DNA of 64,000 nucleotides from Candidatus Levyibacteriota bacterium (lineage in GTDB: Bacteria; Patescibacteriota; Microgenomatia; Levybacterales; UBA12049): NCBI GenBank assembly GCA_052034235.1, contig JBPOIT010000005.1, positions 49,698-113,697 on the forward strand, written 5' to 3'. Position numbers and translations under genes: made by a program. This document shows positions 1 to 64,000 of this stretch, one piece after another (the stretch's first letter is position 1; the number at the start of each line of letters is the position of its first letter). The notes under the pieces are model-generated. The model saw only the letters and a list, made by a program, of their open reading frames with translations, ran no database searches and was not told the DNA's origin.

Positions 1-988
1 CTCTAACTACTCCTATTTTACGTGCTGAAGAGACAGTGCTTCTAGGATCTTCAAATAACTTTCCTACTTGTCCACGGTTCATTGCTTTATCTGGATCGAT
101 CGGTAAGCCTGTGAGTATTACTCCTACAGATTTTCTCACGATATGCTTCCTTCCTCCGTCATCTGTTAGAGTTACTCTGAGTGTTGACCCTTCATCGTCA
201 GTTGGTTCTGTCATTACAAAAATTTTTGCTGGTTTTTCTGGGACTATACCTTGGCCTTTTTTATTCAGCTCAGTGAGAGCATCCCCAACTCGTTCCTCCA
301 CTTCTTTCCCAGTCGGTACATGTTCTCCTTTTTGCTGAACATATCTTCCTTGAACGCCCCCTGCGTCAGTGGTTACAACTTCGTCCCTAGATGGTCTCGC
401 TAATCGTTCACGTACCTCCCTCGGCGAACGCCCTGTTGTATCAGATAGTCTATCAACCACTGCTCCTCGTACTCCTTCTTTGGTTCTTTCAGGTAGATTT
501 TCTTTTTTACCTTGATCTCTACTATCTCCCCCCAGAACTCGTCTCCTCTTCGGTATATCACGTGGAGTTGGACGATTTCTTGGTGGTGTTATATCAGCAT
601 CCAGCTTAGCGGGTGATCCGGTTGGATCAGCTGGTACTTCTGGCGGTTCTCCACTTGCTCTGCTTCTTGAAACTCTTGGTGGTAAGGTAGGTTCCACTCC
701 TTTATCGCTTGGTGTAGGTTTATCAGGTGGTACTTTTGGTCCTTCTCCATCTCCACCATTTCGTGGACCTTCTGCTGTAGCTGTAGGATAAATTCTCCCT
801 TTTAAAGAACCGCCCGGTGGAATTGGTTGTCTACGTGTTTCAATCGTCGCTGGAATTTGAGGAGTTGCACCTAAATCAACACCAACTCTCCGAATGCCAG
901 AATCTATAGTCGGACGGGTACCTCCCACTCCCGAATTCCCAGTTTGTCCATCTAAGCCTCTTTTTCCTCCTTGCCCTTCAACTGCCAT
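1..988 (-). CDS. Tagged island protein, partial (C-terminus lies beyond the window start). Its first ~118 aa are near-identical to those of the 4934..7741 gene: MAVEGQGGKRGLDGQTGNSGVGGTRPTID...
   Basis: Manual reverse translation from ATG at 988-986 gives MAVEGQGGKRGLDGQTGNSGVGGTRPTID, identical to the N-terminus of ORF 4934..7741. The frame stays open to the window edge. The + strand ORFs 36..338 and 391..609 are antisense shadows of it. Confidence 0.6.
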   Translation of the reverse strand, partial: MAVEGQGGKRGLDGQTGNSGVGGTRPTIDSGIRRVGVDLGATPQIPATIETRRQPIPPGGSLKGRIYPTATAEGPRNGGDGEGPKVPPDKPTPSDKGVEPTLPPRVSRSRASGEPPEVPADPTGSPAKLDADITPPRNRPTPRDIPKRRRVLGGDSRDQGKKENLPERTKEGVRGAVVDRLSDTTGRSPREVRERLARPSRDEVVTTDAGGVQGRYVQQKGEHVPTGKEVEERVGDALTELNKKGQGIVPEKPAKIFVMTEPTDDEGSTLRVTLTDDGGRKHIVRKSVGVILTGLPIDPDKAMNRGQVGKLFEDPRSTVSSARKIGVVR

Positions 989-998
989 AATGCCACGT

Positions 999-1004
999 AT
1001 TATA
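999..1004 (-). promoter_or_regulatory. Extended -10 box (TGTTATAAT) 10 nt upstream of the ATG of the partial tagged gene; implies a leaderless transcript
   Basis: The minus-strand sequence upstream of ATG 988 reads GTGTTATAATACGTGGCATT-ATG. No Shine-Dalgarno motif is present. Confidence 0.4.
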
Positions 1005-1180
1005 ACACGACGTAGGTTATTTCTCACTACGCGTGAGCATATAACATAGAGTCGGGTGAGCTAAAGGCGATAAGCGTCACGGCTTGCACCAGTTTGCCTG
1101 ACCTTCAAAAAGTTTTTGATACGCGTACTCATTTAAACAAACAATTATATTACAATCTTTGGATACTTATATTTTTTGAA

Positions 1181-3640
1181 TTATTCGCTAGCTGAATTTT
1201 GGGGAGACATGTTTCTAAAAGCTTTTCGCGCAGCTAACTTTTTGATATTTTTGATAGAGCTTCCACCTACGGTGTATTCCCTTGGTTCTTCACCCGGTAT
1301 GGTAATACGAACAGTGCATGTAAATTTTCTTTCAGGTCCTGAAACCTCTGTTATTTCATAGTGTGGTTCCTCCCATCCTTGACGACTCGCTAACGTTTGC
1401 AAAGCTTCGAGATAATTTCCTTGATTAACATGTACAGGTCTATCTCTTCGTGGAACATTTGAATAAATGATATTTTCGTATTCCCTATTTGGCATATGAC
1501 TTCGTGCCTGCTTGAGAACATCTTTTGCAGCAGCAGTTTCAACTTGATTTCGACTGGATCCTGTAAATTCATGTGATTGAAGTGTCACATCTCCAAAAGT
1601 GACGCTTGCGGTAACTTTGAATAATGGGTTATCTGGTGGCCCTTCTTGTGTAACCTCATAATTCGGAGGATTCCATGACTTAGTTTTGCACATTTCCTTG
1701 AGTTTTTTCCTTAAATCTGTTGTGGTATATTTATCTTGTGAAACATCTTCAACAGGGCTTTGAGAAATTTTCGAAAGGACATTCCATAACGCTAATTGTT
1801 CAGATTTAGTTTGAGAATGAGCTGTGATTTGGTCAGAGGTCATCGGTGTATCACCTATCTGCATAGTTGCAGAAGTGGTAGATTGCGGTTCATACGCTAA
1901 TCCATGTTCCTGTGTTGTAAATTCTGGAGCAGACCATACTCCACGTTGCTCTCCTAACTGAACAATTTGAGGTGCTAATTGGGGATTTTCATAGATATGC
2001 GCAAGGACATCTGATTTTAATCTTGCAACGGATCCATCTTCCAATACCGTTCCTCGTAAAATCAAATACTGATCATATACTGATAATCTACCATCAATTA
2101 GTCTCCTTTGCACTTCTACTCCTACATTTTCCGGAATAACTCCATCACGAGAGGTATCCCTAACAACTCTCGTAAATAAACTTGGATCTACCGATCCTAA
2201 GTCTTTTTGCTTTTGCACTCTAGCTACTTCTCTTTTGGATTCAGCGACATAAAATTTTTTCGTATGTATTTTTTCATTTGTAGTTTGAGAATTTAATCTT
2301 CGTGCCATTTTATCGAGTTGGTCAGGTGTATAGGGAGACTCTTCACCTCGCATATGAGCTATAACTATTCTTTGATTCACCAAACTCGCATGAAGTCTGA
2401 GACCAATACCTCCAGGTGCGTAAGCATCAACACCCATGGCCATATGTCCTTCTGGTTCTACGCCGAATGAAGCTCTACCATAAAGGACTTGTAACCTATC
2501 ATTTACTTCGTCTAGTGGCTCTCCAGATTTATTCATTGCTGCATTTTGATATATTATTCTTATATCTTCTGAATCCGGATCACGTACTAATCCATGCTGA
2601 TTCCTGTAGAGTGCTGGTAAACCATGACGTGCCAAATACTTACCAAAAGCAGTATTTAATTTTATTTTTGCCTCTTGAACGATTTTATATCCTGTCATAT
2701 CTTGACCAACCTGAATGATATTTCCATCCTCATCAGTGGCTAATCCGCTTTGAGAATCATACATTACTAACGATCCTTTTCTTGATCGGTCTCTTTCAAG
2801 TGCATCCGCTACAGAGCTGAGTAATGTAGCTTCTCCAAAACGGGGATGACTCGGATCTTTGAGTATTTCACTAAATTCTTTAGGGCTCATTCGTCCTGCA
2901 CTCGTAAATGCCGTTTGGGTAATCGAGGTTTTATCACGATCATTAAATGGAACATGCAACGTCAGTGTTGGTCTTGTTTGTCCAGGTAATAAACTCAAAC
3001 GGGATGCTGACAATGGACGAGGCAGCATAGGTGTAACAGTATCACTACCTCGATACCCCGTGAAGCCTCTTGCTTCAGCTTCTACGTCAATAGCTGTATT
3101 CGGTCGAACAACAGCGGAGACCTCTGATACTGATACTTGTAACGTATGTGTATTTGCTGGTTCTGTTACCACACCAAGTCCATCATCTAAATCTTTTGCT
3201 GTACTCGGGTCAATAGTTATGCCGTGCACTTCTTCACGACCGGTAAGTATCGCTTTGAGCTTGGGTAATGCGGCAACTTCACGCATAACTTCTGGAGGAA
3301 ATTCAAAACGCTCCACAATACCCGTTGCTCTTACTCGCCGTGGAGATGAAGCAGGTGCGGGTTCCTGTGCTTGTGTTTCAAAAATGACTCCTCGATCTGC
3401 TGGTTTTGTAGTCGGAGGAGGTGTATCTGAGGTTTCCCGGGGCTTTTCAGGTTCTGCAGGAGTTAAGGATGCCTGAGGAGCACTGATCCCCGGAGTGCTA
3501 TCTCTTCCACGTAGAATGGCACGTGTGGGTTCATGAGTAGAGGAAATTGGCCCAAGATGTCGGAGACCATCAGCTCCCAATCGACTTGGTGGGACCGGAT
3601 AACTTGGTCTATCTTGACCTCCTGAAAATTCAACACCCAT
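1181..3640 (-). CDS. RNase II/R-family 3'-5' exoribonuclease (RNB domain) fused to two C-terminal dsRNA-binding domains. It has an N-terminal MGVEF tag and a Pro-rich linker
   Basis: RNB motif I: HGITIDPSTAKDLDDGLGV aligns to E. coli RNase II VTIDSASTEDMDDAL. TVTPMLPRPLSASRLSL aligns to FNIPMLPRELSDDLCSL. The C-terminus carries two dsRBD-like units (…GPPDNPLFKVTASV…AAAKDVL and …GPERKFTCTVRI…GGSSIKNIKKLAARKAF). No cold-shock or S1 domains are present. The N-terminal ~150 aa are low-complexity. Confidence 0.75.
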   Translation of the reverse strand: MGVEFSGGQDRPSYPVPPSRLGADGLRHLGPISSTHEPTRAILRGRDSTPGISAPQASLTPAEPEKPRETSDTPPPTTKPADRGVIFETQAQEPAPASSPRRVRATGIVERFEFPPEVMREVAALPKLKAILTGREEVHGITIDPSTAKDLDDGLGVVTEPANTHTLQVSVSEVSAVVRPNTAIDVEAEARGFTGYRGSDTVTPMLPRPLSASRLSLLPGQTRPTLTLHVPFNDRDKTSITQTAFTSAGRMSPKEFSEILKDPSHPRFGEATLLSSVADALERDRSRKGSLVMYDSQSGLATDEDGNIIQVGQDMTGYKIVQEAKIKLNTAFGKYLARHGLPALYRNQHGLVRDPDSEDIRIIYQNAAMNKSGEPLDEVNDRLQVLYGRASFGVEPEGHMAMGVDAYAPGGIGLRLHASLVNQRIVIAHMRGEESPYTPDQLDKMARRLNSQTTNEKIHTKKFYVAESKREVARVQKQKDLGSVDPSLFTRVVRDTSRDGVIPENVGVEVQRRLIDGRLSVYDQYLILRGTVLEDGSVARLKSDVLAHIYENPQLAPQIVQLGEQRGVWSAPEFTTQEHGLAYEPQSTTSATMQIGDTPMTSDQITAHSQTKSEQLALWNVLSKISQSPVEDVSQDKYTTTDLRKKLKEMCKTKSWNPPNYEVTQEGPPDNPLFKVTASVTFGDVTLQSHEFTGSSRNQVETAAAKDVLKQARSHMPNREYENIIYSNVPRRDRPVHVNQGNYLEALQTLASRQGWEEPHYEITEVSGPERKFTCTVRITIPGEEPREYTVGGSSIKNIKKLAARKAFRNMSPQNSASE

Positions 3641-3650
3641 ATAAGCCTAT

Positions 3651-3659
3651 ATTATACCA
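3651..3659 (-). promoter_or_regulatory. Extended -10 (TGGTATAAT) 10 nt upstream of the ATG of the RNB gene. It overlaps the stop codon of the upstream gene
   Basis: The minus strand reads TGGTATAAT-ATAGGCTTAT-ATG. The same TATAAT-ATAGGCTyTw-ATG arrangement precedes the 3652..4746 gene. Confidence 0.45.
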
Positions 3660-4746
3660 TCTTTCCTCCCGTTACCGCGAGGATTTTACTTACCTGTTCA
3701 TCAACTGCTTTTGCACTTACAGATACAATTAATTCTCTATATGCACTCTTACTTACCGATGATTCAAAAAATGGATCAAAAAATTTCTCTCTCGTTGGCC
3801 TAATCCTATCTCTAGCCTCACTTCTAATTATTCCTGTCACTTCTGCCCATCTACTTTCGCCACTTTCTTGGGCTGTTATAGTTAACGCAGATAAAAAATT
3901 TGTTAAATTATGAGTACTTACCGTTTTTGGATAAGAAGGTAATAAGTACTCATGACTATGCAAATTATGTAATCCTGAATAGGACAAATTTGGCCATGTA
4001 AATAATTCTACTAAATGATCAACACTTGGTGGGATTCTGTGATGCATATAAGGATTTATATAATCACATACTGATAATCGAACATTTGGAATTTCATCAA
4101 CAATTTTCCGTACTTTTTTATCAATTGCTGCATATTGATCTCTGGTCGGAGTCGGACCTCTCCCTGAATAAAATACAAGATCAAGATCAGCAGGTTTATT
4201 TTTCGAACTTGGTTGTACATATGTTCCCAATGCATCCCTAACAAGCATGCCACCTGATGCACCACTCCCTACAAGAACAAGCCCTGCACCTGTAAAACCG
4301 AACGTATTATACTGTGATTCCATTTCTCCTTCAACAACCTGCATAACTTTAGCAACATCTGGATGGGTGAGCTCATTCATGAGTTGTGTATGGTTAGCAA
4401 CTGCTTCAGCTATTGTAGTTACAGGTTCTCTGACGAGTGAAATAGCATTTTGACGTCGCTCTTCTAATTGATCAAGGGGCATGCGTCTTTGCGGGTTATC
4501 CCATGGTGTTTGAACACGATCCTGTACAAATCGAGCAACCCGTACACTTAACAATCGAGCAGCACCCGAAGTTCTAGATACTTCTGCTCTTTCACCATTA
4601 TCTTCAATTATTCCTCCATTTAAGGCTGTTGTTGGGGATAAAACATTAGGTATAGGTCCAATTCGTGACAATTCTTTCCACCCGCCTGAGTCTCTATTTG
4701 TTGTTACTCTTCTTTCAGAATTTCCTCTGACATTTTCTATCCCCAT
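3652..4746 (-). CDS. Tagged Pol-beta-superfamily nucleotidyltransferase whose head domain resembles poly(A) polymerase / CCA-adding enzymes
   Basis: Motif GGMLVRDALG…(16 aa)…DLDLV matches the PolyA_pol/CCA head signature GGxVRDxLLG…DxD. N-terminal MGIENVRGNSER tag. Confidence 0.45.
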   Translation of the reverse strand: MGIENVRGNSERRVTTNRDSGGWKELSRIGPIPNVLSPTTALNGGIIEDNGERAEVSRTSGAARLLSVRVARFVQDRVQTPWDNPQRRMPLDQLEERRQNAISLVREPVTTIAEAVANHTQLMNELTHPDVAKVMQVVEGEMESQYNTFGFTGAGLVLVGSGASGGMLVRDALGTYVQPSSKNKPADLDLVFYSGRGPTPTRDQYAAIDKKVRKIVDEIPNVRLSVCDYINPYMHHRIPPSVDHLVELFTWPNLSYSGLHNLHSHEYLLPSYPKTVSTHNLTNFLSALTITAQESGESRWAEVTGIIRSEARDRIRPTREKFFDPFFESSVSKSAYRELIVSVSAKAVDEQVSKILAVTGGKMV

Positions 4747-4756
4747 AAGAGCCTAT

Positions 4757-4765
4757 ATTATAACA
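4757..4765 (-). promoter_or_regulatory. Extended -10 (TGTTATAAT) 10 nt upstream of the ATG of the nucleotidyltransferase gene
   Basis: The minus strand reads TGTGTTATAAT-ATAGGCTCTT-ATG. Confidence 0.45.
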
Positions 4766-4933
4766 CAGCAATAATTTTTGTAAATTACTAGGAGATTCCA
4801 TATCAGGACAATTGGTTTTTCTTAATTTCACGCTTTTTAAAATATCACACTTTTGGTAGTAAAAAATTGCAAATCTATTTCACTAGGTGCTTGAGGATAG
4901 TATATTAATACAAGCTCATCACAATGAAAATGT

Positions 4934-7741
4934 CTATTCTTGAGTATTCCTTGCGCTTTGTTCACTCAGACGGATAAGTTGTATCATATATGCATCTTTT
5001 CTTGGTCCTTCTAGATTTCGGACAATATTCTCAAACGCCCTTAACGTTACCTCAGTATCCATTCCATAGCTTATTTGTTTTTCAACGAGAGATCGAAGTA
5101 ATATTACTCGTTGACTATCAGTTAATTTAGTTTCTGGTGAAATGAGTCTATTTTGTACTGTTGTAAATAGTGTTTCATTTGCAGGTAAAACCCGTATCAC
5201 ATCTATATCCCAATCAGTAACTTTAATATCCTCCAATGTGTGTAAAGCACCCTCAGTGTCACCAGTTTTTACCTGACCTTCAAAAAGCTTATGATACACA
5301 TACTCACTTAATACTGATTCTCCAATCTCTTCTTTAACTGTTTGGAATAATTGGTTACCCCCTATATCAATTTGTGCAACTGCTAGATCGAGTAAATACT
5401 CTTGTCTTTTTTCAGGCGAAAGAGTTCTATCAGCTCTTACTGAGACAGCACTCGCATCGATTTCCGCATTTAGTCTTTCTTTTTCAGCAGCAGGAGGTGG
5501 ATCTTCAGTATAGATATCCGCTAAATTTTGCATTGCCATAGTACGAAATTCACTACGCGTTTCACCGATAATCTCATATAATTCATTTTTATCAGCATCA
5601 GTTAAAATACCATATGATTTTAATCCATTTCTTGCTGCAATCGATCTTTCCTGTGGGTCTTTTATCGTTCTAATTTTATCCATAGCATTAGTTACATCTC
5701 TCTCGGCTTTAGTTGTATCTCCCGTTTGCATAGCTTTTTCTCCTGCTTCCATATATCCGTCAACTATAACACGAGAAAATTCATCTAAAGTAAAACTTCT
5801 TACAGCATCTGTGCTTTTCCCAATTCTAGCCAAATATGCATTTTGTATCCTGGCAACACCTAGTTTATCCCCATTAGCTGCATAAGTCCTCCCTAACTGA
5901 AATAATTGTATGAGTGCCATATCACTTTCAGAAATATCAAGTATGTGTGCTTCTGCTTGTGGATAGTGACTAGCTGAAGGTTCATCCATGTAGCGATCTG
6001 CTAATGCTTTAAGTAATGCATCTCGACTAATATTGTCTTCAGGATTTGTTTTCTTTTCCAAAGAACCAACAAGTTCCTCGGCATCCACCAATGTTAGTGA
6101 TTCTTCTCCAGGAGAGAAAATCGGAGTGTCAACACGCTCCCTATGTAACATTGCTGTATATATAGAAGCCTGTATTTCTACCAAACTGCTCCGAAGAATG
6201 CCATCAAGGTCACTATCTCCTGTATTAAATTCTACATAATCCATTTGATCAGCTATTGCTCTCGCTGTATCGATATACCCGGTTTGTGCGTATAAAATAG
6301 CTATATTCCCGCGCAACTCGTTTCTTGTTAGTTCAGGTATACTAAATTCATCTTCTACAAATTCTCCTACTTCAATTAGTTGTCTTGCTTTGTCCATCTC
6401 TGCTTTTTCACTCTCTGGAGAAATATTTGCAGCTAGTTTTGCCATCTTTATTTGAGTGTTAATAACACCTATTCCATGTGATTCACCAATGCCTTGTGAT
6501 AAAAAAGTGCTTGTCTCTCTGAATCCTTCAACCAAATCTTCCGGTGGAGGTAATTCCAATTCTTTGAATAAACTGAGTAGATAACCATATTTAAGCAAAC
6601 GTCTACCAGGTTCATCATCTGCGGCTGATCTTTGGAATTCTCCTATTAATGCTTGAGCTTTTGCTGCAGGATCGTATGGTTGACCTGATTCTGCTGTGAC
6701 TCCCCTTGCTTCAGGCAAAACTTCTTCCTGCCCCTCTTCTAGTGTAATTGCTGGCACAACACTCAGAGCAGGCCTTGCAGGAGGTGTTTCGTCGACCATA
6801 CTCTCATCAGTGTCATCTCCAGGATGGTGTATTACATCTCCGGGTGGAGCTGATACAGTTTGTTGTGCATCACCATCAGTAGTAGTCGGTGATCCGGGTA
6901 GAATTCCTTCAGGGACTTTTCTACCAGCCTTCGCGTAATCAACTTCAATCCACTCACGAACGACATCATTAGGGGGCTCTTTTCCTTCATGATCATTTCT
7001 ATATAACTTTTTTCTCCATTCTGTACGTTTTGAGATTATAAATTCTATTGAAGGCAGTTGAAACCTATCTCCTAAAGCTGGCTGTTCAATCACATCTCTT
7101 CCTTGTAACATAAAATCCTTCGGCTCAACTCTTAGTACCTCAGGATGAACGTTCAAATCCTCTGGAATTTCTTCACCTGCAACTCGAAAATATTCTCTCT
7201 TCCATCTTCTCACTTCATCTGGTGGAGGCTCGGTACCGTCATGCTCACTTCTATATTGCTCAGCTCGCCATCCTGATATTATTTCGATCATAACTGATAC
7301 TGGTGGTGTCGTTAGAGGTGCTGATGTTTTTTTTCTCTCTGCTGGAGGCTGAGGTACATCAGGTTTACCTGAGACTGGCTCTTCGGTAACTTCTGGCGGT
7401 TCTCCACCTGCTCTGCTTTCTGAAACTCTTGGTGGTAAGGTAGGTTCCACTCCTGTATCGCTTGGTGTAGGTTTATCAGGTGATACTTTTGGTCCTTCTC
7501 CATCTCCACCATTTCGTGGACCTTCTGCTGTAGCTGTAGGATAAATTCTCCCTTTTAAAGAACCGCCCGGTGGTATTGGTTGTCTACGTGTTTCAATCGT
7601 CGCTGGAATTTGAGGAGTTGCACCTAAATCAACACCAGCTCTCCGAATGCCAGAATCTATAGTCGGACGGGTACCTCCCACTCCCGAATTCCCAGTTTGT
7701 CCATCTAAGCCTCTTTTTCCTCCTTGCCCTTCAACTGCCAT
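4934..7741 (-). CDS. Tagged helical-repeat (TPR-like) protein. It has a duplicated W-rich ~45-aa motif and is a paralog of 7846..10158
   Basis: N-terminal MAVEGQGGKR tag plus a GVDLGATPQIPATIETRRQP motif. An internal duplication (ISGWRAEQYRSEHDGTEPPPDEVRRW / ISKRTEWRKKLYRNDHEGKEPPNDVVREW) is present. The long C-terminal alpha-helical region shares a motif with the next gene (LTDSQRVILLRSLVEKQISYG vs LTDSDRIILFQQIAEKQIQFG). Confidence 0.55.
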   Translation of the reverse strand: MAVEGQGGKRGLDGQTGNSGVGGTRPTIDSGIRRAGVDLGATPQIPATIETRRQPIPPGGSLKGRIYPTATAEGPRNGGDGEGPKVSPDKPTPSDTGVEPTLPPRVSESRAGGEPPEVTEEPVSGKPDVPQPPAERKKTSAPLTTPPVSVMIEIISGWRAEQYRSEHDGTEPPPDEVRRWKREYFRVAGEEIPEDLNVHPEVLRVEPKDFMLQGRDVIEQPALGDRFQLPSIEFIISKRTEWRKKLYRNDHEGKEPPNDVVREWIEVDYAKAGRKVPEGILPGSPTTTDGDAQQTVSAPPGDVIHHPGDDTDESMVDETPPARPALSVVPAITLEEGQEEVLPEARGVTAESGQPYDPAAKAQALIGEFQRSAADDEPGRRLLKYGYLLSLFKELELPPPEDLVEGFRETSTFLSQGIGESHGIGVINTQIKMAKLAANISPESEKAEMDKARQLIEVGEFVEDEFSIPELTRNELRGNIAILYAQTGYIDTARAIADQMDYVEFNTGDSDLDGILRSSLVEIQASIYTAMLHRERVDTPIFSPGEESLTLVDAEELVGSLEKKTNPEDNISRDALLKALADRYMDEPSASHYPQAEAHILDISESDMALIQLFQLGRTYAANGDKLGVARIQNAYLARIGKSTDAVRSFTLDEFSRVIVDGYMEAGEKAMQTGDTTKAERDVTNAMDKIRTIKDPQERSIAARNGLKSYGILTDADKNELYEIIGETRSEFRTMAMQNLADIYTEDPPPAAEKERLNAEIDASAVSVRADRTLSPEKRQEYLLDLAVAQIDIGGNQLFQTVKEEIGESVLSEYVYHKLFEGQVKTGDTEGALHTLEDIKVTDWDIDVIRVLPANETLFTTVQNRLISPETKLTDSQRVILLRSLVEKQISYGMDTEVTLRAFENIVRNLEGPRKDAYMIQLIRLSEQSARNTQE

Positions 7742-7749
7742 AATGCTCT

Positions 7750-7758
7750 ATTATAGCA
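7750..7758 (-). promoter_or_regulatory. Extended -10 (TGCTATAAT) 8 nt upstream of the ATG
   Basis: The minus strand reads TTTTGCTATAAT-AGAGCATT-ATG. Confidence 0.4.
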
Positions 7759-7845
7759 AAAACTAATTTATTTATATAATTTTATAAATAAACATAAATA
7801 AAGACTGCAATCAAAAATATCACTGGAAATTATATTTCCAAATAA

Positions 7846-10158
7846 TTACTTTGTTCCACTTTGTACATATAGGCGTACTAAATTGAATATAGATTCAATT
7901 TTTGATAGTTCATCGTCTTCCATAAAAACAACATCTCTCAAATCTCTTAAAGCTTTAGCGCTGTCAAATCCAAATTGTATTTGTTTTTCTGCTATTTGCT
8001 GAAATAAAATAATGCGGTCTGAATCTGTCAATTGTTCGTTTTCTGCCAGAACATCTTCATGAACACTAGTAATAAATGCTTCGTCGTTGGGTAAAAAATC
8101 TACCATGACTCCATACACCCAATTATTTTTATCCACTCTTTTCATTGTTTTCATTGCATCTTGATAGTCTCCGGTTTCAATTTGCGTACGAAATAATACA
8201 TTAGCACCATAATCACTTAACGGTGCATCTTGCATAGTGGTTTTTATCTCGTCATAGAGTGGATAAGTTCCATCAGTTGACATTCCTATTTGAGTATGTG
8301 CCAATTGAATTAAATTATCATTTCTATCCATAATACCTATCCTCGTATCTTTTTGTAGACTCGCTGCACAGGAAGTAAGCTCATCTTGTAACTGTTGTCT
8401 GTCTTGAGCAGAAGCTGTATCAGGCATTATGTTTGCAATACTTACAATAGCCTGTGTTCTATGATCATAATCAAATGTTCTGATAATTCCATACATTTCC
8501 CCTCTTATTTCAGGCGTGGAGAATGCTGGATAAGAAAAGCTTTCAACAACGGCTTTCATCTTTGTCCCATCATCGGTTATCTTACCAATTCCTTCCAAAG
8601 CGGCACGCGTATTCCCTGCTTGTAAATAACCCTCTACTTTAGAAACTATATTATTTTTCACATGATTACTCTTTGTCATCGGTAAATTATGAAATGAAGT
8701 TTCAATAGTTTCTGTAGCCCATCTTTCAATACGTTTTACTCCCACTTCATCACCATTTGCTGCATATGCTCTTACGATATGAGCAAGTTGAGGTAGAGCA
8801 AAATCAGGATTAAATATCTTACGAACACACACTTCAGCATCAGAATATTTCCCCGCATCTATTAAACTTTTTGTGACGTCAATTAGCAAGCTATCTCGTG
8901 CATCATGAGGATCAAATTCAGTAATTTTGTCGGGCATTAATGTAATCTCTTCAAAAACTTTTCGGACTGTAGGCGTTATTTCACCTGGTTGAGTAGGTGG
9001 TTTTACTTTGCGCTCTTGCCATATGTTATGGGCAGTTGCCATTGCCCACGATCCAAAGACATCACTCTTTGTCTTCATATCGGCATCCGGATCTTTGGAC
9101 ATTTTTAATAATTCATCGAGTACCTGCTGAGCTGAACCGACATCTCCAGTTGCTGAATAATTATCAGCAAGTCTATGTAACAATTTTGCTTTTATATCAA
9201 TAGCCGATTGTGTTTCTTGACTGAATGTTCCTGTTGTAATCTTACTTTTTGCCTCTGCAAAATGTGCACGTGCCTCATCATCAAGTTCTGTACCGCTTAA
9301 TAAATGCCCTACATCAATTAATCTATCGACTTCCAACTTTTTTGTTGGTGCGTCTTGAAGTTTCATCATATCTTCATACGCAGTCTCAATATCTCGACGT
9401 ATCTTCTCATCATATGGAAAATGACGTTTTTTTCTTTCTTCACCAATTAATATAAGTCGTCTCGACCGTCTTTCTAAAGATAGTTCAATCGTTGTTAATC
9501 GCATCGCATCAAGTATGCCCTCAGCTTCTACAATTGGATCAATTTTTTCAGGCGGCTTTGTAGCTTCTACCTTACGAGTTTCTTTCTTTTTTGTAACTTG
9601 TTGAGGGACTTCAAGGTTTGTATCTGCAGGTTCTGGTAAAACTACAGTCCAATGAATTTCTCTAGGGGTAGATCGTCCATCTGTCAATGAAGTGTCCCTA
9701 ACTACTTGTAAATGACGAGGAGTAGTTCCTGCTGGAGCTTCCACGGGTTCTAATCGAGTATCATCAGATGGTATCTGTGGTTTTTTTCCGATATTATTAT
9801 GAGGAGATTCACCAGATGGAGGATCTCCTGATACTGGTAAGCCTGAAGTATCTGAATCACTACGAGAATCTCCGACAGGAGGGGTGATTGTTGGAACATC
9901 CGGTTTCCCATCATGAACTATCGAACTCGGACCGTCTCCTGGGGTATCACCTGATGCTGCTCGAGGTATTGTTACACGATTTGTGTCAATACCCCCTGGT
10001 AAAGTTGGAGGAGTAACATGAGTAGTTATTCTTGCTCTTAAGTTCCTAGATGGTCCTAAATCAACACCTTTCCGGGACAATCCACTACCGAGGACCCTAT
10101 CTTTCCGTTTTGTGTCAAGAATTCCATTAGGTCTATCTCCGCTGTTTTCAATAGTCAT
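7846..10158 (-). CDS. Tagged helical-repeat (TPR-like) protein, paralog of 4934..7741
   Basis: N-terminal MTIENSGDRPNG tag and an RKGVDLGPS motif. The C-terminal half is homologous to the previous gene (AYAANGDEVGVKRIE vs TYAANGDKLGVARIQ). Confidence 0.55.
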   Translation of the reverse strand: MTIENSGDRPNGILDTKRKDRVLGSGLSRKGVDLGPSRNLRARITTHVTPPTLPGGIDTNRVTIPRAASGDTPGDGPSSIVHDGKPDVPTITPPVGDSRSDSDTSGLPVSGDPPSGESPHNNIGKKPQIPSDDTRLEPVEAPAGTTPRHLQVVRDTSLTDGRSTPREIHWTVVLPEPADTNLEVPQQVTKKKETRKVEATKPPEKIDPIVEAEGILDAMRLTTIELSLERRSRRLILIGEERKKRHFPYDEKIRRDIETAYEDMMKLQDAPTKKLEVDRLIDVGHLLSGTELDDEARAHFAEAKSKITTGTFSQETQSAIDIKAKLLHRLADNYSATGDVGSAQQVLDELLKMSKDPDADMKTKSDVFGSWAMATAHNIWQERKVKPPTQPGEITPTVRKVFEEITLMPDKITEFDPHDARDSLLIDVTKSLIDAGKYSDAEVCVRKIFNPDFALPQLAHIVRAYAANGDEVGVKRIERWATETIETSFHNLPMTKSNHVKNNIVSKVEGYLQAGNTRAALEGIGKITDDGTKMKAVVESFSYPAFSTPEIRGEMYGIIRTFDYDHRTQAIVSIANIMPDTASAQDRQQLQDELTSCAASLQKDTRIGIMDRNDNLIQLAHTQIGMSTDGTYPLYDEIKTTMQDAPLSDYGANVLFRTQIETGDYQDAMKTMKRVDKNNWVYGVMVDFLPNDEAFITSVHEDVLAENEQLTDSDRIILFQQIAEKQIQFGFDSAKALRDLRDVVFMEDDELSKIESIFNLVRLYVQSGTK

Positions 10159-10167
10159 AATATACTT

Positions 10168-10176
10168 ATTATACCA
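10168..10176 (-). promoter_or_regulatory. Extended -10 (TGGTATAAT) 9 nt upstream of the ATG
   Basis: The minus strand reads AAATGGTATAAT-AAGTATATT-ATG. Confidence 0.4.
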
Positions 10177-10222
10177 TTTTTGTTCAAAATATTATAAGAC
10201 TTTAATAAGAACATAACAACTT

Positions 10223-11032
10223 TTATTGGGAGTATTGATACATCAGCAACGTGTGGTAATCATCCGGTTCTACTATGGGGCTTTGAAGCGAATGAAAACC
10301 TTGTGGAGTTAATACAGGAGAGAGATCACCTTTGACTAAATTGGGGAAAATAACCACTATTCCATTTGGTTCAAGCGCATTTGGTAATAAAGACGCAAGT
10401 TGTGCTACCTCTATGGGAGTACTCAGAACATATTCCATTCCAAATACTGTCACGATATCAGTTTTGGGAATTCCAAGAGTATTTAAATAACTATCTATAT
10501 CTTCTTCAACTATTTGACCCGTAAATCCTGACTCATTTAGACCCTCTCTTGTTAAGTGAGAAAAACCTTTATCAACTAGTGTCATATGCGACAAATCAAT
10601 ACCCAATGTTTCTGCAAACGCTTGTTCTCCTTGTGCCTTACCAGCTCCGAGAGCGAGATACGTTGGTCTCTCAGGCAATGTAAATCCACTTTTATGAATT
10701 TTCCGAAGCAATTCTTTTGCAATACTAATACCTCTTTGAGGAGAGGTAACATCTTCAAAATTATCCCTCCGATCTATAGTACGACCACTTATCTTTATTC
10801 TATCTGAGACACCACTTGCATTTTCTACAGATGCTTCACCATTTCTTTTCTGATGAAGTTCAGTTCCTAGATGAATAGATTGTGTGTATGTGGTAATAAT
10901 TGATCTATGTGTGGCAGGATTATCGGTTATCTGACCACTATGAGTTGTTCCCACATCTTTACCAGAATCTATTAGTTGTGGAATCTTGAATGTTGTTGAA
11001 ACCCTACCTGACTTTGCTATTTCGATACCCAT
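10223..11032 (-). CDS. Tagged class I SAM-dependent methyltransferase
   Basis: Motif I is YLALGAGKAQG (hhhGxGxxG). An acidic post-I residue follows (TLVDKG). C-terminal motifs are IVTVFGMEYV and LEPNGIVVIF. The N-terminal MGIEIAKSGR tag is followed by IDSGKDVGTTH…PATHRS, which resembles motif 2 of the tag. Confidence 0.5.
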   Translation of the reverse strand: MGIEIAKSGRVSTTFKIPQLIDSGKDVGTTHSGQITDNPATHRSIITTYTQSIHLGTELHQKRNGEASVENASGVSDRIKISGRTIDRRDNFEDVTSPQRGISIAKELLRKIHKSGFTLPERPTYLALGAGKAQGEQAFAETLGIDLSHMTLVDKGFSHLTREGLNESGFTGQIVEEDIDSYLNTLGIPKTDIVTVFGMEYVLSTPIEVAQLASLLPNALEPNGIVVIFPNLVKGDLSPVLTPQGFHSLQSPIVEPDDYHTLLMYQYSQ

Positions 11033-11043
11033 ACGTGTGGCTT

Positions 11044-11052
11044 TTTATAGCA
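11044..11052 (-). promoter_or_regulatory. Extended -10 variant (TGCTATAAA) 11 nt upstream of the ATG
   Basis: The minus strand reads TTTGCTATAAA-AAGCCACACGT-ATG. Confidence 0.35.
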
Positions 11053-11109
11053 AACTTAGACAAAAAGAGGATATTTTATATATTTTTGGATTTGGGATGA
11101 GAAACTAAA

Positions 11110-11445
11110 CTATTTTACAGCACCTTTTTTTGGTTTTTTCGCAAATCTTTCTTCAGCTCGACTTACTGCTAATTGTCCTGGCCCAGCAATGGTGGCTTTA
11201 GTTTCGTCTCCTCCCGCACTCGCGGTAATTACTGCTTTCCCGCCTTGCACCTCACCTTTAACAGCTGCAATAACATTAGGTTTTGCACCTGTCGTTCTAA
11301 GAATTTGCCTAGTCTCAGCAACAGCACCTCTCTTAAATAAAGTACCACCAAGAACTAACTTAGCATGTCTTTCTGCTTTTTTAGCTTCTCTCAGTTCTTT
11401 ATTTGTAGGCACTGCACCTGGTTTTTTCCCACCTTCTACTGACAT
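11110..11445 (-). CDS. Tagged small basic (K/A/G-rich) protein, possibly nucleic-acid binding
   Basis: Sequence MSVEGGKKPG…AKKPKKGAVK shows a strongly basic, histone-tail-like composition. TATAAT lies 9 nt upstream of the ATG. Confidence 0.4.
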   Translation of the reverse strand: MSVEGGKKPGAVPTNKELREAKKAERHAKLVLGGTLFKRGAVAETRQILRTTGAKPNVIAAVKGEVQGGKAVITASAGGDETKATIAGPGQLAVSRAEERFAKKPKKGAVK

Positions 11446-11454
11446 AATATAAAC

Positions 11455-11460
11455 ATTATA
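11455..11460 (-). promoter_or_regulatory. -10 box TATAAT 9 nt upstream of the ATG
   Basis: The minus strand reads GCTTATAAT-GTTTATATT-ATG. Confidence 0.35.
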
Positions 11461-11766
11461 AGCGTAAAATATTTTTTGTCAAGATGGAATATAGGACTTC
11501 TCTAAACGAGGTGGCTCATAACCAGAAAAATATGACCTTGAACTAATTCAGACAACTAGCATCTGAAGAATGAATCATAAAGTCACCAAAGACAAATTAC
11601 CATCAGTTGAGGGAGAATTCTGTTGCTGATTTTTTCACCCTGAAATGTACATTTCTCCTTATGAATACTTACTAATTGCATTATGTGTTGTATCAACTCT
11701 TTAAGAGTACCCTAATTTACTACATATATAATTCCAATATACCTTGTAATAGTATGCTATAAGTCT

Positions 11767-11772
11767 TATAAT
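11767..11772 (+). promoter_or_regulatory. -10 box TATAAT 7 nt upstream of the ATG of the + strand tagged gene
   Basis: The sequence reads CTTATAAT-TCACCCC-ATG. Confidence 0.4.
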
Positions 11773-11779
11773 TCACCCC

Positions 11780-12865
11780 ATGCGAGAAATAAAAAATGGA
11801 GGAGATAGATTACCAGATAAAAAAGGTCGAAGGCACGATGTAACTGTACCTCAAACATGGTCAGATTTAATAGGTGGTCCAGACAAAACACCTCGACCTA
11901 GGGCTACAATTGAAACTAGACGTCCCGTTGATGTCGAATATAGTCGTGTAAAAGTCCCCTTTGAAAGAGAAGAAAGAGAAGAATTACTTACTCAACTTAC
12001 GGTAAATCCAGGAGATGGTATTGCTGAAGTACATAATCCCTATCCAATAGCCGTTGTAGGCGTAAGAATAGATCATCATGGGCAAGCTCAACATATCAAA
12101 TTCGTCCAAACCAGAAATGGACTTATCATGCCTATACCAGACAATCCAAATAGTGAAGATACTCTTATTGGTTTTTTTGTGGGTAGGCGACGAGTAAATG
12201 GTGGTGGTGCAGTTGCTCTTCGTGACAGTAGATATCCATCTATTGATCCTCAGTATCGTACAAAACCTCTTGCACGACAAGACGACCCAACAGGTGATCT
12301 CGCATCCTTTAAACCAACCCAACCCACTGATTTATCAAGACCATATCTCGGTGCTGTCCTCCGTCAAGGTGACTATCCAGCTGTTCCACTTGTTACAGCA
12401 GAAATAGATGGTACGTATAAAGAATTATTAAGTCGATTGGATGGCATACGGCCAGGAAATCGATGGCATTATGCTCAAGATGTCGGACTATTTCAAGAAT
12501 TAGGATTTGATCCCAACAATACTGAAGGCCTTTTTGATAAATCTCATAAAGATAGTCTATCGGCACAAGAGCAACATGTTAGAGAAATTGTAATACAACA
12601 GCATCAGTCTAAACGTCATTCAACTGGTATTTCACCTAACAGATTTGAGTTACTTGTTTATAATACTCGTCGAGATATAAGACCCGAACCAAACTCTGTC
12701 ACATCAACTGATCATTTAAGGGATGCACGTACTGGTGAAGCTCCTTTAGAAATTAAATACACCCGGGGGAGACGAATTAGTTGCCCTCCTAGCACTCCAT
12801 CTATAGTTTACTCACTTGCAGCAGCATTCCCTATCCAAGTAGTTTCCGAATGGGATGGGATATAA
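11780..12865 (+). CDS. Tagged hypothetical protein (variant tag MREIKNGGDR). It carries the ATIETRRP motif shared with 4934..7741
   Basis: An ORF with a Pro-rich N-terminus. PRPRATIETRRPVD matches PQIPATIETRRQP of the 4934..7741 protein. No recognisable catalytic domain. Confidence 0.45.
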   Translation: MREIKNGGDRLPDKKGRRHDVTVPQTWSDLIGGPDKTPRPRATIETRRPVDVEYSRVKVPFEREEREELLTQLTVNPGDGIAEVHNPYPIAVVGVRIDHHGQAQHIKFVQTRNGLIMPIPDNPNSEDTLIGFFVGRRRVNGGGAVALRDSRYPSIDPQYRTKPLARQDDPTGDLASFKPTQPTDLSRPYLGAVLRQGDYPAVPLVTAEIDGTYKELLSRLDGIRPGNRWHYAQDVGLFQELGFDPNNTEGLFDKSHKDSLSAQEQHVREIVIQQHQSKRHSTGISPNRFELLVYNTRRDIRPEPNSVTSTDHLRDARTGEAPLEIKYTRGRRISCPPSTPSIVYSLAAAFPIQVVSEWDGI

Positions 12866-12968
12866 TTTTTTTAGTAATTTCCACCTCTAATCAGTTTTTT
12901 TAATATACGAGTAGTAAACCACATGAGGTAGTAATAGTTACTTTAAAATGGGGGGAAGATGTGTAATG

Positions 12969-13460
12969 CTATTTGAATATTGATCGAGCTTTCCTTTTTT
13001 GGTGGCGTTCAGCTTCTTTTCGACTTTTATTACTATTAACTATACCAGCTGCTATTCTTGCACGACGTCTCGCTTTTTGACTCCCTTTTCCGAATTGAAA
13101 TACTGGCATTACTTCACCATTCGCATTTTGTGTTGTACTAACAAATTTTGTAGGAGTAAATGGTCCTAGACGACTCAATTTATGCATTTCTTTTTTTAGT
13201 CTTATACGATCCCCTATTTGAGGGCCTGTTCTCACAGCACTGCCAATTACAGTGCGTGCACTATGAATAGGTTTTTTGGGTGGTGTAATATCTACAGGTT
13301 TGGATGGGCTCAAATCTACGGGAGCACCTCTAAAAGTAGCACGACCAGGATGTGTAGTTGCATCAACACCTGCATGTGAGGTAGTTCCTGATGAAGTATC
13401 AGCTGGACGTTTCCATTTAAGACCTTCAAAACCTTTTCCAAATCTTGTTTCTGCACCCAT
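12969..13460 (-). CDS. Tagged small basic protein with an R/K-rich C-terminus
   Basis: Sequence MGAETRFGKG…HAGVDATTHPGRAT…ARRRARIAAG…RKEAERHQKRKARSIFK. Confidence 0.45.
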   Translation of the reverse strand: MGAETRFGKGFEGLKWKRPADTSSGTTSHAGVDATTHPGRATFRGAPVDLSPSKPVDITPPKKPIHSARTVIGSAVRTGPQIGDRIRLKKEMHKLSRLGPFTPTKFVSTTQNANGEVMPVFQFGKGSQKARRRARIAAGIVNSNKSRKEAERHQKRKARSIFK

Positions 13461-13466
13461 ATTTTC

Positions 13467-13494
13467 ATTATAGGATATTTAAACTTCTTGTCAA
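13467..13494 (-). promoter_or_regulatory. Consensus sigma70-type promoter TTGACA-16 nt-TATAAT ending 6 nt before the ATG, giving a leaderless mRNA
   Basis: The minus strand reads TTGACA AGAAGTTTAAATATCC TATAAT GAAAAT ATG. Both hexamers are a perfect match to consensus. Confidence 0.55.
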
Positions 13495-13513
13495 TAGTTT
13501 CTTAAACGTATTT

Positions 13514-16500
13514 CTATGGATCTACATCTAAGTCACCAGCAAGTTCGAGTAATATGTCTCTCAATCTTTCTCTTCCGGATCGAGTTGAATCTGGAACAGC
13601 TGTAGTTGTACCAGCTCTTCTTTTTTCTTCAATAGAACTTGTAACAATCTCACGTACCTGAGCATTAACCTCTTGGGTTACGTATTTTGTAATAGCTTCC
13701 TCATACATCCCATAAAGCATCGTTAGCGCCATTTTACTACCCGGATCTGTTGGATCTTCAAAATATTTTACTAAATATTCTCTCAGTCCCTCTAGAAATG
13801 GAATAGTATAAGTGTTTGTGGCTAATGTCGCATCGATAATTTCTTTATTGAGTTCAGTATCATAATAATGTTCTGGAGTAATTACACCGGGGGCAAGAAC
13901 CTTGGCTGCTAATCTATTTGCGACACTTTCCATATCGTGCATAATCGGTATTCCAACTGCCCGCTCTACTGGAATGAAAATAGCTCCTCTGGACATGACA
14001 ACTTTAGGATAAAATAAGTCTCTATCATTCACAACTGTTCCAATTCCTGGCAAATCAAATAACTGTCTACTTAAGCGACTTGCTCCTTCTGGAGTTGTAG
14101 AAGCTAATATGACATTAATATCATGTTGTATCCCTAATCCACTTGTTTCGTCAGTAATACTAGCAAGACTTTCTATCTGGTTTCCTACAGGCATATTGGG
14201 ATCACGATATGAAAGTTTATGCACAATTAAATCCCACATTTCGAGAAAAGCTTGTTGTTCTACTGCTGTCAAACCAGGTATTGGATGTCCTAATATTTTT
14301 TCCCATTTATCAGAGTCTGTAAATCGTTCTCTTACCGCTTCTTTTATAACAAGCTCTCTTTGTTCATGAATATGAGTATCAATTTGCATTATCAATGCTT
14401 CTAAGACCTTTCTTTTTGAACTTTCTTTATCAGTTGATTCGTATTCTTGAATTAGTTTATCTCTTTGCTCGTCTGCAGTAGAATTTGGTAATGTAATACC
14501 ATATTCTTGCGTTTGAGCTTCAAGACCATCTAGAGCTCCAATAACTAGACGCTCAAGAGGAGCGCTAGCTATTGCTTCTACTTCCTGACGAACCAGCTCT
14601 TTCGGGGTATCATACATACTTGATTGTGGCATAGATTTGGAATCGAACCAGGGATCAATTGTTTTTTCTAAGACTACAGGAGTCCGACCTGGGATAGAAA
14701 TTTCCTCAGTATATGTTGTAGGTTCAGTTGCATTCGGGATACGTCTTCCCCCAGTAGGATCTGATAGATGATACCATACAGCAGCATAGAGAGAATCTTT
14801 AATGTCTTGAGAGGATTTCTGTAATCTCCATATTTCTTCAGAACGTGCTTCAACAATTTTATCGATACCAACTTCCAAAGCAGTTTGTATTATCCTCCTC
14901 GTTTCTGGATCATTTATCTTATGATTATAGAATTTATAAGGATCTCCAGAATTTCCTCCACCGGGGACTTCCTTAAAACCTAGAAATCGTACACCATTAA
15001 CTTTTGAATCAAAAGCGGCATTAAGTATGCCAATTAATTTCCGCGACCACCAGTCTTCTCCACCCAAATATTTCAGTGCTTCTGAGTATTCTTTTTTTGT
15101 ATATGCTATTCCGGATGGCCCCAGATCATACAGACGCCCTTCAGGAGATACGACTAAATCAACACGAGATGGTAGATTTGCTGGATCATCAACACGAATA
15201 CAAAAAGGATCACCTTTATCTACTCTACCTATCATTGTTCCATTAGGTAAATGCCTTAATACATTTCGCGATTGTTCAGGAATACCTAGGCTATCTCCCA
15301 TTACACTAATGTCTGTTTCATCACCTAAACTAAATGTTCCTCTGAATCTGGCACTTGACAACATACTTCTTGGTGCATGACGTGGTTCTTGTCCTATATA
15401 CCAAACTGTATAACCAAATTTTCCACCTTGTAGTACATGTTCTTCCAGAATACTCGCAACTGGACTTGGACTTGTGCTATTGTTTGTGGAAGTAGCTTGC
15501 TGGCCTTCTTCTGCAATAACCAAATTAGTTAACGGACGTGGTGCAGCACTAAGTGGATCTTTCTCAAGATAAGCTTTTTCTGCAACATAATTTGTCGTTA
15601 CTGCGACAAATAATTGCTGTGCTGCAGCAGAAAGAGCATTTGTGTTTATAACAAGATTATCATCGGTAAGAGTATTTGGATCTACAGTATGATTACTATT
15701 AAATCCATCTGCACCAAATATTTCACCCAAATTTCTTTCCAACCAACCTAGGATTCTTGATTGATACTCGCCACCCTCCCCATCATATTTCAATCCTTCT
15801 TTAACAAATTTCTTACAATAATCATAGATTTCATCATTTGATGGATATAACCCTGTATCTTTATACTTATCTTTAAGACCTTTAAATGTTTTATCCAAAG
15901 AAACACCTTCTGCCAATTTTCCAGGCTTCATGCCAATTATCGCTCCATTTAAAACACTTCTAAACAAAGCTTTATCCCCGTCATCTCCTTCAAAAGTGCT
16001 CGCAAGTAAATCTGGCAAAGCAGCATAATGTTTATCCTCAGAATATCCATCAATGGGTCTGGCAAGGCTTCCAAATCCAACTGAGACATCAGCATCCCCT
16101 GCGACGACATTCCAATATATTACCTCTTTACCAGTATCTCTTATCCTATCTCCAAGAAGTCGCCAATCTTCTGCACCACTCGGAGCAAGAACAATAACTT
16201 GCATCCCTTCTCTAACCGCTCTTTCTGCAAGTTGCTGCGTAAATACTGATTTACCTTCTCTTGGTCGGCCCAACACTGTAACACCTAGCAATTGTTCTGT
16301 TGAAATCGGCAATTCCCCAAGATCTGGGCCACGATTTATGCCTAAAGCTGCATTCACAGCGGTACCAAGTCTGATCATTCGTGTTCCATCAGAAAATGTA
16401 GGAAGAACAGTGTTTGTTGTAAGTGGTCTATCATAGTCAAATCCTTTAACTTGTGTTGTTGGATATCTCATCAACTCTGCTAATTGTCCACTACTAACTA

Positions 16501-17821
16501 TTGCATCAAGTGGTACATGAGACGGAGGAAGTTGTAATGCTCCTTCTGGAATCGCTGTTACTTTGATGCTTTTTGAATCCATTGCAGATGTAAGCATATC
16601 TTGAAGTGCTGATACACGCTCAGGGCTCTGGGCAGAGACTTCAACTTCCGTTGTCCACAAAGGTTTGTCTACTTCCGCTAATTTTTTAGCTATAGCTGTA
16701 AAATCTTCCTTTACAAGTTTATCCTTTTCAGCGCCTTGTTTTGCCTTATTAGCAAATAGTTGAGCTAGACCACCTGAGTCCTCTCTCTCTTTCTTACTCA
16801 ATGGACGTGCAACAACCGATATGCTAAAGGGCTCTGTCCCGCCGTGAGTCACCAGCCATTCAGCCCAATTTTTTTCAGTTTTGGCGCCTGGCAATACACT
16901 TGTTGCAGCGCTTAACATATCACTTATTCCCTGAAAAGATTGCAAGTGTTCTGGCAAGGCAGGTGCCTCCTTCTTAAGATCAACGCGTAATTTTCCAGTG
17001 AAACGATCTGTTCTATCTGCTTGATCTAACGATATATTTGATCCTTGAGATTTTTCAGGAAATGTATGAATAGGAGAAGTACTTGTATGGCCAAAATTAG
17101 TTTCTAGAAAATAATTTTTTTCTTCATCCAACCCAAACCTGTAAGTAACCGATCCAGGAGACTGATCTGTTCGTGTCTCTTGGAGAGTTCTTGCTCTTTC
17201 ATCCAACTCACTTACGACATGAGCCGGGTCAATTTGTTGACCTATTAAGAAACTAGTAATGCGCTTTACACCAGTATATGGTACGTCTGGATTTTCAATG
17301 GGAGGAGGAGATTCTAGAAGAATACCACCGTGTAATCCTAGCTCGAATCCGCCGTCAACAATTAGCTTTCTCGTTCGCTCTCCTCGCACCAATTCTTCCC
17401 AACGATGTAATATACCTACGTTCGGATCAGTAACAGTCGGCTCTTCTTCTCGAGACTGGTGATCACGATCACTAGTTTCATTTGAAACAGATCCCGTAAC
17501 ATTAACGGGTTCTTCCTGGGGGAGCGTTACAGGCGGATTAGGTTCCCTAGGAGGCTCTACATCTGAAGTTGAAGCATGAACTGTAATAATATGCCCGTCA
17601 GGTAAACGATTAACTGTAGTAGTAGTTCCATCGGTGGCAGTTGAAAATATTCGACTCGTTGGTCCACTTCGTCTAGAAGATTCTGTTTGGTTAGGCGGTC
17701 CTGTTTGGTCAGATGTTCCTGCAATTAATTGGTCAAATGAACTAACCGGTCTTGTAGGTGGACGAGCTGGAAGTCCCGTATTTTCTGGATTCCTTCTCCC
17801 TTTTAAAAATTCCCAACTCAT
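13514..17821 (-). CDS. Tagged giant (1435 aa) multidomain protein with a central P-loop NTPase domain (FtsK/HerA/VirB4-VirD4-like?)
   Basis: N-terminal MSWEFLKGRR tag and a P/T-rich linker. Walker A is VLGRPREGKSVF. A candidate Walker B, LVIAEEGQQ, lies ~250 aa downstream. No other domain was recognised. Confidence 0.5.
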   Translation of the reverse strand: MSWEFLKGRRNPENTGLPARPPTRPVSSFDQLIAGTSDQTGPPNQTESSRRSGPTSRIFSTATDGTTTTVNRLPDGHIITVHASTSDVEPPREPNPPVTLPQEEPVNVTGSVSNETSDRDHQSREEEPTVTDPNVGILHRWEELVRGERTRKLIVDGGFELGLHGGILLESPPPIENPDVPYTGVKRITSFLIGQQIDPAHVVSELDERARTLQETRTDQSPGSVTYRFGLDEEKNYFLETNFGHTSTSPIHTFPEKSQGSNISLDQADRTDRFTGKLRVDLKKEAPALPEHLQSFQGISDMLSAATSVLPGAKTEKNWAEWLVTHGGTEPFSISVVARPLSKKEREDSGGLAQLFANKAKQGAEKDKLVKEDFTAIAKKLAEVDKPLWTTEVEVSAQSPERVSALQDMLTSAMDSKSIKVTAIPEGALQLPPSHVPLDAIVSSGQLAELMRYPTTQVKGFDYDRPLTTNTVLPTFSDGTRMIRLGTAVNAALGINRGPDLGELPISTEQLLGVTVLGRPREGKSVFTQQLAERAVREGMQVIVLAPSGAEDWRLLGDRIRDTGKEVIYWNVVAGDADVSVGFGSLARPIDGYSEDKHYAALPDLLASTFEGDDGDKALFRSVLNGAIIGMKPGKLAEGVSLDKTFKGLKDKYKDTGLYPSNDEIYDYCKKFVKEGLKYDGEGGEYQSRILGWLERNLGEIFGADGFNSNHTVDPNTLTDDNLVINTNALSAAAQQLFVAVTTNYVAEKAYLEKDPLSAAPRPLTNLVIAEEGQQATSTNNSTSPSPVASILEEHVLQGGKFGYTVWYIGQEPRHAPRSMLSSARFRGTFSLGDETDISVMGDSLGIPEQSRNVLRHLPNGTMIGRVDKGDPFCIRVDDPANLPSRVDLVVSPEGRLYDLGPSGIAYTKKEYSEALKYLGGEDWWSRKLIGILNAAFDSKVNGVRFLGFKEVPGGGNSGDPYKFYNHKINDPETRRIIQTALEVGIDKIVEARSEEIWRLQKSSQDIKDSLYAAVWYHLSDPTGGRRIPNATEPTTYTEEISIPGRTPVVLEKTIDPWFDSKSMPQSSMYDTPKELVRQEVEAIASAPLERLVIGALDGLEAQTQEYGITLPNSTADEQRDKLIQEYESTDKESSKRKVLEALIMQIDTHIHEQRELVIKEAVRERFTDSDKWEKILGHPIPGLTAVEQQAFLEMWDLIVHKLSYRDPNMPVGNQIESLASITDETSGLGIQHDINVILASTTPEGASRLSRQLFDLPGIGTVVNDRDLFYPKVVMSRGAIFIPVERAVGIPIMHDMESVANRLAAKVLAPGVITPEHYYDTELNKEIIDATLATNTYTIPFLEGLREYLVKYFEDPTDPGSKMALTMLYGMYEEAITKYVTQEVNAQVREIVTSSIEEKRRAGTTTAVPDSTRSGRERLRDILLELAGDLDVDP

Positions 17822-17943
17822 ATTTTACAGTTTATCATTATGAATCTTATAGTTTAAATGTACGATTCTTCAGATAAAGGAGTATTATACTATAATTTGC
17901 TATATATAGATAGATATAATATAATGAGTCGTTATTTATTAAT

Positions 17944-19836
17944 ATGTCTATAGCAGAAACCGGTGGTTCCGGAAACCGTGTACATAGTGGAGGATTTGAT
18001 AGAGTATCAAGCAGAGTTGTTTCACGCAGAGAATGTCGTGTTGATTCAGGTCCTGCGACATCCACAGCTAGAATTTCTGAAAGAGCTCCTGTTGTTTCAG
18101 GTCCTACGACACCCGCAGCTAGAATTACTGAAAGCACTCCTGTTGTTTCAGGTCCTACGACACCCACAGCTAGAATTTCTGAAATTAGACACCAAACTTC
18201 TCGAGTTCAAACTCCAGGAGGTGAAGCTGTTTTAGCTCCGGCTAGTGAAGTTAAACCTGCTGCTATTACGGTTAAGGATACCCCCACTATTCCAGACAGT
18301 AAACCCAGAACGAGCGTATATGGTCCCTTTCGTGATGCTTATGACGAGCCCCCAGTTGATACTACAGTAGTTTCTTCCTCTGGTGGTAGCAATGCCAGGG
18401 AAGGAGAGCCTCCTGAAATAGTCGTGGAACAGACACGTGGAGAAAAAGCGAGAAGTGCTTTAGATACCGCTGTTGATGTAGCAACATCTCCCGGTATATT
18501 ATTACCAGCTACATTGGGCGTAGGAGCACTTGCGGTATCCCACCCTGAGCAAGTAGATCGTGTTGTTGGTGCACTAAGTCACCCTGATCCCAAAGTCGTA
18601 GTAGGAACTGTAGCGGCTACTACTGTTGTAGGAATAGGTGCAAGTGCATGGAATAGGTATCTTAAAGGTATACAAAGAAGTGATAAGCCAGCACCTAGCG
18701 ATACATTATATGGCGTAGCAGCAGCAGCACCGCTAGCACATCCACAAGTACTTGATGGACTATCAACTTTAGCTCATGATCCAAAATTTCTTGTAGGTGG
18801 AGCGGTAGTATTTGCTTTAGGAACAGTATTGCCAGTTAATCAAATGATGTCAGAATTTGGTAATTCAGCTATGGAAATAGTAAATAGAGACAAATCTCAA
18901 CCAACACCAAGACATGCAAGGCGTAAACCAGATAGCACAGAATTAATAGGTAGTTTACCAAGAAGTATAAAGGACGCAGTAGTTAACGTACCGGGCCTAG
19001 CAAAGAGAACAGCAGAAAGAGCACAGTTAAATGTAAAAGACGCTTTAGGTGGTGATCTAAGTGCAGTGTTTAATAGATTCCCTATTTCATCAGATGAAGT
19101 AGTAAAGCTAGAAGATAGATATAGAACTTTATACAGCCCATCTCGTTTAGGAATTAGTCAGTATTATACCTTAACCAATTTTGCCAAATTTGGTACTCTA
19201 GCTACAGTTACATCCGCCATCGAATCAGCAGGTATCACAGTTCCACCTGCTGTGGCCGGAGTAATTATTATTGGAAGTAGCAGAAAAGATTTTAAGACAG
19301 CAAAGAAGGAGGTTAAACAAACTCAAGATGATATGAGATTATGGAATTTTAATCGGGCTGCTGCAATAGGTGGAGCAAAAATGGGTGGATTTAAACTTCT
19401 ATTCGGAAGTGCTGGAATAGGAACTTCTTCATTAGCAATTAGTGAATCTTTTGATGTACCAAGAGGAACAACTTCTCTCACATTATGGACTGTAACAGGA
19501 GGTTTATTATGGGATGGCACTCGCTCATTACGTCGTGAACGTGTACGGGCACAAATTACGAATCGCTATGATAATAGAAAGGATAAATTATTAGCCAGAG
19601 GGAATGCAACTTTAAAAAGATATAACGATCTAACTAAACGATTAGATAGTGAAACAGATCCCTCAAAAGCAGCTAAATTACGCGGAGAAAAGGATGAAAC
19701 CTTTAATAGACTACTAGTATTAACAAAAGCCGGTTATGACGGAAAAGCTAAATTTCCTCATTTCGCTGCAGAAACCAAAGAGCATGGGACAATATATGTA
19801 CCTCAAGGCGAATGGCTTCATGGTAAAAGTTCATAA
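17944..19836 (+). CDS. Hypothetical protein with an N-terminal 17-aa tandem repeat and hydrophobic, probably membrane-associated, segments
   Basis: N-terminus MSIAETGGSGNR. Three repeats of SGPxTxxARIxExxPVV are present. Hydrophobic stretches include ILLPATLGVGALAV and VVVGTVAATTVVGIGASAW. Confidence 0.5.
   Translation: MSIAETGGSGNRVHSGGFDRVSSRVVSRRECRVDSGPATSTARISERAPVVSGPTTPAARITESTPVVSGPTTPTARISEIRHQTSRVQTPGGEAVLAPASEVKPAAITVKDTPTIPDSKPRTSVYGPFRDAYDEPPVDTTVVSSSGGSNAREGEPPEIVVEQTRGEKARSALDTAVDVATSPGILLPATLGVGALAVSHPEQVDRVVGALSHPDPKVVVGTVAATTVVGIGASAWNRYLKGIQRSDKPAPSDTLYGVAAAAPLAHPQVLDGLSTLAHDPKFLVGGAVVFALGTVLPVNQMMSEFGNSAMEIVNRDKSQPTPRHARRKPDSTELIGSLPRSIKDAVVNVPGLAKRTAERAQLNVKDALGGDLSAVFNRFPISSDEVVKLEDRYRTLYSPSRLGISQYYTLTNFAKFGTLATVTSAIESAGITVPPAVAGVIIIGSSRKDFKTAKKEVKQTQDDMRLWNFNRAAAIGGAKMGGFKLLFGSAGIGTSSLAISESFDVPRGTTSLTLWTVTGGLLWDGTRSLRRERVRAQITNRYDNRKDKLLARGNATLKRYNDLTKRLDSETDPSKAAKLRGEKDETFNRLLVLTKAGYDGKAKFPHFAAETKEHGTIYVPQGEWLHGKSS
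18046..18200 (+). repeat. In-frame 57-nt tandem repeat, ~2.7 copies
   Basis: tcaggtcctgcgacatccacagctagaatttctgaaagagctcctgttgtt is repeated with a few substitutions. Confidence 0.7.
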
Positions 19837-19874
19837 ATGCAGCCAAATTTACTTACACGTAATATATCTCTCAT

Positions 19875-20936
19875 CTACAATTGAGAATAATCACTAACAC
19901 TCATTACCGTATAAGCAGCACTTGATACCTTACCATTAAGAGTGATATCCATATGACTATCTTTGATACCAGTTACATAATCAGGATATGAAAGACCTGA
20001 AACTCTAGCTGCTACTGCTGCACCATAAGAATTCGATGCTATCTCTTGTACAATTCTAGCTGCTAGTTGCATTGCAGCATCTGGATTATTTGGTGCAATT
20101 GTTAATATTCTCAGTCTTGTGTGATCTGTGGGAACCATATCAACTGTATTATTAAATGCCTCAACAGCCAATCCATATACACTCCCATCAAGGTTCATTT
20201 TTCCTACTTTTCGCTTACCAACACCCAATTCAAAATAACTTTCACGTAGAGCAGGATTATCTGGCTTAATGACAGTAAACGCTTTAGCATCTGGATTCGC
20301 CGATCCTGAGATATCCACACCTACATCTTTAACATCTTTTACAATTTTAAATACGTGTCGTTGTACACGTTCTGCTGGAGTAATAGTAAAAGTCAAAGAA
20401 TCCGCCGCTGGTCCTTCTCCAAGCGGTAAAGAAACTTCAGGTTTATGTTTACTATACGTTTCAACTTTTTTATAAGCCGTATTTACATTTTGTGAATTAT
20501 ACGCAGTTCCTTCGGTTGAGACTCCGTTTTCTACTTGCAGAATCACAGCAACCGGTATTCCATCATTCCCAGGAGTGCTTAGAAGTGTTTGTTCCGGATT
20601 AAAACGTAAAGGTTTTTGTGCAGATGATTCTTGTGATTTTGCTTGAGAACCCGATGTAACAGCATGAGATTCTGGTGGATAAACTTGACCATCTGTCCCA
20701 GCACAACCACTTAATGCAAAAACTGCTGCACCAACAGCTGCCGCACCGGTTGTAACTACTCTTCCTGATCTTCTATGAGTTTCACCAAAATGTAATTTTG
20801 ATGTTATAACTGCCGGTTGTGGTTTAGGTTCATCCGTCACTTGACCTTGAGTACGTATCTGCGACCCAGAGATGCGTGATTCCGATAAAGATGTGGGTCG
20901 ATTTAATATGGATCTCCCAGTTTCTTGAAAAGCCAT
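19875..20936 (-). CDS. Putative lipoprotein or membrane-anchored protein
   Basis: N-terminus MAFQETGRS. A hydrophobic segment VVTTGAAAVGAAVFALSGC ends in a lipobox-like LSGC. Confidence 0.4.
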   Translation of the reverse strand: MAFQETGRSILNRPTSLSESRISGSQIRTQGQVTDEPKPQPAVITSKLHFGETHRRSGRVVTTGAAAVGAAVFALSGCAGTDGQVYPPESHAVTSGSQAKSQESSAQKPLRFNPEQTLLSTPGNDGIPVAVILQVENGVSTEGTAYNSQNVNTAYKKVETYSKHKPEVSLPLGEGPAADSLTFTITPAERVQRHVFKIVKDVKDVGVDISGSANPDAKAFTVIKPDNPALRESYFELGVGKRKVGKMNLDGSVYGLAVEAFNNTVDMVPTDHTRLRILTIAPNNPDAAMQLAARIVQEIASNSYGAAVAARVSGLSYPDYVTGIKDSHMDITLNGKVSSAAYTVMSVSDYSQL

Positions 20937-21528
20937 AGCAATATTTCTCTGTATTGATTTGTTCGATTACATTTACAATAGTACTTACTGTATTCGTGTG
21001 ATACGTTTTCTCCAGAATCAGTGTTTAGGGGAAGGTTGAGTCTTATTTTCAATCTTTGCTTTTGATGTACTTTTACTTCCCTCAACAATTTTAGGTTTTT
21101 TAGTTATCCTATCTTTTTATGTTGTACAATATCCTGTTTCTTATATACATAATATTATATCAAATTAGCCTATTATTTCAACAAGCGGAAGTTCTAAATC
21201 GAAATGCACCACTTACGGATAAATGTTGGTTTGGTCAATAAAACATGCAAATAACAGTAATGTCAAAATTGCTGTAACTGTAAGTGATCTGCCGCGAAGG
21301 AAGACCTAAATATAATTTTGAATAATAATTTACTCTTGTGAGACACCAGCACCACAGTTGGAACACCTGCTCACCCGACTTCTTGAATTATACCAAAAAA
21401 ATAATTAGCCTTGGATTTACCTCTTATAATGGTCAAGTTGAGATAATTGAGCCACTAGCATACTGTCCAAGCTCTTTTACTTCTGAGCTTTATGATGAAA
21501 TAACATTCTCTATAAAAGACACAACCAG

Positions 21529-22683
21529 TTATTTTTCTTCAAATAAATTAGCAATTTCCTGAAAATAATTTTTAGAATTTATTGTAGTAAATACATGAGG
21601 TAACGGGAAAATATTTTTATTGCCACCGCTTTTTTTCATTTTCATTTCTATACAAATATATTTTTTTTTATAGTCCTCCAAAACTAGATCAATTTCTTGT
21701 CCACCATATTCTCTATAAAAAAACATTGTCTGTTTTGCATTATTATTCTTTCTTTTCTTCTCAATCTCAGCGACGATAAAATTTTCAAATACTCCCCCTT
21801 TATCAGGACGGAGATCTAACTCTCTAAAGTCTTTGACTAAAATATTTCTTATACCGAGGTCATAAAAATATAGTTTTCTATTTTCAGATACTGCTTTTCT
21901 TTGATTTGTTTTAAAAGATGGGAGAGGAATAAGAATATAATTTTTGATAAAAATTTCAATGTAGTTAGAAACAGTTACGGCATTTGCTCCTAGACTATTT
22001 GCGAGTTCTCGCACAGATACTTCTGAACCAATTTGCAATGCAATTTTTGTTAAGATGTCTTTTGCTAATTTTTCATTCTTTAAATCATAAATGTTGATTA
22101 TATCTTTTAGAACATACGTATCTAAAATGTTTTGTAATAAATCCATTTTATCTGTCTCAGCAATCGTATTTTTTGAATATACTTCAGGAAACGAACCAAA
22201 TATCTGTAAAGAATTAAAGATTTTTTCATAAAAACTCTGTCTTTCATACTCTTCAATGTATGTATTCTCATTAATTTCATACAGAGAAAGTGGTAAGCAA
22301 TAACTTTCAGTAAACCTCCCTGCAAGCGTGTCAAAATTTGCTGATTTTTGTCTTAGTTCACTACTACCTGTCGCAATGACTTTTACATTAAACTCATCAT
22401 AAAGAATTTTCAGTGCAACAGTACTTTCTGGATAATTTTGCACTTCATCAATAAGTATTACTTTATGAGCTAAGGCAATTTTCTCAAGATTATCTCTGGT
22501 TGCAGTAAACGATGCTTGATCAGAAATTAAGTCAAAATTAAATACTGGAACTGACAGTTTTGAAGCTATATCTTTTAATATTGTTGTTTTCCCGGACCGT
22601 CTTGGTCCCCATATAAAAAATATTTTTTTACTGTCCCCTTTTAAATAATCTTGCACCTGATTTTCAATATATCTTTGTAACAT
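21529..22683 (-). CDS. AAA+ ATPase of the COG1373 family (AAA domain plus DUF4143)
   Basis: Walker A is GPRRSGKTT, Walker B is ILIDEVQ, and a C-terminal DUF4143-like region contains YFYDLGIRN. Confidence 0.6.
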   Translation of the reverse strand: MLQRYIENQVQDYLKGDSKKIFFIWGPRRSGKTTILKDIASKLSVPVFNFDLISDQASFTATRDNLEKIALAHKVILIDEVQNYPESTVALKILYDEFNVKVIATGSSELRQKSANFDTLAGRFTESYCLPLSLYEINENTYIEEYERQSFYEKIFNSLQIFGSFPEVYSKNTIAETDKMDLLQNILDTYVLKDIINIYDLKNEKLAKDILTKIALQIGSEVSVRELANSLGANAVTVSNYIEIFIKNYILIPLPSFKTNQRKAVSENRKLYFYDLGIRNILVKDFRELDLRPDKGGVFENFIVAEIEKKRKNNNAKQTMFFYREYGGQEIDLVLEDYKKKYICIEMKMKKSGGNKNIFPLPHVFTTINSKNYFQEIANLFEEK

Positions 22684-22821
22684 ATAGACATATTATAGTA
22701 CTAAAACGGATATTGTCAATGTGTATATTAGTACTAATCTGAATAGTGGATCAGTTGGGAAATTTGCGTATAAATAAGATTGGGCTTTGATTTATACTAT
22801 CTATGCATAAGAATTGAGGCT

Positions 22822-22868
22822 TGATTGTAGTTTCCTCCAATAGGATTTGAACCCATAATTAGCCCCAA
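22822..22868 (-). other. tRNA-like 3' fragment (T-arm plus acceptor 3' strand) with no matching 5' half; possible relic att/tRNA remnant
   Basis: The minus strand reads …ATGGGTTCAAATCCTATTGGAGGAA. This gives T-stem ATGGG/CCTAT, T-loop TTCAAAT and acceptor 3' strand TGGAGGA. No complementary TCCTCCA lies upstream. Confidence 0.3.
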
Positions 22869-22929
22869 AATCCCGAAATATTGTTAGAATTATATTATTT
22901 AGAACTTTATTAGTTTCAATATATATCTG

Positions 22930-23001
22930 TGAGCCCCGGGGGACTCGAACCCCCAACCAATACCTTAAGAGGGTACTGCTCTACCATTGAGCTAGAGGCC
23001 C
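22930..23001 (-). tRNA. tRNA-Lys (anticodon CUU)
   Basis: The reverse complement is GGGCCTCTAGCTCAATGGTAGAGCAGTACCCTCTTAAGGTATTGGTTGGGGGTTCGAGTCCCCCGGGGCTCA. It folds as a cloverleaf with anticodon loop CTCTTAA. Confidence 0.85.
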
Positions 23002-23117
23002 TGTTGGACAAAGCTTATTTTACCAAAAATGAAGCAAAACATCCAATCCGGGTTCTACTTGCAACACAACCTTAAAATAGATATGATCAAATAAGGAGAC
23101 TTCCGATGAAGTGAGCC

Positions 23118-24431
23118 ATGAAAAATCATAGAAAAAATATTCAAAAATTGAACTCATCAAGAATGTTACTCATCCCACTTTTCTTGCTGCTTATCGTCGG
23201 AACGATTACCTCAGTCTATCAAAGTTCACAAAAACAAAACCTAAAATCTGAAGCTGCAGCCATAGATTGTACGGTACCTTCGACACGACTGACAATGTCA
23301 ATTAGTGAACAATCAATGCTCGATAAAATAAATCAGTATCGCCAGCAAAATAATTTACCAGTACTTGTTGATTCACTGCCATTGAAACAAGCTGCTGCAT
23401 GGATGAGTAATGATATGCTGACAGAAGGCTTATTAAGTCATGTTGATAGTCTTGGCAGAGATACAGCTGCAAGATTAAGCAACTGCGGTCTTCCGTTCCC
23501 CTCAATCATTGCTGAGATTATAGATAGTGGCAATGCTGACCCTGCAATCATGATTGAAGCATGGAAACATTCCTCCGCACACTCAAATCGGATACTTAAT
23601 AAAAATTTCACACACATCGGTGTTTCTCTTGCGTCAAATACCACATCTGGACAATCTTATTGGTCAGTAACTTTTTCTGGTCCGGATCAAACAATCACTC
23701 TAGCGCCGTCGATACTTTTAACGCCCTCAGTTTATCCTTCATCAAGCATTACGCCTTCAACTGGTACCCCAACACGTACGCCTACCCCTTCAAAAACACC
23801 GACACCGACAAAACCTGTGATCATCACACCTACACCAACAAACAAACCTATTCCTATCCCAACCAAAGGGCCTATTGCGACAGCAACACCAACCCCTTTC
23901 CCAACAATTGATCCGAAATACGTACAAAATCCTGACGATACACAGATTTATGTTTCAGTCAAAGTCCCGGGTATTGGACCTGATGGAGTGAGAAATCCAA
24001 AACATTTATCAAGACGCATTCAGGCGACATTTTACAATACAAAAAATACCGAAGTTAAAGTAGGAACAGCTGATTTAAGATTTAACGGTGATGTATTCCA
24101 AGGCAATATGCATATGGGTATTCTTGAAAACGGAATTTATTCTATTAAAATCAGTGGGATCAGAACGCTAAAAAATGTCGTCGAACCTCAATTTCAAAGG
24201 ATTAGTAATGAACGACTTAATGTTTTGCCTCAGGTAACCCTGAGACAGGGAGATGTCTCTGAAGATAATGCGCTCACTCTGGATGATTATAATTTAGTCC
24301 TCGCATGCTTTCAGGATAAAATATGCAAACGCGACGCACAAGATTTTATAGATTTTAATGATAGTGGTGCAGCTGATGTAGTTGACTACAATTTATTGCT
24401 GCAATCGTTCTATAAACTCACCGGAGATTAA
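23118..24431 (+). CDS. Secreted CAP/SCP (YkwD-like) domain protein with a Thr/Pro-rich linker and C-terminal dockerin-like Ca-binding repeats
   Basis: Signal/TM segment LLIPLFLLLIVGTITSV. SSAHSNRILNKNFTHIGVS matches the YkwD SPGHRANILNxxFTHIGVG motif. A TPTPT-rich linker follows. The C-terminus has DFNDSGAADVVDYNLLLQSF. Confidence 0.55.
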   Translation: MKNHRKNIQKLNSSRMLLIPLFLLLIVGTITSVYQSSQKQNLKSEAAAIDCTVPSTRLTMSISEQSMLDKINQYRQQNNLPVLVDSLPLKQAAAWMSNDMLTEGLLSHVDSLGRDTAARLSNCGLPFPSIIAEIIDSGNADPAIMIEAWKHSSAHSNRILNKNFTHIGVSLASNTTSGQSYWSVTFSGPDQTITLAPSILLTPSVYPSSSITPSTGTPTRTPTPSKTPTPTKPVIITPTPTNKPIPIPTKGPIATATPTPFPTIDPKYVQNPDDTQIYVSVKVPGIGPDGVRNPKHLSRRIQATFYNTKNTEVKVGTADLRFNGDVFQGNMHMGILENGIYSIKISGIRTLKNVVEPQFQRISNERLNVLPQVTLRQGDVSEDNALTLDDYNLVLACFQDKICKRDAQDFIDFNDSGAADVVDYNLLLQSFYKLTGD

Positions 24432-24445
24432 ACGGAGAACTGCCC

Positions 24446-25942
24446 ATGCCCAAACATCATACAAAGAAGAAAAACCTCTTTAGGTCATTTATTGGCTATG
24501 GATTTCATTTATGGATTCTATTGTTTGTTTCAAACATGCTCATTTTCTATAGTTTTAGCATTTTTAGCTTTGGTGCGGAGAAAGATACGAAAGCCGAAAC
24601 AAATCTTGCACAGACAGTATCTGAAACAATTTCACAAGCTGACCTATCCCCTGTCGTCTCGAAACCTATCGTTGGTCGTGTAAAACGTGAACCTACGCCT
24701 AAACCTAATGGACCAGTTATAAGCCTCACTTTTACTGTGCCAGGTATTGGCAGCGCGGGAGGAATGTTCCGACCAACACGATTAAAACGTAATATTACTG
24801 TGTATCTCTATGCAACGGATGTCAATTCAAATGACAATAAAGTAAAACCACTTTATAGTATTCATACGACTGCTTCTTATAATACCAACGAACTTAGTCC
24901 AACATACACTTCATTCATAAACCCGTATATTGAGCTTGGTGACACTGTTAAAAACGGTAAATATCAAGTTGCTTTTGTTACTGATCAGGCTCTTAGAAAA
25001 ATCGTAAAAGATAAGGAAGATGCGATTGGTGGAAAAATTGTCACGATAAGCACACGTGAAAAGGCGATTCTTCCTTCTCAACTCGTCACTATGGGTGACA
25101 CCTCACCTCCAGCCGGAAATAACATCATGGATATCAATGATTATAATGTCGTTGTAGAGTGTTTTGGGAAAACTTCATGCAAGAATTTGAGAAATGCAGA
25201 TTTAAATGATGACGGAGTTGTCGATGGCATTGATTACAATATCATGGCGCGCAGTTTTAGTGCACTTACTTCACAGGGGTTTGCACCACCACAATTGCCA
25301 ACATCCAAACCAACTGAAATAAAGAAGTTTCCAGGTACAACAGCAACACCAAATGCTATAAAAAAGAATGTACCGTCACCTTCTGTTGTCCCGGTGGTAC
25401 AAAAAACCAGCGGGAATCCAGTGGGCGCACTTTTTGGATTTATTTTTTTCGTGCTTATATTTGGAAGTGTCGGATTCTTTGTAGCAACGAAGACAAAATT
25501 TGGTAAAGCATTTTTAGCAACACATCCTCTTCCATTTTTAAAACCAAAACTGGAAAAAGATACAAAAACGACTACTGAAACTCAACCTGATAATTCATCA
25601 GCTGAAATGACCCCTGCGGGAGATGCCACACCTGAGGCAATTGCAGCATCAACTGAGATACCTGTTGCCCAAATTGAAGATGCAAAGAAAGCTACCGAAC
25701 CAGTCCCAACACCTGCAGTGAGAGTTTCGGATGCCAATAGTGTTGATAAAACATATTATGTAAAAAATAAATCAAAAGACGATAAAGGAACGTGGTTTAC
25801 GTTAACTGATGATGCTGGGCCAATTGATGGCTTACTCAAATCTGGAGATATCGAGGATGGGTTTGAAAGAATCAAAGGCACATTGGTACAGGAAAGTGGA
25901 AAGAAATATATTCTAATAACCGAAGTTCTACCGTCAGAATAA
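24446..25942 (+). CDS. Membrane-anchored protein with dockerin-like repeats
   Basis: N-terminal TM segment. DLNDDGVVDGIDYNIMARSF matches the dockerin D-x-N-x-D-G-x-V-D-x-x-D-Y pattern. A second TM segment is GALFGFIFFVLIFGSVGFFVA. Confidence 0.45.
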   Translation: MPKHHTKKKNLFRSFIGYGFHLWILLFVSNMLIFYSFSIFSFGAEKDTKAETNLAQTVSETISQADLSPVVSKPIVGRVKREPTPKPNGPVISLTFTVPGIGSAGGMFRPTRLKRNITVYLYATDVNSNDNKVKPLYSIHTTASYNTNELSPTYTSFINPYIELGDTVKNGKYQVAFVTDQALRKIVKDKEDAIGGKIVTISTREKAILPSQLVTMGDTSPPAGNNIMDINDYNVVVECFGKTSCKNLRNADLNDDGVVDGIDYNIMARSFSALTSQGFAPPQLPTSKPTEIKKFPGTTATPNAIKKNVPSPSVVPVVQKTSGNPVGALFGFIFFVLIFGSVGFFVATKTKFGKAFLATHPLPFLKPKLEKDTKTTTETQPDNSSAEMTPAGDATPEAIAASTEIPVAQIEDAKKATEPVPTPAVRVSDANSVDKTYYVKNKSKDDKGTWFTLTDDAGPIDGLLKSGDIEDGFERIKGTLVQESGKKYILITEVLPSE

Positions 25943-27442
25943 TAATGAAATTCCCGGCAATGCAGTTCCTATTTGTCTGCCTAATTCTCGCCAATTTATA
26001 CGTTTCACCCGATTTCTATCTTCAATACTAACGGTCTCACCAACACCCCTGCGCACTGGAGGTTTTGCTTTTATAACGTCAACTGCTTCTGAAATTAAAT
26101 TTGCAGCGGAGACAAATCTCATTGATAAATCGCGACGCCATTCAGGCTCAGATCCATCAACACCTGCTGCACCATTAGTCTCGGTTTGAGAATAATCTCT
26201 CACGATATTACTGGTAGTTGATTGTGTCGGCCCCTGCATAACAGACAAAATTTCTGAACCAGACACAAATTCAGCTTCTTTTGTCCTAGTAAAAATAATT
26301 TGTCCTGCATCTAACACTTGTCGTAAACGAGCTGAAGCAGCTTCTGTATCGACACTATATGGAAAATCGTTAACCTCTTCAGGAGACTGATTGTCTGTAT
26401 CTTCAGATTGAGGTTTTTTCAAAATAGTAGTTGGACTATCTGGTTGTGGCAAAGTTGCAATGCCGTGCGACACTTCTGTTTGTACGGCTGCCGAAACTTT
26501 TTGTATTTGCTGTGAAAGTTGCTGAGGAGATTGTTCTGTTTGTGTGAGCAAAGCAGTTTGCGTATCAATCAGCGTTTGTACTTTTGTTTTTGTCTGTTTG
26601 ACAAACGGTTCATCCTTTTGCACCAAAACGTTCGTTATTTTAGATAATTGAGTTGCCAATTTGGCTTTAACTGCTTTACTTATTATTTCTGCATTAAATT
26701 TTGTTTGTTTAGTGTCAGTTTTTTTTTCATCCTGATCTTGTGTTGCTTTGGCTGCTTCCCTACGAGCAAGTAAAGTCCGGTAAAGTAACGCAGTTGAATG
26801 TTTTTTAGAAATATTTTCGGCTTTTTTCGAATTCAGCTCGTCAAATCCCGGAATTGGCTCAACAAGTACTCCATCTTTTGTATTTTCTCTCTTTTTTGCT
26901 AGTACTTCCGCTTCAGCTTTATTTATTTTCAACTGATGCGCAGCTGACACTTCACGCAATTCTTTCAGGATTTCTTGTTGTTGCACAATTGAATCAGAAG
27001 GCCTTGATTTAGATAATGTATCATCAGGTAATTGAAATTCTCTCGTAGTTTTTAACAAATTTTCACCTGTTAGTTTTTTGGGTTCTGGAATTGTTAGATT
27101 AAGAGGTGTAGGTACGAATTCGACAAATGTCGGCTGCGTGGATTTCGGAATTGTTTTTGGCGCTTCAGTGCGATTTGCGCGCATAGGTAATCCGGTTGCA
27201 TGATCCCCCAAACCTACCCGACGAGGAACATCACCTGAGGAACGAATTGTCATTTTTTCATTTCCAATATCAACTTTTCGTCCAGCAGCAGACATCTCAG
27301 GTTTACGGAAGGTGGGCGCTGAATATTCAGATAAACTTCGACTCGAGAATGTCGGTTTACTCATGCCCGCGGATCCTCGTTCGATTCCGCTGCTTCTTGT
27401 TTCTGTTGAAACTCCTCTTGATATTGTTGCTGTTCCTGCCAT
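25934..27442 (-). CDS. Hypothetical Q/K-rich coiled-coil protein
   Basis: Long ORF with no recognisable domain. Confidence 0.4.
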   Translation of the reverse strand: MAGTATISRGVSTETRSSGIERGSAGMSKPTFSSRSLSEYSAPTFRKPEMSAAGRKVDIGNEKMTIRSSGDVPRRVGLGDHATGLPMRANRTEAPKTIPKSTQPTFVEFVPTPLNLTIPEPKKLTGENLLKTTREFQLPDDTLSKSRPSDSIVQQQEILKELREVSAAHQLKINKAEAEVLAKKRENTKDGVLVEPIPGFDELNSKKAENISKKHSTALLYRTLLARREAAKATQDQDEKKTDTKQTKFNAEIISKAVKAKLATQLSKITNVLVQKDEPFVKQTKTKVQTLIDTQTALLTQTEQSPQQLSQQIQKVSAAVQTEVSHGIATLPQPDSPTTILKKPQSEDTDNQSPEEVNDFPYSVDTEAASARLRQVLDAGQIIFTRTKEAEFVSGSEILSVMQGPTQSTTSNIVRDYSQTETNGAAGVDGSEPEWRRDLSMRFVSAANLISEAVDVIKAKPPVRRGVGETVSIEDRNRVKRINWRELGRQIGTALPGISLLF

Positions 27443-27881
27443 AATTTCCCCCTTTCGAGTTATATACTTTCTATGTGCGCAGTATACTCCCGAGGCTATT
27501 TGTGAACTTGATACAAACTTTACAAAATTGCAACAATTTGAGGCTAATACGTGCTGAAAGCTGGAAGTTGGGGTTTTATAAGATAAATATCAAGAACAAC
27601 TCTAGAGAATATCTATAATGTGATTAGAAAGGAAAATACAGAAATGGCATTTAATACTTTTATCAAAAATAAACAGCGCAGAGTACTTTCAAAAACGTGG
27701 AGAGAAAAACTTGTATCACGGGAAATTGAAAAAAATAATTTCCGCATGACCGGGAACATTAAAAAGGCTAAAGCATTTGCAAATTCGGTTGCACTGTATC
27801 ATGAACAAGTAAAAATGCCTGTAAACCAATTTTCTGAACCAACTATTCTTTTTTCAAGGCAAAATTTTTGACGTTTAGTAT

Positions 27882-28502
27882 TCATACTTTTGGGAGAAAT
27901 TTTGTGAGATTAAATGAGGTTCGGTGCAATTCACATAAGCCATGAATCCCAATTGCTTCTCGATGTTTTTTGGTACCATAACCTTTATTAGTTAAAAAAT
28001 CATATACTTCGTGTTTTTGATGTAGTCGCTCCATCAGTTCATCTCTGTATACTTTGGCGATTATGGACGCTGCTGCTATTGAAATACTTATCCTGTCACC
28101 GTGAATAATTGGCGTTTGTATCTTTTTTTCAAATGTATCAATAAAAAATGCATCCATTAAGATATGGTCTGGAGTTTGTTTTAAACCAGATATCGCTTTG
28201 GTAAAAGCTTTTTGTGTTGCTTTGCCAATGCCTAATTCATTAATTATCGGTACAGAAATTTCAGCAATGGAAAAGGAAAGTGCCTGTTTCTTAATTATTT
28301 CAGCAAGTTTAGAACGTTTTGCGGGACTGAGAAGTTTGGAGTCATTTATACCGTCAGTGTTTTTAAAAGTTGCGGGTAATATAACAGCAGCTGCAACAAC
28401 GGGACCTGCAAAACAACCTCTACCTACTTCGTCTACACCAGCAATATAATGCATTCCCCGATTCCAAAAGTGTGATTCATGTTCAAAAGTGGGCAGCAAC
28501 AT
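27882..28502 (-). CDS. rnhB: Ribonuclease HII
   Basis: Sequence MHYIAGVDEVGRGCFAGPVVAAAVIL is the RNase HII N-terminal motif (DEVGRG). Confidence 0.8.
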   Translation of the reverse strand: MLLPTFEHESHFWNRGMHYIAGVDEVGRGCFAGPVVAAAVILPATFKNTDGINDSKLLSPAKRSKLAEIIKKQALSFSIAEISVPIINELGIGKATQKAFTKAISGLKQTPDHILMDAFFIDTFEKKIQTPIIHGDRISISIAAASIIAKVYRDELMERLHQKHEVYDFLTNKGYGTKKHREAIGIHGLCELHRTSFNLTKFLPKV

Positions 28503-28507
28503 ATATT

Positions 28508-29671
28508 CTAATCATCTAACAAATTACCCTGGCCTCCTGAAGCTCCCTCCGGTAATTCTTCAAGACCTCTGATTGTAGGTAAATTATTGCCGATAATACC
28601 CTTAAAATCACCATGCATACCGTATGTGTTATCGATAACACGTCTGATATTTTTTTCATCCCTTGCCCATTTGCTTGAAAAATATCTTTTTTCTTTTTCA
28701 ATTTCCACCTGCATACTTGTAAAAGCTTCAATAATAGCCTCGATTCTATGTTTAAATTCAACTCCTGAAATATATGAATATAAAATCTCAACTTTTTCAT
28801 CTTTCCCCTTTGCCGCGTTTTTAACATAATAAAGCTGAATAAGACTTGCTCGGAGTGCCGAAGCAAGACCGATGACAAAATGTTTTTCAGTCACCCATAT
28901 TCCGTCTCTCCATCCGGCAGATGTAAGCTCTTTGGGTAAAATTTCTGTTATCAGTACAGCCTCTTCTGCATTAATTGTGCGTTTATCATTTTTAAGTTTA
29001 TCGACCCACCCTTCACTCCATGTTTTGGTATTTTTAAGTTCCCACAAAATCTTTCCGTTATAATTTCCTTTGGCATCCCACACTTCCTGAATAACATCTC
29101 CTCCCTTTATTCCCTTACCCACAGGCTTGATTTTGTCATGTGGGAATTCTCGCTGCAGCATTTCTTCAAATTCGAGTTCAAATACTTCTCCTTGTGTTTG
29201 TTGTGACCCTTGCTGAAGTTTACGCCGAGCATCTTCAAGTTCTTTGAGTGTGTCTTGGAGCTGTTTATCTTTAGCCAAAATCTTCAGATGCTGTTCTTCT
29301 TCCGCCTTTTTTTGCGCCTCTATTCTGATTTTATCTTCACTTTCATGAAGTTTCTTCTGCATCTCAAGCGCTGCTTCATCACGTTCTTTTTTAGATTGAC
29401 GGAGATCTTGTGTGAGTTCCGTTATTTGCTCGATGAGTTTTTTTATCCTTGAATCTTTTTCTTCAGCATCTTCACGAGCTTGTTTCATTTGGAGTTCAAA
29501 TTCTTCCTTTGCTTTTTTAACGGAAGCATCAAGCGTTGCTTTTTTCACTGCTTCAATTTCTTTGAGGTGTTGTTCATTGATTTCGGCAAGTTGCTGTTCA
29601 TTAAATTCATGCCTTAGCGCTTCTGAAATCTCAACAGCCTTTTTACAATGGGGACAAACAACAGTATTCAT
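28508..29671 (-). CDS. Zinc-ribbon and coiled-coil protein with a DUF2130-like C-terminal domain
   Basis: N-terminal CPHCK zinc ribbon, a long E/K coiled coil, and a conserved C-terminal globular region. Confidence 0.4.
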   Translation of the reverse strand: MNTVVCPHCKKAVEISEALRHEFNEQQLAEINEQHLKEIEAVKKATLDASVKKAKEEFELQMKQAREDAEEKDSRIKKLIEQITELTQDLRQSKKERDEAALEMQKKLHESEDKIRIEAQKKAEEEQHLKILAKDKQLQDTLKELEDARRKLQQGSQQTQGEVFELEFEEMLQREFPHDKIKPVGKGIKGGDVIQEVWDAKGNYNGKILWELKNTKTWSEGWVDKLKNDKRTINAEEAVLITEILPKELTSAGWRDGIWVTEKHFVIGLASALRASLIQLYYVKNAAKGKDEKVEILYSYISGVEFKHRIEAIIEAFTSMQVEIEKEKRYFSSKWARDEKNIRRVIDNTYGMHGDFKGIIGNNLPTIRGLEELPEGASGGQGNLLDD

Positions 29672-29752
29672 AACAGGTTACATAATACTATTGTGAAGTG
29701 TTTCATGCAAGTTATCATTGACTTAGAAAGTCTTACATATTATAAATGATAT

Positions 29753-30262
29753 ATGTCCGAAGGTAGCCCAGAAATAGAAAGACCTTTAAGCCCGAATGAA
29801 ACCATATCAAGTGGTCTAAGTGAAATATCACTTATGTATTCAAATGTTGAACCTGGATCAGTTGCACATAGAGCACTCCTTCATCTTATTTCGTATGAAA
29901 CTCTAAAGCATGAGACTGTTGAATCTGAGGGTAGATTAAAAAACGCTCAACAAGACACACGTGATGCAACTAGATTAGATCATCCTGATTTAGCGTTTTA
30001 TCAGCATATTGAACAGGATGAACAGGAATATCTTAATAAGAAAACTACTGGTACTGAAGAACTTATTAAAATTATTTCTGCTAACTGTGAAAATGAAGCA
30101 TATAGTGCTCTTTCAAAACGTAGTGCTGCGGTTATTGAAGAGCTTGAGAATGCACATAAACAACTTGAAACACCTAAACCATTTGCTGCTATAGCTGTAG
30201 CCTTAAGAGAAATCAATGAAAAAGTTGTTTTAAAACAAGAAGAAACACAAACTGCGGATTAG
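29753..30262 (+). CDS. Hypothetical protein
   Basis: ORF only. Confidence 0.35.
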   Translation: MSEGSPEIERPLSPNETISSGLSEISLMYSNVEPGSVAHRALLHLISYETLKHETVESEGRLKNAQQDTRDATRLDHPDLAFYQHIEQDEQEYLNKKTTGTEELIKIISANCENEAYSALSKRSAAVIEELENAHKQLETPKPFAAIAVALREINEKVVLKQEETQTAD

Positions 30263-30308
30263 TTGTTTGACACATGTTACTCCTTTTTGTTAGCATAAAC
30301 TCGACCTC

Positions 30309-30710
30309 ATGAAATATCTGCTCCGTCGCATTTTCATTTGTACGTTCGCGCTCTTTTTATTGCCCGCGCTTATTCCTGGTTTTAATGTCTCTGGGGGTAT
30401 TTGGATGATGCTTTGGGGAGGCATTACACTTGCATTAATGTTTTTTATTCTCAAACCTGTTCTTAATCTCCTCACTTTTCCCGCTCACCTTATGACACTT
30501 GGTTTGTTCTCAATCTTTAACAGTGCACTGATTTTATATTTACTCACCGTATTTGTCAGTCAAATCACTATTGAAGCTTTTATCTACCCTCGAATGGATC
30601 TTGCAGGTGTAATTATTCCGTCACTGACTTTTAACACATTTTTGGCTTACATTTACTCTGCTTTTGTGTTATCATTCATTGATTCTATACTCTCATGGCT
30701 GATGGACTAA
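30309..30710 (+). CDS. Small 4-TM membrane protein (DUF360 / phage-holin-4-like)
   Basis: Four hydrophobic helices in 133 aa. Confidence 0.4.
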   Translation: MKYLLRRIFICTFALFLLPALIPGFNVSGGIWMMLWGGITLALMFFILKPVLNLLTFPAHLMTLGLFSIFNSALILYLLTVFVSQITIEAFIYPRMDLAGVIIPSLTFNTFLAYIYSAFVLSFIDSILSWLMD

Positions 30711-31678
30711 AAAGTACATTAAAAGGTAAACGAATAGTATGCTTGGGCGGCGGAATAGGAACCGTGAACCTCATTAAAGGTTTAAAAGCATACTCTGACA
30801 AAGTATCAGCAATTGTTTCAATGGCTGATGACGGTGGTTCAGGAGGAAGACTCCGCAGACTTTATAATATTTTACCCCCCGGTGATGTTGCGTCTTGTAT
30901 GGCAGCACTCATGGATAATCCAAACCCTCACATGTCCAAACTATTAACCTACAGATTTCCTGGCGATCGTTATGCTAAAGATCACGAATTACCTGGTCAT
31001 AAATTAGGAAACCTCATGCTTGCCGCTGCAACAGATATGACAGGCAGTTTTACGGGGGCTATAGCGCTTCTTAAAAAATTATTTAAAATTAAAGAAGCAA
31101 TTATACCTGCAACATCAGAGCCTGTGGGTATTACTGCACGAACAAAAGATGGCTATCAGATTCAAGGTGAAGAAAATATCGATTTAGGTAAATTCCATGG
31201 GGACAAACCTCTTGATGAAGTTAAATTGGTACCCGCAAACATCAAAGCATCACCTGATGCAATGAAAGCACTTAAAGCTGCCGATGTTATCATCGCAGGA
31301 CCTGGTGATTTATACACCACAATTTTGCCAACGCTTATCATTCCTGAAATTAAGAATTTCCTTCTAAAGCAAAAGAAAAAGCAGATTTTTATCGTTAATG
31401 TTGCCAATAAACCGTTTGAATCAAAGGGTTATGCTATAAAAGACTTCGTTAATGCTATCGAAAAACACATGGGAGGTTTTCCTTTTCAAATAGTTATTGC
31501 AAATGATCAGACTTCATTACCGCTTCCTCAAAATTTAGAATTTGACTATACTTATGTCGGTTCAGAATTTCACGACGACGCTACTTACGAATTAGTAAAT
31601 TCAGACATAGTTGATGAGAGTTTTCCACTCTATCACGACTCTTCGAAACTTGCAAAGGTAGTGGCTGAACATATATAA
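30695..31678 (+). CDS. yvcK: Gluconeogenesis factor YvcK (UPF0052, CofD-like)
   Basis: Sequence IVCLGGGIGTVNLIKGLK…IVSMADDGGSGGRLRR matches the YvcK signature. Confidence 0.7.
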   Translation: MADGLKSTLKGKRIVCLGGGIGTVNLIKGLKAYSDKVSAIVSMADDGGSGGRLRRLYNILPPGDVASCMAALMDNPNPHMSKLLTYRFPGDRYAKDHELPGHKLGNLMLAAATDMTGSFTGAIALLKKLFKIKEAIIPATSEPVGITARTKDGYQIQGEENIDLGKFHGDKPLDEVKLVPANIKASPDAMKALKAADVIIAGPGDLYTTILPTLIIPEIKNFLLKQKKKQIFIVNVANKPFESKGYAIKDFVNAIEKHMGGFPFQIVIANDQTSLPLPQNLEFDYTYVGSEFHDDATYELVNSDIVDESFPLYHDSSKLAKVVAEHI

Positions 31679-31685
31679 TACCCTT

Positions 31686-31907
31686 ATGATAGAAAACGTT
31701 ATTTCTGTGTTGCAAATTATTATTTCAATCGCTCTTATTGGAGCAGTCCTGCTTCAAGCACCTGAGGGAGGGTTATCACCTGCGTTTAGTGGTGGTGGTG
31801 AAATGTACCGCAGTAAAAGAAACATTGAAAAATTTCTAATCGTCGCAACAATTGTTCTGGCAGCTCTTCTTGTTCTACTGTCAATGGTACAAGTATTCCT
31901 CTTCTAA
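31686..31907 (+). CDS. secG: Preprotein translocase subunit SecG
   Basis: 73 aa with two TM helices and LLQAPEGGLSPAFSGGGE, the SecG Gly-rich loop. Confidence 0.6.
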   Translation: MIENVISVLQIIISIALIGAVLLQAPEGGLSPAFSGGGEMYRSKRNIEKFLIVATIVLAALLVLLSMVQVFLF

Positions 31908-31923
31908 ATATAAATTCTAGTTT

Positions 31924-33291
31924 ATGGCAGTAATACGTAGACGACTCATTATCTGGCTCATCAAAGCCTACATCAAAAAATCTGGCAGAACTATTCTTTT
32001 CTCTTTTCTTGCAGGACTGATTGTCTTTTTTGGATTTTTCTTCCTCAGTACAAACTACACCAATCTTTTTCCTGTTTATAAAAAGATAACCATAGGTGTC
32101 GTTGGGGCATATACTGTTGACAATATGCCACCAGTTGTCATAGAAAGATTATCCCGAGGCCTTACCAAAGTTGAATCTGACGGTAGCATTACTCCAGACA
32201 TCGCTAAATCGTGGGAGATCCTTGATAATGGTAAATCATATGTTTTTAAACTCCATGAAAATTATCGTTTTTCAAATGGTGTCCCTGTTACCTCTGAGAC
32301 GATTCGGGTTAATTATTCAGATGTCACTGTTGAGAAACCAGATAAATTTACAATCGTTTATAAACTCAAAGATGCTTATGCACCGTTTCTTGTTTCTGCT
32401 TCAAAACCAGTCTTTGATAAAGGACTGAATGGTGTGGGTAAATATCGCATTGAAGACGTAAAACTCAATGGTAATTTCGTCCAAATGCTCAAACTCGTTT
32501 CTATAGATAATCGTTTCGATACTGTTCAGTATATGTTTTATCCAAGTGAAGAAGCTTTGAAAATGGCTTTTTTAATGGGTGAAATTAATCAGACACAAGA
32601 ACTAAAAGATATTACATTTAGGGGTACGTCTCTTGAGACATATCCAAACACCGAAGTAGAAAGATATACAGCTTATTCTGACCTGGTAACGCTTTTTTAT
32701 AATACGACAGATCGTACACTTTCCGATAAAAAAGTACGACTTGCATTAAGTTATACCATCCCTGAAAAATTTTCAGGGGGTGAACATACTCATATGCCAT
32801 ATTCACCGGGATCACTTTATTACAACAATGACCTTGAAGAAAAAACGCAAGATTTCGAACACGCAAGACTTCTCCTGACGTCCTCAGACTCAGCAAGTGA
32901 TAGTGGACAAATTGAACCATTAACCATTAAAACCTTAAAAAAATATAAAAATACCGCAGGAGAAATTGCAATTGCATGGAAACAAATTGGTATTGAAACC
33001 AAGATCGAAGAAGTAAACTCCGTGCCTGATAACTTTCAAATATTTCTAGGGGATTTTAAAGTTCCGCATGATCCTGATCAGTATGTACTTTGGCATTCTA
33101 GTCAAATTCAAATAAACAATATTAGTAGATATAAAAATGTAAGAATTGACAAATTGCTCGAAGATGGAAGAAAAAATACAGATTTAGAAGATCGTAAAAA
33201 AATCTATGCAGATTTCCAAAAGTATTTGCTCGATGATGTTCCAGCTTCGTTCCTTTTCTTTCCTTACGAATACAAAGTCGTCAGAAAATAA
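31924..33291 (+). CDS. ABC transporter substrate-binding protein, family 5 (peptide/nickel-like)
   Basis: N-terminal TM anchor. DGSITPDIAKSWEILDNGKSYVFKLHENYRFSNGVPVTSETI matches the SBP_bac_5 core. Confidence 0.5.
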   Translation: MAVIRRRLIIWLIKAYIKKSGRTILFSFLAGLIVFFGFFFLSTNYTNLFPVYKKITIGVVGAYTVDNMPPVVIERLSRGLTKVESDGSITPDIAKSWEILDNGKSYVFKLHENYRFSNGVPVTSETIRVNYSDVTVEKPDKFTIVYKLKDAYAPFLVSASKPVFDKGLNGVGKYRIEDVKLNGNFVQMLKLVSIDNRFDTVQYMFYPSEEALKMAFLMGEINQTQELKDITFRGTSLETYPNTEVERYTAYSDLVTLFYNTTDRTLSDKKVRLALSYTIPEKFSGGEHTHMPYSPGSLYYNNDLEEKTQDFEHARLLLTSSDSASDSGQIEPLTIKTLKKYKNTAGEIAIAWKQIGIETKIEEVNSVPDNFQIFLGDFKVPHDPDQYVLWHSSQIQINNISRYKNVRIDKLLEDGRKNTDLEDRKKIYADFQKYLLDDVPASFLFFPYEYKVVRK

Positions 33292-34089
33292 TTATTTCGT
33301 AAGATATTCAAGGGTTCCTTTGCTGAAACCAGAAACAAATTCTAAAGGATAATTTCTACTTACACCCTGCATTTTCTCTTTATTACCTACAAAAATAAAG
33401 GTTATTTGTTGCCCTCTTTTTGCAAGCTCATCAGCCATTTCAATATCTGAGTTACTATCTCCAAAGGCAAAGAACGCATCTGCTTTAAGATTTTTCTTAT
33501 CTAAAAATTGAAGAAATCGATCAGCACCCAATGCCTTACCCACATGGCTATTTTCAATATCTGTCGCAATGATGGTCGGATCAATTTTTAAGGTCGTCTC
33601 GAGTTCATGTTTTGATAATAATGCTTCTAGTACGCCAATGAGACGTTGTTGCTCTGAATGGTAGGCAGTAAGATCAAAATTATCCTGCATTTCAACAGAT
33701 ATCATTGTTTCTTTTGATTCATCAAAAAACATACTCTTTGCAAACGTTTCACTAACGAGTGAGCGGATTTCATATTTTAAAAAAGCAGGAACAGTAATAC
33801 TTTCGTCTCGTTCACGTTTCCTTTCGCCGTTTTCATCAAAAGTCATCCATGTACCTCCTTTTTCACCCACCAGCATAAAATGAGAAAGGGACGTTTTGTC
33901 TGCGATTTTTTCAAAAAGAGGATCAATAACGCGAGTTTCTACCCAGGCAAGCGATCTTCCTGTATTAAGACAAACAGGGCTGCCATTCTCAAGGAGGAAT
34001 AGTAATTCATCAAACAACTGAGCCTCAGTCACCTGTTTTGTTTCAGGATCAGATAATACTCCATCGACATCAAAAAGATAAGCTTTCAT
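33292..34089 (-). CDS. HAD-superfamily hydrolase
   Basis: Motif I is LFDVDGVL. The GDSNSD motif is also present. Confidence 0.6.
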   Translation of the reverse strand: MKAYLFDVDGVLSDPETKQVTEAQLFDELLFLLENGSPVCLNTGRSLAWVETRVIDPLFEKIADKTSLSHFMLVGEKGGTWMTFDENGERKRERDESITVPAFLKYEIRSLVSETFAKSMFFDESKETMISVEMQDNFDLTAYHSEQQRLIGVLEALLSKHELETTLKIDPTIIATDIENSHVGKALGADRFLQFLDKKNLKADAFFAFGDSNSDIEMADELAKRGQQITFIFVGNKEKMQGVSRNYPLEFVSGFSKGTLEYLTK

Positions 34090-34104
34090 ACTTCAAATAG
34101 TGTA

Positions 34105-35289
34105 CTACAATTTTCCAGCCAATACAGTATCTCTTGCTTGAAGCAAAGTCATAATTGCCATATTAATTTCGGGTATACCTTCGGGTGTAGGAACGGATGA
34201 CCTTTTCGTATTTGGACGCATTGCACGTCCAACTTTTATTTTATTCTTATCCATTAATATAAGTTGACTCACGCTGTCATCTATATAAACGATTTGTGTT
34301 CCTTCATGAAATTCATTCAAAAATATATCAAAAATCGGTTGTTTTCTTCCTGAAGTAACAATCAGTAATTCATCAAGGCGTCTTTCTCCATTTTCTTCAC
34401 GTTGCGACATAATTTCTGTTGTTTTTTCCGATTGACCATCGAGTTGTCCAAATGTCGCCCATATCTCTCTGTCATCTTCAGGCAAATCAGCGTGATGTTT
34501 TTCAGATTCAGGAATAGAGGGACTTGCTATCGTTTCCTGGTAAATTTGCCAAACACTTTCATAAACACCTTCAGGACAAACTCCACCATAGCCTACCATG
34601 ACTTTACTTTCATCCTCTTCTTTAAAATAATTCTTCGTTGAGCCTCCTTCTTTCAACTTTTTTGTAACATCCACTGCAAGATGTGGAAGAAAGATATCGA
34701 ATTCAGTTGGTTGGTAACCGTTCATTGGAACGATGTTATCAACAGCTCCTATTTCATCAGCAATGAGTGCCCTTGCTGCAATCTCATCATGAGGCACGAG
34801 TGCATCAAATCCGGAATTAAGGTAATAGATAACCTTACTGACACCGCGCATTTCTAAAAGCGGTGCATGCCTTTCAGGATGAATGTCTTCATTTTGTGCT
34901 TCATTAACCACAGGTAATAACCTAGCTGCCTTATTTATAAAATTGGCAGCATTTTTAAAAAATTCACGTTTATCTTCAGGTACCAATTCTGAAGCCTTTT
35001 CAAAAAAATCACGTTTTGCTTGGGAAGTGTCGATCAAACAATCGTCAACATCCAAAAGACCAACCACTCCTTTTATTTGCCCTCCCTCAGGACGCTGCCT
35101 AATCATTATGTGCCAAGCTGAAGCGACTATTTTGCCATCCGGTCCTGTAGCCAGAATTTCCCTGACATTTTTTGAAGTTAGCTGCTCAGGTCCTTGAAAA
35201 CCGTATATATTGTTTATTTTGTTTAAATATCCTCCTATAACTACCAGCGGTGGTTGTTCCCGTGATATTGGATTTTCTGCTCTATTCAT
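34105..35289 (-). CDS. Hypothetical protein, possibly HAD-like
   Basis: LLDVDDCLIDT resembles the DxDx(T/V) motif. Weak. Confidence 0.3.
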   Translation of the reverse strand: MNRAENPISREQPPLVVIGGYLNKINNIYGFQGPEQLTSKNVREILATGPDGKIVASAWHIMIRQRPEGGQIKGVVGLLDVDDCLIDTSQAKRDFFEKASELVPEDKREFFKNAANFINKAARLLPVVNEAQNEDIHPERHAPLLEMRGVSKVIYYLNSGFDALVPHDEIAARALIADEIGAVDNIVPMNGYQPTEFDIFLPHLAVDVTKKLKEGGSTKNYFKEEDESKVMVGYGGVCPEGVYESVWQIYQETIASPSIPESEKHHADLPEDDREIWATFGQLDGQSEKTTEIMSQREENGERRLDELLIVTSGRKQPIFDIFLNEFHEGTQIVYIDDSVSQLILMDKNKIKVGRAMRPNTKRSSVPTPEGIPEINMAIMTLLQARDTVLAGKL

Positions 35290-35338
35290 AGATGTTTAGT
35301 CTATCATTTTTAGGGCTGAAAAACAATACTATAAGTCT

Positions 35339-36829
35339 TTATGCGGCGATTGCGTTTTTGCTTCTGAGGTGGCGGTGATAGGTTATGGCGAACCTATGGG
35401 CTTCGTTTCTGAGGCGTTGTATCAACTGAAGAGATGGGGAATTTTTGGGGAGTGAGATTTCGATAAAATTATCCTCTTCAACAATAATTGTTTTCCCTTT
35501 TTCTTCTTCCGTACCTGCGAAACGTAAATTTAATAAATCCTGATAGGTTTTAACTCGTGATGTAGTACTTCCGCTTGTGACACCATTTGTGCCCAGGATT
35601 GGAACTATAATTGTTTCTTCTCTTTTGGCCAAACCCACAAGAGGAATAATCATCCCGCTTTCAGCAAGTGCGGTCATGGCAGCAGAGACTTGCCCTTTGC
35701 CACCATCGATAATAATTAAACTTGGTTTATGCCACTCTTCATGATGCAACCGGCGCTTTAACACTTCCTTCATCATCGCAAAATCATTTGAGAGATGTTT
35801 GCTAGATCTGAGTGCAGTCGTAGGGTTATGCTCAAGTGCTATTTTTTCTGCTCTTGTTTTGGGCTTTTCCCAATCTCTTCTAATTCTGAATTTACGATAG
35901 TGCGAACCATCTTTCTCACCATTAATAAAGACCACCATTGACCCTGTAGCGTGCGTTCCCTGTGTATTTGAGATATCATAACATTCAATCCTCTCAAGAT
36001 CTTTAACAGGCAAACCCTGCTCTGCTAGGATTGTTTGTAAACCAACAAGTTCTGTAGTTCGAAGGTCTTCACGTAAATTTGGATTTATGTGATATTCAAA
36101 AGGTTTATGATACGGTGTGGTTATTAAACTTAACGCTTTTAATTTATTTTGTGCTGCCAATGCTTTTTCGAATTCCTCCTTTTTACTCGCAGCATCGCGT
36201 TCTTTTTCAAGCTCCGTTACAATTTTTCTTGTTTCTCCTTCGAGAATTCGAATAATTCCTCGTATATTTTTTCTATAAAGATTTTTACTTTCTGCTGAAT
36301 TCTCCAGCAAAGGAGGACACGGACATAGCCCTAAATGATTGTATAAACATAACTTTTTAGGATGATTAAGTACCGATTGATAAGGAAAAACTTTTCTAAT
36401 TGTTTTAAGAACGAGCCGTACAGATCCAGAACTTGGATAGGGACCGAAATAAACTGAATCTTTGTCATCTTCTCTTCGAGCAAGAAGAACTTTTGGGAAA
36501 TTATCTTTCAAGGTTATACGAATTCTGATGTAGGATTTGTTGTCAGTGAGACGGATGTTATATTTAGGATTAAATTTTTTAATATAAAACGCTTCAAGCA
36601 GCAACGCTTCGAGTTCAGACTCAACTTCCGTTGTTTTGATGTTTTGAATCTGTGAGACAAGAACACGGGTTTTAGGCCCTAATTTAGAAATGCCGGTAAA
36701 ATAAGAAGAAACTCGAGAGCGAAGATCGTTGGCCTTACCAACATACAAAACGTTACCCTCTCCATCGAGGAAGCGGTATACGCCTGCTTTTTGCGGCAGC
36801 GATAAATATGATGAACGCGAATATAACAA
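35339..36829 (-). CDS. uvrC: Excinuclease ABC subunit C (short form)
   Basis: GIY-YIG motif GVYRFLDGEGNVLYVGKANDLRSRVSSYF. The RNEAHRFAITYHR motif is also present. Confidence 0.8.
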   Translation of the reverse strand: MLYSRSSYLSLPQKAGVYRFLDGEGNVLYVGKANDLRSRVSSYFTGISKLGPKTRVLVSQIQNIKTTEVESELEALLLEAFYIKKFNPKYNIRLTDNKSYIRIRITLKDNFPKVLLARREDDKDSVYFGPYPSSGSVRLVLKTIRKVFPYQSVLNHPKKLCLYNHLGLCPCPPLLENSAESKNLYRKNIRGIIRILEGETRKIVTELEKERDAASKKEEFEKALAAQNKLKALSLITTPYHKPFEYHINPNLREDLRTTELVGLQTILAEQGLPVKDLERIECYDISNTQGTHATGSMVVFINGEKDGSHYRKFRIRRDWEKPKTRAEKIALEHNPTTALRSSKHLSNDFAMMKEVLKRRLHHEEWHKPSLIIIDGGKGQVSAAMTALAESGMIIPLVGLAKREETIIVPILGTNGVTSGSTTSRVKTYQDLLNLRFAGTEEEKGKTIIVEEDNFIEISLPKNSPSLQLIQRLRNEAHRFAITYHRHLRSKNAIAA

Positions 36830-38639
36830 TTATACCTCCAATTCCCCACACGCTCTTAAAAAGCTGTGTAACAGTAATACGCTCTTCAACATTGATTTGC
36901 TGAGCACTATCTGTACTTGCACCAAGGACTGTATTACTAGGCTCTCCCTCAGCGTGCGGCGGGGTATAACGTATTGTAAAGACAGCGTCAGTATTTGTCA
37001 AAAATTTTGTGGGGTGGAATTTCACTGGGACGGTTGTATAACCAAAGGGAGGAATTGCCTGATATTGATACGCTTGCTCTCTAGGACTTAGAGCTTCTGA
37101 ATATACTGAGAATATTTGAGGCTGAACAAGACGAGAACCTGTGTTTTTAATCAGCACATTTCCCGTAATTGGAAAACCTGAGATTGCTGAATCTGAGAAT
37201 GCAGAAGTTATTGAAACTTCAGGATCAGTATGAGTGATTTCCTTCGCAAATCCGACCGTCACATCCTTTAAACCGCTGTCTGAATCAAGTTTATACGCTC
37301 CTGCTGGCAGAGGTAATTTGCTATCACTTCCTTTTACAACAAAAGCGATATGATCATTATCAATCTTATGAAAATAATCAATGCCGCCTGTTGTACTCCC
37401 CCATGTCGGATCGACCATTACCCAGGTTTTTTTATCTTTATCATAATACTCCGGCCATGAATGGAGAATATCTTGAGAAAGAGAAATAGGACGTAGTCTA
37501 GGGTTTTCAGTATACGCAAAACCATTAATTTCACGAGCTGGAATTCCCGCAGCTCTGGATATGGCAATAAACAAATCAGTAAATTCACGACAAACTGCAG
37601 CATTTGGATTTTTTTGAGCAGCAGCAGCACCCATTCGCGCTGATTCCTGAGTAATTCTTGTAAAATCATATTTGAGCGTTTTTATGACATAGTTATAAAT
37701 TGCCTCAGGTGTTTGCAGCTCTTGTGCCAGTCTCATGATTTCAGGATCAGTTGTTTCCCAAAATTCCATTCCTCTTGTATAAAATGCATAATCCTCGAGT
37801 GATAATTCTCGACTTTTTGGTGCGAGATGCACCGCTGCATTGCCTCTGACATTGATATCAAGCTTTTGTGCAGGCAATAAATTATACTGAGCAAGCCAAT
37901 TACCATCTTTATCCAGCCTGACATTCTCAGGTTGCGGTTCCATACCTGTAATAAAAATATCTTGATAGTTAGTGGTTGGAGGCAAGGCAATTTCTGATTT
38001 TATAGGGAAAAGGTTTTTGTTTTGTAGATGATACTCCAAATCAAATGCGTAAAGTTGTTTATCACCAAAGGCAATAGCTATACCTGATTTTCCTAATTGT
38101 TCTTTTGTAAAAGTGAGTGTCGGATTGTGATGATCTGGTTTAATATATGTCGGTTTACCAAAAGATTCAGGAACCTTTACCGAAACAACAAACGATTGGA
38201 ATTCTTCGGGATTTGAAATGCCTGGAACATTTATTTCCCAAATTTGGCCGTGTTTCCGTGCAACTTCTTTCGTGTCAAAAGTTATAGTAAATGTTAATTT
38301 ATCACCTTGTCCAACCGCTTTTTTGTTAAATGTGATATCGAGCAAATACCCATCGTTTGTTTTTGTAATTTTGGGTTTTAGCTCTCCGTCAGGATCAGCT
38401 GCTGTCAGGTTGGTAATTTCAGAAAAGCCTAATTGCATTTGATACGATGAGGCGTAATACTGCGTTGTGGTATTCGTAAGTGTTACCGTCAAAGCCGCTC
38501 TGGTCAATTCGTTTTCAAGTACAGTATAAGTAACTTTGTAATCTGTCGTGAAGTTTGGTGCAGCTGAAGCTTGCATAGGCGTCAGAAGGAAGCAAAACGT
38601 TAAGAGAATAAAGAGAGCAGATTTGAATAAATAAGACAT
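36753..38639 (-). CDS. Secreted transglutaminase-like cysteine protease superfamily protein with a C-terminal TM anchor
   Basis: Signal peptide. Catalytic triad context: CREFTDLFIAISRAAGIPAR, HSWPEYY and VMVDPT. C-terminal TM helix. Confidence 0.55.
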   Translation of the reverse strand: MSYLFKSALFILLTFCFLLTPMQASAAPNFTTDYKVTYTVLENELTRAALTVTLTNTTTQYYASSYQMQLGFSEITNLTAADPDGELKPKITKTNDGYLLDITFNKKAVGQGDKLTFTITFDTKEVARKHGQIWEINVPGISNPEEFQSFVVSVKVPESFGKPTYIKPDHHNPTLTFTKEQLGKSGIAIAFGDKQLYAFDLEYHLQNKNLFPIKSEIALPPTTNYQDIFITGMEPQPENVRLDKDGNWLAQYNLLPAQKLDINVRGNAAVHLAPKSRELSLEDYAFYTRGMEFWETTDPEIMRLAQELQTPEAIYNYVIKTLKYDFTRITQESARMGAAAAQKNPNAAVCREFTDLFIAISRAAGIPAREINGFAYTENPRLRPISLSQDILHSWPEYYDKDKKTWVMVDPTWGSTTGGIDYFHKIDNDHIAFVVKGSDSKLPLPAGAYKLDSDSGLKDVTVGFAKEITHTDPEVSITSAFSDSAISGFPITGNVLIKNTGSRLVQPQIFSVYSEALSPREQAYQYQAIPPFGYTTVPVKFHPTKFLTNTDAVFTIRYTPPHAEGEPSNTVLGASTDSAQQINVEERITVTQLFKSVWGIGGIIVIFAFIIFIAAAKSRRIPLPRWRG

Positions 38640-38659
38640 GTTTTAAGAATTGTGTCTTA

Positions 38660-41569
38660 TTATTTTAATACATTTTTAAGGAATTTGCCCGTCCAACTGT
38701 TAGGATTTGCAGCAATCTGTTCAGGTGTTCCTGTAGCAACAATTTGACCACCCTTATCTCCACCTTCAGGTCCAAGATCAATAATCCAATCAGCGTTTTT
38801 AATAACATCAAGATTGTGTTCAATCACAATGACTGAATTACCGACATCTGTCAGCTTGCGAAGCACATACAGTAATTTTTCTAAATCAGCGAAATGGAGT
38901 CCAGTCGTTGGCTCATCTAAAAGATATAACGCATCGCGTCCGCGCTTTGAGAGTTCTGTTGCAAGTTTTACACGCTGTGCTTCACCACCAGAAAGTGTCG
39001 GTGCTGGCTGGCCGAGTTTTACGTAAGACAAACCGACATCATTGAGTGTTGATAGTTTATGAGCAAGACCAGGAACAAACGAGAAGAAATCAACAGCTTC
39101 TTCAACACTCATGTTCAACACATCTGATATGTTCTTGCCGTTAAATAATACTTCAAGTGCTTCATGTGTATATTGTTTTCCTTCACAAACCTCACACGTA
39201 ATGTAAACATCTGGCATAAATTGCATTTCAATTTTAATCTGTCCTTCACCTTCACATGCTTCGCACCTGCCACCTTTGACATTGAAAGAAAATCTCCCAG
39301 GACCATAACCTCTAATTTTGGCTTCTTTGGTTGAGGCAAACAATTGTCTGATGTATGCAAACGCACCCGTGTATGTCACCGGATTACTACGCGGAGTACG
39401 GCCGATTGGACTTTGGTCAATCGCAAAGACACTTCGAACCTGCTCAAAACCTTTAATTTCGGCAAATGTGCCGGGTTTTTGTGGATGATATGCATTTTGT
39501 TTCTGCATAAGCGCATGGTAGAGAATATCGTTGACCAAGGTTGATTTGCCACTACCTGAAACACCAGTGACAACGACAAGTTTATTAAGGGGAAATTCAA
39601 CATCAATGTTTTTCAGATTATGTTCAGTTGCTCCTAAAATTTTAATCGTGCTTTTTTGTTCAGCTTTGGCTTTGCCATTGGCATCAGGATTTGGTTTTTG
39701 AATTTTTAATTGTTTTTTACCTGATAAATACTGTCCAGTAATAGAGTTTGGATCTTTTTTAATCTCGTCAACCGTTCCATGAGCTATGATATTGCCTCCC
39801 AGATGCCCTGCACCGGGTCCAAAGTCAAAAATATAGTCAGATGCCTCCATTGTGTCCTGATCATGTTCTACAACCAAAACTGTGTTGCCTAATTTTTGCA
39901 GTTTTTTAAGTGTCTCGATGAGTTTGGTGTTATCTCGTTGATGTAGTCCAATTGACGGTTCATCCAGTACATATAACACACCTGTTAATCCTGAACCGAT
40001 TTGTGATGCCAGTCGAATGCGTTGTGCTTCTCCGCCTGCGAGTGTAGCGGCAGTTCTACTAAGTGTCAGGTATTCTAGTCCGACATTCACCAGAAATGTC
40101 AGCCTGGAAACAACTTCACGAAGAATCATTTTTCCAATCTCTGCCTCACGCGCTGAGAGTGTACCGGTTGATAAACTATTCACAAATTGCAAAGCATGTT
40201 CGATAGACATCTGAGCGACATCAACAATAGATTTGTCTTTAATCGTTACTGACAACGCTTCTTTTTTCAATCTGCCGCCTTTACAGACCGGACATTTTTC
40301 ATAACGCATGTATTTATCAATTTGCGTTCTGATAAATTGTGACTCTGACTCGTTGTATTTCTTTCTGAGCTCATGAGAAATACCCATAAATGATTCATGA
40401 ATAACTGTTTCATGACCCCATCTATTTTCACCTTCAACCGTGTATTCTTTTGTACCTGTTCCGTTAAGCAATAATTCTTTTTGCTGCTGGGATAATTCGC
40501 TTAAACGTTTGGTCATTGGAATACCATTCTCCTCACAAAATGTCTTAAACGTACGAGAAAACCAGGTATCATTACTGCCAATGTTAAAAAATGGCACAAT
40601 GCCGCCTTCGCGAATTGAAAGATTATCATTAAGGATCAGCTCTGGATCTGCTTCCAAAACTCTCCCAAGACCTGAACATTGCGGACATGCACCATGCGGT
40701 GTGTTGAAAGAAAAAATTCTGGGTTCTACTTCGTGAAGTGAAATGTTACAAATTGGGCAGGCAAATTTTTCAGAGAACAGATGATCTTCCATTTTTTCAG
40801 GTTTTTCAGGCATCGTAAATGACGCGTCACGGATAATTGAAACAATCATCTCGCCGTCCCCAAACTGCAAAGCCTGTTCGACATCTGTTGAAACTCTGGT
40901 GCGTTCTGTTGCCTCACTTATAACAAGTGCATCAATAACAAGTTCAATTGAGTGTTTGTTTGTTTTGATAAGCACAATATCATCAGTGACATCAAATATT
41001 CTGCCATCAATTCTCACTTTGCTATAACCTCTCTTTTTTAAACTCGCAAATAAATCGTTATATTCTCCCCTTCTGTCTTTCACAAGAGGTGCAAGAAGAA
41101 GTACTCGTAAGTCCTTTGGACCACTGGTTTTAAATTTTGCAGGCATATTGAAGATTTGTTCGACAATCTGTTCTTTTGATTGACGAGCAATCTCACGACC
41201 ACAATTCGGACAATGCGGATGTCCAATACGAGCAAAAAGTAAACGTAAATAATCGTAAATTTCCGTAACTGTTCCAACTGTTGAGCGAGGATTATGACTT
41301 GTTGATTTCTGGTCTATTGAAATTGCTGGAGACAACCCTTCAATCAAATCAACATCAGGCTTTTTCATTGTCCCGAGGAATTGACGAGCATATGCTGACA
41401 AACTCTCAACGTAACGCCTCTGACCTTCTGCATACACGGTATCAAAAGCAAGTGAAGATTTCCCACTACCGGATAACCCAGTTAAAACAACAAGTTTATT
41501 TTTTGGGATTTCAAGATCAAGATTCTTAAGATTATGCTCACGCGCACCTTTGATGACTATTTTTTCCAT
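38660..41569 (-). CDS. uvrA: Excinuclease ABC subunit A
   Basis: Two ABC ATPase modules. [19 protein letters not shown] and [15 protein letters not shown] Walker A motifs, plus zinc-finger cysteines. Confidence 0.9.
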
Positions 41570-41646
41570 AGAAGCAAATAAAGTAATCCATTATAAACAA
41601 ATTCCAAAACTATAGCAAACCCGGGGAAGTATGTGCTCAGAAACAT

Positions 41647-42096
41647 TTAAGAGGATTTCTGCAAAGCAAGATTTACTGTTGTGTAACCTGCATTTTCAAA
41701 TTGTTTGTCAAAACCAAAAATTGTCTTTGTCTTGTACTCATCTGCCACTTTCATAACTAAGCAATCCGTATAACTTACTCCTGCAGAAACCGTACGAAAT
41801 AACTCCAAAGCGTCCTGACGTGAGATGTCACTTGTTGGCACTACGATAAAAGCTGCTGATTCTAACACTGATTGAGCCGTTCCGGCTGCATATTTGTGAC
41901 CAAATTTTTTTCCAAGAATATTTACTGTTTCAGCAAACACCTCGGCAGGCAACAATGCTTTTAATTCTGTTGAGTCAAATTTTTTCGCAAAATCCAACGC
42001 CTTGGTGTGGTTACTATCCGTATCTACTACAAGTGATATGAGACCACTGGAGTCAACGATAATGAAGTTACTTGTCGCCATAGAGGTATTCGTCAA
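41647..42096 (-). CDS. PIN-domain toxin (VapC-like)
   Basis: IIVDSSGLISLV is the PIN N-terminal strand with its Asp. The gene overlaps the upstream antitoxin gene by 29 nt. Confidence 0.55.
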   Translation of the reverse strand: MTNTSMATSNFIIVDSSGLISLVVDTDSNHTKALDFAKKFDSTELKALLPAEVFAETVNILGKKFGHKYAAGTAQSVLESAAFIVVPTSDISRQDALELFRTVSAGVSYTDCLVMKVADEYKTKTIFGFDKQFENAGYTTVNLALQKSS

Positions 42097-42322
42097 GATT
42101 GGTAGATAGGTCAGTCGGACCAGTCAAACCAAAATTCTTACCAACATCTGAAAGCCTAAGAAGCGCATCACTTAGAGATTCTTGACGACGCCCCTGAGAA
42201 ACGAACCTTCCCCGCTCTAATAGCTCTCTTGCAACATCAGACTCTCTGCGACGCTCTCTTTTCGCTTGAAGCTTAATTGCATGTGCCTGTTCTTCTGATA
42301 TATATATGTGTGTGCGTATCAT
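42068..42322 (-). CDS. Antitoxin, ribbon-helix-helix-like (VapB-like)
   Basis: Small 84-aa protein immediately upstream of, and overlapping, the PIN gene. Confidence 0.45.
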   Translation of the reverse strand: MIRTHIYISEEQAHAIKLQAKRERRRESDVARELLERGRFVSQGRRQESLSDALLRLSDVGKNFGLTGPTDLSTNLDEYLYGDK

Positions 42323-42535
42323 ATCGATTTATAAAATATAACACATGATATGTGTCACAGTCAATAAGGTTCGACTAAGTCGTAAGTAAATGCTGATGAG
42401 TTTAAGTCTAAACTAGAAGTGCAGTAATGTGACTAGTGTCAAATTTAAATAAACGAAGACTTCTTATAATAATTAATTCAATTATCCTTGAATATTGACA
42501 TATCAAAGGTGATAATGTAAACTTCCTCCATTACT

Positions 42536-43474
42536 ATGAGTCGCACATGTGAAGCAAGAACATCAAGTGTTGCCGTACGTGAACAGGGGCTAAATGCTGA
42601 ATCATTGGGTTTATTAAATTCAATGCGCAATTTTGATGAATTGGATTCATTTATTAGTCGTGCTGTGAGTGCTACACCCAAGAGCCCTTCGAGTTCAATT
42701 TCAGAATTCTATCAAAGATTTGCTGATAACATCCCTCAGAAAATTCCGAGTAGCGCTCAATCCATAGCTATGGACGCGGTGGCTCAACAAGATCCAAAAG
42801 GTTTAGGTGTCCTTGTATTACTTAATATTCGCTCGATAGCTTCTGGCGTTGATTCATTCCAGGAGCATTTCAAAGGAGACAGGGATGAAATAATGCAAGC
42901 CGCGATTACTGAAGTACTTGCCAATCCCCCCAAACCTACTAATAAAGCTACTGTGCCTAATCAAATTAATAAGACTGTAAGAGCTGAAGTTTCACGATTC
43001 ATAGCTACAAGAGATGGAATTCCTGTAGAGTGGTTTAGAAAGCAAGAATTTGACGAGCTAATTGCTCAGATTGACGGCATAATTGATTCGGGTAAATTAA
43101 CCAAAAATGGTAAAGTAGATGAAAGCTTGTGTTTTAAATTCGCAAGAAATTTAAATCTTGATGAAAAAGATCTTTTCGAACTGATTAGATTTAGAAGTAT
43201 CTATTGGGACACAGATACTACGTTAGACCGAGGTTCTATTCCCCCTCCAGCTGCACCCGACATCGATTCGACAATAAACCGTATCGATCTAGAGAACTCG
43301 CGAAAAAAACGTAAGAGATATGCACATAAATACGCTAATCAAATACTTAAATTGAGATTTGGATCAGCAGGTAAACCTTATACCCTTGATGAAATTGGGG
43401 AGATATTAGGACTTTCAGGCACTCGGATTGGGCAAATTATTGCAGAGGAAACATGGGCTTTGCGTCGCTTATAG
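42536..43474 (+). CDS. Hypothetical protein with a C-terminal sigma-70 region-4-like HTH
   Basis: YTLDEIGEILGLSGTRIGQIIAEETWALRRL resembles sigma70 r4 (TLEEVG…TRERIRQIE…AL.KLR). Confidence 0.4.
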   Translation: MSRTCEARTSSVAVREQGLNAESLGLLNSMRNFDELDSFISRAVSATPKSPSSSISEFYQRFADNIPQKIPSSAQSIAMDAVAQQDPKGLGVLVLLNIRSIASGVDSFQEHFKGDRDEIMQAAITEVLANPPKPTNKATVPNQINKTVRAEVSRFIATRDGIPVEWFRKQEFDELIAQIDGIIDSGKLTKNGKVDESLCFKFARNLNLDEKDLFELIRFRSIYWDTDTTLDRGSIPPPAAPDIDSTINRIDLENSRKKRKRYAHKYANQILKLRFGSAGKPYTLDEIGEILGLSGTRIGQIIAEETWALRRL

Positions 43475-43620
43475 GATGGGTAAATCTATCGATATTATAG
43501 TTGCTACAAATTACAGAATCCGCATACAAATGCGCCGTATGTAAGAATCTCTTTTGAAAATATCTTTGGGATATGCAAAGCTTTTTGTCCTATTTGTGAT
43601 TTTAAAATTCCTACCAGCAA

Positions 43621-44580
43621 ATGAGGTATAATACAGCTATGGAAATTGCACAGTTACCTGCACAATTTTTAGAAAGACTTCGTACTATTATACCTCACGA
43701 GAAGTATGATGAAGTACTCTTGACGTTTACAAAACCAAAACCAATCTCCTTTCGCACAAATACGCTGAAAACTGATTCGGACTCACTTGAAAAGGCTTTA
43801 TTGTTACAAAACTTACCGATTGAACGGGTTTCCTGGTATAAGGATGCTTTTTTATTCAGTGGAGAAAAAGCACAGCTTATGGCGACTGATGAGTATAAAG
43901 CAGGACATATCTATATTCAAAATCTGTCCAGCATGATCCCGCCGCTTGTACTAAATCCTCGGACGAAAGACCTCGTTTGCGATCTCACCGCTGCTCCTGG
44001 TAGCAAAACGACTCAGCTTGCCATGATGATGAATAATAAAGGTACAATTGTCGCCAATGATATCAGTCGAACGCGATTATTTCGATTGAGGGAGAATTTG
44101 GAGTCACAAGGCATTACCAACACCGATATGAGCTGCATCCCTGGTCAGGCACTTTGGAAACGATATCCTCATTATTTTGATAAAACGCTTGTTGATGTAC
44201 CGTGTACGATGGAAGGACGATTCTCAACTTTGGATCCTGACTCATATAAAGACTGGTCGCCAAAAAAAGTAAAGGTGCTCAGTCAACTTCAAAAATTTCT
44301 TCTCCGCTCAGCAATTACCGCGACGAAATCTGGAGGTCTTATTGTCTATTCAACATGTACGCTTGAACCGGAAGAAAATGAAGAAGTAATTGATTGGATT
44401 TTGCAAAAAGAAACAGGACAGGTAAATGTCGAGGAAATTACCTTAATCGTTCCAGGAATGGTTTCAGGTTTAAGAGAATGGAAAAAGAAAACGTTTGATA
44501 CACAAATCACCAAAACAAAACGCATTCTTCCCTCTGATACCATGGAAGGATTTTTTGTGGCCGCACTTCGAAAAAGCTAA
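43621..44580 (+). CDS. rRNA cytosine-C5 methyltransferase (RsmB/RsmF/NOL1-NOP2-Sun family)
   Basis: Motifs DLTAAPGSKTTQLA, DVPCTMEGR and YSTCTLEPEENE. Confidence 0.7.
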   Translation: MRYNTAMEIAQLPAQFLERLRTIIPHEKYDEVLLTFTKPKPISFRTNTLKTDSDSLEKALLLQNLPIERVSWYKDAFLFSGEKAQLMATDEYKAGHIYIQNLSSMIPPLVLNPRTKDLVCDLTAAPGSKTTQLAMMMNNKGTIVANDISRTRLFRLRENLESQGITNTDMSCIPGQALWKRYPHYFDKTLVDVPCTMEGRFSTLDPDSYKDWSPKKVKVLSQLQKFLLRSAITATKSGGLIVYSTCTLEPEENEEVIDWILQKETGQVNVEEITLIVPGMVSGLREWKKKTFDTQITKTKRILPSDTMEGFFVAALRKS

Positions 44581-44631
44581 GGAGCATTTTCCAAACTGCT
44601 TCAAATAAAAAAATTTGTTATACTCTTCTCA

Positions 44632-45672
44632 ATGACTCTGTGGACGACATTTGCACCTGGGAAAATTGTGTGGGAATTAACGTCTGTACAATCAGACGGT
44701 AAGGCTGCGACAAGTAACTGGATGGAACACAAAGAAATTGTTGTGAATTCTCTCAAACTCCTCAAGCAGCATGGTATATCAGGTATTCGACTTGTTATTT
44801 ATCCATCTGAACTTACCGAAAGCGGCAAAAGTTTTGATTGGAAACCGATAGATACGATGTTTGAGTTAGCAGCTAAAAATAAACTCGAAGTTGATCTGTG
44901 CATTGGACCATTTCAATATCCAAATTATCCTGGAATTTATTTACCAAAGGGCCTTTTACGCTTCGTGTTTGATAATCAAAGAGCACTCGATACCACAAAC
45001 GTCCTTCGCGACTATGGGAAAGTCTTTCTTGAAAAGCAATTAGAGCGATACGGATCTGATAAGCGTATTCGCGGATTTCACTTTGCCAATGAATGGCCGG
45101 ACCGACAAAATGTGTGGGGGAAAGAACAAATTAAAGCGTATGTTTCAATAGATTATATGCTTAAAACAGCTTTTTACCTGAAAGAACATACAGATAAACC
45201 TATTTCATTAAATACCAATATTGACGCTGCGGATAAGAAAAAACTAAAAGCAACGTTTGATGAATTGTTAACAATTCTCGAAGACCGGGGGAATTTAGGT
45301 TTTGATATCTACCCTTCACAAGAAACCTGGCGAAAAGCGCCTCTGCAAAAACTTAGACGTATTTTTGAACCCTACAGAAAATCATTTCAATGGTCGCAGA
45401 AAAATTTCAAACTCTGCGAAATGTATTTTTGCGAAGTTGAGGCTCAGCCTTGGGGTGACGGCAGATCCTGGTTACGAATCATAAAGAGTGAAGAAAATGC
45501 TCAAGAAAAAGTTTTGCAGTATACCAAAGATTCACTTTACAAAACCTGGAAGCATCATATTAAAGATACGACATGCACAACAGCTAGTCTCTGGGGCGCC
45601 GATTTTTGGCTGAGTGCACATGAAATGGGAATCGATTGGCCGCTACAGGCTGTTAAGACTTTACCTCGCTAA
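44632..45672 (+). CDS. Hypothetical protein, possibly a TIM-barrel glycoside-hydrolase-like fold
   Basis: Weak FANEWP motif only. Confidence 0.3.
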   Translation: MTLWTTFAPGKIVWELTSVQSDGKAATSNWMEHKEIVVNSLKLLKQHGISGIRLVIYPSELTESGKSFDWKPIDTMFELAAKNKLEVDLCIGPFQYPNYPGIYLPKGLLRFVFDNQRALDTTNVLRDYGKVFLEKQLERYGSDKRIRGFHFANEWPDRQNVWGKEQIKAYVSIDYMLKTAFYLKEHTDKPISLNTNIDAADKKKLKATFDELLTILEDRGNLGFDIYPSQETWRKAPLQKLRRIFEPYRKSFQWSQKNFKLCEMYFCEVEAQPWGDGRSWLRIIKSEENAQEKVLQYTKDSLYKTWKHHIKDTTCTTASLWGADFWLSAHEMGIDWPLQAVKTLPR

Positions 45673-46586
45673 ATATCTGTTTCCTTCATTTGGGCATCAG
45701 CTTTTTGGATATTAAAGCCCCGTTGCTGGAGTTTTGTTTTTATTTCTTCCCTCAATTTTCTATATAAACGCGCACTGAGAACAAAATTACCTGGGCGATA
45801 TGGATCATCAAAATCTTCTATGATAAGGTATACGCCAAATGCCAATAAAGCGACAACCATACTAAAATAGTAATTAATCACCATGCTGTTAAACGGGACA
45901 AAAAGTGAACCGAAAATAACTGAGAATGTAGCAAAATAGATAAAAATCTTAATACCACTTGGCAGCCGTTGTCCCGAGAGTTGAAGTTTTGTTTCACGAA
46001 ATTCCATAGCACGAGTTAAATAGCCCGATATGATTGCTCCCTCATTTGGATATTTTTTTACTAGTTTAAACATACTGTCATCTATTTTGATAAGTGCGTC
46101 GTCCACTTGTTGAGATCTTGTACTTGAGAATTTGCGACTTTCTTCTTCTGATATTGTAATATATGTATGTAAGTAATTATAAATTCTATATCGAAGTTCA
46201 AGCATTTCAGGTTTTGGAAAATGATGGGCAAGGATAAATAGCTGTCTGAGCATGGTTATTTCTCCTCTATTTGCCTCAATAAGCCTGTCCCACTTCGTCC
46301 ACTGCGCTTGAACAATAAACCCTGTAAAGATACTATAAAGAAAGTTTCCGGCTGCAAAGAGAGTAGGAATCGAGCGCAAATCTTGTTCGAGATTATATTC
46401 AGGGAGAATATTGCCAAGTCTTATAAACCAAAACACCGTTGAAAAAACAAATATAAATAAAATAATTTTTATGACAATTGCACGAGCATACAATGTTGAA
46501 TAGAGTTGTGAACTTCTATAAGCGATTTCAGCCTTGAACATTTCCATAAGAGTACTATCATAACAAAACACCCTTGTTTTGTACAA
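45669..46586 (-). CDS. Hypothetical membrane protein
   Basis: Multiple hydrophobic helices. Confidence 0.4.
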   Translation of the reverse strand: MYKTRVFCYDSTLMEMFKAEIAYRSSQLYSTLYARAIVIKIILFIFVFSTVFWFIRLGNILPEYNLEQDLRSIPTLFAAGNFLYSIFTGFIVQAQWTKWDRLIEANRGEITMLRQLFILAHHFPKPEMLELRYRIYNYLHTYITISEEESRKFSSTRSQQVDDALIKIDDSMFKLVKKYPNEGAIISGYLTRAMEFRETKLQLSGQRLPSGIKIFIYFATFSVIFGSLFVPFNSMVINYYFSMVVALLAFGVYLIIEDFDDPYRPGNFVLSARLYRKLREEIKTKLQQRGFNIQKADAQMKETDI

Positions 46587-46631
46587 AAAGAAAGTAAGTG
46601 TTTTTTAATTATCTCTGCTATAATTATTTAT

Positions 46632-47309
46632 ATGACAAAAGCTTTTATCTTTGACATGGACGGGGTTATCATTAATAGCGAGGAAGCATGGCATAGATAT
46701 CTTGATAACGTATGGAACGAACTCATAGGCCCTGAGACTGCAAGTGTTTTTCGTTTCCCTGTAGGTATGACTCCCTCAAGCATTTATAGCGAAGCGGTTA
46801 AGCACGGCTCGCAAGTATCGGAAGAACAATTTTATAAGCAATTTAATGAAATAGCAGAAAAAGTTTATAAAGAATCCCCATTTACAGGCGGTATTGATGA
46901 ACTTGGTAATTTTCTTGTTGATCGTGAATACAAAATTGGACTAGTTTCGTCATCACCAAAAGCCTGGATCGATAAAGTGCTTGAACGATTAAGCTTTAGA
47001 GATCATATTGCATCCATAGTTTCGATTAATGACAAACCTGAATTAAAGCCAAAACCACATCCTGGAAGTTACATAGAATCGATTGATCAGCTAGGAGCAA
47101 ATTCCGACACGACAATTATTCTTGAAGACTCAAATTCAGGCATACAAGCAGCAAAAGCAGCTGGAGCATTCACGATCGGACTGACTGCGCATTTACTCCC
47201 TGCGTATACACAACATGGAGCTGATATTTATGCGCATACTGTTGAAGACGTAAAAAAGATTGTGAGTGATTTTGACGATAAGATCATCAAAGATGCTTCT
47301 TCTTCATAG
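46632..47309 (+). CDS. HAD-IA hydrolase (beta-phosphoglucomutase-like)
   Basis: Motif I is FIFDMDGVII. EDSNSGIQAAKAAG is the motif III/IV region. Confidence 0.65.
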   Translation: MTKAFIFDMDGVIINSEEAWHRYLDNVWNELIGPETASVFRFPVGMTPSSIYSEAVKHGSQVSEEQFYKQFNEIAEKVYKESPFTGGIDELGNFLVDREYKIGLVSSSPKAWIDKVLERLSFRDHIASIVSINDKPELKPKPHPGSYIESIDQLGANSDTTIILEDSNSGIQAAKAAGAFTIGLTAHLLPAYTQHGADIYAHTVEDVKKIVSDFDDKIIKDASSS

Positions 47310-48132
47310 ACTTTTTTTTCTTCAACTTTGTAAATCTATAATGAACTCTTCTATCTGAACGCAATATCCAATAAGCTGTCATAACAATCCAAACAAGAAA
47401 AGCCAACACCGGAAGTTTTTGTATGATGCCTACATACTGTGGCATATTAAATACAGCAAATAACGCACTTGTTAAACCTGCTACAAGTATTATCATACTT
47501 ATGACAAATGAATATTTAGAAGCATTATTAAGGTTTTTGTTTGAAGAGAAACTATAGCTAAAAAGCCATAAAGCAATAACCGTGAATGAGGCTGTGAGAA
47601 GTACGATAATGATATGTGCATGACCGTTTGTTGAACGTGAGAGTTGCAGGGCATCCATGGGCACTACAATTAACAGCAGACTTGTGACTGCAGACATTGC
47701 TAAGTACAAAGCTCCAAGTCTTGCAAACATATTGTGCAACCGAAGCACAAGAACCACTGAAAAGAGTAATAAATTTACGTTATAAAGTCTGTACAAAGGA
47801 ACTGTAATATCCTCATAAAGTGAATAAGGCGATATGAGAAAACTTATTTCCTGAAAATACAATGTATGCAGAGAATTAAACAAACCTCCAAAAGTTACCA
47901 TTAAAAGAAAGACAATAACTGTTATGATCCCGTAGATGGCAATAAATATATTTTCGACTTTAATCATCTGTAAGAAATATTTAAGAAACGCGTAATAATA
48001 TAGTAGTATAAATAATTCTACATGACAAATGGCTCTGCAATGATGTATAGTTAAAAAAGAGCAAATATTTTTCGTACGTATGCACATAACGTACCTCGTA
48101 TTACTTGGACTTTCGGTTGTAATAAATAGCAT
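47287..48132 (-). CDS. Hypothetical polytopic membrane protein
   Basis: Hydrophobic throughout. Confidence 0.4.
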   Translation of the reverse strand: MLFITTESPSNTRYVMCIRTKNICSFLTIHHCRAICHVELFILLYYYAFLKYFLQMIKVENIFIAIYGIITVIVFLLMVTFGGLFNSLHTLYFQEISFLISPYSLYEDITVPLYRLYNVNLLLFSVVLVLRLHNMFARLGALYLAMSAVTSLLLIVVPMDALQLSRSTNGHAHIIIVLLTASFTVIALWLFSYSFSSNKNLNNASKYSFVISMIILVAGLTSALFAVFNMPQYVGIIQKLPVLAFLVWIVMTAYWILRSDRRVHYRFTKLKKKKSMKKKHL

Positions 48133-49825
48133 CTTACTCGTTATTTTCTACCGTCATTCTCAGAAAAACACGACAACCCTTTCATTATTTACACTTTTAG
48201 CGTTGGTAAACATTTGGTTTTTGCCGAAATTTCTCACAAACGCGTTTCATCCAACCAACGAGATATTTGAAAACTTAAGTAGAATTTCCGCCCTTGGGTA
48301 CATTTTTGTTCCATCTACTCTCCTTATATTTGCCCTTTCGTTCGGTTTTTATATTAATTTACTCCACAGACTATCATTCTGGCTGCTGCTTTATATTCCC
48401 CCTCTAATATTTTTATTTCTCTCATGGTCTTCTGACCTCGTTGGAGTACATTCGTATGAAACTGCTATGCGATATGCATGGGGTTATGAGACCCCTACAG
48501 GTCCATTATGGGGCTTTTATATGTTCTGGTATGACCTTATGGTACTTGCGTCAGTACTCGTTCTCACTCGGTATTACAAAACGATGATTGACCAGACAAA
48601 ACGAAAGCAAGCACTTTATTTTATATTCGCAATCACAATACCCTTAGCCATTAACACGTTTACTGTAGGTGTGCTTCCGATATTTGGTATTTTTCTCTTT
48701 CCGATCGGTCTCTTGCTTATTGATATTGTCACAGTTGTAGGGATAGCACTTATTATTAGATACAATTGGCTTGAAGTATCGCCATCAATCATTCTTTCAA
48801 ATTTGAACCAGGCAATATTAACAGTCGATACTAAGGGAAGAATTATTCAGACCAATCAATTCGCTGAAAAATTATTAAAACGTAATAATCTGGATATGAA
48901 AGGTACCTCACTGGAGAAAATATTAATTGTTAAAGACAACGACAAGAGAAAAAGTAATCACTGCATGCAGCTCGTGAACCTCGTGTTATCGCGTGGAAAA
49001 AGTATGACATTTGATTCGTTTTCAGTACTTCTCAACGGGAAACATGAATTCACTGATACAGTTTCAATAACACCAATTTATGAAGGCAATAGTGTCATTG
49101 GTGCCAATGTATTTCTCCAGGACACAAGAAAAGAAAAAGAACGGGAAAAATTAAAAGATGATTATTTCTCTATGCTTTTTCACGAATTAAAAAGCCCAAT
49201 GACAAGCATAAAAGCATATAATCAGGTATTAGCAGGAAGATTCAGTGATACAACCATTGAGAATAAAAGGCTTTTTATAAACATGGACAAACAACTGGAT
49301 AGATTGACGAGGCTTATAAACGATTTTTTCGAACTTTCCAAACTTCAGTCAGGAAAAATTACATTAAAGAAAGAATTTTTTGGTGTTGATGATTTTGTTC
49401 AGGATGTTATAGAAACGATGCAAATCACGCATAAAAAGCGAAAATTCATCCTTAAAGGACATTCCAATAGTGTTGTGTACGCTGACAAAGATAAAATTGA
49501 ACAAATCCTTCTCAATTTTATAACCAATGCATTGAAATTTTCTCCCGATGACGGAGAAATTATTATTCATCTAGCAGCCGATCCTTTAAAAGTCACCATT
49601 GGTGTGCAAGATTATGGAAAAGGAATTCACCCAAAATTTCACAAAAAAATCTTTGAACGATTTTTCCAAATCGAACAAAATGCAAAGCAAAAAAATGGAT
49701 TGGGCATTGGGCTTGCGATTACCAGTGCTATAGTCAAAGCACATGCTGGAAGAGTATGGGTTAACTCAAAATTAGGCAAGGGAAGCACTTTTTACTTCAC
49801 TCTCCCTGTCAGTAAATTCTCATGA
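48080..49825 (+). CDS. Sensor histidine kinase (multi-TM N-terminus, PAS, HisKA, HATPase_c)
   Basis: H-box FHELKSPMTSI. G-boxes DYGKGIHP and GLGIGLAITSAIVKAHAGRVWV. Confidence 0.7.
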   Translation: MHITYLVLLGLSVVINSILLVIFYRHSQKNTTTLSLFTLLALVNIWFLPKFLTNAFHPTNEIFENLSRISALGYIFVPSTLLIFALSFGFYINLLHRLSFWLLLYIPPLIFLFLSWSSDLVGVHSYETAMRYAWGYETPTGPLWGFYMFWYDLMVLASVLVLTRYYKTMIDQTKRKQALYFIFAITIPLAINTFTVGVLPIFGIFLFPIGLLLIDIVTVVGIALIIRYNWLEVSPSIILSNLNQAILTVDTKGRIIQTNQFAEKLLKRNNLDMKGTSLEKILIVKDNDKRKSNHCMQLVNLVLSRGKSMTFDSFSVLLNGKHEFTDTVSITPIYEGNSVIGANVFLQDTRKEKEREKLKDDYFSMLFHELKSPMTSIKAYNQVLAGRFSDTTIENKRLFINMDKQLDRLTRLINDFFELSKLQSGKITLKKEFFGVDDFVQDVIETMQITHKKRKFILKGHSNSVVYADKDKIEQILLNFITNALKFSPDDGEIIIHLAADPLKVTIGVQDYGKGIHPKFHKKIFERFFQIEQNAKQKNGLGIGLAITSAIVKAHAGRVWVNSKLGKGSTFYFTLPVSKFS

Positions 49826-51096
49826 AAATTGGTTTTTTTACAGACAGTTATCTTCCAACGCCTGATGGTGTCGCAACATCAGTCGAAGCAACTGCACGTG
49901 AATTGCAAAAGCTGGGACATGACATCTATATAATTGCGCCAAATCAACCACATGGAAAAGATAGAAAAAATATTATTAGACTGGTTTCTATCCAAATTAT
50001 CAAATCACCGGAAATAAGATGGGCACTCGAAGTTCCTCAACCTGAACTGTTCAAGATTGCTAACCTTGAATTTGATATCATTCATGGGCATTCAGGAGGA
50101 CCAATTTCAGTTTTAGGCTGGCAACTTGCTCATCTTCATAATTTACCTTTCATCGAGACATATCACACTTCGTGGGAACATTACCAACATTATTTCCCTC
50201 TTCCATTCCTTTTCAATGTCAAAATGATAAAGAAACTCAATGGTTTTTTTATCAATATTTGTGATGCAGCAATTGCACCTTCCTTAAAAGCAAAAAATGA
50301 ACTTCTACGGGACGGAGTAAAAAGACCCATCTTTATAGTGCCTACCGGCATTTCTCCTGATAAATTTGATCAAAAGCCAAAAGGTTATCTTCACGAAAAG
50401 CTCCATATTCCAAATAATAAAAAGATTATTTTAACTGTTGGCAGGTTACATAAAGAAAAGTCAATTGACTTTTTAATTAAAGCTTTTGCTTTAACTCATA
50501 AGACATGCCCTGATATAGTTCTTGTAATCATCGGCCGAGGCCCATTGAAATCAAAGCTTGAAGAGCTCGCTGCTTCTTTAAAAATTGCAGAATCTGTATA
50601 CTTTGCTGGTACTCTAGAGCCAAAGGATATGTCATACGCATATGCTGATTCAACGAGCTTTATTTTTGCATCAACTTCCGAGACACAAGGCCTTGTTGTG
50701 TATGAAGCTTTTGCCGCAGGATTACCTGTTGTAGCAGTTGAAGATGGTGCCTTTAAAAATGTCGTAGAAAACGACAAAAACGGGTATACGACAACAAAAG
50801 ATGAAGTACAATTTGCAGATAGACTTATCAGAATCTTAACACAAGCTGACCTTAAGAAAAGATTTAGTACGAACGCGAGAGAGGCTGCAAAACAATATTC
50901 TATAGAATCTACTTCACGAATTCTTGAACAAGTGTATAAAGAAGTACTATACATGCAAACACAAGAATCAACACGCAACAATTCAAAAAAATCTCAAACT
51001 ATGATTCGGTTATTTAAGGTCAAAAAACACATAAAAAGTGAATTTAAAAACCTCCAGGACCTAATTGACAATATAAAACCAGAAGTTTTAAAGTAA
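49822..51096 (+). CDS. Glycosyltransferase family 4 (GT-B)
   Basis: MKIGFFTDSYLPTPDGVATSV… and a C-terminal E-x7-E-like GT4 region. Confidence 0.7.
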   Translation: MKIGFFTDSYLPTPDGVATSVEATARELQKLGHDIYIIAPNQPHGKDRKNIIRLVSIQIIKSPEIRWALEVPQPELFKIANLEFDIIHGHSGGPISVLGWQLAHLHNLPFIETYHTSWEHYQHYFPLPFLFNVKMIKKLNGFFINICDAAIAPSLKAKNELLRDGVKRPIFIVPTGISPDKFDQKPKGYLHEKLHIPNNKKIILTVGRLHKEKSIDFLIKAFALTHKTCPDIVLVIIGRGPLKSKLEELAASLKIAESVYFAGTLEPKDMSYAYADSTSFIFASTSETQGLVVYEAFAAGLPVVAVEDGAFKNVVENDKNGYTTTKDEVQFADRLIRILTQADLKKRFSTNAREAAKQYSIESTSRILEQVYKEVLYMQTQESTRNNSKKSQTMIRLFKVKKHIKSEFKNLQDLIDNIKPEVLK

Positions 51097-51915
51097 AATT
51101 ACCCCTTGTTCTCGTTCTTGAATTTGCTTTTTTATAATTTTTATTAATTCCAGCTTAGAGACAATATCATCGAGTAATCTTCTTTCTGTATCTGCAAAAA
51201 TATCTTTATTCTTTTTCTTTGCAATTTCTATTTTTATCATCCAGTCAAACCATTCAGATTGATTTAGTTCTATTTTGATCCTATTTTGTTCTTCCAGATC
51301 TCTCATCAATTGCAATAAAGTTTCCTCTAAATTTTCAATTGATGTATCTTTTATTGAACTATTATCTTTTTCAATTTTTTGCAGTTGCTCTAAATCTCCT
51401 TCTTCATACGCTTTATTTATTTCCTTCATTATATTTGTTCTTTTACTTTTTTCTGCCATATTTTGTGTCAAATCAGGATGGAATTTAGCAATGAGTTTTT
51501 TCCAGAGTTTTTTCAGATCAGGTGTGATCAATGGTTTTTGCTCCTCTCTTTTAATATATATTTCTTCTTCAAATCGAATCCTCGCTTTTTCCTGATCAAA
51601 CTTCAACTGCTCAGCATAATATGTTTGTGTAATTTCTTCTACAGCCTGATCATATGTATGTCCTTCATCCATTAATTTTAAAATATTTTGTAAGCGAATG
51701 ATTTCTAAATCCAATGTGTTGTCTTTGAGAAATAGTGATCCAACTTTGACCATATATTCCTGCCGCGCCATATCCAAATTTACACGAAGCATTTCATTTG
51801 CAAGAATTGCCTGCTTTAATTCGAGACGTTTTTTTCTAATAACAAGAATTAGCTGCTTTCGCTTAAGATTTTCCTGTGTTTTTGAAATAACAATGGCGGT
51901 ATTTTTTTCTGACAT
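51088..51915 (-). CDS. J-domain (DnaJ-like) coiled-coil protein
   Basis: KFHPDL…KEINKAYEEGDL matches the J-domain HPD motif context. Confidence 0.45.
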   Translation of the reverse strand: MSEKNTAIVISKTQENLKRKQLILVIRKKRLELKQAILANEMLRVNLDMARQEYMVKVGSLFLKDNTLDLEIIRLQNILKLMDEGHTYDQAVEEITQTYYAEQLKFDQEKARIRFEEEIYIKREEQKPLITPDLKKLWKKLIAKFHPDLTQNMAEKSKRTNIMKEINKAYEEGDLEQLQKIEKDNSSIKDTSIENLEETLLQLMRDLEEQNRIKIELNQSEWFDWMIKIEIAKKKNKDIFADTERRLLDDIVSKLELIKIIKKQIQEREQGVILL

Positions 51916-51970
51916 AGATTATCAAGTTAACATCATACCATATAATTTTTGGGGGAACTGCATTGTGGGC

Positions 51971-52711
51971 TTATTTTGCAGTCAAACTGAATGTACAAGT
52001 GCGGCTTTGACCTGGTGTAAGCAGACTCTCTGGAGAACCAAAATAGTCTCCAAAAGGATCTTGTTCAACAGGTTCTATACAGACATATGTTTGGTCAATT
52101 TCCTTCGTTTGTGGATTTTTCCCAACCCACACGACTGCTTTTTTAAATCCCAGTTGATCCAAAGTATATTCCGGTTTACCTGGTATTTGAATAATATTTC
52201 TTTCTAATAGATCAATTGCAATTCCATCATAATTATTCTCAATAAGTTCTGAAATATCTTTTCCGTTGATTATAGTCCCTCTAAATCCCTGAGGTGCGTC
52301 AAAATAACAATGTTCACCGGTGTTGAGGGCTGCTGTCTCTTCTCCGTTATTTGTATGTGTCATTTCAAAATAATAAACTCCATCTTCAATTTTCATTTTT
52401 TGTTTTATGAATAATCCCTTAGGAAACCCTTCATCAGTTAAATTATGAGTAATAACTATTTGATTATTTTGTTCTTCAACATCACACTTTTCATTTCGCA
52501 TGTTTCCATGCTGATTCAATCCATAGATATTTTTTCTATCAGGACCGAAAATTGGAGTACAAGGATGTGTTATACCATGTTTGCCATCACCTCGGATAAA
52601 ATCCCCCAGGATTATGTTTCCGGAAAGAGTCAGGAATGTTTTAGCACCCTGTTCATATACTTCAAGTTCATTGTTCGTATCAGTGATAATTTGAAAAAAC
52701 TTTTCGTTCAT
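51971..52711 (-). CDS. Aldose 1-epimerase-family protein (hexose-6-phosphate mutarotase-like)
   Basis: HPCTPIFGP…NQHGNMRN resembles the YeaD HGFAR motif region. Confidence 0.45.
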   Translation of the reverse strand: MNEKFFQIITDTNNELEVYEQGAKTFLTLSGNIILGDFIRGDGKHGITHPCTPIFGPDRKNIYGLNQHGNMRNEKCDVEEQNNQIVITHNLTDEGFPKGLFIKQKMKIEDGVYYFEMTHTNNGEETAALNTGEHCYFDAPQGFRGTIINGKDISELIENNYDGIAIDLLERNIIQIPGKPEYTLDQLGFKKAVVWVGKNPQTKEIDQTYVCIEPVEQDPFGDYFGSPESLLTPGQSRTCTFSLTAK

Positions 52712-52771
52712 TTATGAAATTGTAGCACATTATTAATTATTGCTTAATATCTTTGAGCAGATTAAAAGTAT

Positions 52772-55480
52772 TTATTTAGTAATGAGGGCTTTGAGTATCT
52801 CAATTTCTGCTTTTAATTCGTCAATTTGTTTTTGTTGTTCTTTTGTTGACTCAACAAGTACTGCTGTCATTTTTTCGTAGTCAACTGATTTGGTTCCGTT
52901 TGCATCTGTTTTTACTACTTCTGGGAATAGTTCTTCAAGATCCTGAGCAATAAATCCTATATTTTTACCTTCTCCAGGTGCACTTTCTGTGTCTTTTAGT
53001 AAGTCATAACGTACACCTTGAGCTTTCAAAACTCTTGGCAAGACATTTGTTATGTCAGTGATATTGGTTTTTAGTCTTCTATCTGAAGGTGTACCTGAAC
53101 ATTTAACAACATTATCAGATGCATCTATACATAGTGCATCTGCAGTTGCAGTTGTAAGTCCATTGATAACTAAGAATGAATCAGTATCAGTTACAACTGT
53201 AACATCGTTTGTACTACTTGGAGAAAGTGTTGAGGAACCATTGGTCGTAAGTGTCCCTATAGAGATAGAGTTGGCCGTTAAAGTTCCGTTTGTTTGTACG
53301 TTGCCATTCGAACCATTGATAGACCAATTTGTGCCTACAACATCATTCGCACCTACAGAGAGAGCTGCACCAATTTCAGCATCTGAAACATCTATTGCTG
53401 TATTGATTCCTCCACTTTCAGATTGGACTTTTAAACCAACTGGGAGAGTTTCATCTGTATCTAAATTGTCAATTGCAATGAGTTGTGAAGGTGTATTTAC
53501 CCCAGCTCCATTCTGTAGATTAAAAGCCGTGTAGCCGGTAGCACCACTTGCAGTATTAACATTTACATTAGAATCTGTTGTAGTGTCGCTTAATGTATAT
53601 GTTATATCTCTAGCATTTGTAGTACTTATTGTGTTGCCTGTATTATAAGAATCCTGAAGAGATCCGCCACCGCCTGAGGATGCACATAATATTAATTGAC
53701 TTGTGCCGTCAATACATAAAGCTGTACCTGATGCACTTGATAAACCATTTATTATTACTGCAGAATCACCATCAGTACTAAAAATTACATCATTTGTGCT
53801 ATTTGGTGAGAATACTGTATTGCCATTTGCTGTAAAGGCTTCACCTGCGACAACATTGAATCCACCATTGGCTGTTAAATTATTATTTACTGTTGTTGTT
53901 CCAACTCCTGAACCAAGATTAAGACTAGCTGCTGCTCCCCCAAGATTTATAGTCGTTGCATTCGTATTAAAAAGATTTGCTGTTGATGATGTTGTTATAA
54001 GATCACCACCGTTTACCGACAAATCACTTGCAGCTGTTACATTGCCGCTTAATGTACTTGTTCCCTGAACAACGAGGGTTCCATCACTTTGAATATTTCC
54101 GGTATCACTTATCGTCACACCTGTTAAACCGTAACCGCCTCCTATTGAAGTAGCATACATACTTACAGTCGCATTGTTAGCATTAATGTTAAATGCATTT
54201 GGGAAACTTACCGTGTTATTTCTCATAGTTACACTTCCACCATTTGCACCTATTGAAACACTCGTGGCTGCTCCTCCCAGATTGAGTGTGGTTACACTGC
54301 TGTTGAGAATATTAGCTGTAGCGGCAGTTGATGTAATATCTCCACCGCCAACTGAAACATCTCCACTTGTCTGAATATTACCACTAGCACCATTGATAGC
54401 CCAATTTGTGCCGTTGAGATCGTTTGATCCGGCTGAAAGTGCATTTACAATGTCTGCATCTGAAGCATCAACTGCATTCGTTAAGCCACCAGCTTGTACA
54501 TTAAATGCTAACCCATTTGGCACAGATTGGTTTGTATCAAGATTTTCGAGTCTTAATAGTTGTGAAGGTAATTCTATATTTGCATTATCATTGCGGGTAA
54601 TTGCGACTGTGTTATCTGACGCAATATAGACTCTAAAATCACTATCAGTTACTGTATCTTCAAGACCAAATTGAATATCCCGGCTGTCAGTGGTTGTTAT
54701 ACCATTCCCAATATCATAAACTGTTTGCAATGTACCACCCCCACCTGATGCTGCGCATTTAATTAACTGGTCAGAACCATTGACACAGAGTGCATCTCCG
54801 GATGAGGTAACCAAACCTGGTAAATTGACTGTTGAGTCAGTATCGGAATTTATCGTGACATCATTGGTACCTGAAGGGCTAAAGTTGCTACTACCAGAAG
54901 CTGTAAATGTATTATTCACATTGACGACATTATTAGTTGTAACTGAATTATTTGCGACAATTGGCCCATTAGCAGTCATTGTGCCAGTTGTTGTAAGTGT
55001 TCCACTGACATTCAAACTACCACTTAACGTTGTTAAACCAGTTCCCAAGAAGCTATATGTTGGATTTGTGGTTGTATTTCCAAATGAAATATTCTCAGTA
55101 GCGTTTGTTGTTTTAATTTGCAAATATTTTATTGCTCCCTGTTGGACATAAAATGCATTTGCGTTGTTATCTGCTGTACTTACTGCAACCGAAGTTCCGG
55201 ACAAAGAAGCGGCGTCTCCTCCGTCTCCTAAGTTAAGTATCCCATTTGCTGTGAGAGTTGAATTAAATGTTTGTGCACCTGTCCAAGTATTTGCATTTCC
55301 AGTATTTAGTTGAAGTTTGTATGGATTTGCGGCAGACCCAGCTCCTGTTCGTGTGAGTGTGGTATTAAATGTATCAACGACTTCGTTTCCGACATTTGCA
55401 TCAGCTGCATACGCCTGAACTGGGATAAAGACAGTAACGAGTGCAATAAGAAAATATATGGGCAGAGCTTTTAAAGACAT
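52772..55480 (-). CDS. Secreted tail-fibre-like adhesin with three ~130-aa repeats and a C-terminal peptidase S74 intramolecular-chaperone domain
   Basis: Signal peptide. T/N/G/S-rich beta-repeats. Three repeats each contain FSP(S/N)xTNDV…ALC(V/I)(N/D)…(K/L)C(A/S)…SGGGG. The C-terminus SDRRLKTNITDITNVLPRVLKAQGVRYDL…NIGFIAQDLEELFPEVV…VDYEKMTAVLVE matches the S74/endosialidase chaperone domain. Confidence 0.7.
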   Translation of the reverse strand: MSLKALPIYFLIALVTVFIPVQAYAADANVGNEVVDTFNTTLTRTGAGSAANPYKLQLNTGNANTWTGAQTFNSTLTANGILNLGDGGDAASLSGTSVAVSTADNNANAFYVQQGAIKYLQIKTTNATENISFGNTTTNPTYSFLGTGLTTLSGSLNVSGTLTTTGTMTANGPIVANNSVTTNNVVNVNNTFTASGSSNFSPSGTNDVTINSDTDSTVNLPGLVTSSGDALCVNGSDQLIKCAASGGGGTLQTVYDIGNGITTTDSRDIQFGLEDTVTDSDFRVYIASDNTVAITRNDNANIELPSQLLRLENLDTNQSVPNGLAFNVQAGGLTNAVDASDADIVNALSAGSNDLNGTNWAINGASGNIQTSGDVSVGGGDITSTAATANILNSSVTTLNLGGAATSVSIGANGGSVTMRNNTVSFPNAFNINANNATVSMYATSIGGGYGLTGVTISDTGNIQSDGTLVVQGTSTLSGNVTAASDLSVNGGDLITTSSTANLFNTNATTINLGGAAASLNLGSGVGTTTVNNNLTANGGFNVVAGEAFTANGNTVFSPNSTNDVIFSTDGDSAVIINGLSSASGTALCIDGTSQLILCASSGGGGSLQDSYNTGNTISTTNARDITYTLSDTTTDSNVNVNTASGATGYTAFNLQNGAGVNTPSQLIAIDNLDTDETLPVGLKVQSESGGINTAIDVSDAEIGAALSVGANDVVGTNWSINGSNGNVQTNGTLTANSISIGTLTTNGSSTLSPSSTNDVTVVTDTDSFLVINGLTTATADALCIDASDNVVKCSGTPSDRRLKTNITDITNVLPRVLKAQGVRYDLLKDTESAPGEGKNIGFIAQDLEELFPEVVKTDANGTKSVDYEKMTAVLVESTKEQQKQIDELKAEIEILKALITK

Positions 55481-55589
55481 AGACAGAATCTCTTCTATAA
55501 TAATTAGATCACTTCAAAAAACCTCTGTCAATCACCTCTTTAATATGGGGTCAAAAGTATTAAAAACTTCTGAAATCTACTTTAAACAC

Positions 55590-55622
55590 AAAAAAGCTCC
55601 TTTTGGGAGCTTTATTGTTTTT
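55590..55622. terminator. Rho-independent terminator hairpin flanked by A- and T-runs (bidirectional)
   Basis: The sequence reads AAAAAAGCTCC-TTTTG-GGAGCTTTATTGTTTTT. Confidence 0.55.
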
Positions 55623-55708
55623 AGTGACCCCAAAGCGTGTCTATTCAAACGATCTTTAGCATATTGGGATCATTTAAGGAAAATTCTTGAGACTTAAATA
55701 TACTAGAA

Positions 55709-55978
55709 TTAACTCCCTATTTGTTGTTTCAAATGATCCATAATCCACATTCGCGCAAGTGTAGTAGGTCCTATTCCTTTCTCCTGTGCTATCTCTCGGA
55801 TTTTATTTAATGTTGGTTCGTCAAATCGGATAGTTATGCCCTCTGAAAGATTCTTTGCAAATCTAGCCTTTACAGTTTTGAATTCATGTTGGTAATCTGC
55901 CATATCATGCGTTTCGAACCAAAGAGCTTCCTCTTCTCGATTTTTAAATTCTGGAATAGTTTTTTGTTTTTGTGTCAT
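55709..55978 (-). CDS. brnA: BrnA antitoxin (CopG/RHH-like)
   Basis: 89-aa protein downstream of BrnT. It shows the conserved BrnA C-terminal helix. Confidence 0.55.
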   Translation of the reverse strand: MTQKQKTIPEFKNREEEALWFETHDMADYQHEFKTVKARFAKNLSEGITIRFDEPTLNKIREIAQEKGIGPTTLARMWIMDHLKQQIGS

Positions 55979-55984
55979 TTTACT

Positions 55985-56263
55985 TCACCCCCCTTTTTCT
56001 AGTTTATATATTCTTTGTTCTTTTTTACTTGCATGTCGAGCAGTTACAGGATAATAAATACCCCTCTCTTCCTCTGCATCAAGTATAACTGCAATAAGCT
56101 TTTTATTATTTGTTAGTCCTATGACAAGTAATCTTCCCTTTTTGCCTTCCTGTACTAATGCATTATTATGACAAATAAATTCTACTTCCTCAGGTACAAT
56201 GTCATGCCTAGCTATATGCGCAATATTCCATGAATCCCAGATAAGTTTCTTAATATCTAGCAC
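55985..56263 (-). CDS. brnT: BrnT toxin (RelE-fold ribonuclease, DUF497)
   Basis: 92 aa. Sequence WDSWNIAHIARHDI…LLVIGLTNNKKLIAVIL. Confidence 0.55.
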   Translation of the reverse strand: MLDIKKLIWDSWNIAHIARHDIVPEEVEFICHNNALVQEGKKGRLLVIGLTNNKKLIAVILDAEEERGIYYPVTARHASKKEQRIYKLEKGG

Positions 56264-56504
56264 AATTCTATTGTAACACGATGCGTTACAATGTCAATTG
56301 CAAGTTAACTCGTTCGAAATGAATATAAGGGTATATAAATTGCGGGGATTTGCAATTCTAAATAGGCTGATATATCAACCTATTTAGAATTACTTAAAAA
56401 GCTTTCCACTTAGTGAACTCAACGCCAATGTCTTCGAAACATTTTTGCCTTGGATATATAATTTAATGGAGGCTTATTAACGAAAAAGTAGTTTGATTAA
56501 AAAG

Positions 56505-56843
56505 CTATAAAGTATTTTTTATTGTTTCTATTTGCTCTTTAAGCGATGGAATTTTTTGTGTTATTGTTTTCCATACAATATCTTCATCTACTTCTGTATA
56601 TTGATGAATGAGTATATCTCTCATACCTGCCATCTCCTTCCATGGGATATTTGGATGTTTTTGTTTAAAATCGTCAGGTATTCTCTTTGTTGCTTCACCT
56701 ATAATCTCAAGTTTTCTTTCAACAAATCCTTGAAGTAATTCTGAATCCTTAAATTTTTCTTTTGTAATTCCTTCTATTTGAGTTTGAATCGAGGTAATTG
56801 CTTCAGATATATGAGTTATATACAATATGGGATTCTTCGTCAT
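56505..56843 (-). CDS. hepT: HepT toxin (DUF86, nucleotidyltransferase substrate-binding)
   Basis: Rx4HxY motif RDILIHQY. The gene overlaps mntA by 4 nt. Confidence 0.65.
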   Translation of the reverse strand: MTKNPILYITHISEAITSIQTQIEGITKEKFKDSELLQGFVERKLEIIGEATKRIPDDFKQKHPNIPWKEMAGMRDILIHQYTEVDEDIVWKTITQKIPSLKEQIETIKNTL

Positions 56844-57130
56844 AGAAGTAGATATTGATTATTCAAAACAGAATCCTTAATGATTGGAGAAATACTCTTA
56901 TATGTAACAATATCTACCTTCTTATTTAGTTCTTCTTCAAGACTAATCTTTAATCCTCCTAATTCAAAAAGTGTTGCACTATCTGGTAGTTCAACAAGAA
57001 TATCAATATCACTTTCTTCAGTGTTATCACCTCTTACATAAGAGCCAAATAATGCTGCTTTCTTTATATCGGCTTGCCTTAATAACGGAAGCGCTTTCTT
57101 TTTAATTTCTTCCAAAATAGCTTTATTCAT
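56840..57130 (-). CDS. mntA: MntA antitoxin (minimal nucleotidyltransferase)
   Basis: LFGSYVRGDNTEESDIDILV matches the GSx9-13DxD signature. Confidence 0.65.
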   Translation of the reverse strand: MNKAILEEIKKKALPLLRQADIKKAALFGSYVRGDNTEESDIDILVELPDSATLFELGGLKISLEEELNKKVDIVTYKSISPIIKDSVLNNQYLLL

Positions 57131-57240
57131 ACAGATATAATACCTTCAAACGTTATTTGAGTCAAGGTTATAATTAACTGTTTCGAATCCCGTTGGGATT
57201 GATATAGTTTAATATATATTTTTAAAGCTATTTCGTTCGG

Positions 57241-57314
57241 TGACCCCAATGGGAATCGAACCCATGATTTTCGGGATGAAAGCCCGACGTCCTAGGCCGC
57301 TAGACGATGGGGCC
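57241..57314 (-). tRNA. tRNA-Glu (anticodon UUC)
   Basis: The reverse complement is GGCCCCATCGTCTAGCGGCCTAGGACGTCGGGCTTTCATCCCGAAAATCATGGGTTCGATTCCCATTGGGGTCA, with anticodon loop CTTTCAT. The + strand ORF 57240..57524 is an artefact. Confidence 0.85.
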
Positions 57315-57376
57315 GTCTTGCACTACGATTATACCACAAAATTGTGGCTGATTAAAAACACCAGTTTCATCCCTGA

Positions 57377-58039
57377 TTATTTCACTCTTTTAACTAGTGC
57401 ATCAAGGATTACTTTAGCAGCATCCCTGCCACCTAAACCGAAAGCAATTCCTCCGGCAAGTGCCAGCATAGCAACGACACCGGTGAAAAGAATTCGAATT
57501 AAATCCTGTGCAACTCCCAACTGATTGAGTACTGCGAGTAAGACAAAGATTGTAATTGCAACTCTTGTTGCTGATGCAACTGCTCTGGATGATTCAGCTG
57601 AAAGACCTCTGGTTGAAGCAAGCACCAAATCTGCCGCGAGTCGTGCAAAGACCAGTCCGACGAGTCCTATGATTGCCGCAACAAAAACGTTAGGTAAGTA
57701 CAAAAGGAACGTGTTAAGCAGTTCAGTAATCTGTGGTAATCCCCAAATTTCTGCTGCTGGTATAAGAAACAGAATGATTACAAACCATCTGACGATCTCT
57801 GCCAAAATATTTGTCCAGCTGAATTCTTTCTTTGCTTCAGGTATTCCATATCGCTTAAGATATGTTTCAACTTTGAGCGCGTTTAATACTTCGATAACTA
57901 TTCGCTTCACTATTGATGCGAGAATGATACCGATAAGAATTATGATAATGCCTGTTATAAAATTCGGAAGAAAAGCTGCCGTGTTGAAAATACCTCTATT
58001 TATGGATGTTAAAAATGTTTCTGTTATATTATTTCCCAT
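57377..58039 (-). CDS. Hypothetical membrane protein
   Basis: Several TM helices. Confidence 0.4.
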   Translation of the reverse strand: MGNNITETFLTSINRGIFNTAAFLPNFITGIIIILIGIILASIVKRIVIEVLNALKVETYLKRYGIPEAKKEFSWTNILAEIVRWFVIILFLIPAAEIWGLPQITELLNTFLLYLPNVFVAAIIGLVGLVFARLAADLVLASTRGLSAESSRAVASATRVAITIFVLLAVLNQLGVAQDLIRILFTGVVAMLALAGGIAFGLGGRDAAKVILDALVKRVK

Positions 58040-58248
58040 CTACTCACCCCCTTTCATCATTATAGTGTTTATATTTTATACGGAGAATATGATAACTCTG
58101 TAAGAACTCAAGTATTTGTAGCTGAGTATGCCACCCATCACTTTACTTGTCAATAGTCGTGTAGGTTGGTATAATGTTATGTAAGAATTTGAAACTAAGA
58201 GCAAATGTTCTTAGTTTTCTCTTTTTAGCTCAATGTTACATAAAACTT

Positions 58249-58320
58249 GGGCCGGTAGCTCAGCGGTAGAGCAGGAGCCTTTTAAGCTCTTGGTCCTGGG
58301 TTCGAATCCCAGCCGGCTCA
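58249..58320 (+). tRNA. tRNA-Lys (anticodon UUU)
   Basis: GGGCCGGTAGCTCAGCGGTAGAGCAGGAGCCTTTTAAGCTCTTGGTCCTGGGTTCGAATCCCAGCCGGCTCA, with anticodon loop CTTTTAA. Confidence 0.85.
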
Positions 58321-58380
58321 CAGAACATCTACGGATTTATATTGTTTTCTTCGTTTTTCTACAACTTATTGTGTTCATGC

Positions 58381-59436
58381 TTAAGCAATTAAGTTAAACA
58401 CATACCCGATAATCATTATTCCAATTGTGGTTATTCCAACGAATGTGGCAAGTAATTGCCATTTCATAACTTTTTTTAAAATAAGCAACTGAGGGATTGA
58501 AAGTGTAACTACTGCCGTCATAAATGCTAAAGCTGTACCAATTGGCACTCCTTTCATGACAAGTGCTTCCATAATTGGGATGACGCTGACTGAATTTGCA
58601 TACAAAGGTGTGCCTATAACCACTGCCAGAGGTACTGACCACCAACTTTCTAATAGGAGATATGTTTCAACCATTGAAGCAGGCACAAAACCATGAATAA
58701 TAGCCCCTATCCCTACACCAAGAATGACAAAAGGGAACACTTCTTTCGTTATTTTTAATCCATCTTTTAACCAAAATTGCAGTAACTCTTTAATTGTAAT
58801 TTTCTTTCCTCCATATATTTTTTGCAGATCGTTTTTTGACGTGTATTGAAGAAGTTCAGTCCGAATAAATCGTTTCATATTGAGTTTGTCTATAACATAT
58901 CCGCCGATCATGCTGATTGTTATGCCAAGCACATTGTATAAGAGTGCGACCTTCCAGCCAAAAAGTGCAGGGAAAAGTGCGAGTGATGCTTCGTTAACCA
59001 GAGGAGAACAAATAAGAAAGGCAAATGTTACGCCAAGCGGAATACCTGCGCTTAAAAAACCAATAAATAATGGTATCGAAGAACAAGAACAAAAAGGTGT
59101 AAAAACACCTAATAAAGCCGCTAAAAAATAATCTATACCAAACCATCGTCTTTTTAAAAGGATATTTCTTATATTCTCAATTGGAAAAAAATAACGAACA
59201 ATTGCCATAATGAAATTAATAACAAGCAGCAACAATCCAATTTTAATACCATCATAAATAAAGAAATTGACCGCATTTCCCAAATAGCTATTTTTTGTTA
59301 TTCCCAATATGGAATATGTGAAGATGTCAGCAAATAGCTGAATAGGATAAAAAAGATCCATATTATTTATGAGTAAGAATTGCTTTTCTAATTTTTTCCT
59401 TATCTGGAGTAAAACCAACCATGACGGCTTCTCCAT
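58381..59436 (-). CDS. Permease (DUF318-type, two-Cys motif)
   Basis: Polytopic membrane protein with an FTPFCSCSSIPLF motif. It lies downstream of arsR and a thioredoxin-like gene. Confidence 0.5.
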   Translation of the reverse strand: MEKPSWLVLLQIRKKLEKQFLLINNMDLFYPIQLFADIFTYSILGITKNSYLGNAVNFFIYDGIKIGLLLLVINFIMAIVRYFFPIENIRNILLKRRWFGIDYFLAALLGVFTPFCSCSSIPLFIGFLSAGIPLGVTFAFLICSPLVNEASLALFPALFGWKVALLYNVLGITISMIGGYVIDKLNMKRFIRTELLQYTSKNDLQKIYGGKKITIKELLQFWLKDGLKITKEVFPFVILGVGIGAIIHGFVPASMVETYLLLESWWSVPLAVVIGTPLYANSVSVIPIMEALVMKGVPIGTALAFMTAVVTLSIPQLLILKKVMKWQLLATFVGITTIGIMIIGYVFNLIA

Positions 59437-59602
59437 TAACTGCGAGTACAGGACTATGCATGATACCCATTACTATTATTTTTGTAATATCAGTACTATA
59501 TTCTACTTCTGCTTTTATTTTATTTTCTTTTACAACATCTTTTACTAATTCGTGTAACCGCCTGCAATTGTTACAGCCTGAACCGATAATTTGTATTTTC
59601 AT
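59363..59602 (-). CDS. Thioredoxin-family redox-active disulfide protein
   Basis: 79 aa with IIGSGCNNCRRL, a CxxC redox motif. Confidence 0.5.
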   Translation of the reverse strand: MKIQIIGSGCNNCRRLHELVKDVVKENKIKAEVEYSTDITKIIVMGIMHSPVLAVNGEAVMVGFTPDKEKIRKAILTHK

Positions 59603-59946
59603 TTCTTGTCCACCCCCTTATCAAGCATTTTGAATAATGACTGTACAATATGCCTACCTTTCGTGGTAAGTTCATAATAAACTCGTAAACCTCTTTTTGT
59701 ATCGACAACAAGACCCCCTTCTTTGAGTTCTTTCAGATGATGGGAGATTAAACTTTGAGAGAGCTTTACATGTTCTGTCATTTCGCATACACAATGTTCA
59801 CCTGTTTGAAGTATGCATAGCAGTTTTAAACGGCTCTCCTCTGAAACCATTTTTAATAATTCTGATAATGAATTTACATTTTTGTAAGTCGGTTCTGTAC
59901 AGCATCTATATGAATTCATATTCATATAGTACTCTTGCTCTCCCAT
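59599..59946 (-). CDS. ArsR/SmtB-family transcriptional regulator
   Basis: CVCEMTEHVKLSQSLISHHLKELKEGGLV is the HTH with the metal-binding Cys pair. Confidence 0.65.
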   Translation of the reverse strand: MGEQEYYMNMNSYRCCTEPTYKNVNSLSELLKMVSEESRLKLLCILQTGEHCVCEMTEHVKLSQSLISHHLKELKEGGLVVDTKRGLRVYYELTTKGRHIVQSLFKMLDKGVDKK

Positions 59947-60123
59947 CTGCGCAGTGATTCATATCAATTCGTTGGGTCTCTTGCATCAGATTGCTAATGA
60001 CTTGTTGTCGGGCAATTGAAAATGCCGCAATTTAAATGTTTCATACACTCTCGCAAAATAAACTTAGTAGGTATTCCATTTTGAGCGGAAGGTGTTCACA
60101 AAAGTAGATTTTATTCTAAAAGA

Positions 60124-60759
60124 TTATCTTTTTTTTGCTGGAAGATCACTTGCAATTACTGTAATTTTAACATCTCTGGTATCTCTCATAGTTTCATAGT
60201 TTTTTTCAGCATTCCTTCTGTATTCTTGTCTCAAATTCCAACGTGTTACAAAACTATGCATTAAATGTTCCGATTTAAGAAAACTTCTTGCTGGTCCCGC
60301 TAAGGTATATAATGTAGATCCAATTACATGCAAGAATCTATCATAGCCTGTCTTAGATACTTCAAATTGGCGTGACTCTTTATTATTTTGATAATTCGCA
60401 ATTGTTGTGGCAGCAACAAATGAAGCACCTTCTATAATTAAACTAGTTGGTTTTTCTACATGTGCACCAATCACTGCACCCGCAGATGTTCCAGTGACCA
60501 AAGAGGTGAAGATAACACCGCCTCGCCCGAACCACTTAGGCAATGTTGCTTCATCATCATTCTTTCTTGCAGCCATATTGTAGTAGTAGGTAAGTCCATA
60601 ACCTACAAGTCCACCCTCAACAGCACCTGCAAATGTATTTGGTTCAGAAAGAATCTGTGCGGGAATAACAGAGAGAGGAATAGGAATAACTGGTATTGAT
60701 TTTCTAACCCTGGTTGGGAGATATGGAATTCTTTCTTGCAAATATCTATAAGCTTCCAT
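60124..60759 (-). CDS. Hypothetical protein, possibly a patatin-like serine hydrolase (weak)
   Basis: VTGTSAGAVIGA resembles the GxSxG nucleophile elbow. Confidence 0.3.
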   Translation of the reverse strand: MEAYRYLQERIPYLPTRVRKSIPVIPIPLSVIPAQILSEPNTFAGAVEGGLVGYGLTYYYNMAARKNDDEATLPKWFGRGGVIFTSLVTGTSAGAVIGAHVEKPTSLIIEGASFVAATTIANYQNNKESRQFEVSKTGYDRFLHVIGSTLYTLAGPARSFLKSEHLMHSFVTRWNLRQEYRRNAEKNYETMRDTRDVKITVIASDLPAKKR

Positions 60760-61247
60760 GTAGCAAGTATATCATGCTATAAGCTCTATTTCAATGAAAT
60801 TATTCAATATAATATACATTATTATAATCGCTAAATTCATCGCTGAAATAAAACTGGATATACTGGTAAACTGCCAGACAAGGTTTGTAAAAATTATGCT
60901 ATCTTGTAGATTTTAAAAATAATTCAAATATGCTATGAAGACTATTGTTTAGAAGAACTTTTAAAACTTCATGGATTCGGACCCAAAGCACATATATTGT
61001 TGCAGGATGCACTAAAAGAATAATGCCTTTCATTTTCTTATTTAAATGAATAAGACGTTACATTTCTGTGCTTGAATTTGATAAACAGTGTTAAATTAGC
61101 TATAATAGTTATTCGCTTTCTGTGCAGAACTGTTCAGAAGTAAATTAAAGCTTAAATCTTCTTACTATATAAATGCTTGTACACCTAGTACAAGTTTTTT
61201 TATTCCCTTGAAGTAGTAGAAATATTTTCGTTATTGTTGTTAATTTT

Positions 61248-62054
61248 ATGACTTTAGAAACCGGATCATCAATTAAACATCGTGAAATTTTAGGCAGCGC
61301 TCCAGTCGTTGATGTTTTTGTTGCAGCTGAACCGCGTAGAGTGTATGAAGAATTAGTAAACGAATTAGAAGGAACTGAAATGGAAACCAAATTAGCGATT
61401 GGAGATGATACAAGTAATGAAGAAGTAATGAACACTGCGTTTGAGTATTTCCAGATACAACCAGACTACGCCCTTTATGAACCAAACATTATACACGCAA
61501 GCAATGTAGTCATAAAATACGCAACACCTAAAGGGGGTTTTTCAATACTTTTTCGTGAAGATGGGACACATGCGTTAAAGAAAAAGGGTGAGAAAATATT
61601 TCTTACTTCTGGGACCATACTTCGACCGGAAGATAAGGCTGAGATACCAATTGAAACAGATCCTTTGGATGAAGCTTCATCCAGATATGACATTCCTCGT
61701 GATCAAATGGCACTGCTAGGAGCTTATGAAAGGAAAAAAGCGAGGGTTCTCGTAATAAATCAAGCTAGCGGAAGAGTATATACAATAAATGCAGATGAAT
61801 CGACAATGCTCGATCCACAAAATACACAGATAAAACTTGCTGGCTCACCGCTACGTCAGCTTGAAATCGAATACAAAGGTACTCTTCCAGGAAGAACAAG
61901 TAAAGCAGATGACAAAACACAAGTAGTTCAAGCGATTCATGACGAAGTAAGTGGCTTGCAAACAAGAATGATTGCAAGTTCTAAGCAAAGAGGTTTATCA
62001 CTTGAACCAACAAAACTAACGAAAAGACAATGGATGAAAGCTTTTATGAAATGA
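61248..62054 (+). CDS. Hypothetical protein
   Basis: ORF only. Confidence 0.4.
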   Translation: MTLETGSSIKHREILGSAPVVDVFVAAEPRRVYEELVNELEGTEMETKLAIGDDTSNEEVMNTAFEYFQIQPDYALYEPNIIHASNVVIKYATPKGGFSILFREDGTHALKKKGEKIFLTSGTILRPEDKAEIPIETDPLDEASSRYDIPRDQMALLGAYERKKARVLVINQASGRVYTINADESTMLDPQNTQIKLAGSPLRQLEIEYKGTLPGRTSKADDKTQVVQAIHDEVSGLQTRMIASSKQRGLSLEPTKLTKRQWMKAFMK

Positions 62055-62058
62055 TTTT

Positions 62059-63534
62059 ATGATTTTTGCTAAAAATATTTCTTATGGTTATTCCCGACTC
62101 ACAGTCTATGAAGACTCGAGTTTTAATGTGCTTAAAGGAGAGCTGATTGGACTTGTCGGACCAAATGGTGCTGGAAAATCTACACTTTTTAAATTACTTA
62201 GGGGTGAAGAGGAAACTGCCAGTGGTTCGCTTGAAATTATGGGTAGTGTTGGCTACGTTCCGCAGGAAGTAAAACATGATCCTGAACTGGAAAGTGCTGT
62301 TGATATCCAAAGCTACATCGATCCTGAGATGAAGAAAGAGATGTATGAGCTGATGATTATGCTTGAGTCTCTTGAAGTAAATGCAGAACTTGATACGAAA
62401 CCCAAAATTTTAAGCGGCGGACAAAGGACTAAACTCGCACTTCTTCGCGCAATAATTCAGGAACCAGATGTGCTTCTCCTGGATGAACCAACAAACTTTT
62501 TAGATACTGAAGGAAAACGCTGGATCATGGAGTTTTTAAGTGATTATCCAAATACGCTCATTGTTATCTCTCATGATATTAATCTTTTAGATGGTCATAT
62601 CGATAAAATTCTCGCAATCAATCCGACAACGAAAAAGATTGAAGAATACAAAGGTAATTACACAAAATACGTCAAACTCAAAGGACATAACGACGCGATG
62701 CTCGTCAAAAAATATGAAAACGACCAAAAAGAAATTACCCGTATGAAAAAAAGTCTTCTCAAAATGGCAAGTGGCATGACCGAAAAAGGAGCACGGGCAC
62801 GTGCAAATGTGCAAACACGAATTGATCGTATCAAGGAAAAACTGCCAGAACTTCCAATAGAAGTCAGAAATATTAAATTCACACTCCCCGATCCACTCCA
62901 CACAAGTGAAATCCCCCTGCAAGTTAAAGATATCTCAATCAGTTTTGACGGCAATACTGTGCTTTCAGATGTATCACTTGCCATCAAACGCGGTGAACGA
63001 ATTGCGCTTTACGGACCAAACGGTGCTGGAAAAAGTACCTTTATTAAAATTCTCATGGGACGGCTGCAACCAGACACCGGTGACATTATAAAAGACCCGA
63101 TGCTGCACATAGGCTATTATTCGCAGGAATTTGAAACGTTTGATTTTAATAAAACAGTTATCGAGATGGTTGAGGAACATTGTGATTTGCCAATGATGCA
63201 AATACTCCCTATTCTTGGCTCATTTAACTTCCCTAGACCTCGTATTTATCAAAAAGTTGGATCACTTTCTGGAGGTGAGAAAACACGACTTTCAATCGCA
63301 ATGCTGATGCTTAGAAATTATAATTTACTCATTCTTGATGAACCAACTACGTATCTGGATATGGTTTCACAACGCACCATTCTCGAAGCTCTGAAGGCAT
63401 ATAAAGGGGCTATGCTCTTTGTCAGTCACACTGAAGAATTTGTTGAAGGTCTTTCCCCTAGTCGTATCATGATACTTCCTGAAAATACGATTAAACACTG
63501 GATACCCAAAGATATCACCAATTTTACAGGCTAA
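62059..63534 (+). CDS. ABC-F family ATPase (tandem ABC domains; EttA/Uup-like translation factor)
   Basis: Two Walker A motifs (GPNGAGKST twice) and two LSGGQ-like signatures (LSGGQRTK and LSGGEKTR). No TM domain. Confidence 0.7.
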   Translation: MIFAKNISYGYSRLTVYEDSSFNVLKGELIGLVGPNGAGKSTLFKLLRGEEETASGSLEIMGSVGYVPQEVKHDPELESAVDIQSYIDPEMKKEMYELMIMLESLEVNAELDTKPKILSGGQRTKLALLRAIIQEPDVLLLDEPTNFLDTEGKRWIMEFLSDYPNTLIVISHDINLLDGHIDKILAINPTTKKIEEYKGNYTKYVKLKGHNDAMLVKKYENDQKEITRMKKSLLKMASGMTEKGARARANVQTRIDRIKEKLPELPIEVRNIKFTLPDPLHTSEIPLQVKDISISFDGNTVLSDVSLAIKRGERIALYGPNGAGKSTFIKILMGRLQPDTGDIIKDPMLHIGYYSQEFETFDFNKTVIEMVEEHCDLPMMQILPILGSFNFPRPRIYQKVGSLSGGEKTRLSIAMLMLRNYNLLILDEPTTYLDMVSQRTILEALKAYKGAMLFVSHTEEFVEGLSPSRIMILPENTIKHWIPKDITNFTG

Positions 63535-63600
63535 AAATAAGAATTTAGGTAATTTGGGAAATATCTGCTATACTTATAAGTAGGAAAGGAGAGGAAAACT

Positions 63601-63798
63601 ATGACAGGTACAATTAAAACTAAAATGGATAAAGGATTTGGATTCATAAGTCGCGAAGGCGAAGCTAAGGATCTATTCTTTCATTCTAATGATTTAAAAG
63701 GTGTAAGCTTTGATGAAATTCAAGTTGGTGATACAGTTACATTTGAAGTTGTTAACGGCGAAAAAGGCCCTAACGCTAAGAACGTAACCAGAGCATAA
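63601..63798 (+). CDS. cspA: Cold-shock protein (CspA family)
   Basis: GTIKTKMDKGFGFISREGEAKDLFFH contains the RNP1/RNP2 motifs. AAAGGAGAGG lies 8 nt upstream, one of the few clear SD sequences in the window. Confidence 0.8.
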   Translation: MTGTIKTKMDKGFGFISREGEAKDLFFHSNDLKGVSFDEIQVGDTVTFEVVNGEKGPNAKNVTRA

Positions 63799-63820
63799 AC
63801 TATAAAGCTCACACAAATAA

Positions 63821-63846
63821 AAAAAGCTCCGTAAGGAGTTTTTTTT
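63821..63846 (+). terminator. Rho-independent terminator downstream of csp
   Basis: The sequence reads AAAAAGCTCC-GTAA-GGAGTTTTTTTT. Confidence 0.55.
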
Positions 63847-64000
63847 ATGTTTGAAATGTTTAGGCTTCCTTGCCTTAATTTGTGGGTATAGTTTCTTGAG
63901 GAGTATATTTTTGCTGTGTTTCTTCTATCCTTTGACGAATATTTTCATACCTTATATTTTTAACAGACAGATACTCTTGATATTCAGCGAAATTAAACGA

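Follow-up and report, generated by a model that had tools for sequence, protein, structure and literature searches.

A putative RNB-dsRBD exoribonuclease of an unnamed subfamily in an island of orphan genes of a Levyibacteriota bacterium

The window analysed here, a 64-kb stretch of DNA from a Candidatus Levyibacteriota bacterium, carries on its minus strand an ORF (1181–3640) that codes for a protein of 819 amino acids, identified by its Pfam RNB and dsrm matches and by a colinear BLASTP match with a homologue on plasmid pSTY. Reading from the N-terminus, this RNB-dsRBD protein comprises a low-complexity leader (residues 1–112; 3305–3640), an RNB catalytic domain (residues ~113–460; 2261–3304), a helical linker with an E..RR motif conserved in the family (residues ~461–551; 1988–2260), a probable degenerate dsRNA-binding domain or dsRBD (residues ~552–636; 1733–1987) and two clear dsRBDs (dsRBD1, residues ~641–712, 1505–1720; dsRBD2, residues ~741–812, 1205–1420), all on the minus strand. 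A second gene on the same strand, which we call NT (3652–4746), lies upstream at a distance of 11 nt.

Profile searches and alignments support the RNB domain. Pfam RNB (PF00773) matches residues 140–426 with 120.8 bits against a cut-off of 29.3 (E=1e-34), and NCBIfam RNase R/II models match residues 112–459. The two RNase II motifs from which the first-pass annotation had called an RNB exoribonuclease are both present (ITIDPSTAKDLDDGL at residue 141 and TVTPMLPRPLS at 201), and that call is borne out. When E. coli RNase II (2id0) is aligned by HMMER with the window protein, D201/D207/D209/D210, Y253, E390 and R500 of the E. coli enzyme correspond to D144/D150/D152/D153, Y196, E323 and R415, all of them in invariant columns of our family alignment (A5). 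The best PDB matches are RNase R/II. Since E. coli RNase II and RNase R (2id0/2ix0, 5xgu, 8cdu) share this domain, the four motif-I aspartates, the equivalents of Tyr253, Glu390 and Arg500, and an HxGL...Y motif, a processive hydrolytic 3'-to-5' exonuclease releasing nucleoside 5'-monophosphates (5'-NMPs) would be expected.

Most RNB proteins carry two cold-shock domains (CSDs) ahead of the catalytic domain and an S1 domain behind it (PMC10516660). By contrast, the window protein has no CSD, OB_RNB or S1 family (PF08206, PF17876, PF00575) at E≤0.01 in Pfam, and instead presents a 112-residue leader, disordered by composition, ahead of RNB, and a helical linker and two to three dsRBDs after it; the lack of CSD and S1 domains and the presence of two C-terminal dsRBDs had been recognised at first pass. 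The linker itself has no Pfam match and contains no S1 domain, and its three signature residues, E409/R412/R413 in the numbering of alignment A5 (E509/R512/R513 of the full protein), are invariant. Identity to RNase II/R is ~25–27% and lies within the RNB domain, to which the best canonical RNase R-like match (93 bits) is also confined, and the equivalog scores fall short (TIGR02063, 100 bits against a cut-off of 598; NF003455, 80 against 542). By its sequence, the protein is an RNB-superfamily exoribonuclease and not a canonical RNase II/R equivalog.

The C-terminal half was resolved in the same way. Pfam dsrm recognises two stretches (51.6 bits against a cut-off of 23; E=1.5e-13), the best of them at residues 746–810; this module, dsRBD2, is the most canonical (KNIKKLAARKA) and also matches TARBP2 and Xlrbpa in the PDB. 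dsRBD1 is additionally matched by DND1_DSRM of Pfam (644–678) and by an NCBIfam RNase III C-terminal model (621–711). The degenerate module gave no Pfam detection and was recognised by hhalign (P=4.6e-4), by a family dsRBD HMM (domain E=0.003 at 565–622) and by homologue alignment, in which this region aligns with clear HxPVF...KKxA dsRBDs; family profile positions ~443–510, which correspond to it, match tandem-dsRBD chains of the PDB. The RNA-contact patches typical of dsrm domains, GPxH and KKxAK, are partly kept, with KNIKKLAARKA in dsRBD2 versus SRNQVETAAAK in dsRBD1. Because dsRBD1 and the putative degenerate module (dsRBD0) lack the canonical KKxAK patch, their sequences suggest that they may serve as protein-contact modules instead of RNA binders.

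We searched plasmid, viral and metagenome collections for relatives, a choice that biases any labelling of the family as associated with mobile genetic elements. The pSTY protein WP_023383605.1 (Pseudomonas sp. VLB120; 670 aa, with Pfam RNB at 4–300 and two dsrm domains) aligns colinearly with residues 141–804 of the window protein over ~690 columns (BLASTP, 162 bits, E=4e-46), and the same plasmid genes were recovered with the C-terminal half of the window protein as sole query. RNB and dsrm domains also occur together in plasmid proteins of Methylorubrum, Mycolicibacterium, Rhodococcus and Streptomyces, and WP_165682211.1, WP_196775344.1 and WP_330351671.1 are further members. Eight IMG/VR contigs of 48–536 kb hold ORFs of 587–737 aa (one, on contig L099, is cut at the contig end) with C-terminal tandem dsRBD signatures (HAP.F ... 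KK.AK) and, in six of the eight, RNB right at the start; at least 12 metagenomic ORFs combine an N-terminal RNB domain with one to three dsRBDs. The plasmid and jumbo-phage-like proteins have the same order as the window protein (RNB, E..RR linker, tandem dsRBDs), and the relatives, 587–737 aa long, come from Proteobacteria, Actinobacteria or unassigned hosts of 50–72% GC. Some have a PAPS-reductase-family gene nearby, whereas the window locus has none.

In a PDB search with the family profile, the N-terminal part retrieved RNase R/II/DIS3 and the C-terminal part tandem-dsRBD proteins; among the chains listed, none matches both parts together. Database entries name these proteins generically as 'RNB domain-containing ribonuclease', and our literature search found no paper on RNB-linker-dsRBD proteins. 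The first-pass annotation had considered the combination unfamiliar, which holds in that no characterised enzyme is known to have it; the layout is nevertheless found repeatedly, on megaplasmids, on jumbo-phage-like contigs and among metagenomic sequences, and the combination is not unique to the window. On sequence comparison, the window protein belongs to this unnamed RNB-linker-dsRBD subfamily as a very divergent member (identity to homologues ≤30%). Homologues begin 2–60 residues ahead of the ITID motif, and most start directly at RNB; the ~112-residue leader is missing from every homologue examined and, within that set, appears to have been gained by the window protein uniquely.

The enzyme could also be the cell's own substitute for RNase R/II in rRNA and mRNA turnover, with a neutral leader and an incidental neighbour. 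The intact catalytic residues are consistent with this, as are the absence of a second RNB gene within the 64-kb window and the presence, ahead of housekeeping genes in the window, of leaderless promoters of the same type as those described below. Three observations argue against such a role: firstly, no RNB-dsRBD homologue exceeds 30% identity, compared with 80% for UvrA of the same window in Levyibacteriota and related MAGs, so an accessory, fast-evolving gene fits better than a core gene; secondly, the gene sits in an island of singleton and orphan proteins; thirdly, its relatives are located on plasmids and giant-phage-like contigs. We consider the housekeeping role unlikely.

The upstream NT gene (3652–4746, minus strand) encodes 364 amino acids, with a ~90-residue leader, a probable Pol-beta-type core and a helical domain. 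Its putative active-site segment, LVLVGS-GASGGMLVRDALG-...-ADLDLVF (residues 156–192; 4171–4281, minus strand), was delimited from the columns of the NT family alignment (A2) and a predicted structure; it contains G160-S161, D187 and D189, and a third acidic residue, D228, lies farther downstream. In A2 the pattern G..L..G...D.D is invariant, with G/D/D in seven of seven sequences and the third acidic residue in six of seven. The model (pLDDT 77) has a strand-loop-helix-strand arrangement (E65–69/H76–82/E96–103) with the strands in the right order. At the level of pattern, NT has in common with MNT, ANT(3'')(9)-AadA and GlnE-DrrA enzymes an hG[SG] motif, a helix, a strand bearing DxD, a further strand with the third acidic residue, and a helical domain, but it has no significant sequence or profile match to them; MNT, ANT/AadA, GlnE and DrrA-type adenylyltransferases come out as the best structural neighbours of the model, with scores short of significance. 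Searches of Pfam, NCBIfam, PADLOC and PHROGs returned no family for NT even at E≤10, and its homologues, six remote ones in total, all come from genomes of low GC content whose promoters are leaderless in the CPR style. The NT family also has three additional helices at the N-terminus, an invariant PSxP motif and an invariant Trp, for which there is no known counterpart. The motif pattern and the predicted model together suggest that NT probably has a Pol-beta-type nucleotidyltransferase core (hGS...DxD...D/E) joined to a helical domain.

NT had been likened to PAP I/CCA-adding enzymes on the strength of the string GGMLVRDALG...ADLDL. The string is present and a nucleotidyltransferase fold is modestly supported, but every PAP/CCA profile test fails: PF01743 gave no match at E≤10 with the full protein or the core, and none at E≤1 with any of the six homologues. 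No bacterial class-II enzyme is among the structural neighbours, whose only CCA enzyme is an archaeal one of class I (rank 42), and the body and tail domains of class-II enzymes are missing from NT's 274-aa fold. The string is a look-alike of the class-II head motif, GGxVRDxLLG...DxD, and NT is not a class-II PAP/CCA enzyme. Among the folds first proposed for the two proteins, profile searches confirmed RNB and dsRBD and returned no match for PolyA_pol.

Both genes belong to an island, at least 21 kb long, of orphan genes that are leaderless and whose products begin with leaders rich in G/P/R/S/T. The island adjoins a tRNA-Lys and extends past the left edge of the window, and six of its gene starts fit a pattern of -10 box, leaderless ATG and M-[GAT]-[IVA]-E. 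Cluster look-ups of four island proteins gave singletons (at 90% identity), and ten that were scanned yielded no family assignment beyond weak TPR repeats. A protein first annotated as a SAM methyltransferase (10223–11032) has no Pfam match at E≤10 and shows only a Rossmann-like GxGxG string, so that assignment is not confirmed; as for the basic, nucleic-acid-binding-like proteins noted nearby, the 163-aa protein does have a basic C-terminus. The RNB leader consists to 73% of G/P/S/T/R/K/D/E/Q/N and has no transmembrane or signal segment, and the leaders of the 12 leader-bearing proteins scored are 64–78% polar or disorder-promoting residues, their disorder being a judgement from composition alone. 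ORF 2–988 and the gene for a 935-aa protein share a ~118-residue leader at 92% identity, with unrelated bodies and a sharp breakpoint; at least some leaders are exchangeable promoter-proximal cassettes. The RNB leader has its best local similarity to the NT leader (z=3.9; 3 of 300 shuffles), the match being significant and reciprocal, and to that of the 163-aa gene (z=3.8), and several leader pairs exceed shuffled similarity. The first-pass annotation had gone further and proposed a tag common to RNB and NT; the pairwise match stands, but leave-one-out profile detection of the leaders with HMMs fails and a leader profile found no match among 5.8 billion proteins, which leaves a tag shared by these two proteins weakly supported.

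Leaders of this composition might alternatively be sticky, G/P/R-rich segments that co-assemble exonuclease, transferase, TPR-like proteins and basic proteins into a degradosome-like intracellular body. Apart from the polar leaders and the leader pairs closer than shuffles, the island's TPR-like paralogues (770 and 935 aa) would suit such a scaffold. The idea is based purely on composition, however; no RNA-binding or scaffold domain was detected in the partner proteins, and the lipoprotein-like signal or TM segments that follow the leader in two island proteins fit the envelope or export better. We give intracellular co-assembly only a slight chance of being correct.

The starts of the NT and RNB genes resemble each other. 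A promoter-like TTTACA-16-TG-TATAAT (4757–4784, minus strand), with 11 of 12 matches and a TG extension, ends 10 nt ahead of the start codon of NT, a position from which the NT mRNA is predicted to be near-leaderless. An extended -10-like element, TGGTATAAT (3651–3659, minus strand), precedes the RNB start codon by 10 nt, where it overlaps the NT stop codon (3652–3654), and the two gene starts share, at 81% identity, a 31-nt block running from the -10 box into the first codons. No -35 element at the RNB gene passed the promoter scan. Since no terminator-like site is listed between the two genes, transcription from the NT promoter could also read through, and the two may be co-transcribed.

This arrangement, together with the match between the two leaders, is what could be expected if NT adds poly(A)-like 3' tails to RNA that the RNB-dsRBD protein degrades, both being tagged and delivered into a host cell or compartment by an episymbiont or mobile element, with destruction of host RNA and perhaps a harvest of nucleotides. 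Patescibacteria scavenge nucleotides, and RNB enzymes release 5'-NMPs. Foldseek places the RNA-tailing enzymes GLD-2, TUT1 and TUT7 among its weak neighbours for the NT model, and one NT homologue adjoins a type IV secretion cluster. The limited biosynthetic capacity and host dependence described for Patescibacteria (PMC12102498) also count for joint tailing and decay. Nevertheless, a scan of 33 RNB-dsRBD loci turned up no neighbour of the NT family, and in the six NT-homologue loci that we inspected no RNB gene is annotated next to the NT homologue; conservation does not support functional coupling of the two genes, and the functional pair of the first-pass annotation is not upheld. Family profile searches of the island found no integrase, relaxase, phage, secretion, capsid or mobility gene, leaving delivery of a mobile cargo to a target cell, likewise put forward earlier, as speculation. 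We judge the tailing-and-decay explanation unlikely.

Polymorphic toxin and effector loci, in which nuclease cargo is typical, join a conserved N-terminal trafficking region to a variable C-terminal enzymatic domain. The island resembles them in that two genes share a leader on unrelated C-termini and other leaders are weakly related. It differs from them in three respects: firstly, no known trafficking domain, such as LXG, WXG, Rhs or PT-TG, was identified in it; secondly, searches of the 64-kb window with Pfam, NCBIfam, PADLOC and PHROGs identified no secretion system and no immunity-like small ORF; thirdly, the trafficking region of polymorphic toxins is a folded domain, whereas the island leader is disordered by composition. 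Roles of the leaders in export or as marks of cargo are speculation.

We favour, as reasonably probable, the explanation that the window encodes an active RNB-dsRBD 3'-to-5' exoribonuclease of the unnamed subfamily, and that NT is an orphan, probable Pol-beta-type protein. In such an enzyme, the two N-terminal CSDs and the C-terminal S1 domain would have been replaced by the helical linker and a tandem array of two or three dsRBDs. We infer that the dsRBDs would bind A-form duplex RNA or highly structured RNA irrespective of sequence and hold the enzyme there, and that the RNB channel would then processively degrade a nearby 3' end to 5'-NMPs.

A more far-reaching possibility, which we regard as very unlikely, is that the leaders constitute a novel signal by which a Patescibacteria episymbiont exports proteins or delivers them to its host, and that the island is its effector arsenal. 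If so, an RNB-dsRBD enzyme recruited from a mobile-element family would be injected into the host bacterium, where the neighbouring transferase would prime or modify RNA 3' ends and the exonuclease would convert structured host RNA (rRNA, tRNA and duplexes) to 5'-NMPs for import by a nucleotide-auxotrophic symbiont.

The first-pass annotation had read the gene at 1181–3640 (minus strand), an ORF of 819 aa, as an RNB exoribonuclease in which the cold-shock domains (CSDs) and the S1 domain are replaced by C-terminal double-stranded RNA-binding domains (dsRBDs). Profile searches supported both domain assignments: Pfam placed an RNB domain at residues 140–426 (E=1e-34; 120.8 bits, cut-off 29.3) and dsrm in two stretches (E=1.5e-13; best match 746–810), with DND1_DSRM at residues 644–678, and found no match to the cold-shock, OB_RNB or S1 families. 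The NCBIfam models for RNase R and RNase II matched partially (80–100 bits against cut-offs of 540–600), and an RNase III C-terminus model covered residues 621–711. Among PDB sequences the top matches were RNase R and E. coli RNase II (E~1e-13), followed by DIS3-type enzymes, and the C-terminus matched isolated dsRBD proteins. Aligned by HMMER with E. coli RNase II (2id0), the protein has D144, D150, D152 and D153 at the positions of D201, D207, D209 and D210, and Y196, E323 and R415 at those of Y253, E390 and R500. The first ~112 residues consist to 73% of G, P, S, T, R, K, D, E, Q and N and hold no hydrophobic segment. Together, these data indicate that the earlier description of the protein was correct. 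In most RNB proteins a pair of CSDs precedes the RNB domain and an S1 domain follows it (PMC10516660); the window protein, by contrast, shows neither and bears dsRBDs at its C-terminus. Residues ~552–636, undetected by Pfam itself, look like a third, degenerate dsRBD from sequence comparison: they align with clear HxPVF...KKxA modules of homologues, are matched by a family-derived dsRBD HMM (domain E=0.003), and give an hhalign P of 4.6e-4.

Among the 5.8 billion proteins covered by a word-indexed search, the only matches were the protein itself and canonical RNase R-like sequences, which had no dsrm and shared at most 40% local identity (27% over the longest alignments). The protein forms a singleton cluster in the clustered protein database. 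The unique architecture that this search suggested was overturned by tblastn against plasmids, with 149 matching records, 8 of which span 80% or more of the query in a single piece. One plasmid homologue, WP_023383605.1, is a 670-aa protein encoded on plasmid pSTY of Pseudomonas sp. VLB120, and its sole annotation is 'RNB domain-containing ribonuclease'. It has RNB at 4–300 plus two dsrm and is colinear with window residues 141–804 (162 bits, E=4e-46); the closest canonical relative reaches 93 bits, in an alignment confined to the RNB domain. Querying with the C-terminal half (451–819) retrieved the same genes, from five Pseudomonas conjugative megaplasmids and the Methylorubrum AM1 megaplasmid, and an N-terminal RNB with C-terminal dsrm also occurs in Mycolicibacterium, Rhodococcus and Streptomyces plasmid proteins of 608–653 aa. 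IMG/VR contributed eight contigs of 48–536 kb with ORFs of 587–737 aa (one, at locus L099, cut at the contig end), of which six begin directly at the RNB motif; the C-terminal sequences that were inspected carry tandem dsRBD signatures. With the RNB protein alone as query, a scan of metagenomes found no close relative; at least 12 metagenomic ORFs of ~590–730 aa have the same layout, one of them (L106) being colinear over residues 37–708 with three dsRBD matches.

Across six aligned sequences of the family, no substitution occurs at the columns of D144/D150/D152/D153, Y196, E323 and R415 or at a linker motif, E..RR. Positions 9–330 of the family profile match RNase R, RNase II and DIS3, and positions ~443–682 match the tandem-dsRBD proteins Loquacious, TARBP2, ADAR and Staufen; no PDB chain in the match list matches both parts, and the literature searched on RNB in combination with dsRBDs, plasmids or jumbo phages gave no account of such enzymes. 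In view of the plasmid, IMG/VR and metagenome homologues, the window protein is a very divergent member (23–30% identity) of an existing, apparently uncharacterised subfamily. The architecture is real but not unique, and the supposed singularity of the combination was wrong. Because plasmid, viral and metagenome collections are those that were searched, the description 'mobile-element-associated' may partly reflect the collections covered. A PAPS-reductase-family gene lies near the RNB-dsRBD gene on pSTY (locus L091, 7121–7921), on a Mycolicibacterium plasmid (L093, 3060–3902) and on one IMG/VR contig (L099, 2717–3574), and the two genes may form a conserved module.

Homologues mostly begin 2–60 residues before the ITID motif, and among the homologues examined a leader of ~112 residues is present in the window protein only. 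A true start at M119 is unlikely, and the leader is probably translated, because 118 codons of open frame precede M119 in an AT-rich genome, because an extended -10 box (TGGTATAAT) sits 10 nt before ATG1, and because the 5' block is common to the neighbouring gene: over 31 nt that include the -10 box and codons 1–4, the two gene starts are 81% identical. A GGAGG at codons 7–8 of several leaders was considered as the mark of a downstream start and set aside, as no in-frame start codon follows it.

The neighbouring gene (3652–4746, minus strand) is an ORF of 364 aa, hereafter NT, which had been called a poly(A)-polymerase-like nucleotidyltransferase. Searches with NT gave no match to PDB sequences or to the families of NCBIfam, PADLOC, PHROGs and Pfam, for the last even at E<=10. 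NT clusters with no other sequence in the clustered database and retrieved only itself from the 5.8 billion proteins of the word-indexed search. Exhaustive phmmer against 1.84 billion representatives yielded six homologues (E 2e-12 to 3e-4), all on contigs of 31–41% GC with the same leaderless arrangement of TATAAT then ATG, which is consistent with Patescibacteria. Their alignment shows an invariant G...L.....G.....D.D within LVLVGSGAxGGxLxRExxGT...DID, a mostly conserved C[DE], and an invariant PSxP and Trp. AlphaFold with this alignment gave a model of pLDDT 77.5 and pTM 0.79 (single-sequence AF2, at pLDDT 39, was unusable), in which three helices, a strand (LVLVG), a loop, a helix and the DxD strand are followed by a helix, a strand near a third acidic residue, and a helical domain. 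We consider it fairly likely, with moderate support, that NT has a Pol-beta-type nucleotidyltransferase core, whose substrate may be an RNA 3' end, a protein or a small molecule. Membership of the class-II PAP I/CCA family is unsupported: the 'GGxVRDxLG' string that had prompted it lies just past a canonical hGS turn and is best taken as a look-alike, and the poly(A)-polymerase label is likewise unsupported. The only PDB matches of the NT family profile, to designer PPR proteins, are repeat-summing artefacts. Foldseek against BFVD found nothing, a scan of genome contigs with the NT alignment likewise found nothing and missed the source genome itself, and no class-II CCA enzymes were present among the fetched loci for a comparison profile.

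In favour of a functional pair, the RNB and NT genes lie on one strand with 11 nt between them, a strong near-leaderless promoter (TTTACA-16-TG-TATAAT) precedes NT, no terminator-like site is listed in the gap, and the RNB gene has an internal -10 box ahead of it. Against it, a scan of 33 RNB-dsRBD loci with the NT profile found no NT-family neighbour in any of them, and none of the six NT-homologue loci has an RNB annotated nearby. The idea of polyadenylation plus exonuclease, and with it the reading of the two genes as an RNA decay-pathway pair, is therefore unsupported beyond adjacency. Three NT homologues lie, respectively, between IMPDH and adenosine deaminase (L084, 8001–8900), beside GMP synthase (L087, 169–1137) and beside a VirB4/TrbC/PrgI type IV secretion cluster (L085, 8001–8957), contexts that hint at purine nucleotide metabolism or a type IV secretion link rather than RNA decay.

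Both genes belong to an orphan island of at least 11 genes (~1–21,000, plus a gene at 25,934–27,442) that has tRNA-Lys (22929–23001, minus strand) at its right edge and a slightly higher GC content (0.37–0.43) than the rest of the window (0.33–0.39). The RNB protein apart, none of ten island proteins scanned received a family assignment beyond weak TPR repeats; PADLOC, PHROGs and NCBIfam returned nothing on ten island proteins beyond the RNB match, and cluster look-ups of four of them gave singletons in every case. A PDB search with the 1435-aa protein gave no match, its TraC/TraD-like P-loop matches (E 0.04–0.09) being dismissed as insignificant. All of the at least 11 genes encode G/P/R/S/T-rich N-termini, and nearly all have their own -10 box 7–10 nt before the ATG, that is, they are leaderless. 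Many of them begin with M-[GAT]-[IVA]-E immediately after a -10 box; this pattern, derived from the same data, occurs at 6 sites against 0.01 expected.

Statistical support for a common tag across these leaders is mixed. Seven pairs score high against composition-preserving shuffles by Smith-Waterman, namely RNB–NT (z=3.9), RNB–p163 (3.8), p935–p770 (5.6), p935–p163 (5.3), p935–p361 (3.6), p770–p361 (3.0) and p269–p353 (5.9; island proteins are named by length in aa). Leave-one-out leader HMMs never recovered the omitted leader, a profile of eleven leaders found nothing in 5.8 billion proteins, and scanned UvrA-neighbourhood loci of related MAGs had no tag-like N-termini. The strongest finding is the modularity seen in ORF 2–988 and the 935-aa gene, which have their first ~118 codons in common (623–988 and 7376–7741, both minus strand; 92% identical in aa, 96% in nt, with 8 nonsynonymous differences versus 2), then a sharp breakpoint followed by unrelated sequence, and upstream DNA that is unrelated beyond the -10 box. 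This leader looks like a recently exchanged 5' cassette, and the near-identical leader on unrelated bodies shows that at least some of the island leaders behave as exchangeable 5' cassettes. In this they recall polymorphic effector loci, but Pfam, NCBIfam, PADLOC and PHROGs detected no trafficking domain, secretion apparatus or immunity gene in the window, nor any integrase or phage protein, and the parts consulted of a survey of Patescibacteria type IV secretion describe no substrate signal (PMC12102498). The proposal of tagged cargo is weakly suggestive, and roles of the leaders in export, delivery or condensates are speculation.

Immediately downstream of the RNB gene, the non-coding spacer contains a 44-nt segment (1093–1136) that copies, at 86% identity, a stretch from the C-terminal coding part of the 935-aa gene (5268–5311) and looks like the relic of a rearranged paralogue's 3' end. 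The gene at 17944–19836 (plus strand), whose product has three TM-like segments, contains three tandem 51-nt repeats (18036–18184) encoding SGP(A/T)T.(T/A)ARI(S/T)E, which resembles an ...A.I.T[RH] element of several other leaders. In the 353-aa protein (19875–20936, minus strand), a polar leader of ~60 aa is placed ahead of a Sec/lipoprotein-like signal (...AVFALSGC). The SAM methyltransferase proposed at 10223–11032 had no Pfam match at E<=10.

Elsewhere in the window, UvrA is 80% identical to Levyibacteriota-like MAGs in the genome contigs scan, with Gottesmanbacteria, Woesebacteria and other Microgenomates as next-best relatives. Logan run SRR34217540 contains a 4.2-kb contig of identical sequence. 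TATAAT lies 7–10 nt upstream of ATG, with no Shine-Dalgarno, window-wide (e.g. 21529–22683 and 12969–13460); since several genes outside the island share the arrangement (e.g. 21529–22683 and 38660–41569), leaderless mRNAs seem, from these sequences, to be common in the source organism. A 312-aa protein with a polar N-terminus (42536–43474, plus strand) has sigma-70 region 4 at its C-terminus as sole domain (E=4e-7). A minimal nucleotidyltransferase (56505–57130, minus strand; GSxxRG...SDIDILV) is followed by a HEPN/DUF86-like protein (55709–56263, minus strand; R....H motif), a typical toxin-antitoxin pair that a second small two-gene pair adjoins. A 902-aa secreted repeat-rich protein (52772–55480, minus strand) ends in a Peptidase_S74 intramolecular-chaperone domain (E=1e-15), which occurs in phage tail-fibre-like or surface fibres.

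RNB exonucleases are single-strand-specific, and their CSD and S1 domains set substrate choice. The domain observation made at first pass holds, and it usefully draws attention to an apparently unstudied RNB-dsRBD subfamily that swaps CSD and S1 for tandem dsRBDs and occurs on conjugative megaplasmids and giant-phage-like contigs. Most of the value lies in this wider family and in the leader cassettes. The Patescibacteria copy indicates that the module can be captured and can gain a lineage-specific disordered leader, and RNB-dsRBD proteins could act in conflicts of mobile elements with their hosts, destroying RNA in a duplex- or structure-directed manner.

What the first reader, a model, noticed from the sequence alone, without database searches (positions are those of the whole stretch)
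52772..55480. Phage-type tail-fibre protein with an S74 intramolecular chaperone domain, a signal peptide, and three Cys-containing repeats, encoded in a chromosomal context
The C-terminal ~100 aa (SDRRLKTNITDI…NIGFIAQDLEELFPEVV…VDYEKM…) match the autoproteolytic chaperone domain of endosialidase/T5 tail fibres. The body has three ~130-aa repeats, each with a conserved Cys pair (ALC[VI][ND]…[KL]C[AS]…SGGGG). No other phage structural genes are nearby; instead TA modules and tRNAs flank it. It may be a domesticated host-attachment adhesin, or a remnant of a degraded prophage.
Basis: partly seen in the sequence, partly recalled or inferred. Interest (0 to 1): 0.55.

Follow-up and report, generated by a model that had tools for sequence, protein, structure and literature searches.

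The report
Exported phage-like fibre adhesin gene
A probable CPR (Patescibacteria) bacterium carries an intact, selectively maintained chromosomal gene for a secreted fibre protein that ends in the self-cleaving folding domain of phage tail fibres, making it a candidate surface adhesin and not a prophage leftover.

Summary
The 902-aa ORF at 52772-55480 (-) is real. Its C-terminus is a full-length Peptidase_S74 intramolecular-chaperone domain (58 bits vs cutoff 22; Ser799/Lys804 in an invariant SDRRLK). It starts with a Sec-type signal peptide (…AYA|AD), and its only six cysteines form three conserved i/i+10 pairs.

The repeat description was wrong. There are two ~250-aa repeats (43% identity, period 357 aa) plus a third partial copy abutting S74, not three ~130-aa repeats.

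No phage genes lie within the 64-kb window or in three other independent contexts of orthologues. dN/dS against an 87%-identical orthologue is 0.14. Phages share only S74, plus rare copies of the N-terminal block.

The closest known analogue is the Bdellovibrio MAT fibre family (signal peptide, conserved N-terminal region, trimeric fibre, S74 tip). I could not test homology of the N-terminal domain, and the canonical MAT capping loop is replaced here by the Cys module.

UvrA relatives place the window in Microgenomates-group CPR bacteria.

Verdict: a Sec-exported, S74-matured trimeric surface fibre, probably an adhesin. It is a new variant of a known kind, of moderate interest.

The parts
52772..55480 (-). 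Complete ORF, 902 aa: exported fibre protein precursor
   Evidence: The identical protein is present in public assemblies (P0001).
55406..55480 (-). Signal peptide, aa 1-25 (MSLK / hydrophobic core / QAYA|AD)
   Evidence: Sequence features. The AxA|AD site is conserved in P0002, P0004, P0005, P0007, P0167, P0186 and P0254.
55031..55405 (-). Conserved N-terminal block, aa 26-150 (VGNEV..TLTRTG..PYKLQLNxGNANTWTGxQTF … ENISFGNTTTNP)
   Evidence: Highly conserved in alignment A2, with dN/dS 0.066. The same block is internal and repeated in giant fibre proteins of other lineages and occurs in 13 viral contigs.
54896..55030 (-). First beta-strand repeat stretch, aa 151-195
   Evidence: T/N/G/S-rich composition. 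Only strands are predicted, in a low-confidence model.
54746..54895 (-). Cys module 1, aa 196-245 (…LPGLVTSSGDALCVNGSDQLIKC; C232/C242)
   Evidence: dN/dS 0.056.
54356..54745 (-). Y domain copy 1, aa 246-375 (uncharacterised ~130-aa domain, LQxxYxxGN…DTxTDS…PSQL…NLD…GTNW)
   Evidence: No Pfam match. Model pLDDT 62, with no fold match.
53825..54355 (-). Central beta-strand repeat stretch, aa 376-552
   Evidence: It gives many repeated matches in giant proteins. Among the highest dN/dS in the gene, 0.25.
53675..53824 (-). Cys module 2, aa 553-602 (C589/C599)
   Evidence: dN/dS 0.036.
53282..53674 (-). Y domain copy 2, aa 603-733
   Evidence: dN/dS 0.28, with unusually low dS of 0.15.
53087..53281 (-). 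Cys module 3, aa 734-798 (…VINGLTTATADALCIDASDNVVKCSGTP; C784/C794). This is the predicted distal tip after cleavage.
   Evidence: It aligns to the MyRF pre-ICA capping region (a weak match with overall E=0.04). Phage fibres lack the Cys pair.
52775..53086 (-). Peptidase_S74 intramolecular chaperone domain plus C-terminal coiled coil, aa 799-902. Catalytic Ser799 is at 53084-53086 and Lys804 at 53069-53071.
   Evidence: S799-K804 invariant. dN/dS 0.047.
55593..55613 (-). Terminator-like hairpin between the BrnA antitoxin gene and the fibre gene. It suggests the fibre gene is its own transcription unit.
   Evidence: consensus scan only.

Best explanation
The gene encodes a Sec-exported precursor of a homotrimeric, phage-fibre-like surface fibre of a CPR (Microgenomates-group) bacterium.

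Proposed sequence of events:
1. The signal peptide is removed after Ala25.
2. Outside the cytoplasm, the C-terminal S74 domains of three chains associate and nucleate C-to-N folding of the beta-rich shaft.
3. The Ser799/Lys804 dyad cuts the chain before Ser799 and releases the ~104-aa chaperone.
4. This leaves a mature, very acidic 773-aa chain (aa 26-798) per subunit. Its distal end is the third Cys module, with the Y2 domain just behind it.
5. The three Cys pairs probably form short disulfide-stapled loops, which fits folding outside the cell.
6. The fibre most likely acts as an adhesin, plausibly for the cells on which CPR bacteria live.

What is shown: the domain identities, the conserved catalytic motif, the conserved signal sequence, the cellular context and purifying selection.

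What is inferred: trimerisation, autocleavage, disulfides, retention on the cell surface and the ligand.
For: - S74 match over the full model and well above cutoff. It aligns to solved S74 chaperones with the SDxxxK motif in register. S799-D-R-R-L-K804 is invariant in five orthologues.
- The signal peptide with its AxA|AD site is conserved across the sub-family, including 250-440-aa minimal versions built as signal peptide, N-block, then S74.
- The Cys pairs are conserved in the family and absent from cytoplasmically folded phage fibres.
- dN/dS is 0.14 overall and 0.04-0.07 in the N-block, Cys modules 1 and 2, and S74.
- Four independent genomic contexts are all cellular.
- The window also carries UvrA, UvrC, RsmB/F, an RNB-domain exoribonuclease (RNase R/II type), ABC-F and tRNAs.
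- Precedent: Bdellovibrio MAT fibres have a signal peptide, a conserved ~130-aa N-terminal domain, a trimeric fibre and S74 with an SDxxxK motif. Autoprocessing and surface localisation were shown experimentally for them (PMC10769870).
- The named UvrA relatives at ~79-80% identity include Levybacteria/Levyibacteriota, Roizmanbacteria and 'Patescibacteria group', but also labels from unrelated phyla.
Against: - No structure supports the trimer. The monomer AF2 models are poor (pLDDT 44 and 62).
- No anchoring device is evident: no LPXTG, no lipobox and no C-terminal anchor. The N-terminal block is an internal junction module in other proteins and not a dedicated anchor. The fibre could therefore be released and not displayed.
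- No ligand-binding fold was identified.
- The signal peptide was judged by rule, not by a trained predictor.
- Taxonomy rests on one marker protein, and some of its hits carry discordant MAG labels.
Confidence: 0.65

Rival explanations
1. An ordinary phage tail fibre, or the last surviving gene of a degraded prophage or island integrated at tRNA-Glu.
For: - The S74 domain is typical of phage fibres, and PHROG tail-fibre families match.
- The tRNA-Glu 3' end points towards the TA modules and the fibre gene.
- TA modules often mark mobile islands.
- The N-block and a weak Y-like domain occur in a few genuine phage contigs (L124, L113).
Against: - No capsid, portal, terminase, tail or integrase gene lies in the 64 kb.
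- There is no att-like repeat of the tRNA end.
- The downstream synteny is cellular and conserved in L001 and L030.
- Orthologues sit in three other cellular contexts.
- dN/dS is 0.14 with no disruptions.
- A conserved Sec signal peptide does not fit a virion protein assembled in the cytoplasm.
- Phage similarity covers at most 16% of the protein.
Confidence: 0.05
2. The receptor-binding fibre of a phage-tail-like particle (tailocin or extracellular contractile injection system) encoded elsewhere in the genome.
For: S74-bearing fibres are used by eCIS and tailocins (general knowledge; the eCIS catalogue PMC12923769 appeared and was not read). Only 64 kb of the genome is visible.
Against: - The conserved signal peptide and conserved Cys pairs imply export as an unfolded chain, whereas tail-like particles assemble in the cytoplasm.
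- No sheath, tube or baseplate gene lies in any of the four contexts.
Confidence: 0.07
3. An exported fibre with a non-adhesive role: a structural surface fibril or matrix component, or a secreted glycan-degrading tailspike-like enzyme.
For: - Export and S74 maturation are compatible with any trimeric beta-helical product. S74 was first described on endosialidase, which is an enzyme.
- The two Y domains have unknown function.
- No anchor is evident.
Against: - No hydrolase or lyase family was detected.
- The mosaic architecture with interchangeable modules, and the lower synonymous divergence in the distal segment, resemble receptor-binding proteins.
- The characterised cellular analogues (MATs) are adhesins (PMC10769870).
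Confidence: 0.18

Closest known systems
Bdellovibrio bacteriovorus MAT (mosaic adhesive trimer) fibres, S74 subgroup, e.g. Bd3182 (Caulton et al. 2024, PMC10769870)
   Same: - A cellular (non-phage) gene with a signal peptide.
- A conserved beta-rich region of ~125-130 aa directly after the signal peptide.
- A long modular beta-rich shaft.
- A C-terminal S74 domain with an SDxxxK motif.
- Mosaic evolution.
- Short relatives of the window protein (P0234, P0250) carry the published capping-loop motif (VGIGTTNPAAKL).
   Different: - The organism is a probable CPR bacterium, not a proteobacterial predator.
- Homology of the N-terminal region to the MAT N-domain could not be tested.
- The window protein has no canonical capping loop. 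A Cys-pair module sits in its place.
- It carries two copies of an uncharacterised Y domain.
- No paralogues are visible in 64 kb, whereas HD100 has 21 MATs.
Phage S74 tail fibres and tailspikes: K1F endosialidase, T5 pb1, Salmonella phage S16 gp37 (PDB 6F45)
   Same: The C-terminal intramolecular chaperone domain with its Ser-Lys dyad and trailing helices is shared. A loosely similar 'NG..AT' stretch lies before the cleavage site.
   Different: - The phage proteins have no signal peptide, are encoded in virion modules and lack the Cys pairs.
- The rest of the window protein has no counterpart in 50,697 phage records at E<=1e-5, apart from one beta-repeat match.
Myelin regulatory factor (MyRF) ICA domain, PDB 7DC3
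   Same: The S74-type trimerising, self-cleaving domain is preceded by a capping region. In the HMMER alignment, DEALVVHGNVKVMG corresponds to ADALCIDASDNVVKC.
   Different: MyRF is a eukaryotic membrane-bound transcription factor. The match is weak (E=0.04), and the biology is unrelated.
Giant 'beta strand repeat-containing' surface proteins of CPR, Elusimicrobia, Omnitrophota and others
   Same: They share the N-block, beta-repeats, Cys module and Y domain, often in many copies.
   Different: - They are 1,200-4,900 aa long and mostly lack a terminal S74.
- Some begin with an HTH-like N-terminus.
- The window protein is a compact version bounded by a signal peptide and S74.

Membership tests
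Peptidase_S74 / intramolecular chaperone domain (PF13884) | Profile match above the curated threshold | tested here: met
   58 bits vs 22, covering model positions 1-58 of 58 at aa 799-857.
Peptidase_S74 / intramolecular chaperone domain (PF13884) | Catalytic Ser-Lys dyad in an SDxxxK motif | tested here: met
   S799-D-R-R-L-K804 is invariant in 5 orthologues. It is in register with 6F45 and 8JOV, and more weakly with 7DC3.
Peptidase_S74 / intramolecular chaperone domain (PF13884) | C-terminal position followed by a helical (coiled-coil) tail | tested here: met
   The domain ends the protein. A helix is predicted at aa 868-901 (low confidence), and the sequence there has a heptad-like pattern.
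Peptidase_S74 / intramolecular chaperone domain (PF13884) | Trimerisation-dependent autoproteolysis | not testable with these tools
   This needs expression of the wild type and an S799A mutant.
MAT (mosaic adhesive trimer) fibre superfamily | N-terminal signal peptide | tested here: met
   The n/h/c regions and the AxA|AD site are conserved in orthologues. This is a heuristic judgement; no SignalP was run.
MAT (mosaic adhesive trimer) fibre superfamily | Conserved ~130-aa beta-rich domain right after the signal peptide, homologous to that of Bd MATs | tested here: inconclusive
   A conserved 125-aa block does follow the signal peptide. No Bd MAT N-domain sequence or model was reachable, because AFDB was unavailable. 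In other lineages the block is an internal junction module.
MAT (mosaic adhesive trimer) fibre superfamily | Capping-loop motif V-G-G/N-pi-x-x-P-x-x-x-L in the beta-helix | tested here: not met
   A regex search finds none in the window protein or its close orthologues. The motif is present in the short relatives P0234 and P0250. A Cys module occupies the pre-S74 position.
MAT (mosaic adhesive trimer) fibre superfamily | Variable tip, either S74 or another domain | tested here: met
   The window protein ends in S74. The relatives P0254 and P0186 end in a coiled coil only.
MAT (mosaic adhesive trimer) fibre superfamily | Surface display and a role in cell-cell recognition | not testable with these tools
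   This needs localisation and binding experiments.
Phage virion tail fibre | Encoded within a phage or prophage structural module | tested here: not met
   No phage genes lie in the 64-kb window or in three other contexts.
Phage virion tail fibre | Full-length similarity to known phage fibres | tested here: not met
   Coverage is at most 16% in 467 phage records, and the 80 best IMG/VR loci match S74 only.

The most novel reading that the evidence does not exclude
CPR (Patescibacteria) bacteria, which are thought to live attached to other microbes, use Sec-exported, S74-self-cleaving, disulfide-stapled phage-fibre-like trimers as host-cell recognition adhesins. The distal modules (Y domain plus Cys module) would be exchanged by recombination to retarget host range. 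This would be a MAT-like system in a monoderm-type ultra-small bacterium, and a specificity determinant additional to type IV pili.
Probability: 0.3. Interest if true: 0.65.

Novelty: new variant of a known kind. Interest (0 to 1): 0.4.

Why it matters
How CPR episymbionts choose and hold their host cells is largely unknown. Published work centres on type IV pili (for example PMC12206443, seen). This protein is a compact, cloneable fibre with a built-in folding and cleavage reporter (S74), and is therefore a concrete candidate for binding assays.

It also shows that the solution of a signal peptide plus a phage-type self-cleaving fibre, described for Bdellovibrio predators, extends to another lineage that lives on other bacteria. 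A shared pool of fibre modules (N-block, Cys module, Y domain) circulates between giant cellular surface proteins and, rarely, phages.

If it turns out to be just a generic surface fibril, the finding is ordinary.

Tried and rejected
- Full-length AF2 monomer model: mean pLDDT 44, unusable.
- Y-domain model from 13 repeat copies: pLDDT 62, pTM 0.36. Foldseek against PDB and BFVD gave nothing below E=0.8.
- AFDB fold search, meant to reach Bd MAT N-domains: the library was not available.
- Word-indexed homologue search with the N-block alone returned a single hit, a wasted search.
- The MAT paper's supplement holds capping-loop sequences but no N-domain sequences.
- The ~216-aa gene downstream of the fibre in L001 and L114 was tested as a possible conserved partner. 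The two genes are unrelated.
- The island-at-tRNA idea: no att repeat and no integrase.
- The metagenome scan added only one relevant locus, a duplicate of L114.
- Cluster look-ups gave no taxon names for the short relatives.
- PADLOC matched only the MNT antitoxin (PDC-S09) and a distant ATPase (PDC-S01) among the neighbours. Neither is linked to the fibre.
Full report
**Observation**

The window has a single uninterrupted ORF at 52772-55480 on the minus strand, encoding 902 aa. Pfam Peptidase_S74 matches aa 799-857 over the entire model at 58 bits, against a gathering score of 22. A profile of five orthologues aligns to solved S74 chaperone structures: phage S16 gp37 6F45 (E=1e-9), 8JOV, and weakly MyRF 7DC3 (E=0.04). 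The SD(R)RxK motif is in register in each.

The protein is T/N/G/S-rich. It has only six cysteines, at 232/242, 589/599 and 784/794.

The N-terminus (MSLK, a 17-residue hydrophobic core, then QAYA|AD) has the form of a Sec signal peptide. The AxA|AD junction is conserved in all full-length orthologues and in short relatives. This was judged by rule, because no trained predictor was available.

Self-comparison shows:
- two long repeats, aa ~151-400 and ~506-757 (43% identity over 252 aa, period 357 aa);
- a third, partial copy (aa ~720-797) that contains only the Cys module and abuts Ser799.

**Anatomy**

Using HMMs built from the orthologue alignment, the protein reads as follows:
- signal peptide (aa 1-25);
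- N-block (aa 26-150);
- beta-repeats;
- Cys module X1 (aa 196-245);
- Y domain 1 (aa 246-375);
- beta-repeats;
- X2 (aa 553-602);
- Y2 (aa 603-733);
- X3 (aa 734-798);
- S74 plus coiled coil (aa 799-902).

Pfam recognises nothing except S74. Orthologues differ by whole modules: 620, 726 and 751 aa with one X-Y unit, and 897 and 902 aa with two.

**Context**

From 29.7 to 63.5 kb every ORF with a family assignment but one belongs to a cellular gene family:
- upstream region: CofD, solute-binding protein, UvrC, transglutaminase-like, UvrA, PIN, sigma-70 region 4, RsmB/F;
- approaching the fibre gene: HAD, bestrophin-like, DUF998, histidine kinase, GT4, aldose-epimerase-like;
- beyond it: BrnA/BrnT, HepT/MNT, tRNA-Glu, an MS-channel-like protein, tRNA-Lys, ArsP-type permease, ArsR, ABC-F.

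The exception is a Phage_holin_4_2-domain ORF at 30309-30710. It stands alone next to CofD, with no other phage gene, so I do not read it as a prophage marker. The first 26 kb adds an RNB-domain exoribonuclease (RNase R/II type), a CAP-domain protein and several large ORFs with no family.

No duplicate of the tRNA-Glu 3' end and no integrase was found. A terminator-like hairpin separates the antitoxin gene from the fibre gene.

Orthologues lie in three further cellular contexts, none with phage genes:
- a Cu-ATPase/MFS/two-component neighbourhood on a 143-kb contig;
- a contig with response regulators, a histidine kinase and ribosomal proteins S6/S18 with SSB;
- an MFS/glyoxalase neighbourhood.

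The 87%-identical orthologue is syntenic with the window.

**Organism**

Named relatives of the window's UvrA at ~79-80% identity include Ca. Levybacteria/Levyibacteriota, Ca. Roizmanbacteria and 'Patescibacteria group'. There are also one Saccharimonadales label and several soil-MAG labels from unrelated phyla, which I suspect are mis-binned contigs. Levyibacteriota sit in the Microgenomates group of Patescibacteria. Genome hits to the fibre's modules are also mostly CPR. I take the source to be a Microgenomates-group CPR bacterium, with moderate confidence.

**Is it a functional gene?**

Against the L001 orthologue, dN/dS is 0.14 overall. By module:

| Module | dN/dS |
|---|---|
| N-block | 0.066 |
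| X1 | 0.056 |
| X2 | 0.036 |
| S74 | 0.047 |
| Central beta-repeats | 0.25 |
| Y2 | 0.28 |

This is purifying selection on an intact gene and does not fit a decaying remnant.

Synonymous divergence is 0.32-1.4 in seven flanking genes but only 0.12-0.26 across aa ~600-800 of the fibre. I read this, tentatively, as more recent shared ancestry of the distal part through recombination.

**Relation to phages**

tblastn against 50,697 phage genomes gives 467 records. None covers more than 16% of the protein, and nearly all matches fall at aa ~770-900. The 80 best IMG/VR loci match only S74 and carry no N-block, X or Y module.

Dedicated scans found the other modules only rarely in viral contigs:
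- The Y domain occurs in 3 viral contigs. One of them (L113) is a genuine phage, with the weak match in a 1,374-aa protein in its tail region.
- The N-block occurs in 13 viral contigs. L124 is a genuine phage with portal and prohead protease genes and a weak tail-protein match (E=2e-5), and a 782-aa protein carries the block internally.

Phage S74 fibres aligned to the C-terminus share S74 and a loose 'NG..AT' stretch but not the Cys pair. The protein therefore draws on a module pool shared with phages, but the gene itself is cellular.

**Wider family**

An exhaustive HMMER search of 1.84 billion representatives found 59,576 proteins at E<=1e-3, 20,588 at E<=1e-10 and 224 at E<=1e-30. Many are giants of 2,000-4,900 aa with many matched stretches.

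Within the best 150, a sub-family has the architecture signal peptide, N-block at the N-terminus, then terminal S74, and ranges from 343 to 902 aa. P0254 (251 aa) and P0186 have the same start and keep the Cys module, but end in only the coiled coil, without an SDxxxK motif.

In other lineages the N-block is an internal, often repeated junction inside giant fibres. It is therefore not a dedicated anchor.

**Comparison with the known**

The closest described system is the Bdellovibrio MAT fibre family. It has a signal peptide, a conserved ~130-aa beta-rich N-terminal domain, a trimeric beta-helical shaft with capping loops, and either S74 (SDxxxK; autoprocessing shown for Bd3182) or other tips. 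The fibres are surface-exposed and implicated in prey recognition. Supplementary Table S3 of that paper lists members in Omnitrophica, Myxococcales, the FCB group and others, but none in CPR (PMC10769870).

The window protein works like an S74-type MAT, but membership is not established:
- N-domain homology could not be tested.
- The canonical capping-loop motif is absent from the window protein. The short relatives P0234 and P0250 do have it (VGIGTTNPAAKL, VGIGTSSPGQKL).
- In the MyRF alignment the Cys module occupies the capping-loop position. I infer from this that the module is a diverged, Cys-stapled version of that element.

No paper in the searchable library links S74 or MAT fibres to CPR bacteria.

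**Mechanism**

The proposed steps are:
1. Sec export and signal-peptide cleavage after Ala25.
2. Trimer nucleation by the S74 domains and C-to-N folding of the shaft.
3. Cleavage before Ser799 by the Ser799/Lys804 dyad, releasing a ~104-aa chaperone.
4. A mature acidic 773-aa subunit (58 D/E vs 13 K/R), whose distal end is X3 with Y2 behind it.
5. Adhesion to an unknown ligand.

The S74 identity, the catalytic motif, the signal sequence, the context and the selection are shown. Trimerisation, cleavage, disulfides, surface retention and the ligand are inferred from the S74 and MAT literature.

The weakest link is anchoring. There is no sortase motif, lipobox or obvious wall-binding domain.

**Verdict**

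This is a real, functional, cellular gene for an exported S74-matured fibre. The prophage-remnant reading is rejected, and the adhesin reading is plausible but unproven. It is a new variant of a known kind (cellular S74 fibres of the MAT type), of moderate interest.

Noticed in passing
window 53087-53674 (aa ~600-800 of the fibre): Synonymous divergence from the L001 orthologue is 0.12-0.26 here, against 0.5-1.0 in the rest of the gene and 0.32-1.4 in seven flanking genes. This suggests recent recombinational exchange of the distal Y2-X3 segment.
   Followed up: partly
L002 12295-15631; P0007 context; window 48080-49825: Two-component genes (response regulators, histidine kinases) lie next to the fibre gene in two orthologue contexts. 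A HisKA_7TM kinase lies three genes away in the window. This may be a regulatory link or a coincidence.
   Followed up: no
window 55709-56263 and 56505-57130: Two type II TA pairs lie back to back: BrnA/BrnT-like and MNT/HepT. They sit between the fibre gene and tRNA-Glu. The MNT component matches PADLOC candidate system PDC-S09.
   Followed up: partly
window 21529-22683, next to tRNA-Lys(ctt) 22929-23001: An AAA_14/DUF4143 ATPase strongly matches PADLOC candidate defence family PDC-S01 (E=8e-87).
   Followed up: no
window 4934-7741, 7846-10158, 13514-17821, 17944-19836: Four large ORFs (935, 770, 1,435 and 630 aa) have no Pfam family at all, and none carries the fibre modules.
   Followed up: no
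L003 110-12514 (Ca. Roizmanbacteria): A 4,134-aa ORF has an S74 domain (SDARFK at residue ~3504 of the stop-to-stop frame) followed by ~670 more residues. S74 is thus internal and not C-terminal, which is unusual for a self-cleaving chaperone.
   Followed up: no
L017 3419-13081 and L022 3275-10639 (Ca. Levyibacteriota); P0014: Giant fibre-module proteins (3,221 and at least 2,455 aa) begin with an HTH/MerR-like N-terminus (…LTVQEAANYLHVSTQTLRRWDE…). P0014 is even labelled 'MerR family regulator'. This is an odd fusion of a DNA-binding-like head with a huge fibre body.
   Followed up: no
P0254 (251 aa), P0186 (353 aa): These relatives have the signal peptide, N-block and Cys module but end in only the C-terminal coiled coil, without an SDxxxK motif. 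They would be non-cleaving versions of the fibre.
   Followed up: partly
L001 2942-3592: The 87%-identical strain has an extra 216-aa gene with no family between the fibre gene and the aldose-epimerase-like gene, which the window lacks. It is unrelated to the 217-aa gene at the same position in L114.
   Followed up: yes
L124 6897-9245 (IMG/VR phage contig with portal and prohead protease): A 782-aa phage protein carries the N-block internally (…VTGNEVTNATNATLTRLGAGTSGDPYTLGLNLANANTWTAAQNF…). It also starts with a signal-peptide or lipoprotein-like N-terminus (MKNALLRLILLIALPCLAQ).
   Followed up: partly
window 30309-30710: An ORF with a Phage_holin_4_2 domain stands alone next to CofD, with no other phage genes around it. 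I do not read it as evidence of a prophage.
   Followed up: no
window 52772-55480: The protein has 25 N-x-S/T sequons. A GT4 glycosyltransferase and an aldose-epimerase-like gene lie just downstream in the window and in L001, but not in the other orthologue contexts. Glycosylation of the fibre is conceivable but unsupported.
   Followed up: no
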